A stretch of DNA of 64,000 bases, from positions 29,948 through 93,947 of the forward strand of contig CAKOMS010000001.1 in the NCBI GenBank assembly GCA_934096735.1, written 5' to 3'. Shown here piece by piece: positions 1 through 64,000 of this stretch. How positions within the stretch are numbered: the stretch's first letter is position 1; each line of letters starts with the position of its first letter. The DNA is from an uncultured Bacilli bacterium (GTDB lineage: Bacteria > Bacillota_I > Bacilli_A > RF39 > UBA660). The notes beneath the pieces were generated by a model, which saw only the letters and a program-made list of their open reading frames with translations, did not search any database and was not told the DNA's origin. The position numbers and the translations under genes were made by a program.

Positions 1-862
1 TAATGTAATTAATTTTGAATCTATTGATAATAGTAAAATAAAAATATATACAGAAAATAATGAATATAATTTAAATTGTTATGATCCAGTTGATTATCCA
101 ATTATAAATTTAGATGAAAGTAAAGAACCTATTACTATGAAAGGTAAAGTATTTAAGCAAATTATTAATGAAACTTCTTATGCTGTATCTACTCAAGAAG
201 TTAGACCTCTTTTAACTGGTATTAATTTAAAAATTAATGGAGATATGTTAGAGTGTATTTCAACTGATTCTTATAGACTTGCTAAGAAAAATGTTAAATT
301 AAGTGGATTTGTTAATAATCAAGTTAATATTGTAATTCCTGGAAGAAGTATTAATGAACTTGAAAAGATACTTGGTGATGATGATGATGATTTAATATTA
401 CATATATTTAATAATAAAATATTATTTAAGTATAAAAATTTAGAATTTCAAACTAATTTATTAAGTGGAACATATCCAGATACAAATCATTTTATTCCAA
501 ATGAATTTGCATACATTATTAATTTAGATTTAAGGAGTTTTAATGATGCAGTTGATAGAGCTAGTTTACTTGCGCAAAGTAAAGATAAAAATATAGTTAG
601 GGTTTTAATAGATGATAAAAATATGATTATATCATCAAGCGCTTCTGAGATTGGTAAAACTGAAGAAAAATTAAATATAGAATGTAGTAACAAAGAAAAA
701 TTAGAAATTGCATTTTCTTCAAGATATATGTTAGAAGCTTTAAAAGTTATTAAAGATGAAAATATACTTTTACTTATAAATAGTGATGACAAACCTATAC
801 TTATTAAATCAGTGAAGGATGATTCATTGGTAGAACTTATTTTACCAGTAAAAACTTATTAA
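1..862 (+). CDS. dnaN: DNA polymerase III beta sliding clamp, 3' portion (N-terminus lies upstream of the window; open frame from nt 2)
   Basis: Frame is open from position 2 with no stop; the translation ...IDNSKIKIYTENNEY...KGKVFKQIINETSYAVSTQEVRPLLTGINLKINGDMLECISTDSYRLAKK... is typical of DnaN domains II-III; dnaN-recF-gyrB-gyrA synteny. Confidence 0.9.
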   Translation, partial: NVINFESIDNSKIKIYTENNEYNLNCYDPVDYPIINLDESKEPITMKGKVFKQIINETSYAVSTQEVRPLLTGINLKINGDMLECISTDSYRLAKKNVKLSGFVNNQVNIVIPGRSINELEKILGDDDDDLILHIFNNKILFKYKNLEFQTNLLSGTYPDTNHFIPNEFAYIINLDLRSFNDAVDRASLLAQSKDKNIVRVLIDDKNMIISSSASEIGKTEEKLNIECSNKEKLEIAFSSRYMLEALKVIKDENILLLINSDDKPILIKSVKDDSLVELILPVKTY

Positions 863-961
863 TTTATAAAGAAATCTTAAAATTTAAAAGGTTTCTTTTT
901 TTTCGACAATTTTTTTATATTTAATGTGTTATAGTAGAAAATAATTTTTTAGGGGGAGTAT

Positions 962-1411
962 ATGAATTATTTTATTAATAGTAGTACTGTAGCGCTTTTA
1001 AAAGATGGAAAGAAAACAATAATATACGATGTTGAAAAGTCAGTAGTTATTAACAAAAGTATTAGAAGTATAATTGAATTTAATTGTAATTATTATGGAC
1101 ACTCGGTAAATGGAACTAAGAAAGCAATTAAGAAATTATTGAATATCAAATACAGAGTTCCAATAGTAGTATCTATAAGTAATAATTATACATTAATACC
1201 GGTAGGAAATATAAGAAATGATATGTGTTTGTTTTTAGTTACAAGTAAAATTATTGATTATGAAAAATGTAATGATTATCTTGAAATAAATTGTGTAAAT
1301 AATAATAAATTTAAAGTAAATTTTTCGATAAATAGTTTTGAAAAATTATTAATTAATTCGATTAGAATAAATAATTTATTAATTAGTAGAAAAAATAATA
1401 ATTATGTTTAA
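962..1411 (+). CDS. ComK-family protein (competence transcription factor-like)
   Basis: 149 aa; alignable by eye to B. subtilis ComK: NSSTVALL~NGATIAVL, IIEFNCNYYGHSVNGTKKA~IVDRSCRFFGSSYAGRKAG, KYRVPIVVSISNNYTLIPV~KPPIMVDPSNQIFLFPT, INSFEKLLINSIRI~ISYNSFENQVYRTAWL; good RBS (agggggag) 5 nt upstream. Confidence 0.55.
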   Translation: MNYFINSSTVALLKDGKKTIIYDVEKSVVINKSIRSIIEFNCNYYGHSVNGTKKAIKKLLNIKYRVPIVVSISNNYTLIPVGNIRNDMCLFLVTSKIIDYEKCNDYLEINCVNNNKFKVNFSINSFEKLLINSIRINNLLISRKNNNYV

Positions 1412-1500
1412 AATATAGTTATTTTGTGATATAATTAACTTAGGTATAGGAGTACTTGAAATACCATTATATTAAATATACATCAAAAGAAAGGTTAATT

Positions 1501-2589
1501 ATGAAAATTAAGTCATTAAAAATTAATAATTTTAGAAATTATTCTAAATGTGAATTATCGTTTAATGATAAACTTAATATTATTTGTGGAAATAATGGTG
1601 TAGGTAAAACTAATTTAGTTGAGGCTATATATGCACTTTCCATAACAAAATCTTTTAGAACTAATAATGATAGAAATTTAATAAAGAATGGTGAATTAAG
1701 TACAAAAATAGAGGGAGTAGTAGAAAATAATACCGAAAATGATTATCAAGTAATTATTAATAAAGAAGGTAAAAAAGTTAAAATAAATAATAATATTATT
1801 TCGAAAATAAGTGATTATATTACTGATATATTTGTAGTTTTGTTGCAACCCGAAGAACAAATTATTTTTAATGATTCTCCTAGTGAAAGAAGAAAATTAT
1901 TAAATATTGAGATAAGTCAATTAAAAAAAGAATATTTGGATTATTTAAATCTTTATAATAAAGTGTTAAAACAAAGAAATTTTTATTTAAGAGAATTATA
2001 TTTAAATGGTAATGCTAGTAGAGATTTTTTAAATATTTTAACTAAAAAATTAATTGATTATGGACTTAAAATTTATAATTTTAGAAATGAATTTATTAAT
2101 AATGTAAATAAGTATATTGGTGATTATTATAGTACTATCTTTAGTGATGGGAATCTTTTAATTAAATATGTTTCAGTATATGAAAATAAAAGTGAAGAAG
2201 ATTTATATTTAATGTATGAGAAAAATTATAATAAAGAGATTAACAATGGTAAAACATTACATGGTATTCATCATGATGACTTAATATTTTATCTAGATGG
2301 TAAAAATATTGCTGAATGGGGAAGTAATGGGCAAAAGAAAAATGCTATTTTTTCTTTTAAATTAGCAGAAATTGATGTTATTTATAATTTAATTAAAACT
2401 AAACCGATTTTTATTTTAGATGATTTGTTTAGTGCGTTAGATAATGAAAAAATAAGAAAAATATTAAAAATACTTGATAAAGATATGCAAACATTTATTA
2501 CTACTACTGATGTTAAAAAGATTAATAAGAAATATCTTGTTAATGCAAAAATAATAAATGTTATAGATGGTAAAATAAGGGAGGTATAA
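1501..2589 (+). CDS. recF: DNA replication and repair protein RecF
   Basis: ATG at 1501 preceded by RBS gaaagg (ORF track starts at 1456); Walker A GNNGVGKTN; SMC-like recF signature; position after dnaN. Confidence 0.92.
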   Translation: MKIKSLKINNFRNYSKCELSFNDKLNIICGNNGVGKTNLVEAIYALSITKSFRTNNDRNLIKNGELSTKIEGVVENNTENDYQVIINKEGKKVKINNNIISKISDYITDIFVVLLQPEEQIIFNDSPSERRKLLNIEISQLKKEYLDYLNLYNKVLKQRNFYLRELYLNGNASRDFLNILTKKLIDYGLKIYNFRNEFINNVNKYIGDYYSTIFSDGNLLIKYVSVYENKSEEDLYLMYEKNYNKEINNGKTLHGIHHDDLIFYLDGKNIAEWGSNGQKKNAIFSFKLAEIDVIYNLIKTKPIFILDDLFSALDNEKIRKILKILDKDMQTFITTTDVKKINKKYLVNAKIINVIDGKIREV

Positions 2590-4521
<1,932 letters not shown>

Positions 4522-4534
4522 GGAGGTATGAATT

Positions 4535-6967
4535 ATGCATCATGAGAGAGATAGATTGCAAGAAAATGATATAGTAAATGAAATTGAAACTTCTTTTATT
4601 GAATATTCTATGAGTGTTATAGTATCACGTGCTTTACCAGATCTAAGAGATGGTTTAAAACCTGTTCATAGAAGAATATTATGGAGTATGTATGAGTCTG
4701 GTTATACGCCTGATAAGCCACATAAGAAGTCAGCTCGTATAGTTGGAGATGTTATGGGTAAATATCATCCACACGGCGATTCTAGTATATATGAAGCGAT
4801 GGTAAGAATGGCACAAGACTTTAACTATACTATTCCACTTATTGATGGACATGGTAATTTTGGTAATATAGCTGGTGCTCCAGCTGCTGCTATGAGATAT
4901 ACTGAATCTAGATTATCTAAGATATCATTGGAATTACTTAGAGATATTAACAAAGATACTGTTAATTTTGGACCTAATTTTGATGAATCTGAAAGAGAAC
5001 CTGAGATATTACCATCAAGATTTCCAAATATATTAGTAAATGGAACAATGGGAATTGCTGTTGGTATGGCAACAAATATTCCTCCACATAATTTAGGAGA
5101 AGTTATTGATGGTTGTGTAGCTTATATAGATAATCCAGAGATTGATACTTTAGGATTAATGCAATATATAAAAGGACCAGATTTTCCTACTGGAGGTACT
5201 ATTTTAGGAAATAGTGGTATTAAAAAAGCTTATGAAACTGGTCGAGGTAGTATTACTATAAGAAGTAAGGCTACCATTGAAGAAAAAGATGGAAGGCATT
5301 ATATCATTGTTAATGAGGTTCCTTATGGAGTTAATACCTCAGAACTTAAGACTAAGGTAGCTGAGCTTGTTCACAATAAAGTTATTGATGGAATAGCAGA
5401 TTATCACACTGATTTAAAAAATGGTGTAAAAATAACTATTACTTTAAAGAAAGATGCTAATCCACAAGTTGTTTTAAATAATTTGTATAAACACACTCAA
5501 TTTCAAACAAGTTATAGTATAATACTATTAATGATTGATAATAAAGTTCCTAGAACTTTAGGTTTGAAAGATATTATTTCTAAATACATTAATTATCAAG
5601 AAGAAGTAATTATCAGAAGAACGAAATTTGAACTTGATAAAGCACTTAAAAAGGTACATATTTTAGAAGGTTATAAGATAGCTTTAGATAATATTGATGA
5701 TTTTATAAAAATTATTAAAGAATCTGAAACAGATTTAATTGCAAAGCAACAATTAATTAATAAATATTCTTTAACTGAAATTCAAGCGGATAGTATCTTA
5801 GAATTAAAATTAAGAAGATTAACTGGTCTTGAAAGAAATAAAATTGAAGAAGAATTAAAGGATTTATTACAAAAAATTGAAGAATATAAGGCTATATTAG
5901 CATCTAGAGAAAGAATTTTAAGTATTATTAAAGAGGAATTACTTGAAATTAAAGCAAAATATGATGTAGATAGAAGAACTAATATAGATATGACAGCAAT
6001 AGAATATATTGAAGATGAGTCACTTATTCCTGAAGAGGATGCAATGGTAGTTCTAACAAATAAAGGATATATTAAGAGAACAACTAATGATACTTTTAAG
6101 GTACAAAATAGAGGTGGTGTTGGAGTTAAAGGTGTAACAACAAATGATGAAGATTTTGTTGAACATTTAATTAATTTATCAACTCATGACTATTTGATGT
6201 TCTTTACAAATAAAGGAAAAGTATATCGTTTAAAAGGTTATGAAGTTCCTGAGTTTAGTAGACATTCAAAGGGATTGCCAATAATTAATTTACTTCAAAT
6301 AGATAAAGATGAAAGAATTAATTCAATGGTTAAAGTTACTAAGGAAGAAAAGGCAAAATATTTATTATTTGCGACGAAGAAAGGTATTGTTAAGAAAACC
6401 TTAATACAAGAATTTGACAGTATTAGATCATCTGGAAAAATATGTATTAATCTTTCAGAAAATGATGAGCTTATTGATGTTAAGAAAACATATGGAGATA
6501 GTTTAGTTCTTCTTGGAAATACTAATGGAAGAATGGTTAAATTTAACGAAAATGAAATTAGACCAATGGGAAGAACTGCTACTGGTGTTAAAGGTATTAA
6601 TTTAGACGGTGGCAAATGTATTTGTTGCGAAGTTGTTTCTGAAGAATCAATGATATTACTTGTTACAGAAAAAGGTTATGGAAAAAGGACTAAAGTAAGT
6701 GAATTTAGACAAACAAAACGTGGTAGCAAAGGCGTTCTTGCTTTAAATATTACTAATAAAAATGGTTCTTTAGTTGCTTCTAAAATTGTTGAAGAAGATA
6801 AAAACGCTATTATAATGAGTAATTCTGGTATAACTATTAAATTACCAGTAGATCAAATTTCAATTTTAGGTAGAGTTACTCAAGGTTTAAGATTAATTAA
6901 CCTTAAAGATAATCAGATTGTGGCAACAGTAAGTATTGTTGAAAAAATTGAAAATATTGAAGAATAA
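4535..6967 (+). CDS. gyrA: DNA gyrase subunit A
   Basis: 810 aa; AAMRYTE active-site Tyr motif; C-terminal beta-pinwheel repeats. Confidence 0.97.
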
Positions 6968-6975
6968 TTTTAAAA

Positions 6976-7004
6976 AAATATTTCCCGGGAAATATTTTTT
7001 TTGT
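6976..7004 (+). terminator. Rho-independent terminator of gyrA (stem is the 22-bp palindrome AAATATTTCCCGGGAAATATTT followed by T8); doubles as NBS-like copy a
   Basis: Perfect palindrome immediately after the gyrA stop, followed by tttttttt. Confidence 0.75.
6980..6993. promoter_or_regulatory. Noc-binding-site consensus ATTTCCCGGGAAAT (NBS copy a)
   Basis: Exact 14-bp match to the B. subtilis NBS consensus; 1 of 4 CCCGGG palindromes in a 27% GC window. Confidence 0.55.
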
Positions 7005-7074
7005 GTAATATTGAGTTAAGCTATATATTTTTAATAATTAAAAAAAAATATATATAATTGTAATTGTTAGAATT

Positions 7075-7088
7075 ATTTCCCGGGAAAT
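7075..7088. promoter_or_regulatory. NBS consensus ATTTCCCGGGAAAT (copy b)
   Basis: Exact 14-bp palindrome; extended palindrome TATTTCCCGGGAAATA 7074-7089. Confidence 0.55.
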
Positions 7089-7146
7089 ATTTCCGGTACT
7101 CATAAGGTCCTTAATTTTTAGAATGTTCGTTTTTTGTTCGTGTAAT

Positions 7147-7160
7147 ATTTCCCGGGAAAT
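7147..7160. promoter_or_regulatory. NBS consensus ATTTCCCGGGAAAT (copy c)
   Basis: Exact 14-bp palindrome inside the 20-bp palindrome 7144-7163; flanked by the 8-bp inverted repeat tccggtac(7092-7099)/gtaccgga(7180-7187). Confidence 0.55.
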
Positions 7161-7263
7161 ATTGTCCGATAACTATAATGTACCGGATTAAAAACATAGT
7201 CGAGTTACTAATACATTTAGCTTGTAGTATATTTATCAATATGCTCTATTTTTTAAATTGTTG

Positions 7264-7281
7264 ATGTTTCACGTGAAACAT
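7264..7281. promoter_or_regulatory. parS centromere site (ParB/Spo0J binding), 18-bp palindrome ATGTTTCACGTGAAACAT, copy 1
   Basis: Core TGTTTCACGTGAAACA equals the consensus bacterial parS. Confidence 0.8.
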
Positions 7282-7456
7282 TATGTTGAAAACAATTAAT
7301 TTAGAATTTAATTATTCTACTGCTTTTGCTTTTCAGATTTTAATTGTTGGTTTTTTGTGAAGTTATTGTTATAGAATATACTATTTTTATAAAAAATAAT
7401 TTTTTATATATAATGGTTATTTATAATTTGATTAATTTTTTTTAATATTAGATTTT

Positions 7457-7474
7457 ATGTTTCACGTGAAACAT
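7457..7474. promoter_or_regulatory. parS site copy 2 (perfect)
   Basis: ATGTTTCACGTGAAACAT followed by TGTGTTGATAAC. Confidence 0.8.
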
Positions 7475-7681
7475 TGTGTTGATAACTTTTGAATTGATCT
7501 ATATAACAATTTATTTATATAATATTTTGTTCGTTAATATTTAGCTTATATTTTTGAAACAATATATTTATTATTATATAATATTAAATTAAAAATATAC
7601 ATCAAGTACTTTTTTTATTATTAAATTTACTTATATCATTAATTCAGGTTGATTATTTAGTTTTTTTATAAATTATTTTTA

Positions 7682-7699
7682 ATGTTTCACGTGAAACAT
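7682..7699. promoter_or_regulatory. parS site copy 3 (perfect)
   Basis: ATGTTTCACGTGAAACAT followed by ATGTTGAAAAC. Confidence 0.8.
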
Positions 7700-7795
7700 A
7701 TGTTGAAAACTATTTTATGAATAATAACAAAAATCATATTTTTATTATTATTGTATTTAATTTTAAATTTGTTTTTTATATTTTAATTTACTTCA

Positions 7796-7813
7796 ATGTT
7801 TCACGTGAAACAT
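7796..7813. promoter_or_regulatory. parS site copy 4 (perfect)
   Basis: ATGTTTCACGTGAAACAT followed by TGTTGATAAC. Confidence 0.8.
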
Positions 7814-7955
7814 TGTTGATAACTTTTGAATTGATTTTTAAATTTACTTATTTATTGTTATATATTGTTTTGTTTGTTAACATTTAGCTTTTCTTTTTTA
7901 GTTTTTTTATTTATAATGACCTATTATTATGCATTTTTTATTAAAAATAATTTTA

Positions 7956-7973
7956 ATGTTTCACGTGAAACAT
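7956..7973. promoter_or_regulatory. parS site copy 5 (perfect)
   Basis: ATGTTTCACGTGAAACAT followed by TGTGTTAATAAC. Confidence 0.8.
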
Positions 7974-8059
7974 TGTGTTAATAACTAATTTTTTAAAATT
8001 TTAAATTTTTCATTTCTAAATAAAGGTATTTGTCCGGTGTGTTATTTATTACCGGAAAT

Positions 8060-8073
8060 ATTTCCCGGGAAAT
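8060..8073. promoter_or_regulatory. NBS consensus ATTTCCCGGGAAAT (copy d)
   Basis: Exact 14-bp palindrome; flanked by the inverted repeat tgtccg(8031-8036)/cggaca(8098-8103). Confidence 0.55.
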
Positions 8074-8106
8074 AATTGTCCAGTGTTCTTTAAACAGCGG
8101 ACAGGT

Positions 8107-8124
8107 ATGTTTCACGTGTAACAT
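8107..8124. promoter_or_regulatory. parS site copy 6 (one mismatch: ATGTTTCACGTGtAACAT)
   Basis: Single A->T change breaks the dyad symmetry. Confidence 0.6.
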
Positions 8125-8146
8125 ATATAACTTATATTAAAAACGT

Positions 8147-8175
8147 TTGCTATAGTGTCAAAAATGTGATAATAT
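8147..8175 (+). promoter_or_regulatory. Sigma-A type promoter for the SRP RNA (-35 TTGCTA 8147-8152, 17-nt spacer, extended -10 TGaTAATAT 8167-8175)
   Basis: Hexamer match and spacing; transcript start predicted near 8182. Confidence 0.5.
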
Positions 8176-8181
8176 TTAGAT

Positions 8182-8262
8182 GCACAACAAATATATCGTA
8201 AACTGGTCAGATCAGGAATGAAGCAGCCACATCGGTCACTATTTGTGTGTGCTTTTTATTTT
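8182..8262 (+). ncRNA. ffs: Signal recognition particle RNA (small 4.5S-type SRP RNA, about 80 nt)
   Basis: cuGGUCAGAUCAGGAAUGAAGCAGCCac nearly identical to the conserved SRP RNA domain IV (E. coli GGUCAGGUCCGGAAGGAAGCAGCC) with a GGAA tetraloop; flanks can form a long imperfect hairpin (gcacaacaaatat.../...ctatttgtgtgtgc) ending in a T-run; tadA-scr-dnaX are also neighbours in B. subtilis. Confidence 0.6.
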
Positions 8263-8274
8263 ATGGAGAAATTT

Positions 8275-8688
8275 ATGAATAATTATTTTGAAAATGCTTA
8301 TAAAATGGCTGTTAAGGCCTTTAATCGACGCGAAATTCCAGTTGGGTGTGTTATCACTAAAAACGGTAAAATTATAGCTAAAAGCTTTAATAATAGACAA
8401 AAAAACTATAATATATTGGGTCATGCAGAAATTAATTGCATACTAAAAGCAGAAAAAAAGCTTAAAGATTGGCGTCTTGATGGGTGTTTCATGTATGTAA
8501 CTTTGGAACCATGCGATTTATGTGCAAAGATAATAAAAGAAGCTCGTATTGATCATGTTTTTTTCTTGATTGACAACAAAAAAAGTAAACATTTATTGCA
8601 AAACATAACACAAACAAACGATTGCAATGTAATTAAGAACAAATATTTGTGTGTTTTTAATGATTTTTTTAAAAATTTACGTCATTAA
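8275..8688 (+). CDS. tadA: tRNA-specific adenosine(34) deaminase TadA
   Basis: CMP/dCMP deaminase zinc motifs HAE...PCDLC; the ORF track start 8218 translates through the SRP RNA, so the true start is probably ATG 8275 (RBS ggag 8265-8268) or 8263. Confidence 0.8.
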   Translation: MNNYFENAYKMAVKAFNRREIPVGCVITKNGKIIAKSFNNRQKNYNILGHAEINCILKAEKKLKDWRLDGCFMYVTLEPCDLCAKIIKEARIDHVFFLIDNKKSKHLLQNITQTNDCNVIKNKYLCVFNDFFKNLRH

Positions 8689-8739
8689 TTATAATTTTTT
8701 AAATCTTTATGTTATAATATTTTGGGGAGATGATATGGC

Positions 8740-10341
8740 ATGAGTTATAAAGTACTTTATAGAAAATATAGACCTGATAATTTTGATAACATTATTGGTC
8801 AATATTACACAATTAAAACTTTAAAAAATTCAATTATAAATAACAAAGTTTCTCATGCGTACATTTTTTCTGGTCCAAGAGGAACTGGAAAAACATCAAC
8901 TGCAAAAGTATTTGCGAAGGCTTTAAATTGTGAGTCGCCTATAGATGGTTCACCATGTAATAATTGTTCATTTTGTAACAATTTTTTAGAAAATCCAGAT
9001 ATTATAGAAATTGATGCTGCTTCAAATAATGGTGTTGATCAGATTAGAAATTTAATCGATAACATTAAATTATCACCAAGTAATGGTAAGTATAAAGTTT
9101 ATATTATTGATGAAGTTCATATGTTAACTACCAGTGCATTTAATGCCTTACTTTTAACATTAGAAGAACCTCCAAAGCATGCTATTTTTATTTTAGCAAC
9201 TACAAATATAGAAAATGTTCCTGTTACTATTTTATCTAGATGCCAAAGATTTGATTTTCAAAAAATTAGTAATAAAGATATTTCGGCATCTTTAAGAAAA
9301 ATTTGTGATTTAGAAAATATTGTAGCTGATGATGAAGCACTTGATGAAATTGCCTATCTATCTGAGGGTGGTATGAGGGACTCACTTAGCATATTAGATC
9401 AATTATCTAAGTTAGAAGAAAAAATTACTTTAGATCTAATTGAAAAAGAAATTAAAACAATTTCTAAAAAAAATATAGATGATGTATTTAATGCAATTGA
9501 AAGTAATGATTTAGATGGTTTTGTTAATTTATTAAGAGAATATAGTAATAGAAACGTTGACTATAAAATGTTTGTTAAAAAGATGATTGATGTTGGTAGT
9601 AAAAGAGCGTTAAGTTTAAAAAGTAATCCTAGTAAATATGTACTTAATTCAGATAATTATAAAAAAATGGTATTACTTTTAATTGATTCTTTAAATAAAA
9701 TTAATATCAATGTGAATCCATTCGTAACTTTGGAAATGCTTTTATTAGATTTTTTTAGTACAGAAAATTTTGATGTTAATAACGAAAAAATTATAAAGAA
9801 AGATTATAAAATTGAATTAAGTAATGAAGTAAAGAAAAATTCTAATTCTATAAGTGAATTAAAAAACGATATGACAAGTAAAAATAATTCCATTGAGGCT
9901 GGTAACAATTTTGTAAATATTAGAATCAATAATTGTTTTGTGAGTGCTTCTAAAGAATCATTAGAAAAAGCTAAAGAATTATTAAATAATTTAAAAAATG
10001 ATTTAAATATTACTGGTAAAGTAAAATCTATTATTGAAGATGCTCAAGTAGTAGTTGCTTCTGAAAAAATTGTTGTTTTATCGATGTTAAGTGATCATCT
10101 TGCTGAAGATGCAAACGAAAACATATTAGCAATTGAAAAAGCTTTTAATTCAATTATTAATGAAGATTCAAAAATTAAGTTAGTATTTATTTCTGAAAAT
10201 AAATGGATTATAGAAAAGAATAAATATATAGGAAATTTGAAAAAGGGTTATGTTTATAAGGAAATATGTGAAAATGAAGATAATCAAATGCAAGAAAAAT
10301 TAACAGATGTATTTGATTTATCAAAAATTGAAATAATTTAA
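8740..10341 (+). CDS. dnaX: DNA polymerase III subunits gamma/tau
   Basis: AAA+ clamp-loader motifs GPRGTGKTS, DEVHML, SRC. Confidence 0.93.
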   Translation: MSYKVLYRKYRPDNFDNIIGQYYTIKTLKNSIINNKVSHAYIFSGPRGTGKTSTAKVFAKALNCESPIDGSPCNNCSFCNNFLENPDIIEIDAASNNGVDQIRNLIDNIKLSPSNGKYKVYIIDEVHMLTTSAFNALLLTLEEPPKHAIFILATTNIENVPVTILSRCQRFDFQKISNKDISASLRKICDLENIVADDEALDEIAYLSEGGMRDSLSILDQLSKLEEKITLDLIEKEIKTISKKNIDDVFNAIESNDLDGFVNLLREYSNRNVDYKMFVKKMIDVGSKRALSLKSNPSKYVLNSDNYKKMVLLLIDSLNKININVNPFVTLEMLLLDFFSTENFDVNNEKIIKKDYKIELSNEVKKNSNSISELKNDMTSKNNSIEAGNNFVNIRINNCFVSASKESLEKAKELLNNLKNDLNITGKVKSIIEDAQVVVASEKIVVLSMLSDHLAEDANENILAIEKAFNSIINEDSKIKLVFISENKWIIEKNKYIGNLKKGYVYKEICENEDNQMQEKLTDVFDLSKIEII

Positions 10342-10346
10342 AGGAG

Positions 10347-10655
10347 GTGATTGAAATGAATATGCAAAATTTAATGGCTCAAGCTCAAAGAATGCAAAGA
10401 GAAATTTCACAAAAAAAAGAAGAGTTAGAAAAGATGGAGTTTATTGGAAAATCTGAATGGGTTTTAATTACTTTTTATGGAAATAAAACAATTAAAAAAG
10501 TAGAAATTGTTAAAGAGGGTATTATTTCTGAGGAAGACAAGGAAATTTTAGAAGATATGATTCAAATTGCTACTAAAGATGCTTTTATTCAAATTAATGA
10601 AGCAATAAGTGATAAATTGGGAAAATATGCTGGTGCATTAGATGGGTTGATGTAA
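10347..10655 (+). CDS. ybaB: Nucleoid-associated protein YbaB/EbfC
   Basis: 102 aa; conserved family; dnaX-ybaB-recR synteny. Confidence 0.88.
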   Translation: MIEMNMQNLMAQAQRMQREISQKKEELEKMEFIGKSEWVLITFYGNKTIKKVEIVKEGIISEEDKEILEDMIQIATKDAFIQINEAISDKLGKYAGALDGLM

Positions 10656-10656
10656 T

Positions 10657-11259
10657 ATGATTTATCCTGATGAATTACAAAAAATTATTAATTTTTATAA
10701 AAAATTACCTGGTATAGGTGATAAATCTGCTGAAAGAATGGCTCTTGCAACACTTGAAATAAAGGAAGATGACATTAATTCTTTTTCAAAATCATTAATT
10801 GAGGCAAAAAAAAATCTTCATCAATGTAAAATATGTGGCCATTTGACTAATAGTGAAGAATGTAATGTATGTAGTGATGTAAATAGAGATCATAATTTAA
10901 TTTGTGTTATAGAAGATTATAAAAGTGTTTTCTCTTTTGAAAAAGTAGGTAACTTTAAAGGTGTTTATCATGTTTTGAATGGTCTTATATCTCCAATGGA
11001 TGGTATTGGGCCTGAGGACATTAATCTATCTTCTTTAGTGAAAAGAGTAAATGAACTCGAAAATCCTGAATTAATACTCGCTTTAAAAAGTTCAATTGAA
11101 GGAGAAACTACTACGTTGTATTTAAAAAAAATATTTGAAAATAAAAATGTGTTAATATCTAGACTCTCTTATGGTATACCGATGGGTGCTGAAATAGATT
11201 ATTTAGATATAATGACATTAGATAAAGCATTAGAAGATCGTAAAAAGATTAGTGAATAA
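10657..11259 (+). CDS. recR: Recombination protein RecR
   Basis: C4 zinc finger CKICGHLTNSEECNVCS, Toprim domain. Confidence 0.93.
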   Translation: MIYPDELQKIINFYKKLPGIGDKSAERMALATLEIKEDDINSFSKSLIEAKKNLHQCKICGHLTNSEECNVCSDVNRDHNLICVIEDYKSVFSFEKVGNFKGVYHVLNGLISPMDGIGPEDINLSSLVKRVNELENPELILALKSSIEGETTTLYLKKIFENKNVLISRLSYGIPMGAEIDYLDIMTLDKALEDRKKISE

Positions 11260-11482
11260 TTATAATTATAATAAATATAATTATATTGGTGATAACTTGA
11301 AAAAAAGTATTAGTTTTATACTTAAAAGATTAGTTTTTGCAATTGGCATTATATATGGACTTAATGTAGTTTTAAGTAATGCACAAATATATTTACCATT
11401 TAATATTATTACTATACTTGTGACAACTTTTTTAGGAATCCCTGGTTTGTTATCTCTTTTTGCTATCTTCTACATCATTTAG
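11252..11482 (+). CDS. bofA: Pro-sigma-K processing inhibitor BofA (small integral membrane protein); start uncertain
   Basis: C-terminal IITILVTTFLGIPGLLSLFAIFYII matches BofA LVTTAISGILGIPGIAALVVIKQFII; same recR-bofA position as B. subtilis. Confidence 0.65.
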   Translation: MNNYNYNKYNYIGDNLKKSISFILKRLVFAIGIIYGLNVVLSNAQIYLPFNIITILVTTFLGIPGLLSLFAIFYII

Positions 11483-12317
11483 GAGGTTTATTATAGAAAG
11501 TAGCGAATTGTTAAAATTAGTTCAATATTATAAAGAGGATAAACTAGCACATGCATATTTAATTTCTACAAATAATATTGAAAGTTGTAAATCAGTTCTT
11601 TTAGATGTTATAAAGAATATTTTTTGTAGTGGCGAATATGTAGCAAATTGCACAAAATGTTCTTTATGTCATTTAATAGATATAAATAATATGCCTAGTT
11701 TAAAAATTATAAGTCCTGATGGTGCATTTATAAAAAAGGATCAAGTATTAGCATTAAGAAATGATTTTTCAAAAGAAAGTCAGTTTTCAAAAGAAAATAT
11801 TTATATTATTTTAGAGGCCGAAAAGATGAACAAAGAATCTGCTAATACTATACTTAAATTTTTAGAAGAGCCAGAAGGAAATGTATTAGGTTTTTTTGTT
11901 ACAAATCATATAGAGAATATACTACCAACAATTCAAAGTAGATGTGAATTAATTTATTCATTTTTTGATGTAGATGAAGATGCAAATTTAAGTGAAGATG
12001 AATTATCACAACTTTTGCAAATTAAAGAGACATATTATAAAGAATTAAATAGTAATGATGTGTCAATATTAACAAATAAAAAATACTTAACTCAAATAGA
12101 GAAAAAAGATATTATTTATATTTTTAAAATGATTTTAAATGATTATTATGATAACTTAAAAGAAGGTATTAATTCTAAAAGTAATATTTATAAAACTAAG
12201 AAAAAAATAGATTTGATTGTCGAATTTTTAGAAAAAATCAATTATAATGTTAATGTTGATTTATTATTAGATAGTCTTGTTATTGAATTTGAGGTGATAA
12301 ATAATGAAGATATGTAG
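11460..12317 (+). CDS. holB: DNA polymerase III delta' subunit (HolB); N-terminal boundary uncertain
   Basis: Clamp-loader delta' fold (cysteine cluster CTKCSLC, SRC motif). The ORF call begins at TTG 11460, upstream of the AGGAGG at 11481-11486; the real start is probably downstream of that RBS (ATT/ATA 11490-11495 or TTG 11508). Confidence 0.8.
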   Translation: MLSSTSFRRFIIESSELLKLVQYYKEDKLAHAYLISTNNIESCKSVLLDVIKNIFCSGEYVANCTKCSLCHLIDINNMPSLKIISPDGAFIKKDQVLALRNDFSKESQFSKENIYIILEAEKMNKESANTILKFLEEPEGNVLGFFVTNHIENILPTIQSRCELIYSFFDVDEDANLSEDELSQLLQIKETYYKELNSNDVSILTNKKYLTQIEKKDIIYIFKMILNDYYDNLKEGINSKSNIYKTKKKIDLIVEFLEKINYNVNVDLLLDSLVIEFEVINNEDM

Positions 12318-13083
12318 TGTTGTTTTTAAAAATAATGGAAAATCATATGATTTTATTGATGAAAAAAATAGTAAAATTAATGATTATGTTATAGTTAATA
12401 CTGAAAAGGGTATTCAATATGGTAAAGTAATAAAAACTATTGAAGTTTGCGAAGATAATTCTTCTTTGGAATATAAAAACATTGTAAGAATTGCAACTGA
12501 AGAAGATAAAAGTAATTATTTATCTTTGTTAAAAGAATCATCTGTAGCACTTAATAAATGTAAAAATTTAGTTAAAACATTAGAATTAAAAATGAATGTT
12601 TTGTCAGCCGAATTCAATTTTGATAAAACGCAACTTGTTTTTTTATTTACATCTGATGATAGAGTTGACTTTAGAGAACTTGCAAAAAAGCTTGCTTCAA
12701 TATATCATACAAGAATTGAACTTAGACAAATTGGAGCTAGAGATAAAGCAAAAGAAGTTGGTGGCATAGGAGTCTGTGGTCAAAAAATTTGTTGTGCTAG
12801 ATTTTTACATAAGATGGATGCTATTTCAATGAATATGGCAAAAAATCAAAATTTAGCATTAAATCCAAATAAGATAAATGGTGTATGTGGAAGACTTTTG
12901 TGTTGTTTACAATATGAAGATGAAAATTATGTAAGATTATGTAAGGGTTTACCAATTGTTGGTGATGAATATGTGGTTAGTAATAATGTTGGCAAAGTTG
13001 TAAGTGTAGATATTTTAAATAGAAAAATTAAAGTATTAGTTAATGGAAATAAGGAAGAAGTAACGATTGATGAGCAACAGTAA
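12304..13083 (+). CDS. ricT: PSP1-domain protein RicT/YaaT (stage 0 sporulation/RNase Y-regulating complex)
   Basis: PSP1 C-terminal domain with conserved cysteines (GVCGQKICCARFL, CGRLLCCLQYE); follows holB as in Bacillus. Confidence 0.85.
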   Translation: MKICSVVFKNNGKSYDFIDEKNSKINDYVIVNTEKGIQYGKVIKTIEVCEDNSSLEYKNIVRIATEEDKSNYLSLLKESSVALNKCKNLVKTLELKMNVLSAEFNFDKTQLVFLFTSDDRVDFRELAKKLASIYHTRIELRQIGARDKAKEVGGIGVCGQKICCARFLHKMDAISMNMAKNQNLALNPNKINGVCGRLLCCLQYEDENYVRLCKGLPIVGDEYVVSNNVGKVVSVDILNRKIKVLVNGNKEEVTIDEQQ

Positions 13084-13795
13084 CGAAGTATTAAATGACC
13101 TGTTTGATTACATTGGTTATAAAATATATCAAATTAAAGGTAATTTTAAATTTTCTTTGGATTCAATATTACTTGCAGAATACACTAAGGTTAAGAGAAA
13201 TACAAAATTTATTTTAGATATGTGTACTGGTAATGCTCCAATACCTCTTATTCTTACTACGAAAACTAATGCTTCTATTGATGCAGTTGAAATTCAAGAA
13301 AATATAGCGAAATTAGCTACAAAATCAGTTATTTATAACAATAAACAAAATCAAATTAATATAATTAATGCTGATATTAATGATATTGATAATTATATTT
13401 TTAATAAAAAGTATGATATTATTACATGTAATCCGCCATTTTTTAAAGTAGATAATTATGATTTTACTAATAAATATGAAGGACTTAGTTTAGCAAGACA
13501 TGAAATAAAAATTGATTTAGAAAGAATTTTTATGATTGCTTCTAATCATTTGAATGATAAAGGTGAATTTTACATGGTTCATAGAGTTGCTCGGTTAGAT
13601 GAAATTATTATAATGGCTGATAAATATAATTTAAGAGTTAAGAATATTACATTAGTAAAAACTAAAGAAAGTGAAAGACCAAGTATATTACTTATTAGAT
13701 GTGTTAAAAGTTCAAAATATGGAATAAAAATTCAAAACACTCTTAATATTGAAAATCTTAAAACATATCAAAATTTATTTAAGGAGGAGTTATGA
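13067..13795 (+). CDS. SAM-dependent methyltransferase, tRNA1(Val) (adenine37-N6)-methyltransferase family (YabB-like)
   Basis: Rossmann MTase motifs (DMCTGNAPIPL, ITCNPPFF). Confidence 0.7.
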   Translation: MMSNSNEVLNDLFDYIGYKIYQIKGNFKFSLDSILLAEYTKVKRNTKFILDMCTGNAPIPLILTTKTNASIDAVEIQENIAKLATKSVIYNNKQNQINIINADINDIDNYIFNKKYDIITCNPPFFKVDNYDFTNKYEGLSLARHEIKIDLERIFMIASNHLNDKGEFYMVHRVARLDEIIIMADKYNLRVKNITLVKTKESERPSILLIRCVKSSKYGIKIQNTLNIENLKTYQNLFKEEL

Positions 13796-14343
13796 AATTA
13801 ATAGTTGGATTAGGTAATCCTGGTAAAGAATATAGAAACACAAGACATAATGTTGGTTTTATGGTAGTTGATCATTATTTAAATAAAGTTACTTGGAAAG
13901 AAAAATTTGAAGGGCTATATTGTGAAAAGATTATTAATGATGAAAAAATTGTTTTTTTGAAACCTCAAACATTTATGAATTTATCTGGAATTTCTGTTAA
14001 AAAAGCAGTGGATTATTATAAATTAAATATAGAAGATATATTAATAATTCAAGATGATTTAGATATTGAACTTGGACATTACAAATTAAAAAGGAATAGT
14101 TCATCAGGAGGTCATAATGGTATAAATTCAATAATATCGTCTTTAAATACTGATTCATTTTTGAGATTAAAAATTGGTATTTCAAAAACCAGATTGATTT
14201 CTACGACTGATTATGTGATTGGAAAATTTAGTTCTACAGAAATTGAAACTTTAAATTCGCTAATGGATGAATTTGATGATGTTATAACTTCTTTTATAAA
14301 TAATGGTATAGAAAAGACTATTCAAATTTATAATAAAAAGTAG
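13792..14343 (+). CDS. pth: Peptidyl-tRNA hydrolase
   Basis: MKLIVGLGNPG N-terminus, HN..GF motif; pth-mfd synteny. Confidence 0.93.
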   Translation: MKLIVGLGNPGKEYRNTRHNVGFMVVDHYLNKVTWKEKFEGLYCEKIINDEKIVFLKPQTFMNLSGISVKKAVDYYKLNIEDILIIQDDLDIELGHYKLKRNSSSGGHNGINSIISSLNTDSFLRLKIGISKTRLISTTDYVIGKFSSTEIETLNSLMDEFDDVITSFINNGIEKTIQIYNKK

Positions 14344-14352
14344 GGATTATAA

Positions 14353-17300
14353 ATGAATTTAGATAATATATTTAATTATGAAAATAATCATGTAACATAT
14401 GGGTTAACTAATGAGTTAATCGTTTTTTACTTGATTAATTTATTGAAAAAAACAGATAAAAATATTTTGTTAGTATCTTCTACTCTTTATGAAACAAATA
14501 ATTTGTTTAATGGTATAAAAGGTTATATTGATGATACTATTTTATTTCCGATGGATGATTTTGTTACATCGATGGTACTTGCTATTTCACCGGAATTTAA
14601 ACTTGCTAGATTAAATGCTTTAGAGCAAATAAAAGATGGTAAAAAAAATATTGTAGTGACTAACTTAATGGGTTATTTAAGATACTTACCACATAAAAAT
14701 ATTGAAAATTTAATTGGTTTGAAAAAAAATCTAACTGTTAATAGAGATGAATTTATTTCTAAATTACTGTCATTTGGTTATACAAAAGAATCTATGGTTA
14801 CTACAACTGGAGAATTTGCAGTAAGGGGTTATATAATTGATGTTTTTCCAATTAATGAAATGCATCCAATTAGATTAGAGTTTTTTGGAAATGATTTAGA
14901 GTCTATAAGATATTTTGATGAAAATACACAAAGAACTATTAATGAAGTAGACAACATAGATATTTATCCAATTGTTGAGATGGAAACTGATATTAAAAAT
15001 TCATTGTATGATTATTTAAATGAACCAATTGTAGTTTTTTACAATAAAGATCAAATAGATATAGCATTTAATAAATTAAATGAAGAAGTAATGCAGTTTG
15101 ATGATAGTAAAAATCTAACAGATTATATGTTTTCTTTAGATGAGATACATTCAAGTAATAATTTATATATTGATACTATTAATAATCCTACTGATTTTCA
15201 AACTTATGAAACACCCTATTTTAACGAGGATTTTGATTATTTGAAAAATTATGTGCTTAATAATGAATCACAAGGTAAAAAAGTTTATTTTTATTTAGAA
15301 AAAGATTCTGAAATTAAAATAATTAAAGAAATTTTACCTAATGCAAATATTGTTAAAAAAAGACTGAATAAAGGATTTATTATCAATAATTCAATATATA
15401 TTTCTGAAAATGATATTGGTATAAAAATGAATCCAAGGGTTAAGTATGTAAATAACTTACATATTGGTAAAAAAATTAAATCTTATAATGATTTAGAAAA
15501 AGGTGATTATGTAGTACATATTAATCATGGTATTGGGGTATATAATGGAATTACATCTTTAAAAAAGAACGGATTATTGAAAGATTATATTGAACTTTTA
15601 TATGCTGATAATGACAAAATATATGTTCCTGTTGAAAAAATTACTTCTATTTATAAGTATTCTTCTAAGGATGGTGCAGTGCCCAAAGTTAATAAACTTA
15701 ATTCAACTAGTTGGTTTAAAACTAAAAATTATATAAAAGCTAAAGCAAAAGATATATCTAAAGAATTGTTACAATTATATTCTGAAAGGGCAAAAGTAAA
15801 AGGAATACCATATAAAGATTATGTAGAAGAAGAAACGTTTGCTAGTTTATTTTCTTATGAAGAAACTAAAGATCAACTTAAAGCGATAAACGAAATATTA
15901 AGTGATTTAAGAAGTGAAACGCCAATGGATAGACTTTTATGTGGTGATGTTGGGTTTGGTAAAACTGAAGTTGCTATGAGAGCAATATTTAAAACAATAA
16001 TAAATAATATGCAAGTTTTATATTTGTGTCCAACAACAATACTTTCGAATCAACAGTATAATGTAATTAAGGAAAGATTTAAAGATATTCCAATTGAAAT
16101 TAAATTATTAAATAGATTTACAACTCCTAGAGAAACTAATAAAATACTCGAAAATATTTCAAATGGAAAAATTGATATTTTAGTTGGTACTCATAGACTT
16201 TTAAGTGATGATGTTAAGCCAAATAAGTTAGGACTTTTAGTAGTTGACGAAGAACAAAGATTTGGAGTTAAACATAAAGAAAAAATAAAAGAGTTTAAGA
16301 ATGATGTAAATGTTTTAACTTTATCTGCTACTCCAATACCTAGAACTTTAAAAATGGCTCTTTCTGGACTTAGAGATTTATCTATTATTGATACTCCACC
16401 AGTTAATAGATATCCAGTCCAAACATATGTAGTTAGAAATAATGATTTACTTGTAAAAGATGCTATATATAAAGAATTAGGAAGAAATGGTCAAATTTAT
16501 ATTTTATATAATAGAATTCAAGATATAGATACTATTAAAGATAAGATTAATAAGTTAGTTCCTGAAGCAAGAATTGCAGTGGCACACGGAAGAATGAATA
16601 AAGAAGAAATTGAAAATATTATGCAAGATTTTGTTGATCAAAAATATGATATCTTATTGTGTACAACGATTATTGAAAATGGAATTGATATTAGTAATGC
16701 AAATACTTTGATAGTTTATGATTCTGACAATTTTGGATTAAGTCAACTTTATCAAATTAGAGGAAGAGTTGGAAGAAGTGATAGGGTTGCATATGCATAC
16801 TTATTATATAATGAAAATAAACAACTTAATGATATTGCAGTTAAGAGGTTGCAAGCTATAAAAGAGTTTGCAGAACTAGGAAGTGGCTATAAAATTGCTA
16901 TGCGTGATTTATCTTTAAGGGGTGCTGGTGATATTTTTGGAAGTGAACAAGCTGGATTTGTAGATTCTGTAGGAATTTCATTGTATATGAAAATGATTGA
17001 AGATGAACTAAAAAGAGCTAAAGGTGAAACTGTTTTAGAAGATGAAGATAATACTAATAATTTAGTAGAAGTATCTACTCATATTAAAGATAGTTATATT
17101 AGTGATGAAGATATTAAAATAGAGATACATCAAAAAATAAATCAAATTGATTCTAGAGAATCATTTGAAAGAATAAAAGACGAATTAATTGATAGATTTG
17201 GTCAAATTGATAATGAAATGATTGTGTATATGTATGAAGAATGGTTTAGTAATTTGGCAAGACAACTTAATATAACAAAAGTAATTACAACAGATAGATA

Positions 17301-17499
17301 TGTTGAAGTTACTTTACCTGAGGAGTTATCAAATAACATTAAAGGAGATAAATTGTTACTTGAAACTATGAATATTTCAAATAAGTTTAATATTAAATAT
17401 ATTCATAAAAATATTATTATTACTTTGTTTTACAAGGGACTGAAAGAACATTATATTTACTATTTTGTTAAAGTACTAGAATCTATAAAAAATAATTAG
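14353..17499 (+). CDS. mfd: Transcription-repair coupling factor Mfd
   Basis: 1048 aa; UvrB-homology, RecG-like SF2 helicase motifs (GDVGFGKTEVA, DEEQRFG), TRG motif. Confidence 0.95.
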   Translation: MNLDNIFNYENNHVTYGLTNELIVFYLINLLKKTDKNILLVSSTLYETNNLFNGIKGYIDDTILFPMDDFVTSMVLAISPEFKLARLNALEQIKDGKKNIVVTNLMGYLRYLPHKNIENLIGLKKNLTVNRDEFISKLLSFGYTKESMVTTTGEFAVRGYIIDVFPINEMHPIRLEFFGNDLESIRYFDENTQRTINEVDNIDIYPIVEMETDIKNSLYDYLNEPIVVFYNKDQIDIAFNKLNEEVMQFDDSKNLTDYMFSLDEIHSSNNLYIDTINNPTDFQTYETPYFNEDFDYLKNYVLNNESQGKKVYFYLEKDSEIKIIKEILPNANIVKKRLNKGFIINNSIYISENDIGIKMNPRVKYVNNLHIGKKIKSYNDLEKGDYVVHINHGIGVYNGITSLKKNGLLKDYIELLYADNDKIYVPVEKITSIYKYSSKDGAVPKVNKLNSTSWFKTKNYIKAKAKDISKELLQLYSERAKVKGIPYKDYVEEETFASLFSYEETKDQLKAINEILSDLRSETPMDRLLCGDVGFGKTEVAMRAIFKTIINNMQVLYLCPTTILSNQQYNVIKERFKDIPIEIKLLNRFTTPRETNKILENISNGKIDILVGTHRLLSDDVKPNKLGLLVVDEEQRFGVKHKEKIKEFKNDVNVLTLSATPIPRTLKMALSGLRDLSIIDTPPVNRYPVQTYVVRNNDLLVKDAIYKELGRNGQIYILYNRIQDIDTIKDKINKLVPEARIAVAHGRMNKEEIENIMQDFVDQKYDILLCTTIIENGIDISNANTLIVYDSDNFGLSQLYQIRGRVGRSDRVAYAYLLYNENKQLNDIAVKRLQAIKEFAELGSGYKIAMRDLSLRGAGDIFGSEQAGFVDSVGISLYMKMIEDELKRAKGETVLEDEDNTNNLVEVSTHIKDSYISDEDIKIEIHQKINQIDSRESFERIKDELIDRFGQIDNEMIVYMYEEWFSNLARQLNITKVITTDRYVEVTLPEELSNNIKGDKLLLETMNISNKFNIKYIHKNIIITLFYKGLKEHYIYYFVKVLESIKNN

Positions 17500-17539
17500 G
17501 TATATAAGTATAAAAGATGAAAAATAAATCAAACTATAA

Positions 17540-18061
17540 TTGAATGGAGTGAGTAGTTTGATAAAAAGTGGAATTACCAGAAGAATTGATGAATTAGGTA
17601 GAATTGTAGTTCCAAAAGAAATAAGATTTAATTTAGGTATTAGAGAAGGTGATTCTTTAGAAATTTTTACAAAAGACAATGCTATAGTTATTAAAAAGTA
17701 TTCTGAAATAGAAAATATATTTGAGTTAAGTAATAAGTTATGTAAAATATTTTATGATATATGGGGATTATCTGTAATTATTACAGATAGGGATAAAGTA
17801 ATAGCTTGTAGTGGTAATTTAAATATTCAAGAAAAAAACCTACCTAATAATTTAAAAAAGATGATTGATAATAGAGAATCAATTTTTAATAAATATGATA
17901 AATTTTTTGAAATTGAAGGATATTTTACTATTTTACCTATTATAGTAGCATCTTCAGTTACTGGGTTTGTTATAGTAAATAGTAATAAAAATAATGAAGA
18001 TAATGTTATGAATGCTAAAATTATTCAAAAAATTATCTGTGAAAAAATTGATGTTTTATAA
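17540..18061 (+). CDS. spoVT: Stage V sporulation protein T (AbrB-family swapped-hairpin N-domain plus GAF-like C-domain)
   Basis: RRIDELGRIVVPKEIRFNLGIREGDSLEIF matches the SpoVT/AbrB N-domain; about 170 aa; follows mfd as in B. subtilis; alternative TTG start at 17558. Confidence 0.85.
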   Translation: MNGVSSLIKSGITRRIDELGRIVVPKEIRFNLGIREGDSLEIFTKDNAIVIKKYSEIENIFELSNKLCKIFYDIWGLSVIITDRDKVIACSGNLNIQEKNLPNNLKKMIDNRESIFNKYDKFFEIEGYFTILPIIVASSVTGFVIVNSNKNNEDNVMNAKIIQKIICEKIDVL

Positions 18062-18099
18062 GTTATGTTAATCTTGATTAGTTTTAATTCTTATGTTAC

Positions 18100-18308
18100 T
18101 ATACTTGTAGTTAACGAAGAATAAGTGTGGTAGATTAATAAGTTAAATAGAGAATTAGTGGTTGGTGGAAACTAATTAATAAGTTAATTGAGTATGAACT
18201 TAGGAGTTAAATCGGTGAGAATCGTTATAATCTAAAGTGTATGAATAAATTCATAAATTAAGGTGGTACCGCGGAAAATATTTCGTCCTTTGTTTATGAA
18301 TTTTTTAT
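18100..18308 (+). promoter_or_regulatory. T-box riboswitch leader, methionine-specific (specifier AUG-A at 18194-18197), with terminator/antiterminator
   Basis: Conserved T-box sequence AATTAAGGTGGTACCGCGG at 18256-18274; Stem I features AGAGA and distal loop GGTGGAAA; terminator helix aaattcataaat(18247-18258)/atttatgaattt(18292-18303) plus T-run; metG is downstream. Confidence 0.75.
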
Positions 18309-18320
18309 TTGGAGGTTTTT

Positions 18321-18944
18321 ATGAAAGCAATTGTGTTTGATTTAGATAATACATTAATTATTTGGAAAGATGAATATGTATCGGTATTAAAAAATATTTT
18401 ACCAAAATATATTCCTAATATTAGTGATGAAAAAGCCATTGAAATTAATAAATGTTTGGATGATTATGAGAATGTGATTGATGAGTTAAGTCGTGAAAAA
18501 TTACTTTTTTATATTAATAATAAATGTAAATTAAATTTAAGTATCGATTTTATTGATGAACTTATAAAAGGGCAACGAATGTGCTTTCAAGAAGATAAAA
18601 AATTAGAAGAAGTTATTAAATATTTAGCAAGTAAATATGATTTGTATGTGGTGTCTAATTGGTTTACAGAAACACAAGAAGGAAGGCTTGAAAATGTTGG
18701 AGTTTTAAAATATTTTAAAAAAGTATATGGTGCTGATGTTAATTATTTGAAACCTGATATTAGAGCATTTAAATCTATTTTTGATAAATATTCTAGTAAT
18801 TCTGTAATTTGTGTAGGAGATTCATTAAATAATGATATTTTACCAGTATTAAAATTAGGTGGAAGAGCTATTTGGATTTCAGATAGTGAATCTAATAAAT
18901 ATGAAACTATTCATAGTATATATGAATTGGAGGATTTACTATGA
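18321..18944 (+). CDS. HAD-superfamily hydrolase
   Basis: Motif I FDLDNTL; ORF track start 18309 is an alternative TTG; ATG 18321 follows RBS ggagg. Confidence 0.75.
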   Translation: MKAIVFDLDNTLIIWKDEYVSVLKNILPKYIPNISDEKAIEINKCLDDYENVIDELSREKLLFYINNKCKLNLSIDFIDELIKGQRMCFQEDKKLEEVIKYLASKYDLYVVSNWFTETQEGRLENVGVLKYFKKVYGADVNYLKPDIRAFKSIFDKYSSNSVICVGDSLNNDILPVLKLGGRAIWISDSESNKYETIHSIYELEDLL

Positions 18945-19432
18945 ATGGTAGATCTTTTGAAAAAGTAAGTTTTGAAGAATTTAAAAAAACTATAAAAGAT
19001 GATAAAGAATTATATAATAATTATTTGTTACCTTCTAGAAAAACAAAATATAGTGCTGGGTATGATTTAATTTCTATATTAGATTATAGTATTGAACCTG
19101 GAGAGAGATTATTAATTCCAACAGGATATAAAGCAAAATATTTAGATGATGAAATGCTAATGATAGTTGTTAGAAGTAGTGTTGGTGTTAAATATAATGT
19201 GAGGCTTTCTAATCAAGTAGGAATTATTGATAGTGATTATTACAATAATCCTAGTAATGAGGGCCATATATTTGTTTCTTTAGCAAATGAAGGTAATGAA
19301 ACATTTTATATAAAAAAAGGAACAGCTTATGCACAAGGAATATTTGTTAAATACTTAACTTGTGATGATACTGTTATACCAGATAGAGTTGGTGGTTTTG
19401 GAAGTACAAATAGAAAAGAGGAAGAAAAATGA
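18941..19432 (+). CDS. dut: dUTP diphosphatase (trimeric dUTPase family)
   Basis: Motif GIIDSDYYNN (dUTPase motif III), about 160 aa. Confidence 0.7.
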   Translation: MNGRSFEKVSFEEFKKTIKDDKELYNNYLLPSRKTKYSAGYDLISILDYSIEPGERLLIPTGYKAKYLDDEMLMIVVRSSVGVKYNVRLSNQVGIIDSDYYNNPSNEGHIFVSLANEGNETFYIKKGTAYAQGIFVKYLTCDDTVIPDRVGGFGSTNRKEEEK

Positions 19433-20952
19433 AAGAAAAATTTTATATAACAACTCCAATATATTATCCTAGTGCTGAATTTCATATTGGACATTGTTAT
19501 ACAACTATAATAGCAGATGCTATTGCAAGATATAAAAGACTTGCAGGATATGATGTTTATTTTCAAACTGGTACTGATGAACACGGATTGAAAATTGAGA
19601 CAAAAGCTAAAGAAAAAGGAGTAACTCCTAAAGAATATGTTGATGTTATAATTGATAATGCAAAAGATTTATGGAAAAGTTTAAATATTTCATATGACTT
19701 TTTTATAAGAACTACTGATGAATTTCATGTTCGTAGAGTTCAAAAAATATTTGAAAAGTTATATGAAAAAGGTGATATATATAAGGGAGAGTATAAAGGA
19801 TTATATTGTGTACCATGTGAATCATTTTGGACTGAAACACAAGCTGTAGATAATAAATGTCCTGATTGTGGTAGAGATGTTACAGTTGTTACAGAAGAAG
19901 CTTATTTCTTTAAATTAAGTAAATATCAAAAAAAATTGGAAGAATTTTATGAACAAAATCCTAATTTTATAAGTCCTGTATCTAGAAAGAACGAAATGTT
20001 AAATAATTTTATAAAACCTGGATTAGAAGATTTATGTGTGTCAAGAACTAGCTTTAAATGGGGAATACCTGTATCTTTTGATCCAAATCATGTTATTTAT
20101 GTTTGGATAGATGCTCTTAGTAATTATATTACTAGTTTAGGTTATCCAGAAGATGATAAAAAGTTAAAAAAATATTGGCCTGCTGATTTACATTTAGTTG
20201 GTAAGGAAATAGTAAGATTTCATACAATTATATGGCCTGCTCTTCTTATGGCTTTAGATTTACCACTTCCTAAGCAAGTTTTTGGACATGGTTGGTTAAT
20301 TATTGATGGCGGAAAAATAAGCAAGAGTTTAGGCAATTATAAAGATCCTAGAGAGTATATTAATTCATATGGAGTAGATGCTGTAAGATATTTTGCTTTA
20401 AGAGAAGTACCATTTGGTAGTGATGGTAATTTTAGTGAAAGTGCATTAATTACTAGAACAAATGGAGATCTTGCTAATATTTTAGGTAATTTAGTTAGTA
20501 GAACAATTCAAATGGGAATTAAATACTTTAATGGGGAAGTAGAAAATAAAAATGTTTCCGAAAAAATAGATGAAGATTTAATTAATAGTACATATAATTT
20601 GAAAGATCTTGTTGATGAGAAAATGAATGAATTTAAAATTAATGAAGCTTTAGAATTAATATTTGATGTACTTAGAAAATGTAACAAGTATATTGATGAT
20701 ACAACCCCATGGATTCTTGCAAAAGATGAAAATAATTTAGATAGACTTGAAACAGTTATTTATAATTTATTAGATAGTATTAGAGTTTGTGCAACACTTT
20801 TAGATGCATTTATTCCTGAGACTAGTGAAAAAATATTTGATGGATTAAAGATATCTAAACAAACATTTGATGATATTAATAAAAAAGTAAATAAATATAG
20901 TTTGGGATTAGTTAAACCTGATAACTTATTTGAACGTATTAAGGAGGATTAA
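19429..20952 (+). CDS. metG: Methionine--tRNA ligase (short form, no C-terminal tRNA-binding domain)
   Basis: HIGH-type motif (EFHIGH), KISKS (KISKSLGN), Zn knuckle CVPCE...CPDCG. Confidence 0.95.
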   Translation: MKEKFYITTPIYYPSAEFHIGHCYTTIIADAIARYKRLAGYDVYFQTGTDEHGLKIETKAKEKGVTPKEYVDVIIDNAKDLWKSLNISYDFFIRTTDEFHVRRVQKIFEKLYEKGDIYKGEYKGLYCVPCESFWTETQAVDNKCPDCGRDVTVVTEEAYFFKLSKYQKKLEEFYEQNPNFISPVSRKNEMLNNFIKPGLEDLCVSRTSFKWGIPVSFDPNHVIYVWIDALSNYITSLGYPEDDKKLKKYWPADLHLVGKEIVRFHTIIWPALLMALDLPLPKQVFGHGWLIIDGGKISKSLGNYKDPREYINSYGVDAVRYFALREVPFGSDGNFSESALITRTNGDLANILGNLVSRTIQMGIKYFNGEVENKNVSEKIDEDLINSTYNLKDLVDEKMNEFKINEALELIFDVLRKCNKYIDDTTPWILAKDENNLDRLETVIYNLLDSIRVCATLLDAFIPETSEKIFDGLKISKQTFDDINKKVNKYSLGLVKPDNLFERIKED

Positions 20953-21713
20953 TGTTTGTAGATTCTCATTGTCATTTGTTTAGTGAATATTATGATGATA
21001 TTAATGAAATAGTCGAAAATTCTAGTTCTAAAGGGATAAGTTATTTAATTAATAATGGATGTAATTCAAAGAGTAATAAAGAAATTATTGATTTAATAAG
21101 TAAATATAAAAATATGTATGGTGCAATTGGTATTCATCCAGAAGATGTTGATAATTATTCTTTAGACGATATTAATTTTATAGTTAATAATTTAAATAAT
21201 AAAAAAATTATTGCTATTGGTGAAATAGGATTAGATTATTATTATACAAAGGAAAATAAAGATAAACAAATTGAATTATTTGAAAGACAATTAGAAATTG
21301 CAGAACACAAAAATATTCCTGTAATAGTTCACTCTAGAGATGCTACTCAAGATACAATAAATATATTAAAGAAATATAAAGTAAAAGGTGTTATTCATTC
21401 ATTTAGTGGTTCAAAAGAAACTGCTAAAGAGTATATTAAAATGGGATTTTTGTTAGGTATAAATGGGGTTATAACTTTTAAAAATTGTAATATTAAAGAT
21501 GTATATAAAGAAATTGGTTTAAATAATGTTATATTTGAAACTGATTCTCCTTATCTTACACCAGTACCTTTTAGAGGTAAGAAAAATGATCCTAGCAAAA
21601 TAATTGATATAGTAGATTTTATTTCTAACGAGTTTAGTATACCTATTCAAGAGTTATCAAAAATTAGTAATAAAAATGTACAAGATGTGTTTGGAATTAA
21701 TGTTGAAAAGTAA
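20952..21713 (+). CDS. tatD: TatD-family metal-dependent DNase/hydrolase
   Basis: MFVDSHCHL, GEIGLDYY motifs. Confidence 0.9.
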   Translation: MFVDSHCHLFSEYYDDINEIVENSSSKGISYLINNGCNSKSNKEIIDLISKYKNMYGAIGIHPEDVDNYSLDDINFIVNNLNNKKIIAIGEIGLDYYYTKENKDKQIELFERQLEIAEHKNIPVIVHSRDATQDTINILKKYKVKGVIHSFSGSKETAKEYIKMGFLLGINGVITFKNCNIKDVYKEIGLNNVIFETDSPYLTPVPFRGKKNDPSKIIDIVDFISNEFSIPIQELSKISNKNVQDVFGINVEK

Positions 21714-21732
21714 TATGTTTTCAACATTTTTT
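21701..21732 (+). terminator. Rho-independent terminator after tatD (tgttgaaaa/ttttcaaca stem plus T6)
   Basis: Hairpin spanning the stop codon followed by a T-run. Confidence 0.65.
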
Positions 21733-21741
21733 GAGCAAATT

Positions 21742-21770
21742 TTGACAAATAAATATATGTTATGTATAAT
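21742..21770 (+). promoter_or_regulatory. Consensus sigma-A promoter (TTGACA-17-TATAAT)
   Basis: Perfect hexamers: TTGACA 21742-21747, TATAAT 21765-21770. Confidence 0.7.
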
Positions 21771-21794
21771 TTAATTGTAGAAAGTGATGATTAA

Positions 21795-22337
21795 ATGAAA
21801 AGTATGATTAATAAATTAAGTAAAAGTATTATAATTTTATTTATTGTTGTTATTTCTACTAGTTATGTTTATGTAATAGAAACTAAAAGTCAAAGTGATA
21901 ATATTAATAAAACTGTTAATCTTTCTACAATGGCATTAAAAGTAGAAGAGTTTGAAAAAAATAATATATATAGAGCAAAAGATACTTTTACTGGAGATTT
22001 AACTGGATATGTTTTTAATTGTCCTTTATGTTCTGGAAGACTTGCTTGTAAATCTAGTTATGATATAACTGATGGCAGAGATTATTATGATGATGAATTA
22101 TACGGAAGAGTAAAAATAGTAGCATCTTCTAGTAATTTACCATGTGGTTCAATTATTAGATTTAATTCTTCAAGAGTGAGTTCAGATCCAGTAGTTGCAA
22201 TTGTATTAGATCGTGGTGTAAGAGGAAATTCTTTAGACTTATTAACTACAAGTTTAAATTCTGCTTATACTTTAGGTAGAAGTGTTATTTCTTATGATGT
22301 TTTAAGAAAAGGGTGGAGTTTTTCTAATGAAAGCTAA
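21795..22337 (+). CDS. 3D-domain protein (YabE-like, MltA/Rpf-type barrel) with N-terminal TM segment
   Basis: C-terminal 3D-domain motifs (RVKIVASSSNLPCGSIIRF...VAIVLDRG); same position as yabE between tatD and rsmA in Bacillus. Confidence 0.65.
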   Translation: MKSMINKLSKSIIILFIVVISTSYVYVIETKSQSDNINKTVNLSTMALKVEEFEKNNIYRAKDTFTGDLTGYVFNCPLCSGRLACKSSYDITDGRDYYDDELYGRVKIVASSSNLPCGSIIRFNSSRVSSDPVVAIVLDRGVRGNSLDLLTTSLNSAYTLGRSVISYDVLRKGWSFSNES

Positions 22338-23112
22338 AAAAAGTTTAGGGCAAAATTTTTTAATAGATTATAATATAATTGATAAAATATGTGATTGTAT
22401 AAATGCTAAGGAAAATGATTTAATAGTTGAAATTGGACCTGGTATGGGAGCCCTTACTAAAAAGTTAAGAGAAAAAAAATGTATGCTAATTTGTTATGAA
22501 ATAGATGAAGATATGCATAAATATTTAGATAAATATGTAGATAGTTATACTAAAATTATTTTTAAAGATATATTATTATCAGATGTTTTAGAAGACATAA
22601 AGGATATTAAATATAATAGATTATATGTTGTAGGAAATTTACCTTATTATATAACAACACCAATAATTAAAAGACTAATTACTTTAAATTTAAATGCAAG
22701 TGAAATGATTTTTATGGTACAAGATGAAGTTGCTGATAGATTTACTGCTCATTGTAGGTCTAAAGAATATGGTAGTATAACATTATATTTAAAATATTAT
22801 TTTGATGTAGAAAAGTTATTTAATGTTAGTAAAAAATGTTTTAATCCAGTACCTAAAGTTGAAAGTGCAATTATAAAATTTACTAAAAGAAAAGATAAAT
22901 TAGATGTTTTAGAAGAAAGTTATTTTAAATTAATTAATGATGCTTTTAGAATGAAAAGAAAAAATATTAAAAATAATTTAATAAATTACGATTTAGATAT
23001 AGTAAAAAGTGTACTAAATAAATATGGATATGATTTAAGTAGTAGAGCAGAAGAATTACCTGAAGAAGTTTTTATAGAGTTATGTAATGAACTTAGTAAA
23101 AAAAATCATTAA
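22327..23112 (+). CDS. rsmA: 16S rRNA (adenine1518/1519-N6)-dimethyltransferase RsmA/KsgA
   Basis: SLGQNFL N-terminus, EIGPGMGALT SAM motif. Confidence 0.93.
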   Translation: MKAKKSLGQNFLIDYNIIDKICDCINAKENDLIVEIGPGMGALTKKLREKKCMLICYEIDEDMHKYLDKYVDSYTKIIFKDILLSDVLEDIKDIKYNRLYVVGNLPYYITTPIIKRLITLNLNASEMIFMVQDEVADRFTAHCRSKEYGSITLYLKYYFDVEKLFNVSKKCFNPVPKVESAIIKFTKRKDKLDVLEESYFKLINDAFRMKRKNIKNNLINYDLDIVKSVLNKYGYDLSSRAEELPEEVFIELCNELSKKNH

Positions 23113-23194
23113 AATACATGATAGTTATAATCTTGTATTTTTTTGTTTTTCTTCTATTTTTATAGAAATAACATATAATTTAATGGTGATTTGA

Positions 23195-23971
23195 ATGGAT
23201 TTTAAAGTAGGAGATTATGTAACTAGGAAAAGTTATAATAATGATACTGTATTTAAAATAATTAATATTGTTTCTGATATTGCTTATTTAAAAGGTACTG
23301 AAGTTAGATTATATGCAGATAGTGATTTAAGTGATTTAATAAAGTGTGAAGTGCCTAGAGAAGATAAATTTTTTGAAGATGAAGTTAGAGGAAATAAAAT
23401 AACTGAAAAAGATGATTATTTTTACTTACCTGGTAAAATATTACATATTGATGGCGATGAAGAGTATTTAGAAAAGTGTTTAAAATTTTATAAAAGTTCT
23501 GGTGTTTATGCAATTGGCAAAAAAATAAAAGAAGAAAATATGTATGAACAAATACCACTTCTTTTAAAAGAGTATAAACCTGATATTATTATTATTACTG
23601 GACATGATGCATATTATAAGAAAAAAGGAAGTATAAAAGATATTAATAACTATAAAAATACTAAGTTTTTTATTAAAGCAATTAAGTCTGCTAGAAGTTA
23701 TGAAAAAAGTCATGAGAAGTTAGTTATTATAGCAGGTGCTTGTCAAAGTAATTATGAAGAACTTATTAAAGCTGGGGCTAATTATGCAAGTAGTCCTAAA
23801 AGGGTTAACATTCATGCTCTTGATCCTGCAATAATTGCTGTTACTGTTGCACTTACAGAAAGAAGTAAAGCAATTGATTTAAAAGGATTGTTAGAACTTA
23901 CAAAGTATGGTAAGGATGGTATGGGTGGCATAATGGGTAATGGTATTATGTATGTGGGGTATCCTAGATGA
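23195..23971 (+). CDS. yabG: Sporulation-specific protease YabG (peptidase U57)
   Basis: Conserved YabG core (IIIITGHDAY, IIAGACQSN); rsmA-yabG-veg synteny. Confidence 0.8.
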   Translation: MDFKVGDYVTRKSYNNDTVFKIINIVSDIAYLKGTEVRLYADSDLSDLIKCEVPREDKFFEDEVRGNKITEKDDYFYLPGKILHIDGDEEYLEKCLKFYKSSGVYAIGKKIKEENMYEQIPLLLKEYKPDIIIITGHDAYYKKKGSIKDINNYKNTKFFIKAIKSARSYEKSHEKLVIIAGACQSNYEELIKAGANYASSPKRVNIHALDPAIIAVTVALTERSKAIDLKGLLELTKYGKDGMGGIMGNGIMYVGYPR

Positions 23972-24180
23972 ATATAGATTTAATAAGAGAAAAAATTGAA
24001 TCAAATATTAATAAAAGAGTAATAGTTACACATTATGGACTTAGAAATAAAATTAATAGATATGAAGGGGTTTTATATAAAACGTATCCAAATATATTTT
24101 CAATAATAAGTGATGGAGTAGAAAAAAGTTTTTCTTATAATGATTATATTACAGGAGATATAAAAATAAAATTTTTTTAA
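23968..24180 (+). CDS. veg: Veg protein (biofilm/sporulation-associated small protein)
   Basis: 70 aa; similar to B. subtilis Veg (ILETYPNIFSI...SFSY...I). Confidence 0.75.
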   Translation: MNIDLIREKIESNINKRVIVTHYGLRNKINRYEGVLYKTYPNIFSIISDGVEKSFSYNDYITGDIKIKFF

Positions 24181-24252
24181 AATTTATTGAATAAATTAGT
24201 AATATATTATAAAATGGTGTTAAGTTGTGATAAACATGATAGGAGTGATAAT

Positions 24253-24516
24253 ATGGAAATTACAGAAGTTAGAATTCACAAAGCAAATGGGGATGGTTCA
24301 AAGTTAAAAGCTTATGCAACAGTAACTATCGATGATTGTTTTTTAATAAGCAACATTAGAATTATACAAGGAGAGAATAGATTATTTTGTGCTATGCCAA
24401 GTCGTAGACTTGCTGATGGACGTTTTGATGATATAGTTCATCCAATGAATCAAGAAACTAGAGATTTATTTGAGTCAAAAATTTTAGATAAATATAAAAA
24501 AGAAATTGCTGAATAA
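24253..24516 (+). CDS. spoVG: Septation/sporulation regulator SpoVG
   Basis: MEITEVRIHKANGDGSKLKAYATVTIDDCFLISNIRIIQGENRLFCAMPSRR matches SpoVG; ATG 24253 with RBS aggag (ORF track starts upstream at 24187). Confidence 0.9.
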   Translation: MEITEVRIHKANGDGSKLKAYATVTIDDCFLISNIRIIQGENRLFCAMPSRRLADGRFDDIVHPMNQETRDLFESKILDKYKKEIAE

Positions 24517-24611
24517 TTGTTAATTATTAGATTATTTAGAACTGCTAGATTTTACTAGTGGTTTTTTTGTTATATTAAATATGTTATTACATATAATTTA
24601 ATGGAGGAATT

Positions 24612-24902
24612 ATGGAAAGTAATAATGATATTAAAACTTATGGAAGTCATGAAGTAAAATTAGTTGATAGAAATATTTTAAACATGAATGGGATAAATAA
24701 GATTATTTCATTTGATGAAGAAGAATTTTTGATGGAAAGTGTTATGGGGAGTATTGTGCTTAAAGGGGAAGGATTAGAACTTATAAAACTTGATAATCAT
24801 GATGGTAGTATTAAAATAAAGGGAAAGATTAATAGTATTGCTTATGTTGTAGATAATAAAATTAAAGATAAAGAATCATTTATACAAAAGTTATTTAAAT
24901 AA
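24612..24902 (+). CDS. yabP: Sporulation protein YabP
   Basis: 96 aa; YabP family (HEVKLVDRNILNMNGINKIISFDEEEF...); followed by yabQ and divIC as in Bacillus/Clostridia. Confidence 0.8.
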   Translation: MESNNDIKTYGSHEVKLVDRNILNMNGINKIISFDEEEFLMESVMGSIVLKGEGLELIKLDNHDGSIKIKGKINSIAYVVDNKIKDKESFIQKLFK

Positions 24903-25204
24903 TGAATAGTGTTAATCAAATCATTTCCTTTATTGTTTCATTTTTGTATGGTTTTATATTTTTTTTGTTAACGAAGGTTAATTTTTATTTAATAGAGCAA
25001 TTAAAGAACATAATAAAAAATATTATTACAGTTGTTTTTGTTTTAGATATGATTTTTTTGTATATATTAATTTTATATAAAATTAATGGTGGATACTTTC
25101 ATATTTATTTTATTGTTACAGTGGTGTTTGGTTATATAATATCTTTTGGTTTTTATAAAAAGTTTTTTAGTAAAATTAATGTAAAACATATTTTTAAACA
25201 TTGA
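24902..25204 (+). CDS. yabQ: Spore cortex biosynthesis protein YabQ-like (3-TM small membrane protein)
   Basis: Position directly after yabP, overlapping stop/start; hydrophobic 100 aa. Confidence 0.5.
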   Translation: MNSVNQIISFIVSFLYGFIFFLLTKVNFYLIEQLKNIIKNIITVVFVLDMIFLYILILYKINGGYFHIYFIVTVVFGYIISFGFYKKFFSKINVKHIFKH

Positions 25205-25254
25205 TTTATTAAATGTTTTGTGATATCTCTTTTATAAGAATGGAATGTTGAAAG

Positions 25255-25557
25255 ATGGCTAAAAAGACTAGTAGAAAAGAAAAAAAGAGATTAGTAATTA
25301 TTAGTTTTGCAATAATTTTATTGCTTATTGTTTTAGTTGGTAGTGTTTATAGTGATTGGAAAGAAATATTAAAAAATAGAAAAAATGAAATTGAACTTAA
25401 AAATAAGTATGAAGAGTTACTTGATAATGAAAAAAAGTTATCCGCTGAGATAACTAAATTAGAAGATGATTCTTATTTGGCAAGGTATGCAAAAGAGAAA
25501 TTTATGCTTAGTAATGAAGGAGATACAATTATAATGATGGACGATAAAGATAAGTAA
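25255..25557 (+). CDS. Septum formation initiator (FtsB/DivIC family)
   Basis: N-terminal TM plus coiled coil; synteny yabP-yabQ-divIC. Confidence 0.6.
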   Translation: MAKKTSRKEKKRLVIISFAIILLLIVLVGSVYSDWKEILKNRKNEIELKNKYEELLDNEKKLSAEITKLEDDSYLARYAKEKFMLSNEGDTIIMMDDKDK

Positions 25558-25568
25558 TTGTCCATTTT

Positions 25569-26144
25569 TTATTTTTCAATTATTTTATCAATTAATCCAT
25601 ATTTTAATGCTTCTTCAGGATCCATAAAATTATCTCTTTCGGTATCATTTTCAACGGTTTTTAAATCTTTATTTGTGACATTTGCAAGTATTTTATTAAG
25701 TTTATTTTTTGTTTTAATAATTCTATCTGCTGCTATTTTTATATCTGTTGCTTGCCCTCCTGCTCCTCCAAGTGGTTGATGAATCATTATTTCGGAATTT
25801 GGTAAGCTATATCTTTTACCTTTAGTACCATTTGCAAGTAAAAATGCTCCCATTGATGCACATTCTCCTATACATATAGTTATAACGTCACTTTTAATAT
25901 AATTCATGGTATCATATATGGCCATTCCACTTGTAATTGATCCACCAGGAGAATTGATATATAAATATATATCTTTTTTATTTAAACTGTCTAAATAAAG
26001 AAGTTCGGACACTACAATTGATGATAATGCATCATTTATTTCTCCAGTAATAAACACTATTCTGTCATTTAAAAGTCTTGAGTATAAATCATATGCATAT
26101 TCTTTATTACTACTTTTTTCTACTACTGTTGGAATTATATTCAT
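25569..26144 (-). CDS. clpP: ATP-dependent Clp protease proteolytic subunit
   Basis: Catalytic triad context GECASMGAF (Ser), IMIHQPLGG (His); 191 aa. Confidence 0.95.
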
Positions 26145-26245
26145 TTTCTCACCTATAATTATAATATATAAAATAGTAAGTTTTTATTCAAAAATTTTTT
26201 TATTTATGTTAGAATTAGTTTATAAAGATAGTAAAGGGGTCTTTT

Positions 26246-27889
26246 ATGGAAAAAGTTGTTATTGAACTCGATACTGGTTCTAAGAAAGAATTTAATAAGA
26301 ATACTACTTACTATGATATTAGTAAGGGGTTTAATATGGATAATATTTTAGGGGTTAAAATTAATAATGAATTTCATGAACTTTCAGAAAGATCAAATAA
26401 AGATGAAAAAATTACTTTTGTTGATATTAATGACTTAACAGGTTATAAAGTATATAAGAGTGGACTTATGTTTATATTTGAAGTTGCTTTAAAGGAAGTA
26501 TTTCCTGAATGTAATATTCTTTATCAACATAGTGTACCGAAAGGTTTTTTAGGAGAAATTGTTGGAGATAAGATTCTTACTCAAGATGATTTATCCAAAG
26601 TAAAAGAAAGAGTAGCTAAAATAGTAAATGAAAATAAATGTTTTAAGAAGTTAAATATTAAGAAGAAAGAAGCAATTGCATTTTATTTAAAAAACGGAGA
26701 AATAGAGAAAGCTAATAATATACAAAATATTAGTGATAAAGTTGTAACTTTATATGAACTAAATGGTAGATATAATTATTTTTATAGTGATATGCCTTAT
26801 AGTACTGGTTTTATTTCTAAGTATGATATTGTTTATTTAGGCAGAAATAGATTAGTTTTTGTAATACCTAGTAAGGAAAGTAATGGAATGCTTCCTGAGT
26901 ATGTACATTATGATAATATAATTAATTCATTTTTAGTAGGTAAAGATTGGTTAGAAACATTAAATATGAATTATGTAACTAGTTTAAATAAAACTATTGC
27001 TAATGGAAAAATACAGGATTTTATTAAGTCTTGTGAACTAGTATTTAATTTGAATATTTCTAAAGTAGTAGAAAAAGTTACTAATAATAGAAATATAAAA
27101 TTTATTTTAATAGCAGGTCCTTCTTCTAGTGGCAAAACTACTTCTACTAAAAGATTATCGTCATATTTGTTAGCATATGGGTTTGATCCTGTAAAACTAT
27201 CTTTAGATGATTTTTTCTTAGATAGAGAAGATTGTCCTAAAGATGAAAATGGTAATTATGATTTTGAATGTTTAACTGCTATAGATTTAGATTTATTTAA
27301 TAATACTTTAGAAAAGTTACTAAATAAGGAAGAGGTAAGTATACCTACATTTAATTTTGTAAGTGGTAAAAAAGAATATGATAATAAGAAAATAAAATTA
27401 AAGGATAATAGTATTATACTTATTGAAGGTCTTCATGCATTAAATGATGAGTTACTTCCTAGTATAGATAATAAATTTAAGTACAAAATATATTTAAGTC
27501 CTTTTATTCCATTAAATATTGATAAACAAAATTATATATCTACTATTGATCTTAGATTGATTAGAAGAATTGTTAGGGATAATAGAACTAGAGGTTATAA
27601 AGTAAATACTACAATACATAATTGGCAAAGTGTTAGAAATGGTGAAGAAAAGTATATATTTCCTTATATACATCAAGCAGATACTATTATTAATACAGCT
27701 TTACCATATGAAATTGGAGTAGAAAAAATATATGCTGAACCACTACTTAGAAGCATTAGTGTAGAAAGTGTATATTACGAAGAAGCTAGAAGATTATTAA
27801 ATTTTTTAAAAATGTTTTTTCCTATTCCAAGTGAATATGTTAATATGGACTCAATTATTAGAGAATTTATAGGAGGTAATGATGATTAG
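26246..27889 (+). CDS. TGS-domain/uridine kinase-family fusion protein (nucleoside kinase)
   Basis: N-terminal ThrRS-like TGS domain; C-terminal PRK/Udk P-loop IAGPSSSGKTTSTKRL. Confidence 0.65.
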   Translation: MEKVVIELDTGSKKEFNKNTTYYDISKGFNMDNILGVKINNEFHELSERSNKDEKITFVDINDLTGYKVYKSGLMFIFEVALKEVFPECNILYQHSVPKGFLGEIVGDKILTQDDLSKVKERVAKIVNENKCFKKLNIKKKEAIAFYLKNGEIEKANNIQNISDKVVTLYELNGRYNYFYSDMPYSTGFISKYDIVYLGRNRLVFVIPSKESNGMLPEYVHYDNIINSFLVGKDWLETLNMNYVTSLNKTIANGKIQDFIKSCELVFNLNISKVVEKVTNNRNIKFILIAGPSSSGKTTSTKRLSSYLLAYGFDPVKLSLDDFFLDREDCPKDENGNYDFECLTAIDLDLFNNTLEKLLNKEEVSIPTFNFVSGKKEYDNKKIKLKDNSIILIEGLHALNDELLPSIDNKFKYKIYLSPFIPLNIDKQNYISTIDLRLIRRIVRDNRTRGYKVNTTIHNWQSVRNGEEKYIFPYIHQADTIINTALPYEIGVEKIYAEPLLRSISVESVYYEEARRLLNFLKMFFPIPSEYVNMDSIIREFIGGNDD

Positions 27890-28886
27890 AGTTGCAATAA
27901 ATGGTTTTGGTAGAATTGGCAGAATAGCGTTTAGAGAAATCGTGACTAGTAGTGATTTTGATATTATTGCTATTAATGATTTATCTAATGCTGAAGAGTT
28001 GGCACATTTAGTTAAATATGATACTGTTCATAGAAGTTTTCATGAAGAAGATATTACTAGTGAAGGTGATGAAATAGTCATATTAGGTAAAAAGAGAGTT
28101 AAAGTATATGCAGAAAAAGATCCGGCTAATTTACCATGGAGAGATTTAAATATTGATTTGGTACTTGAGTGCACGGGTGCATTTACTAATGTTGAAGATG
28201 CTAGAAAACATATAGTAGCTGGTGCTAAGAAGGTTTTAATAAGTGCTCCAGGTAAGGGTAATCTTAAGACTGTTGTATATGGTGTTAATGAAAATATTTT
28301 AGATGGAACTGAAGATGTGGTATCTGCATCAAGTTGTACTACTAACTGTCTTGCTCCAGTACTTAAAGTATTGAATGATAATTTTATTATTAAAAAGGGA
28401 TTTATGAGTACTATTCATGCTTTTACTAATGATCAAGTTACATTAGATATTACACATAAAAAGGGAATTAAAGCGAGAAGAGGAAGAAGTGCTAGTCAAA
28501 ATATCATTCCTGCAAGTACAGGAGCGGCAAAATCAATTGGTTTGGTTATTCCTGAATTAAATGGAAAAATTGATGGATCTAGTTATAGAGTACCTGTAGC
28601 AGATGGTTCTTTAATTGATGTTACACTTGAATTTGAAAAAGATCCAAGTATTGAAGATATAAATAATACTTTTACATCTAATCAAAGTGATGCTATCAAA
28701 ATAACTATGGATCCTATTGTATCAAGTGATATTATTGGTAAAAGGTATGGTGCTTTAGTTGATGGGCTTCTTACTAATAAAGTTACTACTGATACTGGTA
28801 ATTTATATAAAGTAGTAGCTTGGTATGACAATGAGCTTGGTTATACTGTTCAAATGTTAAGAGTAGCTAAATGTATGTTTAAATAA
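27879..28886 (+). CDS. gap: Glyceraldehyde-3-phosphate dehydrogenase
   Basis: NGFGRIGR NAD motif, active site SCTTNCLAP. Confidence 0.95.
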   Translation: MMIRVAINGFGRIGRIAFREIVTSSDFDIIAINDLSNAEELAHLVKYDTVHRSFHEEDITSEGDEIVILGKKRVKVYAEKDPANLPWRDLNIDLVLECTGAFTNVEDARKHIVAGAKKVLISAPGKGNLKTVVYGVNENILDGTEDVVSASSCTTNCLAPVLKVLNDNFIIKKGFMSTIHAFTNDQVTLDITHKKGIKARRGRSASQNIIPASTGAAKSIGLVIPELNGKIDGSSYRVPVADGSLIDVTLEFEKDPSIEDINNTFTSNQSDAIKITMDPIVSSDIIGKRYGALVDGLLTNKVTTDTGNLYKVVAWYDNELGYTVQMLRVAKCMFK

Positions 28887-28888
28887 TT

Positions 28889-28912
28889 GTTAACTATATG
28901 TTAACTTTTTTT
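28889..28912 (+). terminator. Rho-independent terminator after gap (GTTAAC-tatat-GTTAAC plus T-run)
   Basis: 6-bp stem plus T7. Confidence 0.5.
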
Positions 28913-28955
28913 CTTTTTTGTGTAAAAAAAATATATTATGATAAAATTATATTAG

Positions 28956-30107
28956 GTGATTGTAATGAATTATTTGAGTGAAAATACTATTAGTAATAAA
29001 ACTGTTTTATTAAGATGTGATTTTAATGTACCAGTAAAAGACAATGTAATTGAAGATAATAGTAAAATAATTAAAAGCTTAGATACTATTAAATATTTGC
29101 TTGATAATAATAATAAAGTAATTATCTTTAGTCATTTTGGTAGAGTTAAAACAGATAGCGATAAAACAAATAATAGTTTAAGGATAGTTTTTGAAGAATT
29201 AAAAAAATATATTGATGTTTCGTTTATTGAAGATCCAAGTAATATTGTATTAGATGATTCTAAATGTTTTTTGGTAGAAAATACGAGATTTACTGATTTA
29301 CCAGAAGTTAGAGAGAGTAAAAATGATTTAGAATTAAGTAAATATTGGGCAAGTTTTGGAGATGTATTTGTTAATGATGCTTTTGCTTCTTTACATAGAG
29401 CACATTCTTCTACTGCAGGATTAAGTAAATTTTTACCAACTTATTTTGGTTTTTTAGTAGAAAGCGAACTTAAAAATTTAGATATATTAATAAATAATAC
29501 TCCAAGACCTTTTGTAGTTATTATGGGTGGAGCTAAAGTAGAAGATAAAATAGTATATATAGAAGGACTATGTAAGTATGTTGATAAGATTATTTTGACC
29601 GGAAGTATATTAAATGCTTTTTTGAAAGTAATGAATTATAATATTGGTAAGAGTGATATTGATATTGATGAAGTTACAGTAGAAAGAATTAAAAAAGTAT
29701 TAAGTGATTATAGTGATAAGATTTGTTTTGGAAGAAAGTTTGGGGTTTTAAATAATGATAAATATTCAATAAAAGATCTAGATTTAGTAAATGATATTGA
29801 TATTTTATATGATAATTATGTTTTTTATGATGCTCTAGATAATTGTAATATATTGTTTATGAATGGAACATGTGGATTTATGAAGGATGATAGATTTACT
29901 CATGGTACAAAAGAATTATTAGAATATATAAGTAATTTAAATTGCAAAAAAATTGCTGGTGGTGGCGATGCATTGTCTGCGATTAACCGATTTGGATTTA
30001 ATAATATATTTGATTATTTATCTAGTGGTGGTGGTGCAACTTTAGAATATGTGTCTAACCATAAATTGAATGCTTTAGAGTTTATTAAAGAGAATACTTC
30101 TAAATAA
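28956..30107 (+). CDS. pgk: Phosphoglycerate kinase
   Basis: RCDFNVP N-terminal motif; hinge and C-domain glycine loops (GGGDA...SSGGGATLE); start may be ATG 28965. Confidence 0.9.
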   Translation: MIVMNYLSENTISNKTVLLRCDFNVPVKDNVIEDNSKIIKSLDTIKYLLDNNNKVIIFSHFGRVKTDSDKTNNSLRIVFEELKKYIDVSFIEDPSNIVLDDSKCFLVENTRFTDLPEVRESKNDLELSKYWASFGDVFVNDAFASLHRAHSSTAGLSKFLPTYFGFLVESELKNLDILINNTPRPFVVIMGGAKVEDKIVYIEGLCKYVDKIILTGSILNAFLKVMNYNIGKSDIDIDEVTVERIKKVLSDYSDKICFGRKFGVLNNDKYSIKDLDLVNDIDILYDNYVFYDALDNCNILFMNGTCGFMKDDRFTHGTKELLEYISNLNCKKIAGGGDALSAINRFGFNNIFDYLSSGGGATLEYVSNHKLNALEFIKENTSK

Positions 30108-30126
30108 TTAGAGGTATTTTTAATTA

Positions 30127-30133
30127 TTCGACA
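30127..30133. promoter_or_regulatory. Spo0A-box (TTCGACA = reverse complement of TGTCGAA) upstream of spo0A
   Basis: Exact 7-mer in the spo0A upstream region next to a TTGACA hexamer (30138-30143). Confidence 0.35.
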
Positions 30134-30247
30134 TTTTTTGACAACAATTTACATACATAGACAATATATACTCTAGATATTTGTCAATTCGTGACTTATA
30201 ATGTATTTACAAGCAGTACAAAATTATTTAGAAAAAAGGAGAAAATC

Positions 30248-31003
30248 ATGAATAATTTAATCAGAGTTTTAGTTGCTGACAGTAATGAAAGTACAACTAA
30301 AGAAATTGAGAAGTTTTTTTGTAGTCATGAAGTAATCAAAGTTGTAGCTTGTAAAAATAATGGGGAGGAAACATTAGAATATATAATAAATCATGTTGAT
30401 TCATTTGATGTTATTGTAATGGATTTGTTACTTCCTAAAATGGATGGACTGTTCTTATTAGGAGAACTTAAGAGAAGAGGAATATTAAAGAAAGTTATTA
30501 TAACTACTGGTTTCTCTGATCAAAAAATGATTGATGAAGCTAATCTATATGGTGTTAATTACTATATGTTAAAACCAATAAATTACATGAGTTTAGAAAG
30601 AAGACTTTTAAGTATTGGAACTCAAAGAAATACTAGATCACTTGTGAATGTTGAATCTGCTTTAACGGATTTATTGCATTCATTGGGTATTCCTTCACAT
30701 ATAAGAGGATTCCAGTATGTAAGAGATGGTATATTGATAACTTATGCTAGAAAAAGTCCAATAAACTTTATAACGAAAGATATTTATCCCGAGTTATCTA
30801 GAAGATATAACACAACTCCCAGTAGGGTCGAAAGAGCGATAAGGCATGCTATTGAAGTAAGTTGGACTAGAGGAGATATAAAACTTATAGATGATGTATT
30901 TGGAAATAGTATAGATATAAATAGAGATAAACCTACTAATTCAGAATTTATTGCTACTATTGCAGATAGATTAAGAGTTAAAGCTAACGTTATATATAAT
31001 TAA
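30248..31003 (+). CDS. spo0A: Sporulation master regulator Spo0A (REC domain plus Spo0A_C DNA-binding domain)
   Basis: Signature SRVERAIRHAIEVSW and KPTNSEFIATIADRL in the C-domain; phospho-acceptor Asp in VIVMDLLLP; ATG 30248 after RBS aaggag (ORF track starts upstream at 30191). Confidence 0.92.
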   Translation: MNNLIRVLVADSNESTTKEIEKFFCSHEVIKVVACKNNGEETLEYIINHVDSFDVIVMDLLLPKMDGLFLLGELKRRGILKKVIITTGFSDQKMIDEANLYGVNYYMLKPINYMSLERRLLSIGTQRNTRSLVNVESALTDLLHSLGIPSHIRGFQYVRDGILITYARKSPINFITKDIYPELSRRYNTTPSRVERAIRHAIEVSWTRGDIKLIDDVFGNSIDINRDKPTNSEFIATIADRLRVKANVIYN

Positions 31004-31063
31004 AAAATTACATTCGTTGTAATTTTTTTTATATTGTGTTATATTTTATTTAAGGTGAATGAT

Positions 31064-32560
31064 ATGAAAAAAGTCTTAACTATTATTTTAGATGGGTTTG
31101 GTATTAGAGAGGAAGAACATGGTAATGCGATAAAAAGTGCAAATATGAATTTCTTTAATACGTTATGGAATGAATACCCTCATTCTTTATTAAAAGCAAG
31201 TGAAGAAGCAGTAGGATTACATGAAGGCCAATTTGGTAATAGCGAGTGTGGTCATGAGACCATTGGTGCTGGTAGACTTATTAAACAAAATGAAACTATA
31301 GTTGATGATTTGTTTGAATCTAATTTGTTAGAAAATGAATATTTTAATGAAATAATAAGTGATAAGACTAGAAGAATTCATATTATGGGACTTACTAGTG
31401 ATGGTTGTGTACATGCTGATATTAATGACATAATTAATATGTATAATAATTTAGTTAAAAACGGTTGTGAAAATATTTATTTTCATGTTATTACTGATGG
31501 TAGAGATACTTCGGTTCATTCTGCTTTAAGTTATATAAATAGAATTCAAGATAAAATAAAAGAAAATAAAGTTGGTAGTATTGCTACTATTTGTGGTAGA
31601 TATTATGCAATGGATAGGGATAATCATTGGGATAGAATACAAAAATATTATTATTTGGTTACTAAGGGAGAAGGAATTAGTACAACTTCTATAAATGATA
31701 CAATAAATAAAATGTATGAAAATGACATTACTGATGAATTTTTAAAGCCAATACTTGTTGATAAAAATGGTCTTATTAGAAATGGCGATATATTAATTTG
31801 GATGAATTATAGAGCAGATCGTGCTAAACAAATTATATCTACATTTGTAAATAGTGATTTTGATAAATTTAGAACTTATGATATGAGTAGTTTAAGTGTT
31901 TATAGTATGTTACCTATTGATGATGAAATTCCAACTAAAAATTTAGCAGAATATCAAAAAATTGATAATCCTCTAGGTATTTATTTATCTAAATTAGGTC
32001 TTACTCAAGCCAGAATAGCTGAGACCGAAAAATTTCCTCATGTTACTTATTTTTTTGATGGTGGTTATAAAGGAAAAATAACTAAATGTAACTTTTTTCA
32101 CATTCCATCTCCACAGGTTGCAACTTATGATTTAAAACCTGAAATGAGTGCTATTGGTATAACAAAAAAATGTATGGAATGTATGATTCAAGATTATGAT
32201 TTTATATTAGTTAATTTTGCTAATCCTGATATGGTTGGTCATACTGGTAATTATGATGCTACTGTTAATGCTTGTATAGCGGTTGATATATGTTTGAAGA
32301 AAATAATAGAAATTGCAGAAGAAAATTTTTATAAAGTTATTATTTTAGCAGATCATGGTAATGCGGATATCATGATAGATGATAATGGTGAACCCGTTAC
32401 TACACATACTTGTAGTAAAGTTCCTTTTATTATTACTGATAAAAGTGTTTCGTTAGAAAGTGAAGGTGATTTAACGATGGTGGCTCCTACTATTTTAGAG
32501 TACATGGATATTAGTGTACCAGATGAAATGAAGGATACGCCAATTTTGATAAAAAAATAA
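31064..32560 (+). CDS. gpmI: 2,3-bisphosphoglycerate-independent phosphoglycerate mutase
   Basis: MKKVLTIILDGFGIREE N-terminus; metal-binding motifs (ADHGNAD); ATG 31064 after RBS aaggtga. Confidence 0.93.
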   Translation: MKKVLTIILDGFGIREEEHGNAIKSANMNFFNTLWNEYPHSLLKASEEAVGLHEGQFGNSECGHETIGAGRLIKQNETIVDDLFESNLLENEYFNEIISDKTRRIHIMGLTSDGCVHADINDIINMYNNLVKNGCENIYFHVITDGRDTSVHSALSYINRIQDKIKENKVGSIATICGRYYAMDRDNHWDRIQKYYYLVTKGEGISTTSINDTINKMYENDITDEFLKPILVDKNGLIRNGDILIWMNYRADRAKQIISTFVNSDFDKFRTYDMSSLSVYSMLPIDDEIPTKNLAEYQKIDNPLGIYLSKLGLTQARIAETEKFPHVTYFFDGGYKGKITKCNFFHIPSPQVATYDLKPEMSAIGITKKCMECMIQDYDFILVNFANPDMVGHTGNYDATVNACIAVDICLKKIIEIAEENFYKVIILADHGNADIMIDDNGEPVTTHTCSKVPFIITDKSVSLESEGDLTMVAPTILEYMDISVPDEMKDTPILIKK

Positions 32561-32587
32561 TTTAATTTTAAGAAGGAGTGTATAAGT

Positions 32588-33883
32588 ATGGAAGAAGAAA
32601 TTAAAGTTAAAAAGAATTATGTATGGCCTTTGCTTTTAATAGCGATTGCTATAGTATTATTGGGGATGGTTGGTTTTTATTATTTTAAGAAAACTAATGA
32701 TCCAAAAGAAGTTTATATGAGTTTATTTGAAGATTTTAATGAATTTTATAATGAAATAATTGATAAAGGAATGAAAAATCTAAATAGTCCTAGAAAGGGT
32801 AATGCTAGTTTTGTTATAAATGTTACTGATAAAGGGAAAATGCTTAATGGGTATGATAAATTATTAAATAAACTTGATTTAAATGTTAATTATGAAATTG
32901 ATTATAAAAATAAAATGTTTAATTCTAATTATGTTGTTAATTATGATAAAGAGTTACTTGGTAATATTAGTTTAAGTGCAAATAAAGATATACTATATGG
33001 AAAAATAAATAATTCAAATGATAAAGCATATAAAATGTCAATTGATGAAAAAATTTGGAATGATGACTATATTAGGTCTTTAAATAATATTTATAATGAA
33101 TTATATAATAGTTTAGTTAGTAGTTTAGATGAATCATATTTTACTAAAGAGAAAGTTGTATTAAATGTTAATGGTAAAGATGAAAAGGTTAATAAATTAT
33201 CTTTAAATATAAACAAAGATAATAGTGCTAAATTACTTGGTAATATTAAAAGTTATTTAGGTAAGAGTGATACTTTTATTGAAGCAATTTCTTTTTATAG
33301 TGATATGTCTAAAGAAGAAGTTATAAAAGAAATTAATAATATAAATGTTGATGAAGAATTTGAATTAAAAGTTGATTTATATAAAAAAGATTATAGTGAT
33401 AATATTATAAAAATTGATATTCTTTCAAATGAATATAATATTGGTTTAGTATTAAATGACGAGGATGAATATGATATTTATAATGATAATAAAAAAATAG
33501 GTACTGTCAGTATATTAAAAGATTCAATTAAATATAGTATTCAATATGAAGATAATGATTATAAATTCAGTATTAATAGTGAAATAAAAGATGATTATGT
33601 ATTAATAAATTGTAGTGGAAATGTAAGTAATCAAAAGTTTACTTTTAGTATTAAATATGATAATGATAAACTTAATATTAGTGTTGATATGCCAAATGTT
33701 TTAATTATTGAAATTAATGGCACTCTTAAAGAAGAAGTAGCAAAAGAAATAAAACCTGTTACTTATAATAATGCAGTTCTTGTTGAATCACTTGATGAAA
33801 ACGAGATGCAAAATATGTTAAATGAGTTTACAAAAAATAAAGGCTATGAAAAATTAGTTAGTGATATTACTAATATGAATTAA
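32588..33883 (+). CDS. Hypothetical N-terminally membrane-anchored protein, Asn/Lys/Asp-rich extracytoplasmic domain
   Basis: One TM (LLLIAIAIVLLGMVGFYYF) then 400 aa of low-complexity N/K/D-rich sequence; no family recognised. Confidence 0.5.
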   Translation: MEEEIKVKKNYVWPLLLIAIAIVLLGMVGFYYFKKTNDPKEVYMSLFEDFNEFYNEIIDKGMKNLNSPRKGNASFVINVTDKGKMLNGYDKLLNKLDLNVNYEIDYKNKMFNSNYVVNYDKELLGNISLSANKDILYGKINNSNDKAYKMSIDEKIWNDDYIRSLNNIYNELYNSLVSSLDESYFTKEKVVLNVNGKDEKVNKLSLNINKDNSAKLLGNIKSYLGKSDTFIEAISFYSDMSKEEVIKEINNINVDEEFELKVDLYKKDYSDNIIKIDILSNEYNIGLVLNDEDEYDIYNDNKKIGTVSILKDSIKYSIQYEDNDYKFSINSEIKDDYVLINCSGNVSNQKFTFSIKYDNDKLNISVDMPNVLIIEINGTLKEEVAKEIKPVTYNNAVLVESLDENEMQNMLNEFTKNKGYEKLVSDITNMN

Positions 33884-33886
33884 AAA

Positions 33887-33918
33887 TAACTTGGAAAATG
33901 TACCAAGTTATTTTTTTG
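33887..33918 (+). terminator. Rho-independent terminator (aacttgg/ccaagtt stem plus T7)
   Basis: Hairpin plus T-run after the 32588-33883 gene. Confidence 0.65.
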
Positions 33919-33948
33919 AGTTAAGCATAAAAAATAAGAAAAATAGGC

Positions 33949-33978
33949 TTGCTTTTCATATAATTATTGTGGTATAAT
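33949..33978 (+). promoter_or_regulatory. S10-operon promoter (TTGCTT-18-TGgTATAAT extended -10) followed by a structured, relatively GC-rich S10 leader (33985-34113)
   Basis: Hexamers and TGn motif; the leader precedes rpsJ as in L4-autoregulated S10 operons. Confidence 0.6.
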
Positions 33979-34113
33979 CATATTCGTATGACTGCGATGA
34001 TACGCGAGGTTGCTGATACACTAGGTTAAGTTGGTAAATATTAATCTGGTTAACTCAGGGAATTCGAGTGGAGCAAGTCTATACTAGATATAGACGAAAG
34101 GAGGACATGGATA

Positions 34114-34422
34114 ATGTCAAATAGTAAGGTTAGAATCAATTTGAAGGCTTATGATCATAGATTACTTGATGTAGCTGCTGCTAAAATTGTGGAAACTGTA
34201 AAAAGAACTGGTGGAGAAGTTTCTGGACCGGTACCTCTTCCAACTGAGATTGAGAAGTTTACTGTTTTAAGAGCTGTCCATAAATATAAGGATTCTCGTG
34301 AACAATTTGAAAGAAGAACTCATAAGAGACTTATTGATATTAAAAATCCTAGTAAGGAAACAATTGATGCTTTAACTCATTTAGATTTACCAAGTGGTGT
34401 TGACATCGACATTAAATTATAA
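34114..34422 (+). CDS. rpsJ: 30S ribosomal protein S10
   Basis: Conserved sequence; RBS aaaggagg. Confidence 0.97.
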
Positions 34423-34442
34423 TAAAAGGAAGGAAAATTAAA

Positions 34443-35204
34443 ATGAAAGGAATCTTAGGACGCAAAGTTGGAATGACTCAAGTGTTTACTAAAGAAGGTA
34501 AATTAATTCCAGTTACAGTTGTAAGTTGTGAACCAAATGTTGTTATGCAAGTTAAAACTGTCGCTACTGATGGATATGATGCAATTCAATTAGGCGTATT
34601 TGAAAAGAAACAAAATCGTGCTAATAAAGCAGAAACTGCTAGAGCACAAAAAGCTAATACTACTCCTAAGCGCTTCTTAAAAGAAATTAGAAATGCTGAA
34701 GGTACTTATAATGTAGGTGATGTAGTAGATGCTTCAGTATTTGAAGTTGGTGACGTTATTGATGTTACTGGTACTTCAAAAGGTAAAGGAATGCAAGGTG
34801 TTATTAAAAGACACAATCAATCTAGAGGACCAATGGGACATGGATCACATTATCATAGAAAACCAGGTTCTATGGGTACAATGCTTCCAAAAAGAGTATT
34901 AAAAGGTAAAAAATTACCAGGACATATGGGTGTTGATACTGTAACTATTCAAAATCTTGAAATAATTGAAGTTAATACAGTTGATAACTATATTCTTGTA
35001 AGTGGCAATATTCCAGGTGCAAAAAATTCTTTAGTATTTATAAAGAGTGCTATTAAAAATTCTCGTAAGAAAGATCCAAAAGATATTATCTCTTATGAAG
35101 AAGAAGTGGTAGAAACTGTTGTTGATGAAGTAGTTGAAGAAACTATAGATACAGAAAATGCAGAAGTTGTTAATACTGAAGAAACTCCGGAAGAAAGCAA
35201 ATAG
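34443..35204 (+). CDS. rplC: 50S ribosomal protein L3
   Basis: Conserved sequence, S10 operon order. Confidence 0.97.
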
Positions 35205-35223
35205 GCTTTAGAAAGGAAATAAT

Positions 35224-35847
35224 ATGACAAAGATAAGTGTTAAAAATATTAAAGGTGAAAATGTTAAAGATATTAACCTTAATGATAATGTATGGAATAT
35301 TGAAGTAAATGATGATGCTTTAAAGAAAATGATTCGTTTACAATTAGATAGTATGAGACAAGGTACTAGAAAAACTAAGACTAGAAGTGAAGTTTCTGGT
35401 GGAGGAAGAAAACCTTGGAAACAAAAGGGAACTGGTCGTGCTCGTCAAGGTAGTATTCGTGCTACTCAATGGAGAGGTGGCGGAATAGCGTTTGGAGTTA
35501 ATCCAAGAGATTATTCATTTAAAATTAATCGTAAAGAAAGAGTTCTTGCTTTAAAAACAGCTCTTACATATAAGAATATTAATAAAGAATTAGTTGTTTT
35601 AGATAATATTAATTTAGATACTTTAAAGACTAAAGAAATTATTAATATATTAGAAACATTAAAATTAAATGGTAAAGTATTATTTGTAGTTAATGAAGAA
35701 AATGAAAATTTATATTTAGCTACAAGAAACTTAGGAAATGTATTAGTTTTATTAAATGATGAAATTAATGCTTATGATTTAACTAATGCTGATGTACTAG
35801 TTTGTACAGAAGATGCAGTTAATAGTATTGAGGAGGTGCTTAAATAA
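35224..35847 (+). CDS. rplD: 50S ribosomal protein L4
   Basis: Conserved sequence. Confidence 0.97.
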   Translation: MTKISVKNIKGENVKDINLNDNVWNIEVNDDALKKMIRLQLDSMRQGTRKTKTRSEVSGGGRKPWKQKGTGRARQGSIRATQWRGGGIAFGVNPRDYSFKINRKERVLALKTALTYKNINKELVVLDNINLDTLKTKEIINILETLKLNGKVLFVVNEENENLYLATRNLGNVLVLLNDEINAYDLTNADVLVCTEDAVNSIEEVLK

Positions 35848-36122
35848 TGAAACATTATAGTGATATTATAATAGCACCAGTTATTACTGAAAAATCAATG
35901 CTTGAAAGACAAAATAATGTTTATACATTTAAAGTAGTTAAAAGCGCTACTAAGTTAGATATTAAAAAAGCAATTGAAGATGCTTTTAAGGTTAGTGTTA
36001 AAAATGTTAATACATTGAATACTAAATCAAAAAGAAAAAGAGTTGGAAAATATGCTGGTAAAACAAAAACTTACAAAAAAGCTATTGTTACACTTGCAGA
36101 AGGTTCAACTATAGATTTATAG
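35847..36122 (+). CDS. rplW: 50S ribosomal protein L23
   Basis: Conserved sequence. Confidence 0.95.
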   Translation: MKHYSDIIIAPVITEKSMLERQNNVYTFKVVKSATKLDIKKAIEDAFKVSVKNVNTLNTKSKRKRVGKYAGKTKTYKKAIVTLAEGSTIDL

Positions 36123-36135
36123 GAGGGATTATTAA

Positions 36136-36969
36136 ATGGCAATAAAACATTATAAACCTACAACTAATGGTCGTAGAGGTATGAGTACTTTAGCTAATGA
36201 AGAAATTACAATTAAGAATAACCCTACTAAATCATTAATTAAAAAGGTAAGTAAAACTGGTGGAAGAAATAATCAAGGTAAAATGACTGTTCGCCATATT
36301 GGTGGTGGAGCTACTAAAAAATATCGTGTTATTGATTTCAAAAGAAATAAAATTGGAGTTACTGGTCGTGTTGCTACTATTGAATACGATCCAAATAGAA
36401 ATGCAAATATAGCATTAATTAACTATCGTGATGGAGAAAAAAAATATATTATTGCTCCTAATGGTTTAAAAGTAAATATGATTGTTGAAAATGGAGAAGG
36501 CGCTGATATTAAAGTTGGTAATGCACTTCCATTACAAAGTATACCTGTTGGTACAATGGTTCACTGTGTTGAATTAAAACCTGGTAAAGGTGCTGAGTTA
36601 TGTCGTGCTGCTGGTACTAGTGCACAAATTCTTGGTAGAGATGGTAAATATGTAATAGTTCGTTTACAATCTGGAGAAACAAGAAAGGTATTAGGAACAT
36701 GTATTGCAACAATTGGTGTTGTTGGTAATGAAGATGTTAATTTAGTTAATTTAGGTAAAGCTGGTCGTAAAAGACACATGGGAATTAGACCTACTAATAG
36801 AGGTTCAGTAATGAATCCAAATGATCACCCACATGGTGGTGGTGAAGGTCGTGCACCTATTGGTCGTAAGAGTCCTATGACTCCATGGGGTAAACCAGCA
36901 CTTGGACATAAAACTCGTAAATCTAAGAAAGCTTCTGAAAAGCTTATCGTTAGTAGAAAGACTAAATAG
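36136..36969 (+). CDS. rplB: 50S ribosomal protein L2
   Basis: Conserved sequence. Confidence 0.97.
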
Positions 36970-36983
36970 GAGGATAAGATAAT

Positions 36984-37247
36984 ATGGCAAGAAGTTTAAA
37001 AAAAGGACCTTATATTGAAAAATCACTTTTAAAAAAGGTTCAAAATTTAAATAAAGAAAATAAAAAGACAGTTATTAAAACTTGGTCAAGAAGAAGTACT
37101 ATATTTCCTGAATTTGTAGGACATACAATTGCAGTGCATAATGGTAAAGATTTTATTCCTGTTTATATAACTGAAGAAATGGTTGGACATAAACTTGGAG
37201 AATTTGCATTAACTCGTAAGTTTACTGGACATGCTGGTCAAAAGTAG
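36984..37247 (+). CDS. rpsS: 30S ribosomal protein S19
   Basis: Conserved sequence. Confidence 0.97.
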
Positions 37248-37256
37248 GAGGTAAAA

Positions 37257-37613
37257 ATGGAAGCTTATGCAATACATAAAGGTGCTATTATAAAACCACG
37301 TCTTGCAAGAATGACTATGGATTTAATTAGAGGTAAAGACGTAAATAGTGCTAGAAGAATACTTGAAACTACAAATACAAAAGCAAGTAGATTAATACTT
37401 AAAGTTTTAAATTCTGCTGTTGCTAATGCAGTTAACAACAATGGTGCTAAAGAAGATGAATTAGTTATTAAAGAATGTTTTGTTAATCCAGGAACTATCT
37501 TAAAGAGAATTCAATTTGCTAGTCGTGGTAATGTTGATAGACATGATAAAAGAACTAGTCATATAAAAGTTGTTGTTACTGATAATAAAACTATGGAAGG
37601 AGAAGAAGCATAA
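37257..37613 (+). CDS. rplV: 50S ribosomal protein L22
   Basis: Conserved sequence. Confidence 0.95.
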
Positions 37614-38293
37614 TGGGACAAAAAGTAAATCCTGTTGGATATCGTTTAGGTGTAAATAAAGACTGGGATTCTCGTTGGTATGCAAAGAAAGATTATGCAA
37701 TTAATTTGAATAACGATATTAGAATTCGTGAATATATTTTAAAAAATTTAAAAGATGCTGCTATTTCTTCTGTAATTATTGAAAGAAAGAAAAATAGATG
37801 TGATGTTACAATTAGAACTGCTAAACCTGGTGTTATAATCGGTCGTGGTGGTGAAGACATTGAAAAACTAAGAAAAAAAGTTTCAAAACTTGTTAATGAA
37901 GAAGTATTTATTAACATAGTTGAAGAAAAAAATCCTAGTTTAAATGCTAAATTGGTTGCTGATAATATTGCAATGCAAATTGAAAATAGAGCTCCATTTA
38001 GAGCTGCTCAAAAAAGAGCTATCAGAGATACAATGAAAGCTGGTGCTAAAGGAATTAAAACTTTAGTTTCAGGAAGACTTAATGGTGTAGAAATGGCTAG
38101 AAGTGAAGGTTATACTGAAGGAACAGTTCCTCTACATACAATTCGTGCTGATATTGATTATGCGCAAAGTGAAGCAAATACTACATATGGAAAAATTGGT
38201 GTAAAAGTTTGGATTTATAAAGACGAAATTTTACCAGCTAAGAAGTTTGTAAAAAAGGAGGCGACTAAACATGTTGATGCCAAAAAAGACTAA
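37613..38293 (+). CDS. rpsC: 30S ribosomal protein S3
   Basis: Conserved sequence (KH domain). Confidence 0.97.
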
Positions 38294-38684
38294 GTATAGA
38301 AAGTCTCATAGATTAACATATGATGGTCGTGCTAGAGGTAATACTGAGCTTACTAAAGGAACTTATGGTTTAAAGGCTATGGAAGGTGCTTGGATAAGTG
38401 CTAGACAAATCGAAGCTGCTCGTATTGCTATGACTCGTTATATGAAAAGAGGAGGAAAAGTATTTATTAATATTTTCCCACACTTACCTATAACTAAAAA
38501 ACCATTGGAAACTCGTCAAGGTAAAGGAAAAGGATCTGTTGATCAATGGGTTGCAGTAGTTAAAGAAGGTAAAATTATGTTTGAAATAAGTGAAGTTGAT
38601 GAAAGCATTGCTAGAGAAGCATTAAGACTTGCATCACATAAACTTCCTGTCAAATGTAAATTTGTTAAAAAGGATGGTGAATAA
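38271..38684 (+). CDS. rplP: 50S ribosomal protein L16
   Basis: [12 protein letters not shown]-terminus. Confidence 0.97.
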
Positions 38685-38686
38685 CA

Positions 38687-38890
38687 GTGGATATTAAAGA
38701 AATTAGAAAAATGTCTAATGAAGATTTGAAAAAAGAAATTATTAAGACTAAAGAAGAATTATTCACAAAAAGAATGCAACAAGCAAATGGTACTTTAGAA
38801 AAACCAACTGAATTAAAAACATTAAGAAAGAATGTTGCAAAAATGAAAACTATCTTAAGAGAAAGAGAATTAGACGGAGGTAATAATTAA
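38687..38890 (+). CDS. rpmC: 50S ribosomal protein L29 (GTG start)
   Basis: Conserved sequence. Confidence 0.9.
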
Positions 38891-39147
38891 TGACTAAAAG
38901 AGTACAAGAATTAACTGGTAAAGTTGTAAGTGATTCATGTGATAAGACAATTACTGTTTTAGTTGAAACTTACAAACGTCATCCATTATACAATAAACGT
39001 GTAAAATATTCTAAAAAATATGCTGCACATGATGAAAATAATGAAGCAAAAGTAGGAGATACAGTTAGAATAAGAATGACTAAACCTATTTCTAAATCTA
39101 AGAAATATGAATTAGTTGAAATTCTTGAAAAAGCTGTAATTCTTTAG
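38890..39147 (+). CDS. rpsQ: 30S ribosomal protein S17
   Basis: Conserved sequence. Confidence 0.95.
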
Positions 39148-39158
39148 GAGGTATAACT

Positions 39159-39527
39159 ATGGTAATGCAAGAATCTAGATTAAAAGTTGCTGATAATACT
39201 GGAGCTAGAGAAATTTTAGTTATTAAAGTTTTAGGCGGAAGCAAAGTTAAATCAGGAAATATTGGTGATGTTGTAGTTGGAACAGTTAAAAAGGCTATTC
39301 CAAATAGTAATATACCCAAAGGAAAAGTTATTAAGGCTGTTATTGTAAGAACTCGTGAAGGAGTTAGAAGAAATGATGGCTCTTATATTAAATTTGATGA
39401 TAATGCTTGTGTACTTATTAAGGATGATAAGAGTCCAATTGGTACAAGAGTATTAGGTCCAGTTGCTAGAGAATTAAGAGAAAAAGATTATATGAAAATT
39501 GTTTCTTTAGCTCCTGAGGTTTTATAG
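39159..39527 (+). CDS. rplN: 50S ribosomal protein L14
   Basis: [13 protein letters not shown] motif. Confidence 0.97.
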
Positions 39528-39535
39528 GAGGAAAT

Positions 39536-39808
39536 ATGAAAGTTAAAGTTAATGACAATGTAAAAGTTTTAGCTGGTAAAGATAAAGGTAAAACTGGTAA
39601 AGTTTTAAAAACTTTAAAAAATGAAAATAAAGTTGTTGTTGAAGGTGTTAATATTTCTAAAAGACATGTAAAACCTAGAACAAACAATGATAAGGGTGGT
39701 ATTTATGAAATTGAAATGCCTATCCATGTATCTAATGTAAAAGTTGTTGATGAAAAAGATACAAAAAAAGTAGATGCTAAAAAATCTGCTAAGAAAGCTA
39801 GTAAGTAG
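39536..39808 (+). CDS. rplX: 50S ribosomal protein L24
   Basis: KOW motif GKDKGKTGKV. Confidence 0.95.
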   Translation: MKVKVNDNVKVLAGKDKGKTGKVLKTLKNENKVVVEGVNISKRHVKPRTNNDKGGIYEIEMPIHVSNVKVVDEKDTKKVDAKKSAKKASK

Positions 39809-39815
39809 GTGAAAT

Positions 39816-40355
39816 ATGAGTACATTTAAAGAATTATATGAAACAAAAATTAAAAATGAATTAAAAGATAAATTTAATTATTCTAGTATTATGGAAGTTC
39901 CTAAATTAGAAAAGATTGTTATTAATATGGGCGTTGGAGAAGGATGTCATGATGAAAAGTTTATTGATGCTGCTCAAAAAGATCTTGAATTAATAGCAGG
40001 GCAAAAGGCAGTAGTAACTAAGGCTCGTAAATCTATAGCTAGTTTTAAATTAAGAGAAGGTCAACCTGTTGGTGTTAAAGTTACATTAAGAGGTGAAAAC
40101 ATGTATAATTTTATGGAAAAATTAATTAAAATTTCATTACCAAGAGTAAGGGATTTCCGTGGAGTTAGTGATAAAGCATTTGATGGAAAAGGAAATTATA
40201 CTTTAGGTATTAAAGAACAATTAATATTCCCTGAAATTGAATATGATAATGTTTATAAAATTCGTGGAATGGATATTATTTTCGTTACTACAGCAAAAAG
40301 TAATGATGAAGCTCATGCATTACTAAAGGCATTTGGAATGCCATTTAAAGGTTAG
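39816..40355 (+). CDS. rplE: 50S ribosomal protein L5
   Basis: Conserved sequence. Confidence 0.97.
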
Positions 40356-40364
40356 GTGTTAATT

Positions 40365-40550
40365 ATGGCTAAGAAAAGTTTAAAAGTAAAAAATAGTAGA
40401 CCACAAAAGTTTTCAACTAGAGAATATACTAGATGTGAAAGATGTGGAAGACCACATGGTGTATTAAGTAAATTTAAATTATGTCGTATTTGTTTTAGAG
40501 AACTTGCTAATAAAGGTCAAATACCTGGCGTTAAGAAATCAAGTTGGTAA
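40365..40550 (+). CDS. rpsZ: 30S ribosomal protein S14 type Z (zinc-binding, 61 aa)
   Basis: CxxC...CxxC ([20 protein letters not shown]); ATG 40365 after RBS aggtg. Confidence 0.93.
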
Positions 40551-40564
40551 GAAGGAGGAATAAA

Positions 40565-40963
40565 ATGTTTGTACAAGATAAAATAGCTGATATGTTAACT
40601 CGTATCCGTAATGCTAATATAATGAAATATCCTACAGTTACTGTTATTGGAACTAAAATGACTTTAGGTATTGCAGAAATATTAAAGAATGAAGGATACA
40701 TTGAAGATTATAAATATGAAAAGAATACAAACGGTGATACTCTTACATTAACACTTAAATATGGTGCTAAAAAAGAAAGAGTTATTACTGGACTTAAAAG
40801 AATCAGTAAATCTGGTTTAAGAGTATATGCTAAAGCTGAAGAAATTCCTCGTGTTCTTAATGGACTTGGAATTGCAATTATATCTACTTCTAAAGGTTTA
40901 ATGACTGATAAAGAAGCTAGAGCAGCTAAGTTAGGAGGCGAAGTCCTTGCCTATATTTGGTAA
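40565..40963 (+). CDS. rpsH: 30S ribosomal protein S8
   Basis: [10 protein letters not shown] motif; ATG 40565 after RBS gaaggagg (ORF track 40544). Confidence 0.95.
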
Positions 40964-40969
40964 GTAATT

Positions 40970-41506
40970 ATGAGTAGAATTGGTGAAAGAAATATAGTTA
41001 TACCACAAGGTACTAATGTTAGCGTTGATAATGGAGTTGTTTTAGTGAAGGGTCCAAAAGGAGAACTTACTTTAAATGTTAGTCCACTTATTGATGTTCA
41101 AGTATCAGATGGTGTTGTAAAGACTAGTCAAAAGAAAGTATCTAAATTTGCTAATATGATGCAAGGTACTACTAATTCTTTAATTTCTGGTATGGTAACT
41201 GGTGTTAGTACTGGATTTGAAAAAGGATTAGAAGCTGTTGGTGTAGGATATAGATTTAATGTTCAAGGAAATAAAATTACTGTTAATGCTGGATATAGTC
41301 ATCCTGTTGAAGTAATTGTTCCAGAAGAACTTACTTGTGAACTAGTATCAAGTACTGAAATTACAATTAAAGGTATTGATAAACAAAAAGTATCTGAATT
41401 TGCAGCTAATATAAGAAAAATTAGAGAACCAGAGCCTTATAAAGGTAAAGGAATTCGTTATAAAGGCGAATATGTTCGTCGTAAAGAAGGAAAGAAAGCG
41501 GCTTAA
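40970..41506 (+). CDS. rplF: 50S ribosomal protein L6
   Basis: Conserved sequence. Confidence 0.97.
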   Translation: MSRIGERNIVIPQGTNVSVDNGVVLVKGPKGELTLNVSPLIDVQVSDGVVKTSQKKVSKFANMMQGTTNSLISGMVTGVSTGFEKGLEAVGVGYRFNVQGNKITVNAGYSHPVEVIVPEELTCELVSSTEITIKGIDKQKVSEFAANIRKIREPEPYKGKGIRYKGEYVRRKEGKKAA

Positions 41507-41517
41507 GGAGGTAAAAT

Positions 41518-41874
41518 ATGATAAATAAGAAATCTAGAAATGAAACTCGTCTTATAAGACATAAAAGAGTTAGAAAAAATATTAGTGGTACAAAAGAAAT
41601 GCCAAGATTAAATGTTTTTCGTTCAAATAATGGTATTTATGCTCAAGTTATTGATGATGTAACTGGAACTACTTTAGTATCATCTTCAAGTCGTAGTTTA
41701 AAACTTTCTAATGGTGGTAATATTGAAGCTGCAAAAGCAGTTGGAACTGATATTGCTAAAAAATGTAAAGAAGCTAAAATAAGTAAAGTTACATTTGATC
41801 GTGGTGGTTACTTATATCATGGTCGTGTAAGCGCTTTAGCAGATGCTGCTAGAGAAGCAGGATTAGAGATATAA
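41518..41874 (+). CDS. rplR: 50S ribosomal protein L18
   Basis: Conserved sequence. Confidence 0.95.
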
Positions 41875-41883
41875 GGAGGAACT

Positions 41884-42402
41884 ATGGATAAGAAAGCTAA
41901 TAATAAAAAAAATATTGAAGCGAAAAAAAATTTATTAGAAGAAAAAGTTATTTCTATATCTAAAGTAACAAAAGTTACTAAGGGTGGTAGACATTTCCGT
42001 TTTAAGGCAGATGTTGCTGTTGGAAATAGAAAAGGTTTAGTTGGTATTGGAACTGGAAAAGCAAATGAAGTTTCAGAAGCAATTAAAAAAGCTATTCAAT
42101 CAGCGAATAAAAATGTTGTAAAAATTGCATTAATTGATAATAGAACAATACCTCATGATGCAACTGGAAAAGTTGGTAGAAGTGTAGTTCTAGTTAAACC
42201 TGCAAAAGAAGGTCGCGGAATAATTGCTGGTGGAGCTGCTAGAGCAGTTTTGGAACTTGCTGGTGTTAAAGATATTGTTGCAAAGAGCTTAGGAGCTAAT
42301 ACTCAAATAAATGTTGCTAAGGCTACTTTAGACGCATTAAAAAGTCAAAGAACTCCAGAACATATTGCAGAATTACGTGGCAAAAAAGTGGAGGAATTAT
42401 AA
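41884..42402 (+). CDS. rpsE: 30S ribosomal protein S5
   Basis: Conserved sequence. Confidence 0.97.
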
Positions 42403-42403
42403 T

Positions 42404-42847
42404 ATGAGATTAGAAAATTTACCAAAATCTAAAGAAACAAAAAGTATAAAAAGAGTTGGTCGTGGACCAGGTTCTGGTATGGGTAAAACATCTACTCGTG
42501 GAGAAAATGGTCAAAAATCTAGAAGTGGTGCTTCAATTGCTCCTTGGTTTCAAGGTGGTCAATCACCATTATATAGAAGACTTCCAAAAAGAGGATTTAA
42601 TAATAAAAGATTTAGAACTGAGTATGTTACAATTAATTTAACTGATTTAAATAAATTTTTTAATGATGGTGATGTAGTAACTCCAGAAGTATTAAAAGAA
42701 AGAGGAATTATTAAGAAGAGTCTTTGTGGAATTAAAGTTCTTGCTAATGGTTCATTAGAAAAGAAATTAACTGTTAAAGCAAATAGATTCTCAAGTAAGG
42801 CTGTTACTAAAATTGAAGAAGCCGGTGGCAAAGCTGAGGTGATTTAG
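42404..42847 (+). CDS. rplO: 50S ribosomal protein L15 (no L30 gene between S5 and L15)
   Basis: MRLENLPKSKETKSIKRVGRGPGSGMGKTS; ATG 42404 directly after the rpsE stop. Confidence 0.95.
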   Translation: MRLENLPKSKETKSIKRVGRGPGSGMGKTSTRGENGQKSRSGASIAPWFQGGQSPLYRRLPKRGFNNKRFRTEYVTINLTDLNKFFNDGDVVTPEVLKERGIIKKSLCGIKVLANGSLEKKLTVKANRFSSKAVTKIEEAGGKAEVI

Positions 42848-44110
42848 ATGTTTCGTGGGTTTTCCCAAATATTTAGTAAATCTAATAAAGATTTAAGAAA
42901 AAGAATATATTTCACTTTAGCTTGTCTAGGGCTATTCTGTTTGGGTACAACCGTAACAATACCTTGGGCATCACAAATATATCAAGATCTTGGATTTTTA
43001 GAGATATTTAATTTAATGAGTGGTGGTGGACTTCAAAATTTTTCAATCTTTGCTTTAGGTGTATCTCCTTACATAACTGCTAGTATTATTACTCAGTTAT
43101 TACAAATGGATATTATACCTTATTTTAAAGATTTGAAAGACCAAGGTTATGTTGGAAGACAAAAGATGAATAAAATTACTCGTTATTTATCTATAGTTCT
43201 TGCATTTATACAAGCTTATGCACTTTGTGCATTTTATATGAAAAACCTAGGCACAATGGAAATAATTAAAACAACTTTAGTTATGACTGCTGGAACAAGT
43301 TTCTGCTTGTGGTTAGGTGATGAAATTACTAAAAAGGGAATAGGTAATGGTTCATCAATGATAATTATGGCTGGTATTATTCAAAGTATGCCAAGTATAT
43401 TTAAAGGCGCATTTAATGCATTTATAAATGGTAGTTATTCAAATACTTTGGGTATTATATTATTTTCTACATTTATACTCGTTTACGTATTAGTATTAGT
43501 TGGTATTATATATATTCAACTTGCTGAAAGAAGAATACCAATTCAATATGCTAATAGAAGTAGTAGTGCTTATGGTGCTCAACAAAGTTATTTACCAATT
43601 AAAATTAACTCTGCTGGAGTTATACCAGTAATATTTGCACAAATATTATTAACTATTCCATCTACAATTGTAGCTTTTACAAAAAGTGAAAAAGCTATTG
43701 AATTTGTTAATAAATATATTATTTATTCTAGTGGTACTGGTATGATACTTTATGTACTATTAATTATATTCTTTGGATATTTTTATACATTTATGATAAT
43801 GAATCCTGAAGAGATGAGTAAGAATTTAAATGAAAGAGGAGGTTATATACCTGGTGTTAGACCTGGTAATGACACTACTAATTTTATTAGCAATTCAATG
43901 GGTAAACTTACTTTAGTAGGTAGTTTCTTCTTAATGGTAATTGCTATTTTACCAGTTCTAATGAGTAAGATATCTGGTCTAAATAGTGCAGTTACTATTG
44001 GTGGAACAGGACTTTTGATAGTGGTTGGTGTTGCTATTGAAACATTTAAACAAATTGAAAGTTCATTACTAGCAAGAAGTTATAAAGAAAAGAGAAAAAG
44101 ATTAAAATGA
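42848..44110 (+). CDS. secY: Preprotein translocase subunit SecY
   Basis: 10-TM SecY. Confidence 0.97.
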   Translation: MFRGFSQIFSKSNKDLRKRIYFTLACLGLFCLGTTVTIPWASQIYQDLGFLEIFNLMSGGGLQNFSIFALGVSPYITASIITQLLQMDIIPYFKDLKDQGYVGRQKMNKITRYLSIVLAFIQAYALCAFYMKNLGTMEIIKTTLVMTAGTSFCLWLGDEITKKGIGNGSSMIIMAGIIQSMPSIFKGAFNAFINGSYSNTLGIILFSTFILVYVLVLVGIIYIQLAERRIPIQYANRSSSAYGAQQSYLPIKINSAGVIPVIFAQILLTIPSTIVAFTKSEKAIEFVNKYIIYSSGTGMILYVLLIIFFGYFYTFMIMNPEEMSKNLNERGGYIPGVRPGNDTTNFISNSMGKLTLVGSFFLMVIAILPVLMSKISGLNSAVTIGGTGLLIVVGVAIETFKQIESSLLARSYKEKRKRLK

Positions 44111-44745
44111 AAAATGTAATTTTTATTGCACCTCCAGCTGCTGGAAAGGGTACTCAAAGTGAAAGACTTATGGAAATTGGTTATGAACATATTTCTACTG
44201 GAGATATGCTTAGAGAAGAAATTAGTAAAAATACAGTATTAGGTAAAGAGATAAATGAAATAATTACAAAGGGTAAGTTAGTTAGTGATGAGTTAGTATT
44301 TGAACTTATTACTAATAAAATTACTAACTTAAGTAAACCATTTATTTTAGATGGATTTCCTAGGACTATTAATCAAGCTAAATTACTAGATGAATTATTT
44401 CAAAAGTTAAATATTACCAATTATGAAGTTGTGTATTTAGATGTATCTTTAGATGTTGCATTAAAAAGAGCATTAGGAAGGCTTACTTGTTCATGTGGTT
44501 CTTCTTATAATATATATAATGAAAATTTAAAACCAAAGTTAGAAAATATTTGTGATAAATGTGGAAAAGTTTTGGTTAAAAGAAATGATGATAATGAAGA
44601 ATCATTTAAAGTAAGATTTGAAACATTTTTAAATAATATTGAACCTATAAAGGATTTTTATAGAGAAAAAGGCAGATTACATATAATTGATACAATGTTA
44701 TCTACAGAAGAAGTTACAGATAGAATTAAGGGAATTTTGATATGA
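44107..44745 (+). CDS. adk: Adenylate kinase (zinc-lid type)
   Basis: P-loop GAPGAGKGTQ-like (PPAAGKGTQ), lid CSCG...CDKCG. Confidence 0.95.
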   Translation: MKNVIFIAPPAAGKGTQSERLMEIGYEHISTGDMLREEISKNTVLGKEINEIITKGKLVSDELVFELITNKITNLSKPFILDGFPRTINQAKLLDELFQKLNITNYEVVYLDVSLDVALKRALGRLTCSCGSSYNIYNENLKPKLENICDKCGKVLVKRNDDNEESFKVRFETFLNNIEPIKDFYREKGRLHIIDTMLSTEEVTDRIKGILI

Positions 44746-45485
44746 TTAGTTTAAAGAGTGATAGAGAAATAGAACTTATGAAACATGCTGGGTATATTAA
44801 TTACCTAACTCATAAAGAAGTTTATAAAAATTTGAAACCTGGTATTAGTACTAAGGCTTTAAATGATATTGCATATAATTTTATTATAAGTAATGATTGT
44901 AAGCCATCTTTTTTGAATTATGAAGGTTACCCAGCAAGTATCTGTATATCAATTAATGATGAAGTAGTTCATGGTATTCCATCTAGAAGAAAAATTAAAG
45001 ATGGTGATGTAGTATCTGTTGATATTGGTGTAGAGTATAAAGGGTATCATTCAGATTCAGCAAATACATATATTGTAGGAAACTCTAATAAAGAAATTGA
45101 AGATTTAGTTAAATATACTAAAGAATCTTTGTATGAGGGCTTGAGTGTTATTAAAGATGGTGTTAAAATAAGTGATATTGGAAGCAAAATTGAAGAATTT
45201 GCTAAGATTCATAATTTGGGAGTTGTTAGAGAACTTGTTGGACATGGTGTTGGTACTGATGTTCATGAAGAACCTGATGTTCCTAATTATTACACTAAAT
45301 GTAACACTAGGTTAAAAGCAGGAATGGTAATTGCTGTAGAACCAATGCTAACTTTGGGAAGTAGACATATTTATATGGAAGAAGATGACTGGACTATTAA
45401 AACAGAAGATGGACTTCCAAGTGCCCATTTTGAGCATACAGTACTCGTTACAAAAGACGGATTTGTTATACTAACAGGAGAGTGA
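44742..45485 (+). CDS. map: Methionine aminopeptidase type I
   Basis: Conserved pita-bread fold metal ligands (D..D..H..E..E). Confidence 0.95.
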
Positions 45486-45718
45486 GAAAATTGGCAGAAT
45501 CCAAAAAGAATGATAAAATAGAAGTAGAAGGCAAAGTTATTGAAGTTTTAAAAGGTTCTGATTACCTTGTAGAACTATCTAATGGACATACTGTAAAAGC
45601 CTACGTTTCTGGTAAAATGCGTATGAATATGATACGTATCTTACCGGGTGATACCGTTACAGTACAACTTTCGCCTTATGATTTAACACGTGGGATTATA
45701 ACATGGAATAAACGATAA
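45482..45718 (+). CDS. infA: Translation initiation factor IF-1
   Basis: S1/OB fold; GTG/TTG start (45482 or 45491). Confidence 0.93.
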
Positions 45719-45730
45719 TGGAGGGAAATT

Positions 45731-45844
45731 ATGAAGGTTAGACCATCAGTAAAGAAAATTTGTAAAAAATGTAAAATTATTAGAAGAAATGGAAAAGTTA
45801 TGGTTATCTGTGATAACCCTAAACATAAACAAGTTCAAGGTTAG
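45731..45844 (+). CDS. rpmJ: 50S ribosomal protein L36 (zinc-ribbon type, 37 aa; absent from the ORF track)
   Basis: [37 protein letters not shown] read directly from the sequence; RBS ggaggg. Confidence 0.93.
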
Positions 45845-45852
45845 GAGGAATT

Positions 45853-46227
45853 ATGGCTAGAATTAAGAATATTGAACTACCAAGTGAAAAACACACTTGT
45901 ATAGGTCTTACAGCTATTTATGGAATTGGTCGTCCACTTGCTAAGACTATTTGTAAAGACGCTGGTGTTTTAGAAACAAAGAAAATTAAAGATTTAACAG
46001 AGGATGAAATCACTAAATTAAGAAAAGAAATTGATAAATATGTTGTTGAAGGTGATTTAAGAAGAGATGTTCAAATGAGCATTAAAAACAAAATGGAAAT
46101 CAACTGCTATGAAGGTGTTAGACACAAAAAAGGATTACCAGTTAGAGGACAAAGAACAAGCAGAAATGCTAAGACTCGTAAAGGTAAAGGTAAAGTTGTT
46201 GCTAACAAGAAAAAGGTTGGAAAGTAG
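45853..46227 (+). CDS. rpsM: 30S ribosomal protein S13
   Basis: Conserved sequence. Confidence 0.97.
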
Positions 46228-46237
46228 AGGTTAACTT

Positions 46238-46621
46238 ATGGCATATAATAGAAGAAAAAGAAAAATTAAGAAAAATATTCCAGAAGCAGAAGCTCATATT
46301 CATTCAACATATAATAACACTATAGTTACTATATCTGATAAAGCTGGTAATGCTATTAGTTGGTCAAGTGCTGGTAGAATTGGATATTTAGGAAGTAAAA
46401 AGAAAACTCCTTTTGCTGCTGGTCTTACAGCAGAAGCTGCTGCACAAGCTGCTATTGAACAAGGTGTAAAAAAAGTTGATGTTTATGTTAAAGGTTTAGG
46501 TCCTGGAAGAGAAAATGCAATTAGATCATTACAAACTGCTGGATTAGAAGTAACAAGTATTGTTGATGAAACTCCTATTCCACACAATGGATGTCGTCCA
46601 CCTAAAAGACCTAGAAATTAA
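46238..46621 (+). CDS. rpsK: 30S ribosomal protein S11
   Basis: Conserved sequence. Confidence 0.97.
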
Positions 46622-46647
46622 TGTAGTTAAGAAAGGAATATTGTATT

Positions 46648-47595
46648 ATGACTATAAAATTTGAAAAACCAGAATACAAAATTACTGAATACATCGATAG
46701 CAATCATTTTGGAAAATTTGAAATTGATCCACTTGAAAGAGGATTTGGTACAACACTTGGAAATGCACTTAGAAGAGTTTTATTATCTAGTTTACCAGGT
46801 AGTGCTGTTACTAGCATTAAAATTGATGGTGTGTTACATGAATTTCAAAAAATTGAAGGTGTTGTAGAGGATGTTACTGCAATTGTATTAAACATTAAAA
46901 ATTTAGTTGTTAAAAATCATTCTGAAGAAATGAAAACAATTAGATTATATGCTGATCAAGAAGGTCCAGTAACTGCTGGAATGATTGACAGAGATGCAGA
47001 AGTAGATATTATTAATCCTGACTTAGTTATATGTAACTTAGTTAAAGGGGGAAAAATTGATATTGAAATGACTGTTGAAAATGGTCGTGGATATGTTGAT
47101 TCAAAAGAAAATAAAAAAAGATTACAAGATGCTAAAGTTGGTACTATAGCAATTGATTCAAACTATACACCAATTGAACTTGTAAAATATGAAGTTGTTG
47201 ATACTAGAGTTGGTCATAATGAAAATTATGATAAACTAATTATGGAAATTTCAACAAATGGTAGTATGAATCCTGAAGAAGCTATGGCACTTGCTGCTAA
47301 AATATTAGTTGAGCACTTTAATATTATAGCTGACTTAAATGAAATAAGTGATTTCTCAGGATTAATGCAAGAGAAAAAAGTAGATACAATTACTAAGACT
47401 TTAGAGACTCCAATTGAAGAAGTTGAGTTCAGTGTAAGAGCTTATAATTGTTTAAAAAGAGCTGGTATTCATACAGTTCAAGATTTAGTAGATAAGAAAG
47501 AAGTAGAAGTTACTAAAATTAGAAACTTAGGAAAGAAATCTTTGAAAGAAGTTCTTGATAAAGTCGCTGATTTAGGACTATCATTTAAGGAGTAA
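46648..47595 (+). CDS. rpoA: DNA-directed RNA polymerase subunit alpha
   Basis: Conserved NTD/CTD. Confidence 0.97.
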   Translation: MTIKFEKPEYKITEYIDSNHFGKFEIDPLERGFGTTLGNALRRVLLSSLPGSAVTSIKIDGVLHEFQKIEGVVEDVTAIVLNIKNLVVKNHSEEMKTIRLYADQEGPVTAGMIDRDAEVDIINPDLVICNLVKGGKIDIEMTVENGRGYVDSKENKKRLQDAKVGTIAIDSNYTPIELVKYEVVDTRVGHNENYDKLIMEISTNGSMNPEEAMALAAKILVEHFNIIADLNEISDFSGLMQEKKVDTITKTLETPIEEVEFSVRAYNCLKRAGIHTVQDLVDKKEVEVTKIRNLGKKSLKEVLDKVADLGLSFKE

Positions 47596-47601
47596 TGGAT
47601 T

Positions 47602-47943
47602 ATGGCATATAGAAAATTAGGTAGAGAAACAAGAATAAGAAGAAGCATTTTAGCAGGACTTACAAAAGATGTTATAATGCATGAATCTGTAGTAACTACT
47701 GAAGCAAGAGCTAAGGAAGTTAGAAAATTTGTTGATAAAATGATTACTTATGGTAAGAAAGGTACTTTAGTATCTCGTCGTAAAGCTTTAGCATTTTTAC
47801 ATAATGATAAAGATGTTACTAACAAAATTTTTAATGAACTTGCTAAAAGATATGAAAATCGTAATGGTGGATATACAAGAATTATTAAACTTGCAGAACG
47901 TCGTGGCGATGATGCTTTAGAAGTTAGAATTGAATTAGTTTAG
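47602..47943 (+). CDS. rplQ: 50S ribosomal protein L17
   Basis: Conserved sequence. Confidence 0.97.
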   Translation: MAYRKLGRETRIRRSILAGLTKDVIMHESVVTTEARAKEVRKFVDKMITYGKKGTLVSRRKALAFLHNDKDVTNKIFNELAKRYENRNGGYTRIIKLAERRGDDALEVRIELV

Positions 47944-47951
47944 AAAAATTG

Positions 47952-47981
47952 AGAAAGTTATAAAATACTTTCTTTTTTTAT
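47952..47981 (+). terminator. Rho-independent terminator after rplQ (gaaagt/actttc stem plus T-run)
   Basis: Hairpin plus ttttttt. Confidence 0.65.
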
Positions 47982-48042
47982 ACAATAAATTAATTATATA
48001 TGATAAAATAGTAAGTAGTGAAAATGTAGTTAGAGGTGTGTT

Positions 48043-48828
48043 ATGGCAAAAGTTATTTCATTAGTAAATCAAAAGGGTGGAGTTGGAAAGACTACAACAA
48101 GTATAAATTTAGCTGCTGCGTTAGGAAAAGAAAATAAAAGAGTTTTAATTATAGATTTAGATCCTCAAAGTAATGCAACAACTGGGCTTGGATTAAATTC
48201 AAATGATTTTAATCATGATATTTATGAAGTAGTTACTGGAGCTTGTGATATAGAACAAGCTATAAAAAAAACTAAATTTCAGAATTTAGCAATTATTCCT
48301 TCAACTTTAAATTTAGCAGGTGTAGATGTTGAATTTGTAAAAAGAATGTTAGAGGATAAAGATTTTAGACAAAATGATCAATTAAAGAATGCGATTAATA
48401 GAATTAGAGATGCATTTGATTATATTATTATTGATTGTCAACCTTCACTTGGACTTGGTACAATGAATGCATTAGTTGCAAGTGATTCGGTTATTATTCC
48501 TGTTCAATGTGAATTTTTTGCACTTGAAGGAATTACACAATTATTAAATTCAATTATAATGGTTCAATCTAGTATGAATCCTACTTTAAGAATTGAGGGT
48601 GTTTTACTTACTATGTTAGATGGTAGAACTAATATTGGACTTGAAGTAATTGAGGAAATTAGAAAATATTTTAAAGATAAAGTTTTTAATACAATTATCC
48701 CAAGACTTGTAAGACTTGTTGAAGCACCATCACATGGTAAACCAATTAATGAGTATGATCCTACTAGTCGTGCTACTGAAGCGTATCACAATTTAGCAAA
48801 GGAAGTGATTGAGAGAAATGGAAACTAA
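48043..48828 (+). CDS. parA: Chromosome partitioning ATPase ParA/Soj
   Basis: Deviant Walker A KGGVGKTT; 261 aa. Confidence 0.93.
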   Translation: MAKVISLVNQKGGVGKTTTSINLAAALGKENKRVLIIDLDPQSNATTGLGLNSNDFNHDIYEVVTGACDIEQAIKKTKFQNLAIIPSTLNLAGVDVEFVKRMLEDKDFRQNDQLKNAINRIRDAFDYIIIDCQPSLGLGTMNALVASDSVIIPVQCEFFALEGITQLLNSIIMVQSSMNPTLRIEGVLLTMLDGRTNIGLEVIEEIRKYFKDKVFNTIIPRLVRLVEAPSHGKPINEYDPTSRATEAYHNLAKEVIERNGN

Positions 48829-49705
48829 AAAGAAGGCTTTAGGTAAAGGATTAGAGCAATTATTTGCTAATAATGTTATTGATTTCGATAATTTTGAAAA
48901 AGAGATAGTAACTGAAGCAAAAAAAGATAATGGAATTGCTATGATTAGAATAGCTGATATTAGAAGTAATCCATATCAACCAAGAAAATCATTTAATGAA
49001 GATACTTTGAATGAACTTGCACAATCTATAAAAGAGTATGGACTTGTACAACCTATTATTGTTAAAAAGAGTATTAAAGGTTATGAGTTAGTAGCTGGCG
49101 AAAGAAGATGTAAAGCGTCTAGAATTGCCGGACTTACTGAAATACCTGCTATAATTAAAGATTTCACTGATGATGAAATGATGGAACTTGCTCTTATTGA
49201 AAATATACAAAGAGAAGATTTAAATTCTATTGATGAAGCTAAAAGTGTAATGAATATTATTAAACTTAAAGGTTATACTCAAGAAGAGTTTGCATTAAAA
49301 TTTGGTAAAAGTAGAACTTATGTTACTAATTTATTAGGTCTTTTAAATTTACCTAATGATGTACAGGAATTAGTTATTTTAAAAAAGATTAGTCCATCTC
49401 ATGCTAGATTGTTAAGTAAACTTGATGATCCTTTAGAAATTAATAGACTTGCTAATCGTATTATGTTAGAAAAACTAAATGTAAGAGATTTAGAAGATAT
49501 TGTTAATAATGTAGAGGTTGTTAAAAGAAAACCATTAGCTTATACTCATACTGATCCCAAATATCGTATTTATGAAAATGTAATTAGTGATAAAGTTGGT
49601 AATAAAGTTAAAGTTAAGAAAAATAAAATTGAAATTTCTTTTGATTCATTAAAAGATTTAGAAAGAATTATGGATATTTTGAATATATCTATTGGAGAAG
49701 ATTAA
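48809..49705 (+). CDS. parB: Chromosome partitioning protein ParB/Spo0J (CTPase, parS-binding)
   Basis: ParB box GERRCKAS, HTH GKSRTYVTNLL; overlaps parA by 20 nt. Confidence 0.93.
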   Translation: MREMETKKKALGKGLEQLFANNVIDFDNFEKEIVTEAKKDNGIAMIRIADIRSNPYQPRKSFNEDTLNELAQSIKEYGLVQPIIVKKSIKGYELVAGERRCKASRIAGLTEIPAIIKDFTDDEMMELALIENIQREDLNSIDEAKSVMNIIKLKGYTQEEFALKFGKSRTYVTNLLGLLNLPNDVQELVILKKISPSHARLLSKLDDPLEINRLANRIMLEKLNVRDLEDIVNNVEVVKRKPLAYTHTDPKYRIYENVISDKVGNKVKVKKNKIEISFDSLKDLERIMDILNISIGED

Positions 49706-49901
49706 CATGGATAAATCATTTAATTTAGATGATGTTGTTGTGATGAGAAAACCTCACGCTTGTGGAACAAATTTATGGACAATAACTAGAATGGGTGTTG
49801 ATGTTAAGATTAAATGTAATTCATGTGGAAGAGAAATTATGATGGATAGATTAGAGTTTACCAGAAAATTAAAAAAGGTGATTAATGATGAGAAAAAATA
49901 A
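49692..49901 (+). CDS. DUF951-family small protein (YyzM-like, CxxC...CxxC)
   Basis: 69 aa with HACG...CNSCG; a gene of this family sits near parB in Bacillus. Confidence 0.5.
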   Translation: MEKINMDKSFNLDDVVVMRKPHACGTNLWTITRMGVDVKIKCNSCGREIMMDRLEFTRKLKKVINDEKK

Positions 49902-51426
49902 AAAAATTAGAGAACATTTGCATCCGATAATGGTGTATGTTCTTTTGATACTTGGAACTATATTTCTTAGTGGATTTTTATATTTATTAGATACACAAGC
50001 TACATATTATAGTGTTAATCCAATAACATATAGTATTACTCCAAAAACTGAAGTTGTTGAATCTTTACTAAGTTTGAGTGGACTTAAATATATTTTTACT
50101 ACTACTGTATCTAATTTTGCAAATTTTACAGTTTTATCTAACTTAATTATTATATTAATGGGTATTAGTATATTAGATAAAAGTGGATTTTTACAAACGG
50201 CAATAACTCTTACAACTAAAAAACTTAGAAAGAAGGCAGTTACATTTTTATTTGTATTAGTTTGTTTACTTAGTAGTTTATTTGGTGATTTATCTTATTT
50301 GGTATTCATTCCACTAGGTGCATATTTATTTTATTATGGAAGAAGAAACCCAGCAATCGGAATTATTGCCTCTTTTGCAGCTTTATCTTGTGGAAGTGCA
50401 CTTAATATATTCTTTACTAGTAGTGATTCTGAATTACTTAGTTATACAATACTTGCTAGTCAGACTTTAGATTCAACTTATAATATTGGAACATCAGCAT
50501 TTTTTCTTATAATGCTTGTAGCAGTTGTGTTGGTTGCATTTATAATAACAAACGTTACCGAAAATATTATTGCTAAAAAATTACCTAAATATGAGTTTTC
50601 TGAAACTGAACTTATTGAAGATATAGTAACAAAAGATGAACAAAAGGGTATGATGTATGCTTTGACTGCTGCTTTTGTTTATTTAATTATATTTATTTAT
50701 AATATTATACCAGGGTTACCACTTAGTGGAGCATTACTTGATAATAGTCAAATTTTATATATTGATAAGTTATTTAGTGTTAATTCATTCTTTACTAATG
50801 GTTTTGTATTTATAGTTACTATGTTATTTATTATTCTTGGATTATTTTATGGTATTGGTTCTAAATCAATAAAGACTCATAAAGATTTTTGCAATTATTT
50901 AGGACATAGTTTAGATGGTATTGGGAATATTTTAGTAATGATTTTTTTAGCATCAACTTTTATTAGTGTTTTTAAGGAAACTAATATTGGTAATGTTTTG
51001 GTAGCATATTTTGGCAATTTAATAAGTAACTCTAATTTTACCGGATTATCTTTAATTGTTTTAATATTTGTACTAGTTTTTATTGCATCAATATTTTTGC
51101 CATCAAGTAGTTTAAAATGGTTCTTATTATCTGGTACTATTGTTCCACTTTGTATGAATACTGGAATTAGTCCAGAGTTTACTCAAATTATATATAGATT
51201 TGCAGAAACTTCTTCACTTAATATAACACCACTTTTAGCATACTTTATTGTATATTTGAGTTTTTTGGAAAAATTTAATCAAAGTGAAGATAAAATTAGA
51301 TTAAAAGATTCAATTAAATATCAAATTCCATATACTGCTATAATATCTTTAGCATTATTAGCATTATTAATTATTTGGTATATAATTGGATTGCCACTTG
51401 GAATAGATAGTATTCCAACATTATAG
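49885..51426 (+). CDS. AbgT-family transporter (p-aminobenzoyl-glutamate/antimetabolite exporter family)
   Basis: LSGLKYIFTTTVSNFANFTVLSNLIIILMGISILDKSGF resembles the AbgT N-terminal signature; 513 aa polytopic. Confidence 0.6.
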   Translation: MMRKNKKIREHLHPIMVYVLLILGTIFLSGFLYLLDTQATYYSVNPITYSITPKTEVVESLLSLSGLKYIFTTTVSNFANFTVLSNLIIILMGISILDKSGFLQTAITLTTKKLRKKAVTFLFVLVCLLSSLFGDLSYLVFIPLGAYLFYYGRRNPAIGIIASFAALSCGSALNIFFTSSDSELLSYTILASQTLDSTYNIGTSAFFLIMLVAVVLVAFIITNVTENIIAKKLPKYEFSETELIEDIVTKDEQKGMMYALTAAFVYLIIFIYNIIPGLPLSGALLDNSQILYIDKLFSVNSFFTNGFVFIVTMLFIILGLFYGIGSKSIKTHKDFCNYLGHSLDGIGNILVMIFLASTFISVFKETNIGNVLVAYFGNLISNSNFTGLSLIVLIFVLVFIASIFLPSSSLKWFLLSGTIVPLCMNTGISPEFTQIIYRFAETSSLNITPLLAYFIVYLSFLEKFNQSEDKIRLKDSIKYQIPYTAIISLALLALLIIWYIIGLPLGIDSIPTL

Positions 51427-51435
51427 GGAGGTTTT

Positions 51436-52536
51436 ATGAGTTTAAAAGCTGGAATTGTTGGGCTTCCAAATGTAGGAAAGTCAACATTATTTAATGCAAT
51501 TACAAAAAAACAAATTTTGATAGCTAATTATCCTTTTGCTACTATTGAGCCAAATGTTGGGGTTGTTACAGTACCTGATGGAAGACTAGATTATTTATGT
51601 AATTTATATAATCCTAAAAGTGTTGTTCCTACTACATTTGAGTTCATTGATATAGCGGGACTTGTTAGTGGTGCTAGTAAAGGAGAGGGATTAGGTAATA
51701 AATTTTTATCTCATATAAGAGAAGTTGATGCTATTGTTGAAGTTATTAGATGTTTTGATAATCCTGGTATTACTCATGTAAGTGGTAGTACTGATCCTAT
51801 TAGAGATATGGAGATTATTAATACAGAGTTAATACTTGCTGATTTAGAAATTATTGAAAATAGACTTGATAAAATAGAAAAGAAGGCTGTAACTACAAAA
51901 GATAAAAATGCAATGGCTGAAGTAAATGTTTTAAGAAAGTGTTTAGATTCACTTAATAAAAATGTTCCTTTAAGATTGCTTAATTTTTCAGAAGATGAAT
52001 TTGAGTTACTTAAAAATTTTAGTTTTATTACCTTAAAACCGATTATTTATGTTGCAAATGTATCTGAAGATGATGTTGCTACTGGTGATAATAAGTATTC
52101 TCTAACCTTAAAAGAAAGAGCTAGCGAAGAACATGCTGGTGTAGTTGTAATGTGCGCTAAACTTGAAAGTGAATTAGCAAGCTTAAGTGATGAAGAAAAA
52201 ACTATGTTTTTACAAGAAATTGGTATTAGAAATAGTGGACTTGATAAATTAATATTTGCAACTTATGATTTATTGGGACTTGGAACATTCTTTACAAGTG
52301 GATCTGATGAGTGTAGAGCATGGACTTTTAAAAAAGGAATGAAGGCACCAGATTGTGCAGGAATTATTCATACAGATTTTAAAAAGGGATTTATAAAAGC
52401 TGAAGTTATGTCATTTAAAGATTTAGAAGAAGCTGGAAGTGAATTAAAAGTTAAAGAAAATGGTAAACTTAGACTTGAAGGAAAAGATTATATTATGCAA
52501 GATGGAGATATTTGTTATTTTAGGTTTAATGTTTAG
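51436..52536 (+). CDS. ychF: Ribosome-binding ATPase YchF (Obg-family GTPase)
   Basis: GLPNVGKSTLFNA G1, TGS-like C-terminus. Confidence 0.95.
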   Translation: MSLKAGIVGLPNVGKSTLFNAITKKQILIANYPFATIEPNVGVVTVPDGRLDYLCNLYNPKSVVPTTFEFIDIAGLVSGASKGEGLGNKFLSHIREVDAIVEVIRCFDNPGITHVSGSTDPIRDMEIINTELILADLEIIENRLDKIEKKAVTTKDKNAMAEVNVLRKCLDSLNKNVPLRLLNFSEDEFELLKNFSFITLKPIIYVANVSEDDVATGDNKYSLTLKERASEEHAGVVVMCAKLESELASLSDEEKTMFLQEIGIRNSGLDKLIFATYDLLGLGTFFTSGSDECRAWTFKKGMKAPDCAGIIHTDFKKGFIKAEVMSFKDLEEAGSELKVKENGKLRLEGKDYIMQDGDICYFRFNV

Positions 52537-52545
52537 AAGGTTTAT

Positions 52546-53484
52546 ATGAATAGTTATGAAGAATTAGTTGAAAGAATAAATGAAATTATAAATGAAGATC
52601 AAAATGTTTTTGAAAATGATGTGTCACTTAGAGGTGAATTTACTTTAATAAATCATTTTAGAATAAGAAATAGTCATGTTGATGAATTTAAAAGATTACT
52701 TGATATTGAATATATGTGGCATGATATGGTAACTAATAGAAGTGATTATTTTAATAAAAATAAAGAATTAATTATGATATGTCATGATATGATTAAAGCT
52801 CAAGATGATAGAATGGATTTATATACTGAGTTATATAATATACTTTCTAATACTGCTGGAAAAAGCATTACAGAATTAAGTTGTTTTTTAGGATATTATG
52901 TTAGTAATGATTTTTTAGATAAATTTAAAGAAATAACTTCAAGTTTGAAAGTTGGACCTTTTATTCGAATTAATAGTTTGGGTAGTGATGAAACTAAAAA
53001 TAGAGTTGATAAATTATTACAAGATAATAAGGAACAATATAAGAGAATTAAAAATAATTTAAATGTTAATAACAGAGAATGCGAATTTCAAGGAAATAAA
53101 TTTAAGACTATATTAGAGTTGGGTATATCTTCTAGTCTTACATTATCAATGGTTCAAGAGTTAAGAAGTGTTTATAATAAAGAAGATTTTGAAGAATTAA
53201 TTAATGAACTAGAAAAATGGCAATTATTTACTAGTGATGAACTTGATAGTTTAAAAGAATATAATTTAAAAGATACTGAAACAATTGATACATTAGATAA
53301 GTTAATATCGTTCTTTGCTACTAGGGAAGATTTAGATATTCAAGGATTAAAAGTATTAATTCCTACTATTGGGGAAGGAAATTATAATGAATTAATCGAT
53401 GGATTATTTAAGGTTGGTAAGATATCTTGGGAGGATTATAAAAGTATTCTTTTTGAACTTTTAGATGAAGATTTTAGTAGATAA
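52546..53484 (+). CDS. Hypothetical acidic cytoplasmic protein (no recognisable family)
   Basis: 312-aa ORF with RBS; lineage-specific. Confidence 0.45.
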   Translation: MNSYEELVERINEIINEDQNVFENDVSLRGEFTLINHFRIRNSHVDEFKRLLDIEYMWHDMVTNRSDYFNKNKELIMICHDMIKAQDDRMDLYTELYNILSNTAGKSITELSCFLGYYVSNDFLDKFKEITSSLKVGPFIRINSLGSDETKNRVDKLLQDNKEQYKRIKNNLNVNNRECEFQGNKFKTILELGISSSLTLSMVQELRSVYNKEDFEELINELEKWQLFTSDELDSLKEYNLKDTETIDTLDKLISFFATREDLDIQGLKVLIPTIGEGNYNELIDGLFKVGKISWEDYKSILFELLDEDFSR

Positions 53485-53497
53485 AAAAATCATAGAT

Positions 53498-54883
53498 TTA
53501 ATATTTTCTATGATTTTTCTTTTTGCTAAATAATTTTATGAGTAAAAGAATAATTATTCCAATTCCAACGATTAAATACGGCATATAATTATTATTTTTT
53601 ATTGTATCCTTTTTAATTGAGTTATCTTTTATTGTTGTAGTATTATCTTTTTCATCTTTTGGTTCTTCTTTAATTTGATCTTTATAATATGTGATGTTTT
53701 CAAGCATATCGTTTTTATTTCTGTCTTCTCCTACTAAAGATCTATATAATCCAAATTTTAATGGTGAATATGTTTTTATTTCAGTTGCTTTTTTATAATT
53801 ATTATTACTTCCATTTATCCATTTTGTAAACCATGTCCATTGTTGACTATGATGTTCTTTGTATCCTAATTTTGATACTTCGTATGCTGTAAGACCGTTA
53901 AAATAATCTAGATGTGTATCATAATCCATTGTTATTTCATTTTCTTTATATAAATGTAAGTATAATTTTGGAGTATCCCAAACTCCGTATTTTTCATAGG
54001 AAGATGGGTGTATATCTTTATTATTTGTTTGTTCAATTGCTTTTTTTAGTACATATGTATTTAAAATATGTTGACCATGTGAATATTCTCCTAACTCATC
54101 ATGTCCTACTACAACTTGTGGTTTAAATCTTCTAATCATTTCAATTTCAAAATTTAATGCATCTTCTTCAGATAAATTTGCTTTTTTTAAATTACTTAGT
54201 GCACCTTCTAGAGATTTTGAGTATGCATCTGGTACAATGCCTATTATAGGATAATTTCTTACTCCTACAACATATAATCCGTGTAATTGTTCATGTAATC
54301 TTTTAGGATTATCATAATGATTTGTAAAATACACTACTTGTACGTAGGCTTCTCTTGCTACATAAGTTGGAAGTAGCCCTAGAAAAAATAACTGTTCATC
54401 ATCGCTGTGTGTAGAAAATAAAAGTATATCCGCTTTTTCACATGGCTTATTCCATATTTCAACTACACTTGGTAATTCGCCTTTACTTAAAATGTAAATT
54501 TCTCCAATTTTAACGTCTTCTTTATATGATAATGTAATTTCTTTTGAGGGAGATATTTTTTCTTCAATGTTTATGTATTCGTGTAAAAAATTATTTTCTC
54601 CAATTATATTTGTTTTATTATCATTTTTTATTGTACCTTCTTTACTAGCCATTTCATAAATAATATATAGACCATATATATCTTCATTTGATGTTATTTT
54701 TATGCTGTCACTTGATTTTATTGTAATGTAGGTGTTTTCATTATTATCAGATATTTTTTCACTTATTTTGTTGCCATTTAAAGTAATTGATGATTCTTTT
54801 GTAATGTCTTTGCAGTTAACTTTTAGTGGTATTATAAGTAATAATGTTATTAAAATATAATAAGTTTTTTTCATATTTATCAC
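53498..54883 (-). CDS. Extracytoplasmic PIG-L/LmbE-family N-acetylglucosaminyl deacetylase with N-terminal signal peptide, extra N-domain and C-terminal TM anchor
   Basis: LmbE motif ILLFSTHSDDE plus downstream His residues; N-terminal signal (LLLIIPLKVNC); C-terminal Lys/Thr-rich linker plus TM (YLIVGIGIIILLLIKLF). Confidence 0.7.
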   Translation of the reverse strand: MINMKKTYYILITLLLIIPLKVNCKDITKESSITLNGNKISEKISDNNENTYITIKSSDSIKITSNEDIYGLYIIYEMASKEGTIKNDNKTNIIGENNFLHEYINIEEKISPSKEITLSYKEDVKIGEIYILSKGELPSVVEIWNKPCEKADILLFSTHSDDEQLFFLGLLPTYVAREAYVQVVYFTNHYDNPKRLHEQLHGLYVVGVRNYPIIGIVPDAYSKSLEGALSNLKKANLSEEDALNFEIEMIRRFKPQVVVGHDELGEYSHGQHILNTYVLKKAIEQTNNKDIHPSSYEKYGVWDTPKLYLHLYKENEITMDYDTHLDYFNGLTAYEVSKLGYKEHHSQQWTWFTKWINGSNNNYKKATEIKTYSPLKFGLYRSLVGEDRNKNDMLENITYYKDQIKEEPKDEKDNTTTIKDNSIKKDTIKNNNYMPYLIVGIGIIILLLIKLFSKKKNHRKY

Positions 54884-54940
54884 TCTTTCTAATATAGATT
54901 AAGTATATCAAAAAATAGTGAATTTGGCACTAGAAAATGA

Positions 54941-54969
54941 TTTACAATTAATATATTTTTTGATATACT
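54941..54969 (+). promoter_or_regulatory. rpsF operon promoter (TTTACA-17-TGaTATACT); 15-bp perfect inverted repeat GTATATCAAAAAATA(54903-54917)/TATTTTTTGATATAC(54954-54968) overlaps the -10
   Basis: Hexamers, extended -10, and inverted repeat read directly. Confidence 0.6.
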
Positions 54970-55035
54970 AATTTACGAGTAATTTATTACTCCTTGCTTC
55001 AAAAGAAGCCGGATAGACCATAAGGAGGTGTAAAA

Positions 55036-55326
55036 GTGACTAAATATGAAATAATGTTTATTGTTAAAGCAACTTTAGAAGAAAATGTTATTCAAAATAT
55101 CACTAAAGATGTACAAAAATTAATTAGTGATAATAAAGGAAAAGTTGTTGATTTCAAAGAAATGGGTAGAAAAAAACTTGCTTATCCAATAAACAAGGAA
55201 GTTAGTGGTTTTTATTATTTAATGAATGTTGAAGCTACTAAAGAAACTATTAGTGAATTTGATCGTAAACTTAGAATTAATGAAAATGTTATTAGACATT
55301 TAATTTTAAACAAAGAAAGTGAGTAA
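55036..55326 (+). CDS. rpsF: 30S ribosomal protein S6 (GTG start)
   Basis: Conserved sequence; RBS aaggagg. Confidence 0.95.
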   Translation: MTKYEIMFIVKATLEENVIQNITKDVQKLISDNKGKVVDFKEMGRKKLAYPINKEVSGFYYLMNVEATKETISEFDRKLRINENVIRHLILNKESE

Positions 55327-55329
55327 TAT

Positions 55330-55794
55330 ATGAATAAAGTAATATTAATTGGAAGATTAACTAGAGATCCAGAACTTAGAATGGCTGGAGGTTCTGCAGT
55401 ATGTAATTTTAGTATTGCTGCTGAAAGTAATTATACAAATAAAAATGGAGAAAGAGCTGTAGAGTTTATTAATTGTAGTGCTTGGGGAAGAACTGCTGAT
55501 AATATTTCTAAATATTGTACTAAAGGTTCTTTATTAAGCGTAGAAGGTAGAATTAGAAATAGTAGTTATACTGCTCAAGATGGTTCAAAAAGATATACTA
55601 CTGAAGTTGTTGCTGAAGAAGTTAGATTCTTAGGTTCTAGAAATGCTTCTAGTAGTAATGCATCATTTAATACTAATGACGTTCCTACTAATGATGAAAT
55701 GCCGTTGCCTACTGAAACTGCAGATTTATCTGAAGATCCATTTAAAAGTTTTTCCGATGAGATTACTTTAACTAGTGATGATTTACCATTCTAA
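55330..55794 (+). CDS. ssb: Single-stranded DNA-binding protein
   Basis: OB fold; acidic C-terminal tail DDLPF. Confidence 0.95.
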   Translation: MNKVILIGRLTRDPELRMAGGSAVCNFSIAAESNYTNKNGERAVEFINCSAWGRTADNISKYCTKGSLLSVEGRIRNSSYTAQDGSKRYTTEVVAEEVRFLGSRNASSSNASFNTNDVPTNDEMPLPTETADLSEDPFKSFSDEITLTSDDLPF

Positions 55795-55812
55795 TAAAAG
55801 GAGGAATAATAA

Positions 55813-56028
55813 ATGGCAGAATTTTATCGTAAGAAAAAGAAAATATGTCAAATGTGTGCTGGTAAAAGCGTTGATTATAAAGATGTAATGATTATTAATA
55901 AGTATATTAATGAAAAGGGTAAAATATTACCAAGAAGAGTTACTGGTGCTTGTGCTAAACATCAAAGACATATTGCTGAACAAATTAAATATTCAAGATT
56001 TATGGCTTTAATACCATATGTTAAATAG
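55813..56028 (+). CDS. rpsR: 30S ribosomal protein S18
   Basis: Conserved sequence. Confidence 0.95.
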   Translation: MAEFYRKKKKICQMCAGKSVDYKDVMIINKYINEKGKILPRRVTGACAKHQRHIAEQIKYSRFMALIPYVK

Positions 56029-56057
56029 AAATCCAAAATTTTTGGATTTTTTTTTGA
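56029..56057 (+). terminator. Rho-independent terminator after rpsR (aaatccaaaa/ttttggattt plus T-run)
   Basis: Perfect 10-bp stem plus T-run. Confidence 0.75.
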
Positions 56058-56114
56058 TATTTTAAGAGGAATTTTAATAGTAACTTATATATATATAATT
56101 GAGGAGTTAAAAAT

Positions 56115-56321
56115 ATGAATAAACAAATGCTTAATTATATTTATATAGAGATTGTTAAAAATAATAAGATTACTGAATCTGAACTTGCAAAGATGTTTAA
56201 TGTTACAGAGAGAACTATTAGAAGATATTTAAAAATATTAAAAGATAATAATATTATTTATTTGGAGGGCTATGGAAAAGAAAAGAAATGGGTTATACAT
56301 AATAAGTTAAATATGTTATAA
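56115..56321 (+). CDS. Small stand-alone HTH protein (DeoR/HTH_11-like N-domain only)
   Basis: ITESELAKMFNVTERTIRRYLKILKDNNII is a typical HTH. Confidence 0.55.
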   Translation: MNKQMLNYIYIEIVKNNKITESELAKMFNVTERTIRRYLKILKDNNIIYLEGYGKEKKWVIHNKLNML

Positions 56322-56345
56322 TAATTATACATTTAGGAGGTTGTT

Positions 56346-56786
56346 ATGAAAGTAATTTTACTAAAAGATGTTAAGGGAAAAGGTAAAAAAGATGATATAA
56401 TAGATGTTAGTGATGGTTATGGAAATAATTATTTAATCAAAAATAAATTGGGTATTTTATATACTAAAGGAAGTAAAAAAGTATTAGATAATGAACTTAA
56501 AATTAGAGAAGATAAAGAAAATGAACTTGTGAGTGAACTTTCTAAGATTAAAGATGCTTTAGAAAATAAAGAGATTGTTTTTAAGGTTAAAACTGGAGCT
56601 TCTGACAAAGTATTTGGAAATATTTCTAAATCACAAATTGTTGATGAAATTAAAAAAATGGGCTTTAATATAGATAAAAAATGTATTAAGACTGATGGAA
56701 ATATAGATACTTTAGGAGTACACAAAGTACTTATAAGTCTTCATAAGAAAGTAGAGTTTTTTATAAATGTAGTGTTAAATAAGTAG
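56346..56786 (+). CDS. rplI: 50S ribosomal protein L9
   Basis: MKVILLKDVKGKGKKDDIIDVSDGYGNNYLI. Confidence 0.95.
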   Translation: MKVILLKDVKGKGKKDDIIDVSDGYGNNYLIKNKLGILYTKGSKKVLDNELKIREDKENELVSELSKIKDALENKEIVFKVKTGASDKVFGNISKSQIVDEIKKMGFNIDKKCIKTDGNIDTLGVHKVLISLHKKVEFFINVVLNK

Positions 56787-56794
56787 GTGATAAT

Positions 56795-58162
56795 ATGGAT
56801 TTTAATGGTGTTAGTAATACAAGAGTAATGCCTAAAAATTTAGAAGCAGAAATGAGTGTTTTAGGAGTATGCTTTATAGATAATAATTTAGTAGATAATG
56901 TATGTGAAGAATTAAATAGAGATATGTTTTTTGATAAAAGAAATCAATATATATTTGATGCTATTGTAGAATTACATAATAATAATATACCTATTGATTC
57001 TAGTATGATTAGAGAGGAATTAGATAAAAAGAAAAAATTAAATGAAATTGGTGGTACTTCTTATATAGGAGAAGTTATTGATTCTGTAATTACTACTGCT
57101 AATTTATCTTTTTATATGAACATTTTAAAAGAATATTATACTAGAAGAAATTTAATTAATACTGCAACTGAAATTGTTACAAATGCTTATGAAGAAGAAA
57201 ATTTAACAACTCTATTAGATGATGCTGAAAAAAATATACTTAATATAGTAAGAGTGAGAACTGTTAAAGACTTTGTACCTATTCATGAGATTCTTAGAAA
57301 AGCTCAAGCTAAATTAGAAGAACTTGCTAAAACTAAAAAAATTATTACAGGACTTGAGACAGGATTTTTTGATTTTGATAAGATTACTACTGGATTTCAA
57401 CCTGGTGAACTCATAATTCTTGCTGCTAGACCTGGTATGGGTAAAACAGCGCTTGCACTTAATATGGCTACATATGCGGCAAGAACTACTGAAAAAGCAG
57501 TTGCTATTTTTAACCTAGAAATGCCTGCTGAACAATTAGTTAATAGAATAATTAGTGCTGAGGGTGGAATTGATTCATATAAATTACAAACTGGTTCTAT
57601 GCAAGATAGGGATTGGAAAAGATATAATGAAGCCATGAATGAACTTGCAGAAACTAATCTTTACCTAGAAGATAATTCTGGTGTAACTATTGCAGAAATT
57701 AGAGCTAAATGTAGAAGACTTGCAAATATGCCAAAGGGTCTTGGTCTTGTTGTTATTGATTATTTACAACTTGTTACAAGTGGAAATAAAAGAATAGAAT
57801 CTAGACAAGTAGAGGTATCTGAAATATCTAGAAGTTTAAAAACTATGGCTCTAGAACTTGGAGTCCCAGTTCTTGCATTATCACAACTTTCAAGAAGTGC
57901 TGAAAAAAGAGAAAGTAATATGCCAATGCTTGCAGATTTAAGAGAATCAGGTTCAATTGAACAAGATGCTGATATGGTACTTTTTATAAATAGAAAAGAT
58001 TATTATGAAGCAAGAAAAGATCAAAAAGAAAAAATAGTTCCTGCTGAACTTGTTATTGCAAAACATAGAAAAGGTAGTTTAGGTACAATACCTTTAATGT
58101 TTGAACTTAACATGGGAGCTTTTAGAAATGTATTAAATGAAAATAAGGAAGATAATGAATGA
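56795..58162 (+). CDS. dnaB: Replicative DNA helicase (DnaB family; DnaC in B. subtilis nomenclature)
   Basis: Walker A ARPGMGKTALALN, RecA-like fold; rplI-helicase synteny. Confidence 0.95.
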   Translation: MDFNGVSNTRVMPKNLEAEMSVLGVCFIDNNLVDNVCEELNRDMFFDKRNQYIFDAIVELHNNNIPIDSSMIREELDKKKKLNEIGGTSYIGEVIDSVITTANLSFYMNILKEYYTRRNLINTATEIVTNAYEEENLTTLLDDAEKNILNIVRVRTVKDFVPIHEILRKAQAKLEELAKTKKIITGLETGFFDFDKITTGFQPGELIILAARPGMGKTALALNMATYAARTTEKAVAIFNLEMPAEQLVNRIISAEGGIDSYKLQTGSMQDRDWKRYNEAMNELAETNLYLEDNSGVTIAEIRAKCRRLANMPKGLGLVVIDYLQLVTSGNKRIESRQVEVSEISRSLKTMALELGVPVLALSQLSRSAEKRESNMPMLADLRESGSIEQDADMVLFINRKDYYEARKDQKEKIVPAELVIAKHRKGSLGTIPLMFELNMGAFRNVLNENKEDNE

Positions 58163-59658
58163 AAAAAAAATATAAGATTATAACAGGAGTTTTGGTATTA
58201 ATTACATTTGTTTTATCTATTATATCTAGTTCATATAATTTATTAAAAGCTAATAAAGTTTATGAAGTATATTTAGATGGTGAATTAATTGGTAAAATAA
58301 CTGATAAGAATAGATTATATCAATTAATTGATGAGAAACAAGAAAATATAAAAAATAAGTATAATGTTAAAAATGTTTATCCACCTAATGGTCTTAAAAT
58401 AATTGAAAATTATGAATATGATAGTAATGTTTCTGATGTTAATACAATTTATAATAAAATAGAGTCAATGGAAAATTTTACTATAAAAGGATATGAAATT
58501 AAAATAGGAGCTATTGATAGTCATCCTGAATATGTTTTATATACTTTAGATAAAAATGTATTTTATGATGCTATGAAAAAATTTGTTTTAGCATTTGTAC
58601 CTGAGGAAGATTATAATAACTATTTAGAAGGTAATATAAAAGATTTAGAAGACGTTGGTTCAGTATATGATGATTTTAATTTTAAAGAAGAAATTACTAT
58701 TAGAGATAAGTATATAAGTGTAAATGATAAAATATATGAATCAAGTGAAGAAATGGCAAAGACTTTAATATTTGGATTTGATTATAATGAAAAAAGTTAT
58801 CGTGTTAAAGCTGGTGATACAGTAGAAAGTATTTCTGAAGATAATGAAATAAATACAAAGGAATTTTTGATTGCTAATAATAAGTATAATAGTAAAGATT
58901 CTTTACTTGTTATTGGAGATGAAGTTAAAATTGCTTATGTAACTCCTATTATTAATTTTGAATATAGAGTTCGTGAAATTAGAAAAGTTGAGTATGTTTA
59001 TGATACTGTTGGTGGTAAAGATGAATCAAAACCATATGGCGAAATCTTACTAGCTGGTGTTACTGGCCTTTCACTACAAACTTTAGAGTATACGGTTAAT
59101 AATGGTGAGCCTAATAGTGATACAAAAATTTTAAAAGATAATAAAATAAGAGAAACTGTTAATCAAGTGGTAAATAAATATAGGAAAGATACTTATTATA
59201 ATCCTACTGTTTATATTGGTGAATGGGGATGGCCTACAAGAACGCCTTATGTTATTTCAAGTAAGTTTGGATACCGTTCACTTGGTGGTGGTAAGTTACA
59301 TCAAGGATTAGATATTTCTGGAGCTTTATGGGGAACTGAAATTTATGCTGCTGGTGATGGAACTGTTGTTGCTATAAATACAAATTGTCCAAATAATGGA
59401 AGCTATCCAAATAGTTGTGGTGGTGGATATGGAAATTATGTTTATATTGAACATGATAGTAATATTTATACTGTTTATGCCCATGTTATGAATAATATTA
59501 AGGTTAATGTTGGTGATAAAATTACTAAAGGTCAAGTTATTGCTTATATGGGTAATAGTGGACAATCTACTGGAACACATTTACACTTTGGATATTCAAT
59601 TGGTTATCCTTCTAAAGGTGTTTATAAAAATCCATTAACATTGTATTCAAGGAGATAG
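58159..59658 (+). CDS. Membrane-anchored LysM plus M23 (LytM-type) metalloendopeptidase
   Basis: N-terminal TM; LysM (YRVKAGDTVESIS); M23 motifs HQGLDI...GNSGQSTGTHLHFG; Cys/Gly-rich insertion CPNNGSYPNSCGGGYGN. Confidence 0.8.
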   Translation: MKKKYKIITGVLVLITFVLSIISSSYNLLKANKVYEVYLDGELIGKITDKNRLYQLIDEKQENIKNKYNVKNVYPPNGLKIIENYEYDSNVSDVNTIYNKIESMENFTIKGYEIKIGAIDSHPEYVLYTLDKNVFYDAMKKFVLAFVPEEDYNNYLEGNIKDLEDVGSVYDDFNFKEEITIRDKYISVNDKIYESSEEMAKTLIFGFDYNEKSYRVKAGDTVESISEDNEINTKEFLIANNKYNSKDSLLVIGDEVKIAYVTPIINFEYRVREIRKVEYVYDTVGGKDESKPYGEILLAGVTGLSLQTLEYTVNNGEPNSDTKILKDNKIRETVNQVVNKYRKDTYYNPTVYIGEWGWPTRTPYVISSKFGYRSLGGGKLHQGLDISGALWGTEIYAAGDGTVVAINTNCPNNGSYPNSCGGGYGNYVYIEHDSNIYTVYAHVMNNIKVNVGDKITKGQVIAYMGNSGQSTGTHLHFGYSIGYPSKGVYKNPLTLYSRR

Positions 59659-59660
59659 TT

Positions 59661-60425
59661 ATGAAAGCATGTATTTTAGCGAGTGGTTCAAAAGGTAATT
59701 CAACTTATATTGAAACAGAAAATCATAGAATACTTTTAGATATGGGAAAAAATAAAAAATATATAGAAGAATCTTTAAAAAAGATTAATGTTGATCCAAA
59801 TAGTATTGATATTATTTTGATTAGTCATTTGCACACAGATCATACTAGTGCTCTTCTTTCTTTTATTAAAAAGAAAAATATTACTGTTTGTATGCCAGAA
59901 GAAATGTTTTTGGAAGTTCCTGATTTAAAAGATTATGATCATATTAAAATATATGATGATGAAATTGTTTTTGATGAGTTAAAAATTTATGCCATTAAAT
60001 CTAGTCATGATGCGGTTGCTTCTAGAAATTTTATATTTGAAGATGAAACTGGTTCACTTGTACAAATTACTGATACTGGATATATTAGGAGTAAATATTT
60101 TAATCTTTTAAAAAATCGTGATGTTTATTTTATAGAAAGTAATCATGATGTTGAAATGTTAACACATGGACCTTATCCTGATTGGTTACAAAAAAGGGTA
60201 CTAAGTGATGAAGGACACTTATCTAATATTTCTTGCGGATTTTATTTAGCTAAGTTAATTGGTCCTTCTACTAAAAAAGTATATTTAATGCATTTGAGTG
60301 AAGTTAATAATACTCCTGAAATTGCTTTAAAAACTGTATTTGATACTTTAGAAGAATATAGTGTGTCTTTTAATGATATAAAATGTGCAAAGCAAGATGA
60401 AATTAGTGAAGTGATTACTTTATGA
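59661..60425 (+). CDS. MBL-fold metallo-hydrolase (YycJ/WalJ-like)
   Basis: HLHTDH metal motif; precedes rlmH as in Bacillus (walJ...rlmH). Confidence 0.75.
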   Translation: MKACILASGSKGNSTYIETENHRILLDMGKNKKYIEESLKKINVDPNSIDIILISHLHTDHTSALLSFIKKKNITVCMPEEMFLEVPDLKDYDHIKIYDDEIVFDELKIYAIKSSHDAVASRNFIFEDETGSLVQITDTGYIRSKYFNLLKNRDVYFIESNHDVEMLTHGPYPDWLQKRVLSDEGHLSNISCGFYLAKLIGPSTKKVYLMHLSEVNNTPEIALKTVFDTLEEYSVSFNDIKCAKQDEISEVITL

Positions 60426-60859
60426 TAAAAATAGTATGCGTTGGAAAAATTAAAGAAAATTATTTAAATTTATTAATTGATGATTATAGTAAGAGAATTA
60501 ATAAATATCATAAATTGGAGATTATTCAAGTTAAAGATAATGATAATATTCAATTAGAGACTAAAGAAATATTAAAACATATTGATTCAAAAGATTATAA
60601 TATTGCTTTGTCTATTGATGGAAAAAATTATGATAGTAGAGAGTTTTCTAATCATTTTGAAAAATTATTCATAACAAATAGTGTTATAACTTTTATAATT
60701 GGTGGATCAAATGGACTTGAAGATGAAGTTTATAAATTATGTAATGAGAAAATTAGTTTTTCAAAATTTACTTTTCCACATGGATTATTTAGAGGAATTT
60801 TATTAGAACAAATTTACAGAGCATTTAAAATTATGAATAATGAATCTTATCATAAATAA
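60422..60859 (+). CDS. rlmH: 23S rRNA (pseudouridine1915-N3)-methyltransferase RlmH
   Basis: SPOUT fold, MIKIVCVGKIKENY N-terminus, 145 aa. Confidence 0.88.
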   Translation: MIKIVCVGKIKENYLNLLIDDYSKRINKYHKLEIIQVKDNDNIQLETKEILKHIDSKDYNIALSIDGKNYDSREFSNHFEKLFITNSVITFIIGGSNGLEDEVYKLCNEKISFSKFTFPHGLFRGILLEQIYRAFKIMNNESYHK

Positions 60860-60870
60860 AGGGTGATTGA

Positions 60871-62067
60871 ATGAAAAAAGATATTATTAAATTATTTGCT
60901 GTTATTGCGTTATATGCTTTATCCGGAGGTATGTTTTATTCTTTTGAGGAATTATGGATGATAGATAATATGTTATCTATAAGGACAGTTGGAATAGTCT
61001 TTAGTTTGTGCTCTGTCGTATCTGTTTCTTTAATATTTTTATGTTCTAATTTAATTAGGCAAAAGTATTTAAAAAAATTTGTATTATTTTTATTGATGCT
61101 TAAGAGTTTATTACTTATATCTTTATTTATGTTAAATGGTAGTGGATATAGTGTATTAATAAAATTTATAGTTATTATTGAGTATGCAATAGATAGTGAA
61201 ATATTTACTTGTTTTTATCCGTTATTATCTATGATAAAGAAAGATGATAAAATTTATGCAAGACGTGGTTTAATTAATAGTGGATTTGATTATTTTTCAG
61301 TTTTACTTGGAGGATTTTTAGTAGGAAAAGAATTTTTAGGAATTGTATTTAATTATAATACTATTGTCTTTTTATCCTTTGTTTGTATAGTTATTTCCTT
61401 TTTAATTTTACTTACTATACCTTTTGGAAAATATTTAAGTGATGAAGATAAAAAAGAATATAACTTACTAACCAAATTAGTTCAAAATTTGAATAAAGAT
61501 AAAATATCATTAAATTATTTATTATTCGTTTTAGTTGGTAATATATCTTATTATGGAATTTTAGGACTTAAAACAACTCTTTTTACAAATGACTTAGGCT
61601 TTAGCTTACAAAGTTTTTCAATTTTTAGTGTTGTGGTTGGAATTATTGCAGTATTTATTGGAACTTTAATACTTGAAAAATTTACATTTAAAAATAACTA
61701 TATAAATGCTTTTATTAAATATGGATTTAGAGCAGTATTATTTATTATTGCTATAATACTATCTAATAAATCAGTTTATTTTATAACTCTTTTATATATA
61801 TTACTTATTACAGAATCTTATACACATGTGCTTGATGCACCTTTTATAAATAGATTTGATGATAAACTTCAACTTGCATTTAGTAATTTAAGAGAAATGT
61901 TTTCATATTTTGGAATTGCTATTGGTACATTTTTTTGTGGAATATTGTTAACTTGTGATATTAAATTTAATTTTGTTTTTGCTCTTATATTTTGTATATT
62001 GCAAGTGTTATTTTTGTTTATAGCAATTAATTTAAAAGAGAAGGAGGATAATTGTGATAGGAAATGA
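60871..62067 (+). CDS. Polytopic membrane protein, probable MFS-type transporter
   Basis: About 12 predicted hydrophobic segments; no strong motif. Confidence 0.4.
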   Translation: MKKDIIKLFAVIALYALSGGMFYSFEELWMIDNMLSIRTVGIVFSLCSVVSVSLIFLCSNLIRQKYLKKFVLFLLMLKSLLLISLFMLNGSGYSVLIKFIVIIEYAIDSEIFTCFYPLLSMIKKDDKIYARRGLINSGFDYFSVLLGGFLVGKEFLGIVFNYNTIVFLSFVCIVISFLILLTIPFGKYLSDEDKKEYNLLTKLVQNLNKDKISLNYLLFVLVGNISYYGILGLKTTLFTNDLGFSLQSFSIFSVVVGIIAVFIGTLILEKFTFKNNYINAFIKYGFRAVLFIIAIILSNKSVYFITLLYILLITESYTHVLDAPFINRFDDKLQLAFSNLREMFSYFGIAIGTFFCGILLTCDIKFNFVFALIFCILQVLFLFIAINLKEKEDNCDRK

Positions 62068-62713
62068 TTGGGATAATGTTCTTAGTGTTATAGAGCATAG
62101 TAATGGATTTAAAAACTTTTTAAAAATTATTGAAAACAAATATGAAAATGAAATAGTTTTTCCTGAAAAAAAGAATCTTTTTAATGCACTTAAACTTACT
62201 AGTTATGAAAATACTAAAGTTGTTATTATGGGGCAAGATCCATATCATGGTGTTGGAGAAGCTCATGGTCTTTCTTTTAGTGTACAAGATGGTGTAAAAG
62301 TTCCTCCATCATTACAAAATATTTTTAAAGAATTATATGATGACTTAGGTGTTCCAGTAAGTAAAAGTGGAAATTTAACTAAATGGGCACAAGAAGGTGT
62401 ACTACTTTTAAACTCTGTTCTTACAGTAAAAAAAGATACTCCTGCATCTCATAGAAGTTTAGGTTGGGAGTTACTTACAGATTATATAATTAAAGCTCTT
62501 AATGAAAAGGATACTCCAGTAGTTTTTATTTTATGGGGGAGATTTGCTAAAGAAAAAAAGAAGTATATAACTAATCCAAAGCATTTAGTTTTAACTTCTA
62601 CTCATCCGTCGCCTTTTTCTGCTTATAATGGCTTTTTTGGTAGTAAACCTTTTTCAAAAACTAATGATTTTTTAATTAAAAATAATTTAAAACCGATAGA
62701 TTGGAAACTTTAA
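62054..62713 (+). CDS. ung: Uracil-DNA glycosylase (family 1)
   Basis: GQDPYH water-activating motif, HPSPFS C-terminal motif. Confidence 0.95.
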   Translation: MIGNDWDNVLSVIEHSNGFKNFLKIIENKYENEIVFPEKKNLFNALKLTSYENTKVVIMGQDPYHGVGEAHGLSFSVQDGVKVPPSLQNIFKELYDDLGVPVSKSGNLTKWAQEGVLLLNSVLTVKKDTPASHRSLGWELLTDYIIKALNEKDTPVVFILWGRFAKEKKKYITNPKHLVLTSTHPSPFSAYNGFFGSKPFSKTNDFLIKNNLKPIDWKL

Positions 62714-63237
62714 AAGTTATCCAATCTATCGGTTTTATTATTATAAAAACTTCTTATTTTAAATTTACTTATTTTGCTAACAATACTACTTGGAAATGTT
62801 TTTATTAAAGAATTTGATTTAATTGCTGTTTGATTAAAAACATTTTTTGCTCCGGTTAAAATTTCATCTATTTGTCTAAGTTCATTAACACTATTATTGA
62901 ATTCTACATCTTTGTTTAATTCCAAAAAATCATTTTTTAAATCATTGATTAGTTTTTCGCCTTCATCTAATTTTATATCTTTCTCTATATTTGTCATTAT
63001 GTAATTTCTTAATTCAACATAATCTTTTAAGTAATCTTTTTTATTAGTTACTGATTTAATTCTACCATTTAATGAAATAATTATGTCTAATTTTTTGTTT
63101 AAATTTTCATCAATAATATTTTCTGTAGTATCCATTTTTTCTTTATATTCTTTTAATTTTGAATAGCTACTAAAGTATAGTAGAGCTAAAATAGATATAA
63201 TTACTGCTAAAATTGATATTATAATCCATATGTTCAT
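62710..63237 (-). CDS. LemA-family membrane protein
   Basis: N-terminal TM plus LemA-like helical domain (...IKTFPSSIVSKISKFKIRSFY). Confidence 0.65.
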   Translation of the reverse strand: MNIWIIISILAVIISILALLYFSSYSKLKEYKEKMDTTENIIDENLNKKLDIIISLNGRIKSVTNKKDYLKDYVELRNYIMTNIEKDIKLDEGEKLINDLKNDFLELNKDVEFNNSVNELRQIDEILTGAKNVFNQTAIKSNSLIKTFPSSIVSKISKFKIRSFYNNKTDRLDNF

Positions 63238-63241
63238 ATAA

Positions 63242-64000
63242 TCACTTCTTTCTTTTTAATAAACTTTTAAAATTTGTATCAATTAAATCTTCAATTTCAT
63301 TTTTATTAATTATAATATAAATTACAAGTAGTATAGTTCCAAATATCATTAGAAGTATTATTAAAAGTAATCTACTTTGTATATTATTTATTATAACATG
63401 ATATAGTAAAGATAAAAATATCATAATTATATATGTTACAAATAATTTTGGTAATTTTTCAAATGTTTCTTTATAATTTAAATCATATTTTTTTTGTAAC
63501 TCAATAAGTGGAATTATTAATGATATTGAATAACCAATCAATGTTGATATTATGGCGCCATAGTATGGATATATATTTAATTTGTTCATAAGTAACATTA
63601 GAGGTATATCTAAAGTTAAATTAATAAGTAATCCAGTTATTACTGATACATATATTAATTTGGTTTTATTTAATCCTTGAAGTCCATTACAAATCATTAT
63701 GTACAGTGCATCGATTGATGCAGTAAAAATTAAAAGTTTAAATACTTTTGGTCCATAAATGCTGTTACCATAAAATATTTGCCATATTTCTTTTGAAAAA
63801 ATACTCATGAATATTGATAAAGGTAGTGCTATGTAAAAAAATATTTGAATTATTTTATTAAATTTTTTATTAATGTCCGATTTATCATTTATAGCATTAC
63901 TTTTTGCAATATTTGGTACTAAACTAATTGCAACTCCTGTAGCAATACTTGTTATTATAGCATTTAGTTTGTGTCCCCATGTTGTAAAGATACTACTAAT
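63242..64000 (-). CDS. Polysaccharide/lipid-linked oligosaccharide flippase (MOP superfamily, SpoVB/MurJ-like), C-terminal portion; N-terminus beyond the window end
   Basis: Reading frame stays open to position 64000 on the minus strand; multiple TM helices typical of MOP flippases. Confidence 0.5.
   Translation of the reverse strand: MSSIFTTWGHKLNAIITSIATGVAISLVPNIAKSNAINDKSDINKKFNKIIQIFFYIALPLSIFMSIFSKEIWQIFYGNSIYGPKVFKLLIFTASIDALYIMICNGLQGLNKTKLIYVSVITGLLINLTLDIPLMLLMNKLNIYPYYGAIISTLIGYSISLIIPLIELQKKYDLNYKETFEKLPKLFVTYIIMIFLSLLYHVIINNIQSRLLLIILLMIFGTILLVIYIIINKNEIEDLIDTNFKSLLKRKK

Follow-up and report, generated by a model that had tools for sequence, protein, structure and literature searches.

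ComK of Bacillus subtilis (192 aa, Pfam family PF06338) is a competence master regulator that is encoded far from the replication origin and is autoregulated through K-boxes, each consisting of two AAAA-N5-TTTT boxes. Residues 158-192 of the protein constitute a disordered region (IDR), and a derivative lacking 35 residues lost both activity and inter-box cooperativity, while its dimers still bound a single box (bioRxiv 10.64898/2026.03.17.710445). The same tail carries the MecA/ClpC degron FMLYPKEERT... (PMC8138137), and removal of 25 C-terminal residues left DNA binding intact and abolished activation at comG (PMC3128618). At PcomK, Spo0A~P binds directly to five boxes and thus gates competence (PMC3297582). 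Naturally short ComK proteins have also been described. ComK2 of B. cereus, in which 22 C-terminal residues are missing, reduces comG expression (PMC3128618), and ComK2 of S. aureus comprises 3 helices and 9 strands without the extra C-terminal helix of ComK1 (PMC12491500). Both species carry ComK2 in addition to a full-length ComK1, and neither ComK2 gene is reported to lie at the origin.

Two further systems are relevant because of their position. The comCDE genes of S. pneumoniae encode a competence-family regulator close to the origin, and their copy number is raised by stalled replication (PMC8394987). YaaA/RlbA is a small protein of the S4_2 family (PF13275), and in Firmicutes its gene usually fills the gap between dnaN and recF. 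In this study, we analyzed a gene that occupies the same slot on the same strand and likewise encodes a small protein, which belongs to an unrelated fold and family, that of ComK. The comCDE system differs from this gene in both protein family and circuit.

The window, by which we denote the whole 64-kb stretch of DNA analyzed, begins within dnaN. The 3' part of this gene (137..862, plus strand), cut by the window start, encodes the Pfam domains DNA_pol3_beta_2 and DNA_pol3_beta_3 of the DNA polymerase III beta clamp. It is followed on the same strand by the ComK-family gene (962..1411, ATG start, 149 aa), recF (1501..2589, with its ATG at 1501 and a Pfam SMC_N match), and, according to the list of open reading frames (ORFs), gyrB (2593..4521) and gyrA (4535..6967). 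The ORF reported in the dnaN-recF gap is real, with dnaN domains upstream and a RecF match downstream. The GC content is approximately 21-30%, and the cumulative GC skew climbs monotonically, as would suit a leading-strand region immediately rightward of a replication origin.

We compared the 149-residue product with known protein families. The Pfam ComK model PF06338 matched with 59 bits (E 6.2e-16, model positions 3-147 of 152), well above its gathering cut-off of 22.3 bits, and the same model matched all close homologs of the protein. BLASTP against P0277, the Bacillus ComK cluster representative, yielded 26% identity over 131 residues (E 3e-13), in agreement with the resemblance to several conserved ComK blocks that had been noticed by eye. 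The reference alignment of Bacillus ComK was anchored on this same protein, which is named "competence transcription factor ComK", comes from the B. subtilis group, and presumably shares 97% identity with B. subtilis ComK itself. When the alignment of the window clade was compared with this reference by hhalign, a match with a probability of 99.4% was obtained (E 5.1e-21, 141 columns, canonical residues 9-154), so the likeness to ComK spans the whole folded core; a more typical group of short proteins matched with a probability of 100% (E 3e-46, canonical residues 9-159). Pfam detected no S4 domain in the window protein even at E values up to 10 and no LytTR profile match, and an NCBIfam search with the protein returned no significant family. 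The window protein is thus a member of the ComK family, as the original prediction had proposed, and the YaaA-type match that would have spoken for an S4 protein was absent. Some related proteins from metagenome-assembled genomes (MAGs) already bear the source name "competence protein ComK" at NCBI.

The distribution of the gene was investigated in several ways. A direct search identified eight close homologs at E <= 1e-3 (44-99% identity), all of which came from metagenomes or MAGs, and those with a readable context all displayed the order dnaA, dnaN, ComK-like gene, recF, gyrB, gyrA. A RecF-based scan with one genome per species yielded nine related genomes, namely rabbit-gut "uncultured Bacilli" MAGs and Candidatus Coprovivens, which GTDB places in order RF39, family CAG-1000 (PMC8035907). 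In eight of the nine, a ComK-like ORF lay directly 5' of recF; in the ninth (L009), an IS30-like transposase gene filled the DNA upstream of recF. RecF of the window was 64-68% identical to RecF of loci L001 and L004. When 1.84 billion representative proteins (a 50%-identity library) were searched with a profile, 728 matched at E <= 1e-3, 212 of them at E <= 1e-10. Among the 150 profile matches listed, most were 140-159 aa long, and proteins of 188-196 aa appeared only from approximately E 1e-14.

Three of the more typical short members, with 23-30% identity to the window protein, were also located between dnaN and recF. For synteny counts, we fetched 80 metagenome loci with such members; dnaN was directly upstream in 51 of 64 testable loci, recF was directly downstream in 45 of 59, and both neighbors were present in 37 of 52. 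In three other loci, an insertion separated dnaN from the gene; another three had no recF, and about ten formed a second group in which a short ComK gene stood beside ligA and gatCAB.

The same RecF scan included four other Firmicutes loci (a Lachnospiraceae genome, Solobacterium, a Veillonellaceae MAG, and another Bacilli MAG). In these, the dnaN-recF gap held an ORF of approximately 70 aa, with S4_2 in all three that were scanned by Pfam, which agrees with the earlier statement that yaaA holds this gap in Bacillus. We considered whether yaaA had been relocated within the window or the lineage loci and rejected this, as tblastn identified no yaaA-like S4_2 sequence better than E 0.1 in the window or in 18 loci of the lineage. 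Because yaaA fills the gap in other Firmicutes and is absent from the lineage loci, we conclude that the ComK-like gene took over the yaaA slot in an ancestor of the RF39-type uncultured Bacilli and has been retained there since. One of the most stable bacterial gene clusters, dnaA-dnaN-X-recF-gyrB, has thus exchanged the small gene at its center in a single lineage. The placement had been called unexpected; it is locally less surprising than this implies, since the origin-side position is an ancestral trait of RF39-type Bacilli. Being lineage-wide, the position is therefore a trait of the lineage and no demonstration of DNA uptake. We found no paper on a dnaN-ComK-recF arrangement or on ComK in RF39; the yaaA replacement, the definition of a core-only subfamily, and the phased Spo0A-type boxes described below are new here.

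To characterize the protein itself, we examined its predicted structure and its C-terminus. An AlphaFold model built with 129 homologs displayed nine strands and three helices with a pLDDT of 96.6 and a pTM of 0.89, the same architecture as that published for S. aureus ComK2. Neither a single-protein nor a profile query found a ComK structure in the PDB by sequence. The best fold match in the PDB was the LytTR DNA-binding domain 3d6w of B. cereus, a weak match (E 3.9e-3, probability 1.00), and the LytTR DNA-binding domain of ComE (4cbv) was also among the best. The TM-scores of the LytTR matches ranged from 0.42 to 0.59 (0.55-0.59 for 3d6w, normalized to the target). A 2026 preprint groups ComK with AgrA-LytTR by fold (PMC13232269). 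The likeness to the LytTR domains of AgrA, ComE, and 3d6w is thus a weak one of fold, and the window protein has neither a sequence match to them nor a receiver domain.

Alignments of the short proteins to Bacillus ComK ended at approximately canonical residues 154-159, which is the end of the folded core. The C-terminal tail of approximately 35 residues, corresponding to about residues 158-192 of B. subtilis ComK, is absent from the window protein, and with it the IDR, the activation region, and the degron. A scan with the pattern [FILMV][MILV]LYP[KR], based on the published definition of the degron (PMC8138137), detected the FMLYPK-type degron in none of 251 short homologs, the window protein included among those without it, compared with 44 of 60 long ones. 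The window protein is therefore the folded ComK core alone. Together with its relatives, it defines a large and coherent subfamily of approximately 150-aa core-only ComK proteins, which are natural counterparts of the tail-deleted ComK used for studies of DNA allostery. According to published descriptions, the ComK2 proteins of B. cereus and S. aureus are similarly cores without a C-terminal extension; whereas these are second copies, the loci examined here showed no copy other than the short form, which has a fixed place between dnaN and recF.

Because the whole folded ComK domain is retained, the window protein most likely would bind DNA in dimeric form, in the manner of the ComK core. By analogy with truncated ComK and with the short ComK2 proteins, a tail-less protein would be expected to lie outside MecA/ClpCP-ComS control and not to build the cooperative tetramer switch on two boxes. 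It might simply activate its targets, or it might repress them; a role as repressor or modulator, resembling that of ComK2, is a serious alternative.

We then inspected the hallmark residues of the family, namely C-x2-[YF]-G-S-S-x2-G-R, [HY]-K-x-P-I, F-F-P-T-x-S-P-x3-C-x-W, and N-Q-x-L-R. The window protein retains C42, G46, K65, and P67. Several other hallmarks of the family are replaced in it: GSS is changed to GHS and GR to GT, with T52 in place of a near-invariant arginine, and FFPTxSP, CxW, and NQxLR are replaced in the window protein by LIPVGNIR, CLF, and EKLLIN, respectively. In the more typical origin-linked short relatives, all of the canonical motifs are intact (YEIN, SCxYFGSSxxGR, HKxPI, FFPTxSPxxxCxW, and NQxLR). 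Because the window clade has diverged at hallmark residues, its DNA specificity, or even its DNA binding, may have changed.

The window protein comes from a rapidly evolving side branch. It was 23-53% identical to relatives, compared with 50-68% for RecF and 66-86% for GyrB, and full-length orthologs shared 23-58% identity, all of them at a length of approximately 145-155 aa. The faster evolution relative to neighboring genes and the lost hallmark residues could be taken to indicate a decaying or functionless comK remnant in a shrinking genome. This explanation is, however, hardly credible. An intact ORF of constant length was present in every relative examined, 24 alignment columns were invariant across nine clade members, the promoter and ribosome-binding site (RBS) of the gene are conserved, the fold is predicted with very high confidence, and the gene has been kept in a reduced genome of approximately 25% GC. 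The pattern of conservation indicates that the ORF is a real gene under selection.

The 99-nt spacer between dnaN and the ComK-like gene contains, in order, an inverted repeat with a T-run, the heptamer TTCGACA, a 21-nt spacer, an extended -10 element, and a strong RBS. The AT-rich inverted repeat (positions 868-876 with 890-898, followed by a T-run; 868..903) was recognized by eye and may be a weak dnaN terminator. The terminator scan did not call it, as it has too few G-C pairs, and relatives carry clearer hairpin and T-run terminators at the same place. The extended -10 element TGTTATAGT (927..935) and the Shine-Dalgarno-like sequence AGGGGGAG (951..958) were read from the sequence. Relatives carry TATGTTATAGT/TGnTATAAG at the position of the former, and GGAGG or GGGGG before the start codon is conserved among them. 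The consensus promoter scan omitted the 927..935 promoter because of its -35 spacing of 21 nt; the arrangement is nonetheless conserved in relatives. The ComK-like gene is thus a predicted transcription unit of its own.

The heptamer TTCGACA (902..908) is the reverse complement of the Spo0A "0A box" TGTCGAA and lies 21 nt upstream of the -10 hexamer. Sigma-A promoters that Spo0A activates, for example those of spoIIG and spoIIE, typically have spacings of 21-22 nt. Across relatives, TTCGACA occurred in 34 of 65 unique dnaN-ComK intergenic regions, compared with 42 of 4843 background windows (approximately 60-fold), and all 37 copies in the dnaN-ComK regions had one orientation. The boxes were phased at 11, 21, or 31 nt from the -10 hexamer, a 10-bp register. 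Related k-mers were enriched 135- to 280-fold, and box-to-box spacings peaked at 10 and 20 nt. The window promoter has a single box, and many relatives have two or three in tandem. The extended form of the box, TTYGACAAA, matches the ChIP-derived Spo0A consensus, TTTGTCRAA.

Only three exact copies of TTCGACA were found in the 64-kb window, one of which is that at the ComK promoter. The second starts a 10-bp-phased run (TTCGACA at 30127, TTTGACA at 30137, then TTTACA- and TAGACA-like repeats) located approximately 120 nt upstream of the start codon of spo0A, whose product contains Spo0A_C and receiver domains. This was the one pair of tandem 0A-like boxes in the entire window, and the count was not enriched (1 versus 1.13 expected by chance); it is only the location of the pair that is suggestive. 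We also considered whether the promoter repeats could be DnaA boxes. Exact DnaA boxes occurred in 6 of the 65 regions, and TGTCGAA matched the repeats far better in a per-box comparison by eye, leaving the related DnaA-box reading as a minor alternative.

The phased boxes, the presence of spo0A, and the direct binding of Spo0A~P at B. subtilis PcomK, which likewise carries Spo0A-type boxes (PMC3297582), together make Spo0A control of the ComK-like gene the best-supported reading, a probable one that derives from motifs. Since the box keeps a constant helical phase, has an uncommon spacing of 21 nt, and accompanies an extended -10 element, Spo0A~P would probably switch the gene on or off at stationary phase or on entry into sporulation, as it does for B. 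subtilis comK. The phased boxes also hint at an old and portable origin of the connection between Spo0A and comK that is known from B. subtilis.

The original prediction had raised the possibility of natural competence, and accordingly we looked for K-boxes and com genes. The AAAA-N5-TTTT pattern occurred 37 times in the window compared with 30.7 +/- 5.5 expected, which is chance level. A single AT-box lies ahead of the ComK-like gene (938-950), unpaired and not conserved in relatives, and no conserved K-box was present upstream of the ComK-like gene or recF. Half-sites in the two intergenic regions were enriched only relative to mononucleotide shuffles. The K-box was rejected as a conserved feature: positions were not conserved, many copies fell by eye in A- or T-tracts flanking inverted repeats, and copies were never paired. 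Among the window ORFs of at least 90 aa (64 kb), we recognized no com gene by eye, comG, comE, comF, and dprA included.

These results bear on whether the protein is a true competence master regulator that, like B. subtilis ComK, turns on comG, comE, comF, dprA, recA, and ssb and renders the organism transformable. Its family membership, the intact canonical motifs of the more typical origin-linked short proteins, the parallel between the Spo0A-type promoter boxes and the control of B. subtilis comK (PMC3297582), and an origin-proximal position resembling that of comCDE, whose dosage under replication stress triggers competence (PMC8394987), all point in this direction. However, the tail that B. 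subtilis ComK requires for activation, cooperativity, and MecA control is missing, AAAA-N5-TTTT boxes are neither enriched nor conserved, no com gene was recognized by eye among the window ORFs of at least 90 aa, several hallmark residues are lost in the window clade, and short ComK2 proteins elsewhere repress or modulate competence rather than drive it (PMC3128618, PMC12491500). We therefore consider this role unlikely, and the inference of a competence master regulator is not supported. Several defining features of the B. subtilis-type regulator, namely the tail, the MecA/ClpCP degron, and K-box autoregulation, were absent.

This outcome matters because genetic tools are lacking for RF39 and related orders, whose members are abundant in the gut, uncultured, and reduced in their genomes. 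The conserved ComK-family gene of RF39-type Bacilli is a candidate starting point for work on DNA uptake, but competence should not be presumed, given that both the tail and the K-boxes are missing.

The region between the ComK-like gene and recF was also investigated. The promoter scan identified an extended -10 element, TGATATAAT (1427..1435, plus strand), with TATAAT ending at 1435 and TG before it. The element is conserved in about 60 relatives, and this predicted recF promoter probably drives recF-gyrB-gyrA. It is followed by a strongly conserved hairpin, TAGGTATAGGAGTAC...ATACC (1441..1466), which carries an SD-like AGGAG in its loop and lies where the recF mRNA is predicted to begin. 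Pairing was maintained in 82.5% of cells compared with 31-49% in slid controls, and the outer pairs covaried, with G-U pairs among them. A 13-nt motif, GGTATAGGAGTAC (with up to 2 mismatches), recurs just 5' of recF without a second close copy in any locus, and it is absent from yaaA-type loci. A permissive Rfam search of positions 850-1520 returned no match.

This leader raises the question of whether the ComK-like protein has a local chromosome-maintenance role, regulating or partnering recF-gyrB-gyrA, for instance through this leader, or other replication and repair genes and being untied from DNA uptake. As an explanation of the gene it would be a more novel possibility. The adjacency to dnaN and recF outlasts divergence down to 23% identity, the second set of short ComK genes adjoins ligA, another DNA-metabolism gene, and the 13-nt motif with its hairpin stands once per locus, in this lineage only, between the ComK-like gene and recF. 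Nevertheless, dnaA-dnaN-X-recF-gyrB is so stable that an inserted gene could be carried along without a functional link, and this co-occurrence is inseparable from shared ancestry. Covariation that includes G-U pairs suits an RNA hairpin better than a DNA operator, and the leader element is kept in L009, where the IS30-like transposase gene precedes recF. We consequently regard a local role as improbable.

On balance, we favor the interpretation that the gene encodes a core-only ComK-family DNA-binding regulator, probably controlled by Spo0A, that is fixed in the dnaN-recF slot. The family, fold, truncation, synteny, and motif enrichment behind this interpretation were computed, and DNA binding, Spo0A control, and targets were inferred. 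By family precedent, DNA-uptake and recombination genes would be the most likely targets of such a regulator, an assignment that we offer tentatively and with less than even confidence. In the origin slot, beside recF-gyrB-gyrA, the gene belongs to those with the highest copy number while the chromosome replicates, and a dosage effect modeled on comCDE is speculation. A bolder version, which we consider a long shot, is a functionally distinct ComK branch that would be Spo0A-gated, possibly sensitive to copy number, and wired to chromosome replication and repair instead of a bistable competence switch. If this were true, possible targets would include recF-gyrBA through the leader element and ligA in the sister group, and the branch would represent a previously unrecognized link between the replication-origin cluster and a developmental transcription factor.

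Two additional observations were made around the origin cluster. By using published consensus sequences for parS and Noc-binding sites (PMC7383237), we identified six parS sites and four perfect Noc-binding sites in a 1.2-kb non-coding gap after gyrA. In three relatives, Noc-binding sites were located directly upstream of the ComK promoter.

Positions 1427-1470 of the window contain the recF promoter, TGATATAAT, and behind it, where the transcript is predicted to start, a conserved leader element, TAGGTATAGGAGTAC-N3-6-ATACCTA-TATTTT. About 55 loci show this arrangement at the corresponding position, including L087, a locus from a relative (positions 5499-5545). The leader element folds into a hairpin whose loop contains the Shine-Dalgarno-like sequence AGGAG and whose tail is U-rich. 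Pairing in the hairpin reached 82.5%, compared with 31-49% in slid controls, and the outer pairs covary. A 13-nt motif of the element was found again immediately 5' of recF across loci when at most two mismatches were allowed; no single locus held a second close copy, and the motif was not found in yaaA-type Firmicutes loci, which carry an S4_2 gene in the dnaN-recF gap. Rfam returned no match for the element, which could be a 5' mRNA stabilizer, an attenuator, or a protein site.

ORFs recognized by eye as IS30-like were identified in two relatives, L009 (223-1587, minus strand) and L136 (3512-4696, minus strand); they resemble each other, and both adjoin the ComK/recF slot. The ORF in L009 lies upstream of recF, at the place expected for the ComK-like gene, and that in L136 lies downstream of the ComK-like gene, at a locus where recF is missing. 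Additional ORFs of about 100, 126, 233, and 600 aa were found inserted between dnaN and the ComK-like gene in three further relatives (L137, 2128-2864; L148, 2199-2897; and L160, 998-2797). Short ComK genes also have a second conserved context, in which they adjoin the NAD-dependent DNA ligase gene ligA and gatCAB rather than dnaN and recF. This context was found at loci L111, L114, L119, L124, L134, L146, L161, and L169, with the ComK gene at about position 3000 in each, and several of the ligA-linked genes have an upstream inverted repeat, AATTATAATTT...AAATTATAATT, immediately 5' of the ribosome-binding site. Within the protein itself, T52 (window 1115-1117) stands where over 90% of 129 proteins of the family have the Arg of the 'GR' motif. 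The window protein shares this Thr with its 99% twin, and the other proteins of its clade mostly retain Arg.

Using the parS and Noc-binding-site consensus sequences taken from PMC7383237, we identified six parS sites in the noncoding DNA 3' of gyrA (7265-8123). Five are perfect copies of TGTTTCACGTGAAACA and one carries a single mismatch, all inside 860 bp, whereas only 0.03 sites were expected by chance. The sites thus grouped form a dense cluster of centromere-like character. Interleaved with them are four sites that match the Noc-binding-site consensus TATTTCCCGGGAAATA perfectly (6979-8074). The gyrA-tadA gap of relatives likewise holds copies of the Noc consensus, and positions in relatives include L001 9922, L004 4715, L007 5385, and L087 2032. 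In three relatives, a single copy lies directly 5' of the Spo0A-type box at the ComK promoter; in one relative, a copy was found upstream of dnaA. The window also encodes ParA, recognized by eye, and ParB, identified by Pfam (48043-49705).

Approximately 120 nt ahead of the start codon of spo0A (30248), positions 30120-30200 contain a run of Spo0A-type boxes in 10-bp phase: TTCGACA, TTTGACA, and then TTTACA- and TAGACA-like repeats. This phased arrangement suggests that spo0A may be autoregulated, as it is in B. subtilis. The gene belongs to a set of sporulation genes within 17540-31003, comprising a spoVT-like gene (17540), yabG (23195), spoVG (24187), yabP/yabQ (24612-25204), and spo0A (30248), in an apparently reduced genome of roughly 25% GC. 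Their presence agrees with the prediction that RF39 is a mix of sporulating and nonsporulating species (PMC10868615).

A T-box leader (18108-18293; 103 bits) precedes an operon with 211-aa and 163-aa ORFs, after which lies a methionyl-tRNA synthetase-like gene (19429-20952).

Follow-up and report, generated by a model that had tools for sequence, protein, structure and literature searches.

A dense parS array with flanking NBS and adjoining DnaA-box-like motifs in the gyrA-ffs spacer is the probable main partition site of a gut Bacilli chromosome

Introduction

The paralogues ParB and Noc are a textbook case of divided labor: ParB works at a small number of parS sites near the origin, and Noc is membrane-tethered and acts at sites scattered over the whole chromosome. 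The 64-kb stretch of DNA analyzed here (hereafter, the window), from an uncultured gut bacterium, raises the question of what is accomplished by a single 1.2-kb spacer between gyrA and ffs that contains sites of both types, six parS and four Noc-binding sites (NBS).

Results

The spacer, referred to here as the island (6970-8173), is bounded on the left by gyrA (4535..6967, + strand; Pfam DNA_topoisoIV and six GyrA C-terminal repeats) and on the right by ffs, which encodes the small SRP RNA (8174..8264, + strand; Rfam RF00169, 53.8 bits). The gene order is dnaN, comK-like, recF, gyrB, gyrA, island, ffs, tadA, dnaX, ybaB, recR, with ffs located before tadA in this genome. The initial annotation had described the origin region as colinear with that of B. 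subtilis, and the order dnaN-recF-gyrB-gyrA-island-ffs-tadA-dnaX fits this description. It had also reported no ORF of more than 60 aa in the interval, where the longest that we found is 56 aa, and had identified the gyrA terminator with an NBS palindrome. This last claim is weakly supported: NBS1 lies within a hairpin at the gyrA end (13 bp, A/U-rich, followed by U8; -8.5 kcal/mol, z -1.6), and a terminator scan detected no terminator. A promoter scan returned 16 sites where 15.9 were expected and was uninformative.

The cumulative GC-skew minimum and a switch in gene orientation place oriC in the rpmH-dnaA spacer, at about -2.2 kb in window coordinates, so that the island lies ~9 kb to the right of this minimum. 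Skew is positive to the left and to the right of the island, without an inflection between; the minimum sits at rpmH-dnaA instead, and on this basis the island was ruled out as a second origin.

Perfect copies of parS (TGTTTCACGTGAAACA) are found at 7265..7280 (parS1), 7458..7473 (parS2), 7683..7698 (parS3), 7797..7812 (parS4) and 7957..7972 (parS5), and a sixth copy with one mismatch (TGTTTCACGTGTAACA; parS6) is located at 8108..8123, 51 bp upstream of ffs. These 16-bp sites match the ParABS palindrome consensus TGTTNCACGTGNAACA and are the only matches with three or fewer mismatches in the window (0.28 expected); none of 100 shuffled sequences reached six. Similarly, the perfect NBS sequence ATTTCCCGGGAAAT begins at 6980, 7075, 7147 and 8060, and these are the sole matches in the window at two or fewer mismatches (0.13 expected). 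All four are also perfect for the full 16-bp palindrome TATTTCCCGGGAAATA, at 6979..6994 (NBS1), 7074..7089 (NBS2), 7146..7161 (NBS3) and 8059-8074 (NBS4). The hairpin containing NBS1 is flanked by A7 and T8 and may be a weak gyrA terminator, and NBS4 occupies the center of an 83-nt imperfect palindrome (8026..8108; fold -26.8 kcal/mol, z -3.3). The four NBS bracket the parS block, with parS6 falling outside the right-hand NBS, and the two kinds of site differ at only two positions per half-site.

The scan for both sites covered 86 kb of contig; the whole genome may measure about 1.5 Mb. It revealed no further parS or NBS in the 14 kb upstream of the window, and the 8 kb downstream contained just one parS-like match with two mismatches and no NBS. 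Thus, the palindromes reported by the initial annotation are real: they agree exactly with the consensus sites of ParB and Noc and, within the 86 kb scanned, are restricted to the spacer between gyrA and ffs. The parS-to-parS intervals are irregular (193, 225, 114, 160 and 151 bp), and Tandem Repeats Finder (TRF) detected only trivial A/T repeats and no array spanning the sites, indicating that the window array is not a tandem repeat. The island therefore lacks the head-to-tail units, each with a ParB site, of an iterated plasmid-type centromere. A CRISPR array was also considered and was ruled out, as the repeats are palindromic parS sites at irregular spacing.

All five perfect parS sites are followed, after 1-3 nt and always in a single orientation, by TGTTRAWAAC, a degenerate variant of the DnaA box; parS6 has no such partner. 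All of these motifs are on the - strand, at 7284..7293 (TGTTGAAAAC on the + strand, reading TTTTCAACA on the - strand; 3 nt from parS1), 7477..7486 (TGTTGATAAC on the + strand, equivalent to TTATCAACA, one mismatch; 3 nt from parS2), 7701..7710 (TGTTGAAAAC; 2 nt from parS3), 7814..7823 (TGTTGATAAC, one mismatch to the consensus; 1 nt from parS4) and 7976..7985 (TGTTAATAAC; 3 nt from parS5). Relative to the consensus TTATCCACA, two of the five carry one mismatch and three carry two. We read the latter as boxes because the same degenerate variants are present in the oriC of this 25%-GC genome, which is filled with TGTTRAWAAC; of 15 occurrences in 78 kb, four are in the two dnaA-flanking spacers and five are in the island. 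TGTTGATAA and TGTTGAAAA are candidate DnaA-binding sequences. A segment of ~340 bp is duplicated (families D5 and D7), and the units of parS plus box could partly reflect duplication. Among the parS copies of the window, the upstream flanks have diverged and the box side has been retained, with a gap of 1-3 nt.

In relatives, the canonical box TTATCCACA is found beside parS. Counting as a pair any box within one mismatch and at most 16 nt from parS, we found 47 pairs in 25 of 68 species, where control positions in the same islands (5000 simulations) gave 5.3 +/- 2.3 pairs in 4.8 +/- 2.0 species, with maxima of 14 and 12, respectively. One geometry, parS-N1-TGTGGATAA, recurs in 14 species and is that of the fourth motif in the window. 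The density of perfect DnaA boxes is 0.47 per kb in the islands, 0.07 per kb elsewhere and 2.3-2.8 per kb in oriC, an enrichment in islands of ~6-fold (44 species).

The initial annotation had proposed phylogenetic profiling and had named absence from close relatives, with no fitness or segregation consequence, as evidence that would count against its reading. Instead, a parS array was found at the gyrA-ffs/dnaX junction throughout the clade: of the 57 related species in which the gyrA-dnaX spacer is complete, 56 have parS in it and 38 have at least four. Across the loci of 81 species, 360 parS-like sites fall in these spacers (99 kb in total) and three in the other 1.3 Mb. NBS are present in the spacers of 23 of the 57 species, at a density 17.6 times that outside, where 63 are scattered over 1.3 Mb, in coding DNA as well; on the contig of the window, all four in the 86 kb scanned lie within the island. 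In relatives' spacers, the NBS either bracket the parS sites or alternate with them in tandem units of 64-126 bp. Four species (L063, L067, L069 and L077) have units of differing length that each contain one NBS and one parS, and true tandem arrays with a ParB site in every unit, at periods of 36-154 bp, are found in these four and in L009, L022, L036 and L007. Many relatives, including L007, L009, L020, L022, L032, L036 and L051, have arrays of parS only. Only 25 of 68 species show DnaA-box pairing and only 23 of 57 spacers contain NBS; centromere function therefore requires neither.

Species differ in how many sites they have and how these are spaced, and exact 16-bp palindromes are kept among species whose GyrA proteins are only 68-84% identical. 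These comparisons rely on site number, order and spacing, because blastn of the island against those of relatives returned hundreds of spurious AT-rich matches that made divergence unmeasurable. In six relatives ffs directly follows the array. Of 81 related contigs, 24 end within the spacer, indicating that the region is hard to assemble, and the arrays break short-read assemblies adjacent to oriC in this clade. An rRNA operon was considered as the cause of these breaks; a scan of six relatives, all with contigs unbroken at this spacer, showed none in the gyrA-ffs interval.

The cognate ParA and parS-type ParB of a ParABS system are encoded together in the window (48043-49705). The parA gene (48043..48828, + strand), ~41 kb from the island, encodes a soj-type ATPase with NCBIfam ParA/MinD matches that are all below the curated cut-offs, and parB (48809..49705, + strand) encodes a predicted parS-binding protein containing IRSNPYQPR and GKSR. 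At the four specificity positions this ParB has R-L-N-S; R occupies the equivalent of Caulobacter R173, and the Q/R signature of Noc is absent. Among solved structures, its best match is B. subtilis Spo0J (6sdk, 180 bits; Noc, 149 bits).

A second ParB paralogue, of Noc type, is encoded on the same contig immediately after rsmG, ~15 kb from the island (L083, 14663-15652). It carries the NBS-type specificity residues Q173, K179 and R201 (Q-K-S-R), and Q-K-x-R is kept in all of its 120 closest homologues; Q173 and R201 together with one lysine at 179 or 184 are enough for NBS preference (Jalal 2020, PMC7383237). The best solved relatives of this protein are Noc structures, and it scores 278.1 bits against NCBIfam TIGR04285, below the cut-off of 315. 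In B. subtilis, a 10-residue membrane-targeting helix is a defining feature of Noc activity (PMC8429893). Inspection of the gene start, the alignment and the homologues found no such N-terminal amphipathic helix in the paralogue: only 16 residues precede PNRFQPR in the protein, an in-frame stop lies 10 codons upstream, the alignment to Noc chains starts at their residues 26-27, and all 120 homologues are likewise short at the N-terminus. In addition, its long acidic linker contains the conserved motif PNKFFNxLED. The DnaA-box partners, the atypical Noc and the occurrence of the island across the clade were absent from the initial annotation.

Discussion

Altogether, our results make it probable that the chromosome is partitioned mainly through the gyrA-ffs spacer, operating by the ParB, DnaA and Noc-type mechanism outlined below, and the designation of the island as a centromere is well supported. 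Because its sites are real, confined and conserved and the matching proteins are encoded, a high-density ParB nucleation center ~9 kb from oriC is the best reading, in keeping with the ParB nucleation center that the initial annotation had suggested. The term super-centromere fared less well: its centromere part stands, but the word is a label and not a mechanism, one parS being enough for chromosome organization in C. glutamicum (PMC7083940), which also leaves the benefit of a dense array unproven. Membrane tethering, another element of that proposal, is not supported, since the Noc-type protein does not have the N-terminal extension that bears the membrane-targeting helix.

We infer from sequence that ParB, the Noc-type protein and DnaA bind at the island, that ParB spreads from it and that DnaA is coupled to it. 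ParB would load at the six parS sites as CTP-dependent clamps and then spread, building one dense partition complex that ParA would move and that probably loads SMC. Because every perfect parS has a DnaA-box-like motif at a distance of 1-3 bp, DnaA would sit directly against these ParB loading sites. Initiator availability and ParA/Soj-type control of DnaA might thereby be coupled to the centromere, either through DnaA titration near oriC or through exclusion or cooperation with ParB on the shared 26-28 bp. The four bracketing NBS may recruit the Noc-type paralogue to the borders of the ParB domain, where it could load as a second family of clamps and act as boundary, co-organizer or anchor.

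Individual components of this arrangement have precedents. The island resembles the Firmicute ParABS of B. subtilis (Spo0J/Soj) in its 16-bp parS, origin-proximal position, ParA and Spo0J-like ParB, and a role in SMC loading is presumed by analogy. In B. subtilis, about ten parS sites are dispersed over hundreds of kb, mostly within genes; here, in contrast, six sites occupy 0.86 kb of a single non-coding spacer, and parAB is 41 kb from them and apart from noc. The Noc-NBS system of B. subtilis and S. aureus shares the 16-bp NBS and an rsmG-adjacent paralogue with Q173, K179 and R201, but within the 86 kb scanned the NBS described here are concentrated at the centromere instead of being scattered, and the paralogue differs in its long acidic PNKFFNxLED linker and its score below the NCBIfam Noc cut-off. 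F sopC is an iterated plasmid centromere with tandem ParB sites, which the relatives' arrays of 36-154-bp period resemble. Clustered parS are also found in C. glutamicum, with ten sites over 35 kb (PMC7083940); the site density here is ~40 times higher, and the sites of two paralogous clamps are interleaved.

According to the account of Mera et al. 2014 given in PMC6399470, DnaA boxes at the centromere of Caulobacter are bound by DnaA; that centromere is alike in having boxes within the parS region, outside the origin and near oriC. That organism belongs to another phylum, and the 1:1 pairing of box and parS at 0-7 nt in 25 species described here is a matter of sequence. In B. subtilis, DnaA-box clusters near but outside oriC restrain initiation jointly with Spo0J/Soj (Okumura et al., PMC3245932); those clusters are separate loci, whereas the boxes of the island are physically fused to parS. 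Cooperation between Spo0J and Noc is likewise known from B. subtilis (PMC6852036). RacA, RocS and RicO are origin-anchoring proteins recruited by sites near oriC, those of RicO extending over about 700 kb (bioRxiv 10.64898/2026.03.06.710092). The Noc-type paralogue could play an origin-positioning role of this kind, although those proteins belong to an unrelated family (MerR-like HTH with coiled coil). No description of a centromere with this layout of parS, DnaA-box pairs and NBS was found in the literature searched.

The reading in which several parS copies alone make up the working centromere is unlikely; NBS and DnaA-box-like motifs would then be bystanders without a role, having hitch-hiked on unit duplications, landed as scattered NBS in the only sizeable non-coding spacer or arisen as chance AT-rich near-matches. 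The many relatives with arrays of parS only, the 43 of 68 species without box pairing, the three island boxes that are two mismatches from the consensus and the NBS in relatives' coding DNA are all consistent with such bystanders. Against them stand the 17.6-fold density of NBS in spacers, the strict 1:1 tandem units of differing length in four species and the lack of any NBS outside the island in the 86 kb of contig. Box pairing ~nine-fold above control positions, a preferred 1-nt geometry in 14 species and a box side that was retained beside diverged upstream flanks, with a gap varying from 1 to 3 nt, also speak against them. We consider it quite unlikely that the NBS serve mainly as boundary elements, at which a Noc-type protein bound or loaded at the edges would block or confine sliding ParB clamps, so that the partition complex stays compact and clear of the gyrA and ffs transcription units. 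DNA-bound roadblocks stop ParB clamps, the order NBS-parS-NBS recurs in seven relatives (L001, L003, L005, L006, L035, L040 and L060) and, as in the window, the NBS of L003 and L005 are embedded in longer palindromes. In alternating arrays, however, each parS has NBS 25-60 bp to its sides, which would confine clamps to almost nothing; furthermore, many species have an island without NBS, and parS6 of the window lies beyond the right-hand NBS.

It appears very improbable that replication control is the island's primary role, with parS taking second place and the island serving either as a DnaA sink like datA or the DnaA-box clusters or as an additional portion of oriC. The motif shared with oriC does occur five times in 0.7 kb, perfect boxes are enriched ~6-fold in the islands of 44 species, box clusters are located at the ffs-proximal end of the island in several relatives, and the B. 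subtilis clusters provide a precedent (PMC3245932). Against this, the GC skew reaches its minimum at rpmH-dnaA without inflection at the island, box density is 5-6 times below that of true oriC spacers, and it is parS, present in 56 of 57 spacers, that is near-universal and not the boxes. Finally, there is hardly any prospect that the island is an artefact of assembly, the decayed remains of a mobile element or repeat DNA without a function. The 24 of 81 contigs that end inside the spacer and a strain variant that differs by one unit might hint at this, but the identical island sequence was assembled independently in several samples, and arrays are present in two long-read complete chromosomes (OZ006970.1 and OZ007022.1). 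The preservation of exact palindromes despite GyrA divergence, while their number and spacing differ, already contradicts decay or lack of function.

Returning to the island as the main partition site, we tentatively raise the possibility, against which the odds still lie, that this clade preserves a centromere-bound Noc, possibly near its state after the split from ParB, and that the island is a ParB/Noc-like/DnaA hub. The basis of this idea is the helix-less paralogue and the 1:1 alternation of NBS with parS in a centromere array. With no more than two differences per half-site between NBS and parS, NBS could have emerged in situ after duplication of parS units. If the idea is correct, then together with the DnaA boxes fused to parS a three-protein hub would link initiation to segregation, and possibly to division or the anchoring of origins, at one locus.

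In this gut Bacilli clade, parS and NBS are adjacent, some species having both in one repeat unit, and the Noc is helix-less, suggesting that Noc-type proteins can work at the centromere. This arrangement offers a testable scenario for the evolution of Noc/NBS from ParB/parS. The recurrent pairs of parS and DnaA box would extend to Firmicutes a link between DnaA and the centromere that is known mainly from Caulobacter, and they provide defined 26-28-bp substrates for studying the interplay of ParB and DnaA in vitro.

Confinement of ParB and Noc sites to the gyrA-ffs spacer

The source of the sequence is a human-gut metagenome contig of 113 kb (ENA ERZ4560852, Hadza NODE_236); the window has a G+C content of 25%, the standard genetic code and a strongly positive GC skew over its whole length. 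Pfam and Rfam searches gave the order dnaN (partial), a ComK-like ORF, recF, gyrB, gyrA (4535-6967), a 1.2-kb gap, the SRP RNA gene (8174-8264), tadA, dnaX, ybaB and recR. The initial annotation had described the gap as an island without ORFs over 60 aa that holds ten ParB and Noc palindromes. The longest ORF found there was 56 aa, and motif matching recovered five perfect parS sites (TGTTTCACGTGAAACA; 7265, 7458, 7683, 7797 and 7957), a sixth with one mismatch (8108) and four perfect Noc-binding sites (NBS; TATTTCCCGGGAAATA; 6979, 7074, 7146 and 8059), in the order N N N P P P P P N P (N, NBS; P, parS). The window contained no further parS at up to 3 mismatches (chance expectation 0.28) and no further NBS at up to 2 (0.13), and extending the search 14 kb upstream and another 8 kb downstream, to 86 kb of the contig, yielded neither, except for one parS-like match with 2 mismatches. 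Because the matches are confined to the gap, the initial observation stands. The rightmost NBS (NBS4) is the centre of an 83-nt imperfect palindrome (8026-8108; z -3.3), the closest relatives carry a 40-bp perfect palindrome, atgtaaaccaat-NBS-attggtttacat (relative loci L003, 4084-4123, and L005, 3557-3596), and additional TCCGrT..ACCGGA inverted repeats surround NBS3 and NBS4.

Upstream of the window lie dnaA and then, on the opposite strand, rpmH, rnpA, yidC, jag and mnmE. Cumulative GC skew reaches its minimum in the rpmH-dnaA spacer (~window -2.2 kb) and the skew is positive on both flanks of the island, which rules out the island as the origin; it lies in the right replichore, ~9 kb from the origin. 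The ComK-family ORF (962-1411; 149 aa; Pfam 59 bits) lies between dnaN and recF, a position kept in strain variants and in L041, and a T-box leader (18108-18293; Rfam, 103 bits) precedes an ORF at 18309. Genes for SpoIIR, GerQ and a class A penicillin-binding protein were found near the origin (L083, the upstream part of the window's own contig, 20483-20612; L087 14087-14512; L083 15674-17632). The organism (25% GC; relatives of ~1.5 Mb) is walled, probably sporulates and is not a Mollicute, although databases label some relatives as such.

Conservation and architecture of the island in related Bacilli

A GyrA-based scan of species-representative genomes found related uncultured Bacilli at 68-84% GyrA identity and supplied 80 loci, two of them on complete 1.5-Mb chromosomes. 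The gyrA-dnaX spacers, 99 kb in total, contained 360 parS-like sites, compared with 3 in the other 1.3 Mb, and NBS density was 17.6 times that outside. The initial annotation had raised the absence of the island from close relatives as a check; instead, at least one parS was present in 56 of 57 complete spacers and at least four in 38, while NBS occurred in 23 of the 57. The exception is L081, whose 2.7-kb gyrA-ffs interval (12409-15170) lacks any parS-like site at up to 1 mismatch. The SRP RNA gene comes straight after the array in six relatives, with no rRNA operon between them. Contigs ended inside the spacer at 24 of 81 loci, 90-1700 bp past gyrA and within repeat arrays (e.g. L022, L024, L027 and L030); the putative centromere arrays disrupt short-read assemblies beside oriC.

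The spacers were sorted into four classes of site architecture. One has parS only, in up to 17 copies, with tandem arrays of ~36-53 bp period (L009, L022, L036) or ~154 bp (L007); another combines parS with DnaA boxes (L010-L014, L016, L021, L023, L033, L043). A third, to which the window belongs, has a parS block bracketed by NBS (also L003, L005, L006, L035, L040 and L060), and in the fourth NBS and parS strictly alternate, each tandem unit holding one of each (L063, 64 bp x 7.8; L067, 84 bp x 5.8; L069, 126 bp x 5.6; L077, 126 bp x 3.7). No NBS was found in 22 kb of L010-L014, and these loci carry clusters of 3-9 DnaA boxes (up to 1 mismatch) at the ffs/dnaX end of the spacer, distinct from the boxes paired with parS. 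In a strain variant with identical GyrA (L002 13150-13300), a ~250-bp segment is replaced relative to window 7700-7955, leaving 5 parS instead of 6, which shows that parS units are turning over within the species at present. Given near-universal spacer parS, differing architectures and this turnover, the island is a clade feature that is conserved yet fast-evolving.

DnaA-box-like motifs beside parS

All five perfect parS sites of the window are followed, 1-3 nt downstream and in constant orientation, by TGTTGAAAAC, TGTTGATAAC or TGTTAATAAC. This 10-mer family has 15 copies on both strands of 78 kb, 4 of them in the two dnaA-flanking spacers and 5 in the island, and its reverse complements (TTATCAACA, TTTTCAACA or TTATTAACA) differ at 1-2 positions from the DnaA-box consensus TTATCCACA, of which no perfect copy exists in the 78 kb. 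The degenerate 10-mer is evidently the DnaA box used by the organism's own oriC. Canonical boxes adjoin parS in less AT-rich relatives (TTATCCACAA|TGTTTCACG in L016 and L017, TGTGGATAACTA|parS in L013, parS|TTATCCACA in L045), and 14 species share the geometry parS-N1-TGTGGATAA. A box (up to 1 mismatch) lay within 16 nt of parS at 47 sites, spread over 25 of the 68 species, compared with 5.3 +/- 2.3 pairs and 4.8 +/- 2.0 species for control positions in the same islands (5000 simulations; maxima 14 pairs and 12 species). Therefore, at the sequence level, the pairing is real and recurrent, though not universal. The density of perfect boxes per kb is 0.47 for islands and 2.3-2.8 for oriC spacers, against 0.07 in the remaining sequence.

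ParB and a Noc-type paralogue

Genes for a ParA-type ATPase and a ParB lie at 48043-48828 and 48809-49705 of the window; the ParB has the motifs IRSNPYQPR and GKSR, the residues R-L-N-S at the four parS/NBS specificity positions, and B. subtilis Spo0J as closest solved structure (180 bits vs 149 for Noc). A search for Noc upstream along the contig revealed a second ParB-family gene (329 aa; L083 14663-15652, ~window -9364 to -8375, minus strand), directly after rsmG and ~15 kb from the island. Its recognition region, GLSQSAISNKLRLLSL...KISERHARSL, gives Q173, K179, S184 and R201; for NBS preference, Q173 and R201 suffice when accompanied by one lysine, at either 179 or 184 (Jalal et al., PMC7383237). 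The closest solved structures are those of Noc (193 bits vs 175 for Spo0J), and the protein scores 278 bits, under the 315 required by the NCBIfam Noc model; judged by its sequence, it is not a canonical Noc.

B. subtilis Noc binds the membrane via a 10-residue amphipathic helix in its N-terminal extension (PMC8429893). Only 16 residues precede PNRFQPR in the Noc-type protein, an in-frame stop lies just 5', and its alignment to Noc chains begins at their residues 26-27; the helix-bearing extension is therefore missing, which excludes the canonical-helix route for the membrane tethering proposed initially. All 120 closest homologues (P0121-P0240) share the Q-K-x-R signature, the short N-terminus and a strictly conserved PNKFFN[YF]LED in the variable acidic linker that leads to the C-terminal dimerisation domain. 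The PNKFFNxLED peptide may be a replacement for the membrane helix, as a relocated membrane-binding or a partner-binding peptide.

The block parA-parB-abgT-ychF...rpsF-ssb-rpsR-rplI-dnaB, which in B. subtilis lies left of oriC beside noc, is here 41-52 kb right of oriC (window 48043-58162 and L087), so that parAB is apart from the Noc-type gene. Several relatives carry perfect NBS at shared coding positions ~-4685 from the gyrA end (L016-L018, L026, L028, L033, L034), and several related species have others at ~+2.3 kb and ~+6 kb. These positions fall in the recF region, in dnaX and in a gene for a methyltransferase; no such coding NBS is present in the window's species.

Discussion

The exact sites, the cognate ParA/ParB pair and the near-universal conservation at one locus make it very likely that the island is a chromosomal centromere, where ParB loads at high density beside oriC. 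The Noc-type paralogue probably binds the NBS, in view of its specificity residues and of NBS at fixed coding positions in relatives, e.g. recF. It could serve as a boundary, as a co-organiser, or in origin anchoring like RacA, RocS or RicO.

Every ingredient, parS/ParB, NBS/Noc and DnaA boxes, is already known. Chromosomal parS are likewise clustered in C. glutamicum, ten sites over 35 kb of which one is enough (PMC7083940). In the literature searched, we found no description of a single Firmicute intergenic spacer with parS at plasmid-like density, of NBS interleaved with parS, or of parS/DnaA-box pairs in Firmicutes.

There are precedents: Spo0J and Noc cooperate in B. subtilis (PMC6852036), where DnaA-box clusters and Spo0J/Soj jointly hold back initiation (PMC3245932), as Noc does in S. 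aureus (PMC5540599); DnaA is active at the Caulobacter centromere (Mera 2014, cited in PMC6399470). The joint role of parS, NBS and box is inferred, and binding of DnaA beside parS is slightly more likely than not. Since the 9-bp box lies only 1-3 bp from the 16-bp parS, DnaA and ParB at such a pair would be forced to touch or to exclude each other, and this contact or exclusion would make centromere loading depend on the status of the initiator, or the reverse.

What the first reader, a model, noticed from the sequence alone, without database searches (positions are those of the whole stretch)
6976..8074. Four perfect Noc-binding-site (NBS) palindromes ATTTCCCGGGAAAT interleaved with the parS array
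CCCGGG occurs only four times in this 64-kb, 27% GC window. Every occurrence is embedded in the exact 14-bp palindrome ATTTCCCGGGAAAT (6980, 7075, 7147, 8060). This is the published B. subtilis NBS recognised by Noc, the ParB paralog that tethers DNA to the membrane for nucleoid occlusion, and it differs from parS at only two half-site positions. One 1.2-kb island therefore carries binding sites for both members of the ParB/Noc family. In Bacillus, NBSs are dispersed and not clustered with parS. No noc gene is adjacent: in Bacillus it would sit upstream of parA, but here rplQ abuts parA. Either a Noc-like paralog is encoded elsewhere, or the single ParB has dual or relaxed specificity. At the specificity positions (the helix GKSRTYVTNLLGLLN, aligning to C. 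crescentus R173/T179/A184) the ParB here carries R, L and N. This is ParB-like at the Arg that reads the parS G, but non-canonical elsewhere.
Basis: partly seen in the sequence, partly recalled or inferred. Interest (0 to 1): 0.88.

Follow-up and report, generated by a model that had tools for sequence, protein, structure and literature searches.

The report
Noc sites bracketing the chromosome's centromere
Four exact binding sites for the cell-division-guarding protein Noc sit among the chromosome-segregation (parS) sites next to the replication origin of an uncultured gut bacterium; a Noc-like protein is encoded just outside the window, and the same mixed arrangement recurs in more than 100 related species, which no paper found in the searches made here describes.

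Summary
Four exact 16-bp NBS palindromes (TATTTCCCGGGAAATA) are the only CCCGGG in 64 kb. They bracket five perfect parS and one near-perfect parS in the 1.2-kb gyrA–SRP-RNA spacer, about 9 kb from oriC.

A second ParB-family gene lies 8.4 kb upstream of the window, in the canonical rsmG–noc position. It carries the Noc specificity residues Q173, K179 and R201. The ParB in the window is Spo0J-type (R173, LGKGL tail, next to ParA).

The Noc-like protein is not a textbook Noc. [quoted passage not shown] Its disordered linker holds an invariant motif, PNKFFNFLEDE, that resembles the Noc membrane peptide.

The arrangement is clade-wide. All come from low-GC uncultured Bacilli (RF39-type). Every stretch with recognisable genes has the sites in the gyrA–dnaX spacer, and many form strictly alternating arrays of up to 13 NBS and 12 parS.

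Binding and function are inferred, not shown. I rate it a new variant of a known system.

The parts
6979..6994 (.). NBS-1, exact TATTTCCCGGGAAATA, 12 nt after the gyrA stop. It is flanked by A7 and T8, so it can also form a weak hairpin followed by a U-run.
   Evidence: invariant in 4 strain haplotypes
7074..7089 (.). NBS-2, exact, followed by an extra half-site ATTTCCGGTA
7146..7161 (.). NBS-3, exact
8059..8074 (.). NBS-4, exact, between parS-5 and parS-6. It is preceded by TACCGGAAAT, the inverted partner of the NBS-2 flank.
7265..7280 (.). parS-1, perfect TGTTTCACGTGAAACA
7458..7473 (.). parS-2, perfect
7683..7698 (.). parS-3, perfect
7797..7812 (.). parS-4, perfect; this unit is missing in strain L008
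7957..7972 (.). parS-5, perfect
8108..8123 (.). parS-6, one mismatch (TGTTTCACGTGTAACA), just upstream of the SRP RNA gene
4535..6967 (+). gyrA, left border of the island. The gyrA–island–dnaX order is conserved across the clade.
8174..8264 (+). Small SRP RNA gene, right border of the island
48043..48828 (+). parA (soj-type ATPase), directly after rplQ
48818..49705 (+). parB (Spo0J-type), the predicted reader of the parS sites. N-terminal KKKALGKGLEQLF; specificity positions R-L-N-S.
7284..7822 (+). Four DnaA-box-like TGTTGAWAA motifs (7284, 7477, 7701, 7814), each 2–5 nt after a parS

Best explanation
The four palindromes are genuine Noc-type binding sites. With the six parS sites they form one composite, origin-proximal island (window 6968–8173, about 9 kb right of oriC) that loads two paralogous CTP-gated DNA clamps.

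Shown:
- The sites are exact, non-random and invariant between strains. They recur at the same locus in more than 100 species.
- The genome encodes a Spo0J-type ParB (48818–49705, beside ParA).
- It also encodes a separate Noc-like paralogue after rsmG, about 15 kb from the island on the other side of oriC.
- The two paralogues have mutually exclusive specificity residues: R-L-(K/N)-S against Q-K-x-R.

Inferred:
- ParB nucleates on parS and the Noc-like protein on the NBS.
- Both spread from adjacent sites, so the segregating origin region carries a mixed ParB/Noc nucleoprotein complex.
- The most likely consequence is that a division-inhibiting or membrane-tethering activity rides on the centromere. 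The result is the same as with MipZ on ParB in Caulobacter.
- The N-terminal membrane helix is missing. If membrane contact persists, it would have to come from the invariant amphipathic PNKFFNFLEDE motif in the linker.
For: Sites:
- Exact 16-mers, enriched over shuffles.
- Invariant across 4 strain haplotypes while the spacers mutate and parS units are gained or lost.

Paralogue:
- It sits in the rsmG–noc position.
- Q173, K179 and R201 are invariant in 35 homologues.
- Jalal 2020 shows that Q173 plus R201 with a single K at 179 or 184 is enough for NBS specificity.
- Best solved-structure matches are Noc at 191 bits, against Spo0J at 171–173 bits.
- The window ParB shows the reverse: 180 bits for Spo0J, 149 for Noc.
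- Both paralogues lie on one contig in a second species.

Clade:
- All 119 stretches returned by the genome scan for NBS-N5–35-parS come from low-GC uncultured Bacilli.
- In every stretch with recognisable genes the sites lie in the gyrA–dnaX spacer.
- Many are strictly alternating arrays.

DNA-level selection: an NBS sits in two different reading frames inside dnaX of relatives.

Linker motif: its helical moment (0.53–0.67) and mean hydrophobicity (about 0) equal those of the B. subtilis and Geobacillus Noc membrane peptide (peptide sequence verified).
Against: - No binding, membrane or division data exist for any member of this clade.
- The paralogue fails two Noc criteria. It has no N-terminal amphipathic helix: in-frame stops lie 9 codons upstream and a ribosome-binding site precedes the GTG start, and its alignment to Noc begins at residue 26–27. 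It also scores 277 bits against the TIGR04285 cut-off of 315.
- AlphaFold2 leaves the linker motif unstructured, with pLDDT about 50.
- This species shows no dispersed NBS in 82 kb, unlike classical nucleoid occlusion.
Confidence: 0.72

Rival explanations
1. The Noc-like paralogue binds the NBS, but its job is not division control or membrane tethering. Clamps loaded at NBS that book-end or alternate with parS would delimit or modulate ParB loading and spreading. Alternatively they would tune DnaA-dependent initiation, as S. aureus Noc does.
For: - The N-terminal membrane helix is absent.
- The closest relatives show a book-end pattern, NPPPPPN and NPPPPN.
- NBS and parS can start only 25–26 bp apart.
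- DnaA-box-like motifs sit beside parS in this species.
- S. aureus Noc restrains replication initiation (PMC5540599).
Against: - Relatives also have dispersed NBS, 58 perfect sites in about 795 kb of flanks. A pure insulator role at the centromere would not need these.
- The conserved amphipathic linker motif suggests a retained partner or membrane contact.
- The DnaA-box link is not clade-wide: 9% of parS against 2.5% of random positions.
Confidence: 0.2
2. The single ParB in the window has relaxed or dual specificity and reads both palindromes. The second paralogue is irrelevant.
For: The clade's ParB departs from the G201 that Jalal 2020 describes as absolutely conserved: S is invariant in 32 sequences, and L is invariant at 179.
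Against: - R173 is invariant and there is no Q or R201, the switch residues that read the NBS.
- A paralogue with exactly those residues co-occurs in the genome.
- Both site types are kept as sharply distinct 16-mers, with no intermediates in the island.
Confidence: 0.04
3. The CCCGGG palindromes are not protein sites of the ParB family. They would be terminator hairpins, restriction-modification targets, or operators of an unrelated regulator.
For: NBS-1 follows the gyrA stop and folds into a 13-bp hairpin followed by U8, with a free energy of −8.5 kcal/mol. CCCGGG is a SmaI/XmaI-type site.
Against: - The terminator scan finds none in the island.
- NBS-2, 3 and 4 have no T-run, and their folds are no better than shuffles.
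- In relatives the T-run precedes the NBS.
- The full 16-mer, not the hexamer, is conserved in more than 100 species. It always lies beside parS and also occurs inside genes in two reading frames.
- The hexamer is enriched here, not avoided.
Confidence: 0.03

Closest known systems
Noc–NBS nucleoid occlusion system of Bacillus subtilis and Staphylococcus aureus
   Same: The 16-bp site is identical. The protein is a ParB paralogue with Q173, K179 and R201 and the CTP-binding motifs GERRYKA and ENxQR. The gene follows rsmG. The C-terminal domain is Noc-like (PMC7383237, PMC8429893).
   Different: There is no N-terminal 10-aa membrane-targeting helix or helix α2. A disordered linker of roughly 85 aa carries two invariant short motifs. 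The score is below the TIGR04285 cut-off. The sites are concentrated at, and interleaved with, the parS centromere. In the known systems NBS spread over the origin-proximal half to two-thirds of the chromosome, about 70 sites in B. subtilis (from memory) and 41 in S. aureus.
Chromosomal ParABS centromere (Spo0J/ParB–parS)
   Same: A cluster of consensus parS lies within 10 kb of oriC. ParB has the LGKGL N-terminal tail beside ParA and carries R173.
   Different: The parS sites share their island with sites for the paralogue. ParB has S, not G, at position 201. parAB has moved behind the ribosomal-protein and rpoA–rplQ cluster, away from noc.
MipZ–ParB–parS of Caulobacter crescentus (functional analogy, from general knowledge)
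   Same: A division regulator is positioned by riding on the origin-proximal centromere complex. This is the logic the NBS/parS island would give.
   Different: MipZ is a ParA-like ATPase recruited by protein contact with ParB. Here a ParB paralogue would be recruited by its own DNA sites placed next to parS. There is no homology and no experimental support.
SlmA–SBS nucleoid occlusion of E. coli (from general knowledge)
   Same: It is a site-specific DNA-binding division antagonist whose sites are absent from the terminus.
   Different: SlmA is an unrelated TetR-family protein, and its sites are not clustered with a centromere.

Membership tests
NBS (Noc-binding site) | 16-bp palindrome TATTTCCCGGGAAATA, differing from parS at two positions per half-site | tested here: met
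   Four exact copies. The consensus and the parS/NBS differences are taken from PMC7383237.
[quoted passage not shown]
   In the 82 kb around oriC that could be read for this species, all four sites lie in one 1.1-kb island. Relatives have dispersed sites as well, at 0.073 per kb of flank. No whole genome could be read.
NBS (Noc-binding site) | Bound by Noc in vivo or in vitro | not testable with these tools
   Needs EMSA, bio-layer interferometry or ChIP.
Noc (nucleoid occlusion protein, TIGR04285) | ParB_N plus HTH_ParB architecture with CTP-binding motifs | tested here: met
   The precomputed Pfam hits for the called gene and its homologues are PF02195 and PF17762. GERRYKA and VENxQR are invariant.
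Noc (nucleoid occlusion protein, TIGR04285) | Specificity residues Q173 and R201 with a permissive K at 179 and/or 184 | tested here: met
   The pattern is Q-K-S-R. Q, K and R are invariant in 35 homologues, and position 184 is S, T, A, N or Q. The rule comes from PMC7383237.
Noc (nucleoid occlusion protein, TIGR04285) | Whole-protein score at or above NCBIfam's curated cut-off | tested here: not met
   277.1 bits against a cut-off of 315. The window ParB scores 224.3.
Noc (nucleoid occlusion protein, TIGR04285) | Gene immediately downstream of rsmG (gidB) near oriC | tested here: met
   Seen in L007–L009 and in a second species, L219.
Noc (nucleoid occlusion protein, TIGR04285) | N-terminal 10-aa amphipathic membrane-targeting sequence | tested here: not met
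   The protein starts at MNTESQILNVPIEDIIPNRFQPR, which aligns from residue 26–27 of Noc. An in-frame stop lies 9 codons upstream and a ribosome-binding site precedes the GTG. The N-terminus is short in all 35 homologues. The requirement for this peptide comes from PMC8429893.
Noc (nucleoid occlusion protein, TIGR04285) | CTP-dependent membrane binding and inhibition of Z-ring assembly over DNA | not testable with these tools
   Only a candidate internal amphipathic motif was found.
ParB/Spo0J chromosomal centromere protein | R173 and G201, an N-terminal ParA-stimulating LG(K/R)GL peptide, and a gene beside parA | tested here: met
   R173, KKKALGKGLEQLF and the parA neighbour are all present. 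The exception is position 201, which is S and invariant in the clade.

The most novel reading that the evidence does not exclude
In a whole order-level clade of uncultured, small-genome gut Bacilli (RF39-type), the chromosomal centromere is a two-protein device. ParB and a permuted Noc would load from alternating parS and NBS sites into one complex. In this Noc the membrane-targeting helix has moved from the N-terminus into the linker. The origin region itself would then carry the membrane tether or division inhibitor, a MipZ-like solution built by duplicating ParB.
Probability: 0.3. Interest if true: 0.85.

Novelty: new variant of a known kind. Interest (0 to 1): 0.72.

Why it matters
ParB and Noc are the textbook pair for how a duplicated DNA-binding protein acquires a new site and a new job. 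In the systems studied, their sites are described as spatially separate: parS at oriC and NBS spread widely.

Here evolution has placed the two site types side by side, down to 10 bp apart and in arrays of a dozen each. This is seen across more than 100 species. It goes together with a Noc that has lost its N-terminal membrane peptide.

That gives a natural test bed for several questions:
- Do two CTP-gated sliding clamps cross-talk on shared DNA?
- Can Noc's membrane switch work from a different position in the protein?
- How do small-genome Firmicutes couple origin segregation to division?

It also warns annotators that these proteins are currently labelled only 'ParB/RepB/Spo0J family'.

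Tried and rejected
- **Exact look-ups with the wrong start codon.** The ParB look-up with the TTG start and the look-up of the last ORF in the window found nothing. Re-done with the ATG start for ParB and with the neighbouring LemA gene, they worked.
- **Walking beyond noc.** P0002 is on record only on a 1.9-kb contig, so the region beyond noc could not be read for this species.
- **DnaX as a probe of metagenome contigs.** Most of the 80 loci were distant taxa. Only about 8 were from the clade, but those showed the conserved island.
- **Terminator reading.** The scan found none. Only NBS-1 has a hairpin followed by a U-run.
- **Restriction-site avoidance.** Rejected, because CCCGGG is enriched rather than depleted.
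- **Island as oriC.** Rejected. The GC skew flips at the rpmH|dnaA junction, 9 kb upstream, and is positive through the whole window.
- **parS plus DnaA box as a general composite.** True in this species and a few relatives, but only 9% of parS clade-wide.
- **Helical phasing of NBS–parS spacing.** No clear 10.5-bp periodicity. The peaks reflect within-array repeats.
- **AlphaFold2 of the Noc-like protein.** It did not resolve the linker motif.
- **Pfam on the C-terminal third.** No hits.
- **Literature.** No paper holds both RF39 and 'nucleoid occlusion'. A broader search combining Noc-binding or parS sites with Mollicutes, Erysipelotrichia or Tenericutes returned nothing relevant.

Full report
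**1. Observation**

The 14-mer ATTTCCCGGGAAAT occurs at 6980, 7075, 7147 and 8060 and nowhere else in the window, even allowing two mismatches. Dinucleotide shuffles give a mean of 0.13 matches, and none of 100 reaches four. CCCGGG occurs only at those four places. Each copy is the full 16-bp TATTTCCCGGGAAATA.

Five perfect TGTTTCACGTGAAACA sites (7265, 7458, 7683, 7797, 7957) and one copy with a single mismatch (8108) lie in the same spacer. The order is N-N-N-P-P-P-P-P-N-P. In this genome the NBS therefore bracket the parS array rather than alternate with it.

**2. Setting**

- The window opens inside dnaN and continues comK, recF, gyrB, gyrA (stop at 6967).
- The island is the 1.2-kb AT-rich spacer between gyrA and the SRP RNA gene (8174–8264).
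- After the SRP RNA gene come tadA, dnaX, ybaB and recR.
- GC skew is positive throughout the window.
- In the longer contig of the same species the skew flips at the rpmH|dnaA junction. oriC therefore lies about 9 kb upstream of the island.
- The organism is an uncultured human-gut bacterium. The contigs come from Hadza and other gut metagenomes and from the NCBI MAG GCA_964329735.1.

**3. The missing paralogue**

A look-up of the window's ComK returned contigs that reach 9 kb beyond the window start. On the far side of oriC, on the opposite strand, the order is rpmH-rnpA-yidC-jag-mnmE-mnmG-rsmG, followed by a 329-aa ParB_N/HTH_ParB protein. This is the classical noc position. The gene starts 8.4 kb before window base 1, about 15 kb from the island.

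Its recognition region reads [35 protein letters not shown]. That gives Q173, K179, S184 and R201 in Caulobacter numbering.

Jalal et al. 2020 (PMC7383237) showed three things:
- Q173 reads A1 of the NBS.
- R201 reads C6 of the NBS.
- One lysine at position 179 or 184 is enough to license binding.

Q, K and R are invariant in 35 homologues.

The two paralogues compare as follows.

| Comparison | Noc-like protein (P0002) | Window ParB (48818–49705) |
|---|---|---|
| Best solved-structure matches | Noc 191, 190 and 179 bits; Spo0J 171–173 bits | Spo0J 180 bits; Noc 149 bits |
| Specificity positions 173/179/184/201 | Q-K-S-R | R-L-N-S |
| N-terminus | MNTESQILNVPIEDIIPNRFQPR, no leading peptide | KKKALGKGLEQLF tail |
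| Neighbour gene | rsmG | parA |

The two proteins are 44% identical. In a second species, GCA_017466775.1, both genes lie on one 162-kb contig in the same two positions.

**4. Not a textbook Noc**

- The protein begins MNTESQILNVPIEDIIPNRFQPR, which aligns from residue 26–27 of B. subtilis and Geobacillus Noc.
- A ribosome-binding site precedes the GTG start, and an in-frame stop lies nine codons upstream.
- All 35 homologues are equally short at the N-terminus.
- It therefore lacks the 10-aa amphipathic membrane-targeting peptide. Without that peptide B. subtilis Noc does not bind liposomes and is impaired in occlusion (PMC8429893).
- It scores 277 bits on NCBI's nucleoid_noc model, below the cut-off of 315. 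Sources name it only 'ParB/RepB/Spo0J family'.

Between the DNA-binding domain and a Noc-like C-terminal domain lies a variable, acidic linker that AlphaFold2 leaves disordered. The linker carries two invariant short motifs, PNKFFNFLEDExANM and EIEMLDF.

The first motif resembles the Noc N-terminal peptide, SRFFGLGEKEQE (verified from PDB 7OL9). Its helical hydrophobic moment and mean hydrophobicity are the same as that peptide's. A relocated membrane switch is a hypothesis, not a result.

**5. Conservation**

*Between strains.* Across four strain haplotypes every NBS and parS core is invariant. The spacers carry substitutions, and parS units are gained or lost: 4 to 6 perfect parS, with NBS always 3 + 1.

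*Distant relatives.* Relatives with GyrA 66–75% identical keep the order dnaN-comK-recF-gyrB-gyrA-island-dnaX and have an NBS next to parS. One of them has seven perfect NBS in 21 kb. Four carry an NBS inside the dnaX linker, in two different reading frames, which indicates selection on the DNA itself.

*Across species genomes.* I scanned the 185,579 species-representative genomes for ATTTCCCGGGAAAT-N5–35-TGTTYCACGTG.
- All are low-GC (22–40%, nearly all 22–32%) uncultured MAGs. Their labels include Bacilli bacterium, Clostridium sp. CAG:710, CAG:1000 and CAG:417, Ca. Scybalousia, Tenericutes, Mollicutes and Mycoplasma sp. A few carry evidently wrong labels. No cultivated Bacillus, Staphylococcus or Listeria appears.
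- CAG-1000 is a family of order RF39 (PMC7676259).
- In every stretch with recognisable genes the sites lie in the gyrA–dnaX spacer.
- Many arrays alternate strictly. L176 has 13 NBS and 12 parS in 950 bp, L155 has 11 of each, L175 has 9 of each and L112 has 8 of each. Start-to-start spacing goes down to 25–26 bp.
- The closest relatives of the window (GyrA 83–84% identical) show the book-end pattern NPPPPPN or NPPPPN.
- Outside the islands, 58 perfect NBS occur in about 795 kb of flanking sequence. Dispersed sites therefore exist in the clade.
- In this species none occurs in the 82 kb that could be read.

**6. Mechanism**

What is shown is the anatomy and its conservation. The rest follows from the established behaviour of ParB and Noc as CTP-gated clamps that nucleate on their 16-bp sites and then spread (PMC8429893 and PMC7053999, the latter from the search listing). 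On that basis both paralogues would load in the same 1.2 kb and coat the same origin-proximal DNA.

My preferred reading is that this puts Noc's activity on the centromere itself. That activity could be membrane tethering through the linker motif, or contact with a division or replication partner. The origins would then repel division as they separate. This matches the outcome MipZ gives in Caulobacter. It also fits the reported cooperation of Spo0J and Noc in Z-ring placement in B. subtilis (PMC6852036, title and abstract).

The main rival keeps the binding step. It sees the NBS-loaded clamps as modulators of ParB spreading or of initiation, as for S. aureus Noc (PMC5540599).

Readings as terminators, restriction sites or operators of an unrelated regulator are poorly supported.

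**7. Novelty and limits**

The searched literature describes parS as confined near oriC and NBS as widely distributed. No paper holds both 'RF39' and 'nucleoid occlusion'. A broader search combining Noc-binding or parS sites with Mollicutes, Erysipelotrichia or Tenericutes returned nothing relevant.

I rate this a new variant of a known kind. The sites and the protein family are known. The site architecture is new (a composite, often alternating centromere), and the protein is rearranged.

Limits:
- There is no experiment on any member of the clade.
- No complete genome could be read.
- The RF39 assignment rests on a few named MAGs.

Noticed in passing
window 7284-7292, 7477-7485, 7701-7709, 7814-7822 (variant at 7977); L007 6981, 7047, 8653, 8715: A DnaA-box-like motif TGTTGAWAA (= TTWTCAACA) sits 2–5 nt after four of the five perfect parS. 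The same motif occurs twice in each of the two oriC spacers (rpmH–dnaA and dnaA–dnaN). The window holds 17 copies against 5.5 expected. Across the clade only 9% of parS have such a box within 20 nt, against 2.5% of random positions. The link is therefore lineage-specific.
   Followed up: partly
window 7071-7098 and 8050-8077; 7163-7188; 8025-8110: A perfect 28-nt inverted repeat flanks the parS array. It consists of an NBS plus an extra half-site ATTTCCGGTA. GC-rich TGTCCG…ACCGGA stems adjoin NBS-2, 3 and 4. The stretch 8025–8110 folds at −26.8 kcal/mol with z = −3.3. These features are conserved in the strains. The nearest relatives instead flank the NBS with ATGTAAACCAAT and ATTGGTTTACAT. 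Their function is unknown.
   Followed up: partly
window 48818-49705 (ParB residue S194, equivalent to position 201): The clade's ParB has an invariant Ser at position 201 and Leu at 179 (32 of 32 sequences). Jalal 2020 reports G201 as absolutely conserved in ParB. Whether this sharpens discrimination against the neighbouring NBS is unknown.
   Followed up: partly
L018 11066, L019 11045, L020 11041, L023 11140 (inside dnaX): Relatives carry an NBS at a similar position in the variable linker of dnaX (perfect in L018, L019 and L020; one mismatch in L023). It lies in two different reading frames (NYFPGNN against NISREIN and IISQEII). The DNA motif is conserved, not the peptide. The window's dnaX lacks it.
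   Followed up: yes
window 962-1411: A ComK-family gene sits between dnaN and recF. It is seen at the same place in many of the related loci.
   Followed up: no
window 47602-49705 and onward to about 58162: parA–parB follow rplQ directly. After them come DUF951, ychF, rpsF-ssb-rpsR, rplI and dnaB. In B. subtilis this block sits next to noc on the other side of oriC, so it has been moved away from rsmG–noc. The same layout is seen in GCA_017466775.1.
   Followed up: partly
window 7265-7972 compared with L008, L009, L010: The number of parS-containing repeat units differs between strains of the same species (4, 5 or 6 perfect parS, island length 1098–1467 bp). The four NBS are fixed.
   Followed up: yes
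Noc-like protein P0002 residues 239-253 and 265-271; ParB residues 20-27: The Noc-like linker motif EIEMLDF weakly resembles the invariant VIDFDNFE in the ParB N-terminal region (BLAST E = 1.6). This may be a shared short docking motif. It was not tested.
   Followed up: no
L105, L106, L113, L131, L138, L147, L158, L165, L193, L195: MAGs labelled Muribaculaceae or Bacteroides helcogenes carry this Bacilli-type gyrA–island–dnaX locus at 25–37% GC. This points to mislabelled or contaminated bins in public records.
   Followed up: no
window 18108-18293: A T-box leader (103 bits) lies upstream of the ORF at 18309. It is unrelated to the finding.
   Followed up: no

What the first reader, a model, noticed from the sequence alone, without database searches (positions are those of the whole stretch)
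7264..8124. Dense array of six consensus parS centromere sites in a gene-free island downstream of gyrA
The 18-bp perfect palindrome ATGTTTCACGTGAAACAT occurs five times (7264, 7457, 7682, 7796, 7956), plus once with a single mismatch (8107), within 860 bp. Its core TGTTTCACGTGAAACA is the consensus parS bound by ParB/Spo0J. Firmicute chromosomes normally scatter about 4-10 parS sites, mostly inside genes, over hundreds of kb around oriC. Six intergenic sites packed at 110-230 bp spacing resemble plasmid-type centromere arrays instead. The island also sits about 40 kb from the single parAB operon in this window (48043-49705).
Basis: partly seen in the sequence, partly recalled or inferred. Interest (0 to 1): 0.88.

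Follow-up and report, generated by a model that had tools for sequence, protein, structure and literature searches.

The report
Compound parS and Noc-site centromere island

Summary
ATGTTTCACGTGAAACAT occurs five times perfectly and once with one mismatch at the stated coordinates. No other copy occurs in the 64 kb window, and chance predicts none.

The parS reading holds, but it is incomplete. The same 1.2 kb gene-free island (6968-8173, between gyrA and the SRP RNA gene) also holds four perfect Noc-binding sites (NBS, TATTTCCCGGGAAATA). Three lie left of the parS array and one lies between parS5 and parS6.

The genome encodes both likely readers:
- A Spo0J-type ParB with ParA, at 48 kb in the window.
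- A Noc-type paralogue beside rsmG, about 8 kb left of the window on the same contig. Its specificity residues are Q-K-S-R.

The island lies about 9 kb right of oriC.

Evidence for function:
- Strains of this species carry 5, 6 or 7 parS but always 4 NBS.
- Site cores never vary, whereas spacers do.
- 27 related species have parS arrays at the same locus (103 sites inside, 0 in 551 kb outside), mostly interleaved with NBS.
- At least 120 metagenome contigs show NBS next to parS, and 115 of them sit beside gyrA or dnaX.

It is not plasmid-like, phage-borne or a dispersed repeat. I read it as a joint loading zone for ParB and Noc-like clamps. Binding and purpose are inferred, not shown.

The parts
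6968..8173 (.). Gene-free island between the gyrA stop codon and the SRP RNA gene. It holds every parS and NBS site in the window.
   Evidence: ORFs are at most 56 aa, and Rfam gives no hit inside the island.
6979..6994 (.). NBS1, a perfect TATTTCCCGGGAAATA 12 nt after the gyrA stop. It sits in an A7-NBS-T8 context and may also act as a weak gyrA terminator hairpin.
   Evidence: 13 bp stem, -8.5 kcal/mol, z = -1.6, so the hairpin is weak.
7074..7089 (.). NBS2, perfect. It is part of the 28 nt perfect inverted repeat 7071-7098 / 8050-8077.
7146..7161 (.). NBS3, perfect.
7264..7281 (.). parS1, a perfect 18 bp palindrome ATGTTTCACGTGAAACAT.
7457..7474 (.). parS2, perfect.
7682..7699 (.). parS3, perfect.
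7796..7813 (.). parS4, perfect. This unit is absent from strain L049.
7956..7973 (.). parS5, perfect.
8059..8074 (.). NBS4, perfect, 33 nt before parS6.
8107..8124 (.). parS6, with one mismatch (ATGTTTCACGTGTAACAT). The same mismatch is present in all four strains. It lies about 50 nt upstream of the SRP RNA gene.
7284..7293 (+). DnaA-box-like decamer TGTTGAAAAC, 2 nt after parS1. Similar decamers follow parS2-5 at 7477-7486, 7701-7710, 7814-7823 and 7976-7985. Its role is uncertain.
   Evidence: 9 matches in the window against 2.1 expected, with 4 more in the two oriC intergenic regions of L048. Canonical DnaA boxes are not enriched in islands across the clade.
4535..6967 (+). gyrA, the left boundary of the island.
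8174..8264 (+). Small SRP RNA gene, the right boundary of the island. It is followed by tadA (8275-8688) and dnaX (8740-10341).
48043..48828 (+). parA (Soj-type, KGGVGKT Walker A motif).
48809..49705 (+). parB, the likely reader of the parS sites. It has the N-terminal LGKGL motif and the GERR box. Its specificity residues are R/L/N/S, and its best solved relative is B. subtilis Spo0J.

Best explanation
The island is the chromosome's centromere region, built as a compound loading zone for two paralogous CTP-dependent DNA clamps.

Proposed mechanism:
1. The six parS palindromes load the Spo0J-type ParB encoded at 48.8 kb. ParB then slides onto flanking origin-proximal DNA. With ParA (and, by analogy with other bacteria, SMC) it segregates the origin region.
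2. The four NBS palindromes load a Noc-type paralogue encoded next to rsmG, about 15 kb to the left on the other side of oriC.
3. Both nucleoprotein complexes are therefore seeded on the same 1.2 kb, about 9 kb from oriC. My guess at the purpose is that whatever the Noc-like protein does (division-site exclusion or tethering) is tied to where the centromere sits, rather than to the bulk nucleoid.

Shown here: the sites, their statistics, both genes, their specificity residues, conservation and selection.

Inferred: binding, spreading, and the coupling of segregation to Noc function.

The array grows and shrinks by recombination between parS cores.
For: Sites
- 6 parS and 4 NBS lie within 1.2 kb and nowhere else in 64 kb.
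- parS and NBS match the sequences used by Jalal et al. 2020 (PMC7383237).

Readers
- Window ParB has R173/L179/N184/S201 (parS type is R-x-x-G/S/T/C) and is closest to Spo0J, at 180 bits against 149 for Noc.
- ParA has the deviant Walker A motif.
- On the same 113 kb contig, L048:1-664(-) encodes a 329 aa paralogue with Q173/K179/S184/R201 and the Noc hallmark PNRFQPR. Its best solved relatives are Noc structures, at 194 bits against 172-176 for ParB.
- All 120 homologues listed for this paralogue are Q-K-(S/T/A)-R.

Position
- The GC-skew minimum and the rpmH|dnaA junction place oriC about 9 kb left of the island.

Selection
- Across four strains, 0 of 154 core columns vary, against 87 of 1019 other columns.
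- Flanks of the window's five perfect parS copies are 44-53% identical, against 39% for random 30-mers.

Copy number
- Strains have 5, 6 or 7 parS and a constant 4 NBS. Indel junctions fall at parS cores.

Conservation
- In 28 loci (27 related species plus a second strain of this one), 103 parS-like sites lie inside the gyrA-dnaX islands and 0 in the 551 kb outside.
- NBS counts are 57 inside (37 kb) and 15 outside.
- The 18 bp parS core is conserved while its flanks are not.
- At least 120 metagenome stretches have NBS 10-40 nt from parS, and 115 of them are flanked by gyrA or dnaX homologues.

Two discrete specificities
- 1.43 Mb of loci contain 370 perfect parS, 362 perfect NBS and only 8 hybrid sites.
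Against: - No binding data exist for this organism.
- The Noc-like protein lacks the N-terminal amphipathic helix that B. subtilis Noc needs for membrane binding and nucleoid occlusion. It also scores below NCBIfam's Noc cut-off, 275 against 315. Its cellular role may therefore differ from Noc's.
- Position 184 is S rather than K.
- The more distant relatives (L023-L039) mostly have parS-only islands, so the NBS component is not universal.
- The genome-wide distribution of either site type is unknown. Other parS loci may lie beyond the roughly 73 kb of this species that I could read.
- ParB has S at position 201, a residue common in laboratory dual-specificity variants. ParB binding to NBS is therefore not excluded.
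Confidence: 0.75

Rival explanations
1. ParB-only centromere array. Only the parS sites matter, and the CCCGGG palindromes are incidental (for example terminators or relics).
For: The parS evidence is strong. NBS1 sits directly after the gyrA stop in an A7-hairpin-T8 context. Distant relatives have parS-only islands.
Against: - Four perfect 16-mers occur against 0.27 expected.
- They are identical to the published NBS.
- They are invariant across strains.
- They recur in the same island in most near relatives and in at least 120 metagenome contigs.
- A Noc-type paralogue with Q-K-x-R residues is encoded in the genome.
- Hybrid sites are almost absent.
- Only NBS1 has a terminator-like context, and its hairpin is weak.
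Confidence: 0.1
2. One protein reads both site types. The window's ParB (S at position 201) would be naturally dual-specific and load at parS and NBS alike, while the Noc-like paralogue acts elsewhere.
For: In the Jalal et al. screen, dual-specificity variants mostly carry T or S at position 201. The window's ParB has S201.
Against: - ParB has neither K nor R at positions 179 or 184. About 91% of NBS-specific variants in that screen had one.
- A paralogue with the Noc residues exists.
- The sharp split between parS and NBS, with almost no hybrids, fits two specific readers better than one tolerant reader.
- The RLNS variant could not be found in the paper's held supplements.
Confidence: 0.07
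3. DnaA-titration or replication-control locus. The island would be mainly a cluster of DnaA boxes, like the B. subtilis DnaA-box clusters or E. coli datA, with parS alongside.
For: - TGTTRAWAAC is one mismatch from the reverse complement of the DnaA box (TGTGGATAA).
- It follows each of parS1-5 within 1-3 nt.
- It occurs 4 times in the about 0.6 kb of oriC intergenic DNA.
- It occurs 9 times in the window against 2.1 expected.
- L023, L024, L036 and L039 also show DnaA-box-like motifs near parS.
- In B. subtilis, DnaA-box clusters and Spo0J act together on replication initiation (PMC3245932).
Against: - The motif was defined after seeing the island.
- The five copies descend from duplicated units, so they are not independent.
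- Canonical boxes (up to 1 mismatch) are not enriched in islands across 27 species: 0.79 per kb against 0.63 in background and 6.55 in oriC.
- Many species have no box near parS.
Confidence: 0.05
4. Interspersed repeat or mobile-element remnant (MITE-like), or an integrated plasmid centromere.
For: - A 28 nt perfect inverted repeat brackets parS1-5.
- Copy number varies between strains.
- The repeat units share some flanking similarity.
Against: - There are no copies elsewhere in the window, and no parS in the 551 kb around the related islands.
- The locus sits at the same syntenic position in more than 140 genomes and contigs.
- There are no matches in plasmids or viral contigs.
- Most of the 28 nt inverted repeat is the NBS palindrome itself plus 6 nt.
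- There is no transposase gene and no regular tandem period.
Confidence: 0.03

Closest known systems
Bacillus subtilis Spo0J/ParB with its parS sites
   Same: The parS consensus is identical. The ParB is of the same type (best solved relative is Spo0J), the ParA partner is Soj-type, and the sites are origin-proximal.
   Different: Here 5-7 identical sites sit within less than 1 kb of non-coding DNA, their number varies between strains, and parAB has moved to follow rplQ, 40 kb away.
Clustered chromosomal parS regions (Caulobacter crescentus, Corynebacterium glutamicum, Myxococcus xanthus)
   Same: Several parS lie close together near ori and act as one ParB nucleation zone. Tran et al. argue that new parS sites are tolerated best next to the existing cluster (PMC5815017).
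   Different: No Noc-site component has been reported for those clusters. My recollection, not checked here, is that they span several to tens of kb and include genes. The island here is a tight non-coding array in a Firmicute lineage.
Noc with NBS sites in B. subtilis and S. aureus
   Same: The 16 bp NBS is identical. The paralogue has Q173/K179/R201, the PNRFQPR and GERR motifs, and sits next to rsmG.
   Different: Described NBS sites are scattered around the chromosome except near the terminus. Here four of them are packed into the centromere island. [quoted passage not shown]
Plasmid centromere arrays such as F sopC or P1 parS (my own knowledge, not tested here)
   Same: Multiple identical palindromic sites in non-coding DNA.
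   Different: There is no fixed repeat period and no similarity to plasmid records. The site sequence is the chromosomal parS consensus, and the locus is chromosomal and vertically conserved.
RacA with its ram sites in B. subtilis (my own knowledge; a functional analogy only)
   Same: A second DNA-binding protein has sites concentrated near the origin, which could tie that region to a cell structure.
   Different: The protein family and the site sequence are both unrelated. No tethering role is shown here.

Membership tests
Chromosomal parS (ParB loading site) | 16 bp palindrome matching TGTTNCACGTGAAACA | tested here: met
   Five perfect copies and one with a single mismatch. Same sequence as the parS used in PMC7383237.
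Chromosomal parS (ParB loading site) | Origin-proximal position | tested here: met
   The island starts about 8.7 kb right of the dnaA start. The GC-skew minimum is at rpmH|dnaA.
Chromosomal parS (ParB loading site) | A cognate ParB with parS-type specificity residues and a CTP-binding box, plus a ParA partner | tested here: met
   ParB has R173, S201, the GERR box and the LGKGL N-terminus. ParA has KGGVGKT.
Chromosomal parS (ParB loading site) | Purifying selection on the site and conservation in relatives | tested here: met
   0 of 154 core columns vary across strains. 103 sites in the islands of 28 loci (27 related species plus a second strain of this one) and 0 outside.
Chromosomal parS (ParB loading site) | ParB binding and spreading in vivo or in vitro | not testable with these tools
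   Needs ChIP-seq or a biochemical assay.
NBS (Noc-binding site) | 16 bp palindrome TATTTCCCGGGAAATA, differing from parS at two positions per half-site | tested here: met
   Four perfect copies against 0.27 expected. Reference sequence in PMC7383237.
NBS (Noc-binding site) | Scattered around the chromosome and absent near the terminus | not testable with these tools
   No complete genome was available. Partial data: relatives have 15 NBS in the 551 kb outside islands, against 57 in the 37 kb of islands.
Noc (nucleoid occlusion protein), for the paralogue at L048:1-664 | Specificity residues Q173, K179, K184, R201 | tested here: inconclusive
   The paralogue has Q, K, S, R, so three of four match and K184 is replaced. 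All 120 homologues are Q-K-(S/T/A)-R. In the Jalal screen one K or R at position 179 or 184 was enough.
Noc (nucleoid occlusion protein), for the paralogue at L048:1-664 | N-terminal amphipathic membrane-targeting helix | tested here: not met
   Only about 8 residues precede the conserved N-terminal domain. That is 21 residues shorter than Geobacillus Noc in the alignment. The requirement for the helix is described in PMC8429893.
Noc (nucleoid occlusion protein), for the paralogue at L048:1-664 | Score above the curated NCBIfam TIGR04285 cut-off (315 bits) | tested here: not met
   275-277 bits. The own-species query was only the 221 aa N-terminal fragment (275), but two full-length relatives score 276-277. 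Noc is still the top-scoring family, and the window's ParB scores 224.
Noc (nucleoid occlusion protein), for the paralogue at L048:1-664 | Gene located next to rsmG (gidB) near oriC | tested here: met
   Gene order noc-like, rsmG, mnmG, mnmE, jag, yidC, rnpA, rpmH, then dnaA.
Plasmid-type centromere array | Regular tandem repeats on a plasmid or mobile replicon | tested here: not met
   Spacings are 193, 225, 114, 160 and 151 bp and TRF finds no matching period. No match in plasmids or viral contigs. The context is chromosomal.
DnaA-box cluster | Local enrichment of TTATCCACA-type boxes | tested here: inconclusive
   The species-specific decamer TGTTRAWAAC is enriched at both oriC and the island. 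Canonical boxes are not enriched in islands across the clade.

The most novel reading that the evidence does not exclude
In this lineage a Noc-derived clamp has lost the N-terminal membrane helix and gained a conserved linker motif. It is loaded at the centromere itself, next to ParB. The segregating centromere, rather than the bulk nucleoid, would then carry the signal that this protein delivers, for example blocking division or tethering until origins separate. That would be a centromere-coupled variant of nucleoid occlusion. It would also be a natural case of two paralogous CTP clamps sharing one loading zone.
Probability: 0.3. Interest if true: 0.8.

Novelty: new variant of a known kind. 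Interest (0 to 1): 0.66.

Why it matters
ParB and Noc are the standard example of paralogous CTP-dependent DNA clamps whose sites differ at only two positions per half-site. In the model organisms their sites have different chromosomal distributions. Here nature has placed both site types side by side, repeatedly and under selection, at one conserved locus in a large uncultured gut lineage.

This offers:
- a natural system for asking how two sliding clamps share DNA without cross-loading;
- a lead on what Noc-like proteins do when they lack the membrane helix;
- a simple sequence marker (parS and NBS between gyrA and dnaX) for the centromere of these reduced genomes.

The strain-level gain and loss of parS units also shows a bacterial centromere changing size in real populations. 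Searches of the paper library available here turned up no report of interleaved parS and NBS sites.

Tried and rejected
- **Second ParB-family gene in the window:** none in the window or in L001. It lies just beyond the window edge and was reached with a look-up anchored on the ComK-like gene.
- **tadA look-up:** using the long ORF failed because the start codon was wrong.
- **Guessing the own-species Noc among the homologue hits:** P0005 turned out to belong to another species. The own protein is not in the 120 hits listed; the best match is 86% identical. Its C-terminal 108 residues were therefore not seen.
- **B. subtilis comparison:** I recalled a DnaA-box cluster downstream of gyrA. Okumura et al. 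list six other loci, so I dropped that comparison.
- **Canonical DnaA boxes:** not enriched in islands across the clade.
- **Promoter and terminator scans of the island:** nothing above chance.
- **Rfam at a permissive threshold:** only the SRP RNA.
- **Jalal et al. supplements:** the held text did not contain the RLNS, QKSR or QKQR variants.
- **Motif ATTGGTTTACATAATAT, which follows NBS in many relatives:** not explained. Its only other occurrences are a coincidental match inside yidC coding sequence.
- **Genome-wide site counts:** not possible.

Full report
**1. Observation**

The 18 bp palindrome ATGTTTCACGTGAAACAT is present without mismatch at 7264, 7457, 7682, 7796 and 7956. It occurs with one mismatch (ATGTTTCACGTGTAACAT) at 8107. 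None of 100 dinucleotide-preserving shuffles gave any match. A search for the 16 bp parS core with up to three mismatches finds only these six in the 64 kb window.

The sites lie in a 1,206 bp stretch (6968-8173). It is bounded by the gyrA stop codon and the small SRP RNA gene at 8174-8264, which is followed by tadA and dnaX. The stretch has no ORF longer than 56 aa and no other Rfam match. Promoter-like and terminator-like sites are not above chance.

**2.

The same island contains four perfect copies of a second palindrome, TATTTCCCGGGAAATA, at 6979, 7074, 7146 and 8059. No other match with up to three mismatches occurs in the window, against 0.27 expected. This is exactly the Noc-binding site (NBS) used by Jalal et al. 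2020. They describe it as differing from parS at two positions per half-site, yet being read with "exquisite specificity" (PMC7383237). Three NBS lie between gyrA and parS1. The fourth lies between parS5 and parS6.

**3. Genomic setting**

- The window is about 25% GC, with positive GC skew throughout.
- Exact-protein look-ups place it on human-gut metagenome contigs, for example a 113 kb Hadza contig.
- The gene order there is noc-like, rsmG, mnmG, mnmE, jag, yidC, rnpA, rpmH | dnaA, dnaN, comK-like, recF, gyrB, gyrA, island, SRP RNA, tadA, dnaX, ybaB, recR.
- The GC-skew minimum falls at rpmH|dnaA. oriC is therefore there, and the island begins about 8.7 kb to its right.
- parA and parB are not in their usual place. 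They follow rplQ at 48.0-49.7 kb.

**4. The two readers**

The window's ParB:
- It has the LGKGL N-terminus and the GERR box.
- Aligned to the Caulobacter numbering of Jalal et al., its residues are R173, L179, N184 and S201. R173 with a small residue at 201 is the parS-specific pattern.
- Its best solved relative is B. subtilis Spo0J, at 180 bits against 149 for Noc.
- ParA carries the KGGVGKT Walker A motif.

The Noc-like paralogue:
- No second ParB-family gene is in the window.
- The same contig encodes one next to rsmG, at L048:1-664 on the minus strand, called as a 329 aa product.
- Its first 221 residues read MNTESQILNVPIEDIIPNRFQPR...[38 protein letters not shown]. That gives Q173, K179, S184 and R201, against QKKR for Noc.
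- Its best solved relatives are Noc structures, at 194 bits against 172-176 for ParB proteins.
- It is 44% identical to the window's ParB.
- All 120 homologues listed for this paralogue carry Q-K-(S/T/A)-R.

It is not a textbook Noc in three respects:
- It scores 275 bits against NCBIfam's Noc model, whose cut-off is 315.
- It lacks the roughly 21 N-terminal residues that form the membrane-targeting amphipathic helix. That helix is needed for nucleoid occlusion in B. subtilis (PMC8429893).
- In relatives, a long acidic linker carries a conserved IPNKFFN[YF]LEDE motif, present in 111 of 120.

**5. Selection and dynamics within the species**

Five further places carrying the same proteins give four distinct island versions. 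These have 4+1, 5+1 and 6+1 parS, always with 3+1 NBS.

In their alignment the length differences are whole parS-containing units, and the junctions fall at the parS cores. None of the 154 ungapped columns inside parS or NBS cores varies, while 87 of 1,019 other columns do.

Within the window, the flanks of the five perfect copies are only 44-53% identical to each other. Random 30-mers from the island give 39%, and the 18 bp cores are 100% identical. There is no fixed repeat period.

**6. Conservation across species**

A DnaA-based scan of one genome per species returned 41 loci. The 37 Bacilli-type ones (labelled uncultured Bacilli, Bacillota, Mycoplasma, Erysipelotrichaceae or Muribaculaceae; rabbit, goat, mouse and human gut) share 52-77% DnaA identity. 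Four are distant hits at 34-36%. The gyrA-[island]-dnaX synteny holds in all that cover it.

- In 28 loci (27 related species plus a second strain of this one), the islands (37 kb in total) hold 103 parS-like sites. The remaining 551 kb hold none.
- NBS number 57 inside the islands and 15 outside.
- Species with DnaA at least 67% identical interleave NBS with parS. The more distant ones mostly have parS only, plus one NBS inside dnaX.
- The parS consensus extends to the 18-mer A-TGTTTCACGTGAAACA-T, while the flanks are unrelated between species.
- 24 of these loci carry the Noc-like gene to the left of oriC.

All are low in GC (0.19-0.38). 115 are flanked by gyrA or dnaX homologues. The same pattern has no match in viral contigs, and the island has no similarity to plasmid records.

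Over all 1.43 Mb of loci there are 370 perfect parS, 362 perfect NBS and only 8 hybrid sites. Two sharply separate specificities are therefore being maintained.

**7. Interpretation**

Established knowledge says three things:
- ParB and Noc each load at their own site as CTP-dependent clamps.
- Both then spread onto neighbouring DNA.
- parS marks the region that is segregated first.

On that basis the island is best read as a compound loading zone. ParB and a Noc-derived paralogue are seeded within the same 1.2 kb, next to the origin. That parS loads ParB here I hold at about 0.9. That NBS loads the Noc-like protein I hold at about 0.8.

What the pairing achieves is inferred. My preferred idea is that the Noc-like protein's output is tied to the position of the centromere. 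This fits with Spo0J and Noc jointly preventing premature Z rings in B. subtilis (PMC6852036, abstract only). Because the membrane helix is missing, the output may not be classical nucleoid occlusion.

**8. Secondary and unresolved points**

- Each of parS1-5 is followed within 1-3 nt by TGTTRAWAAC, which is one mismatch from the reverse complement of the DnaA box. The same decamer occurs four times in the two oriC intergenic regions, and nine times in the window against 2.1 expected.
- That motif was defined after seeing the island. The five copies come from duplicated units. Canonical boxes are not enriched in islands across the clade. I treat a DnaA link as possible but unproven.
- My recollection of a B. 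subtilis DnaA-box cluster downstream of gyrA was not borne out by the source.
- NBS1 sits in an A7-hairpin-T8 context and may double as a weak gyrA terminator.
- In many relatives the NBS is followed by ATTGGTTTACATAATAT, which I could not explain.

**9. Comparison and novelty**

Clustered chromosomal parS are known in Caulobacter and other bacteria, and NBS and Noc are known. Four things were not found in the literature available here:
- the tight non-coding parS array in a Firmicute lineage;
- its interleaving with NBS;
- its fixed position between gyrA and the SRP RNA/dnaX;
- the helix-less Noc subfamily that goes with it.

I class it as a new variant of a known kind.

**10. Limits**

- There are no binding data.
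- There is no complete genome, so the share of genomic parS and NBS held by the island is unknown.
- The C-terminal third of the species' own Noc-like protein was not seen.

Noticed in passing
L048:1-664 (-), about 8.4 kb left of window position 1; relatives P0001-P0120: The Noc-like paralogue lacks the N-terminal amphipathic helix of Noc. In relatives it has a long acidic linker with a conserved IPNKFFN[YF]LEDE motif (111 of 120). This might be a relocated membrane-binding or partner-binding peptide.
   Followed up: partly
L004, L005, L010, L014-L018 and L035 islands (e.g. L018:18873): In many relatives the NBS is followed by ATTGGTTTACATAATAT, and in L018 this forms a 50 bp perfect palindrome around the NBS. 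Outside the islands the motif appears only as a coincidental match inside yidC coding sequence. Its function is unknown.
   Followed up: partly
window 7284-7293, 7477-7486, 7701-7710, 7814-7823, 7976-7985; L048 6981, 7046, 7181, 8714: The DnaA-box-like decamer TGTTRAWAAC follows each of parS1-5 and recurs in both oriC intergenic regions. No perfect TTATCCACA box exists in the 20 kb around oriC of this species.
   Followed up: partly
window 7071-7098 and 8050-8077: A 28 nt perfect inverted repeat (NBS plus TTTCCGGTA) brackets parS1-5. Further CCGG-containing motifs (GTCCG...TACCGGA) surround NBS2-4.
   Followed up: no
window 962-1411 (+): A ComK-family gene (149 aa) sits between dnaN and recF. 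It is at the same position in the nearer relatives; tblastn detects it only in part of the wider metagenome set.
   Followed up: no
window 48043-49705: parA-parB lie directly after the ribosomal protein/rpoA/rplQ cluster on the right replichore. They are separated from the noc-like/rsmG genes that stay left of oriC.
   Followed up: no
L026, L027, L029, L030, L032, L033, L034 at about 20.5-21.0 kb: In the more distant relatives a single perfect NBS lies inside the dnaX coding region at a similar position in each species.
   Followed up: no
window 18108-18293 (+): A T-box leader (Rfam RF00230, 103 bits) lies upstream of the ORF at 18309.
   Followed up: no
L044:15960-16469: A SpoIIR-family gene lies near oriC in a related small low-GC genome. 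This hints that the lineage keeps some sporulation genes.
   Followed up: no
L026, L027, L030, L033 (about 7.3-8.1 kb, + strand): In one subclade the Noc-like gene is 490-550 aa long and lies on the + strand about 2 kb upstream of dnaA, not next to rsmG.
   Followed up: no
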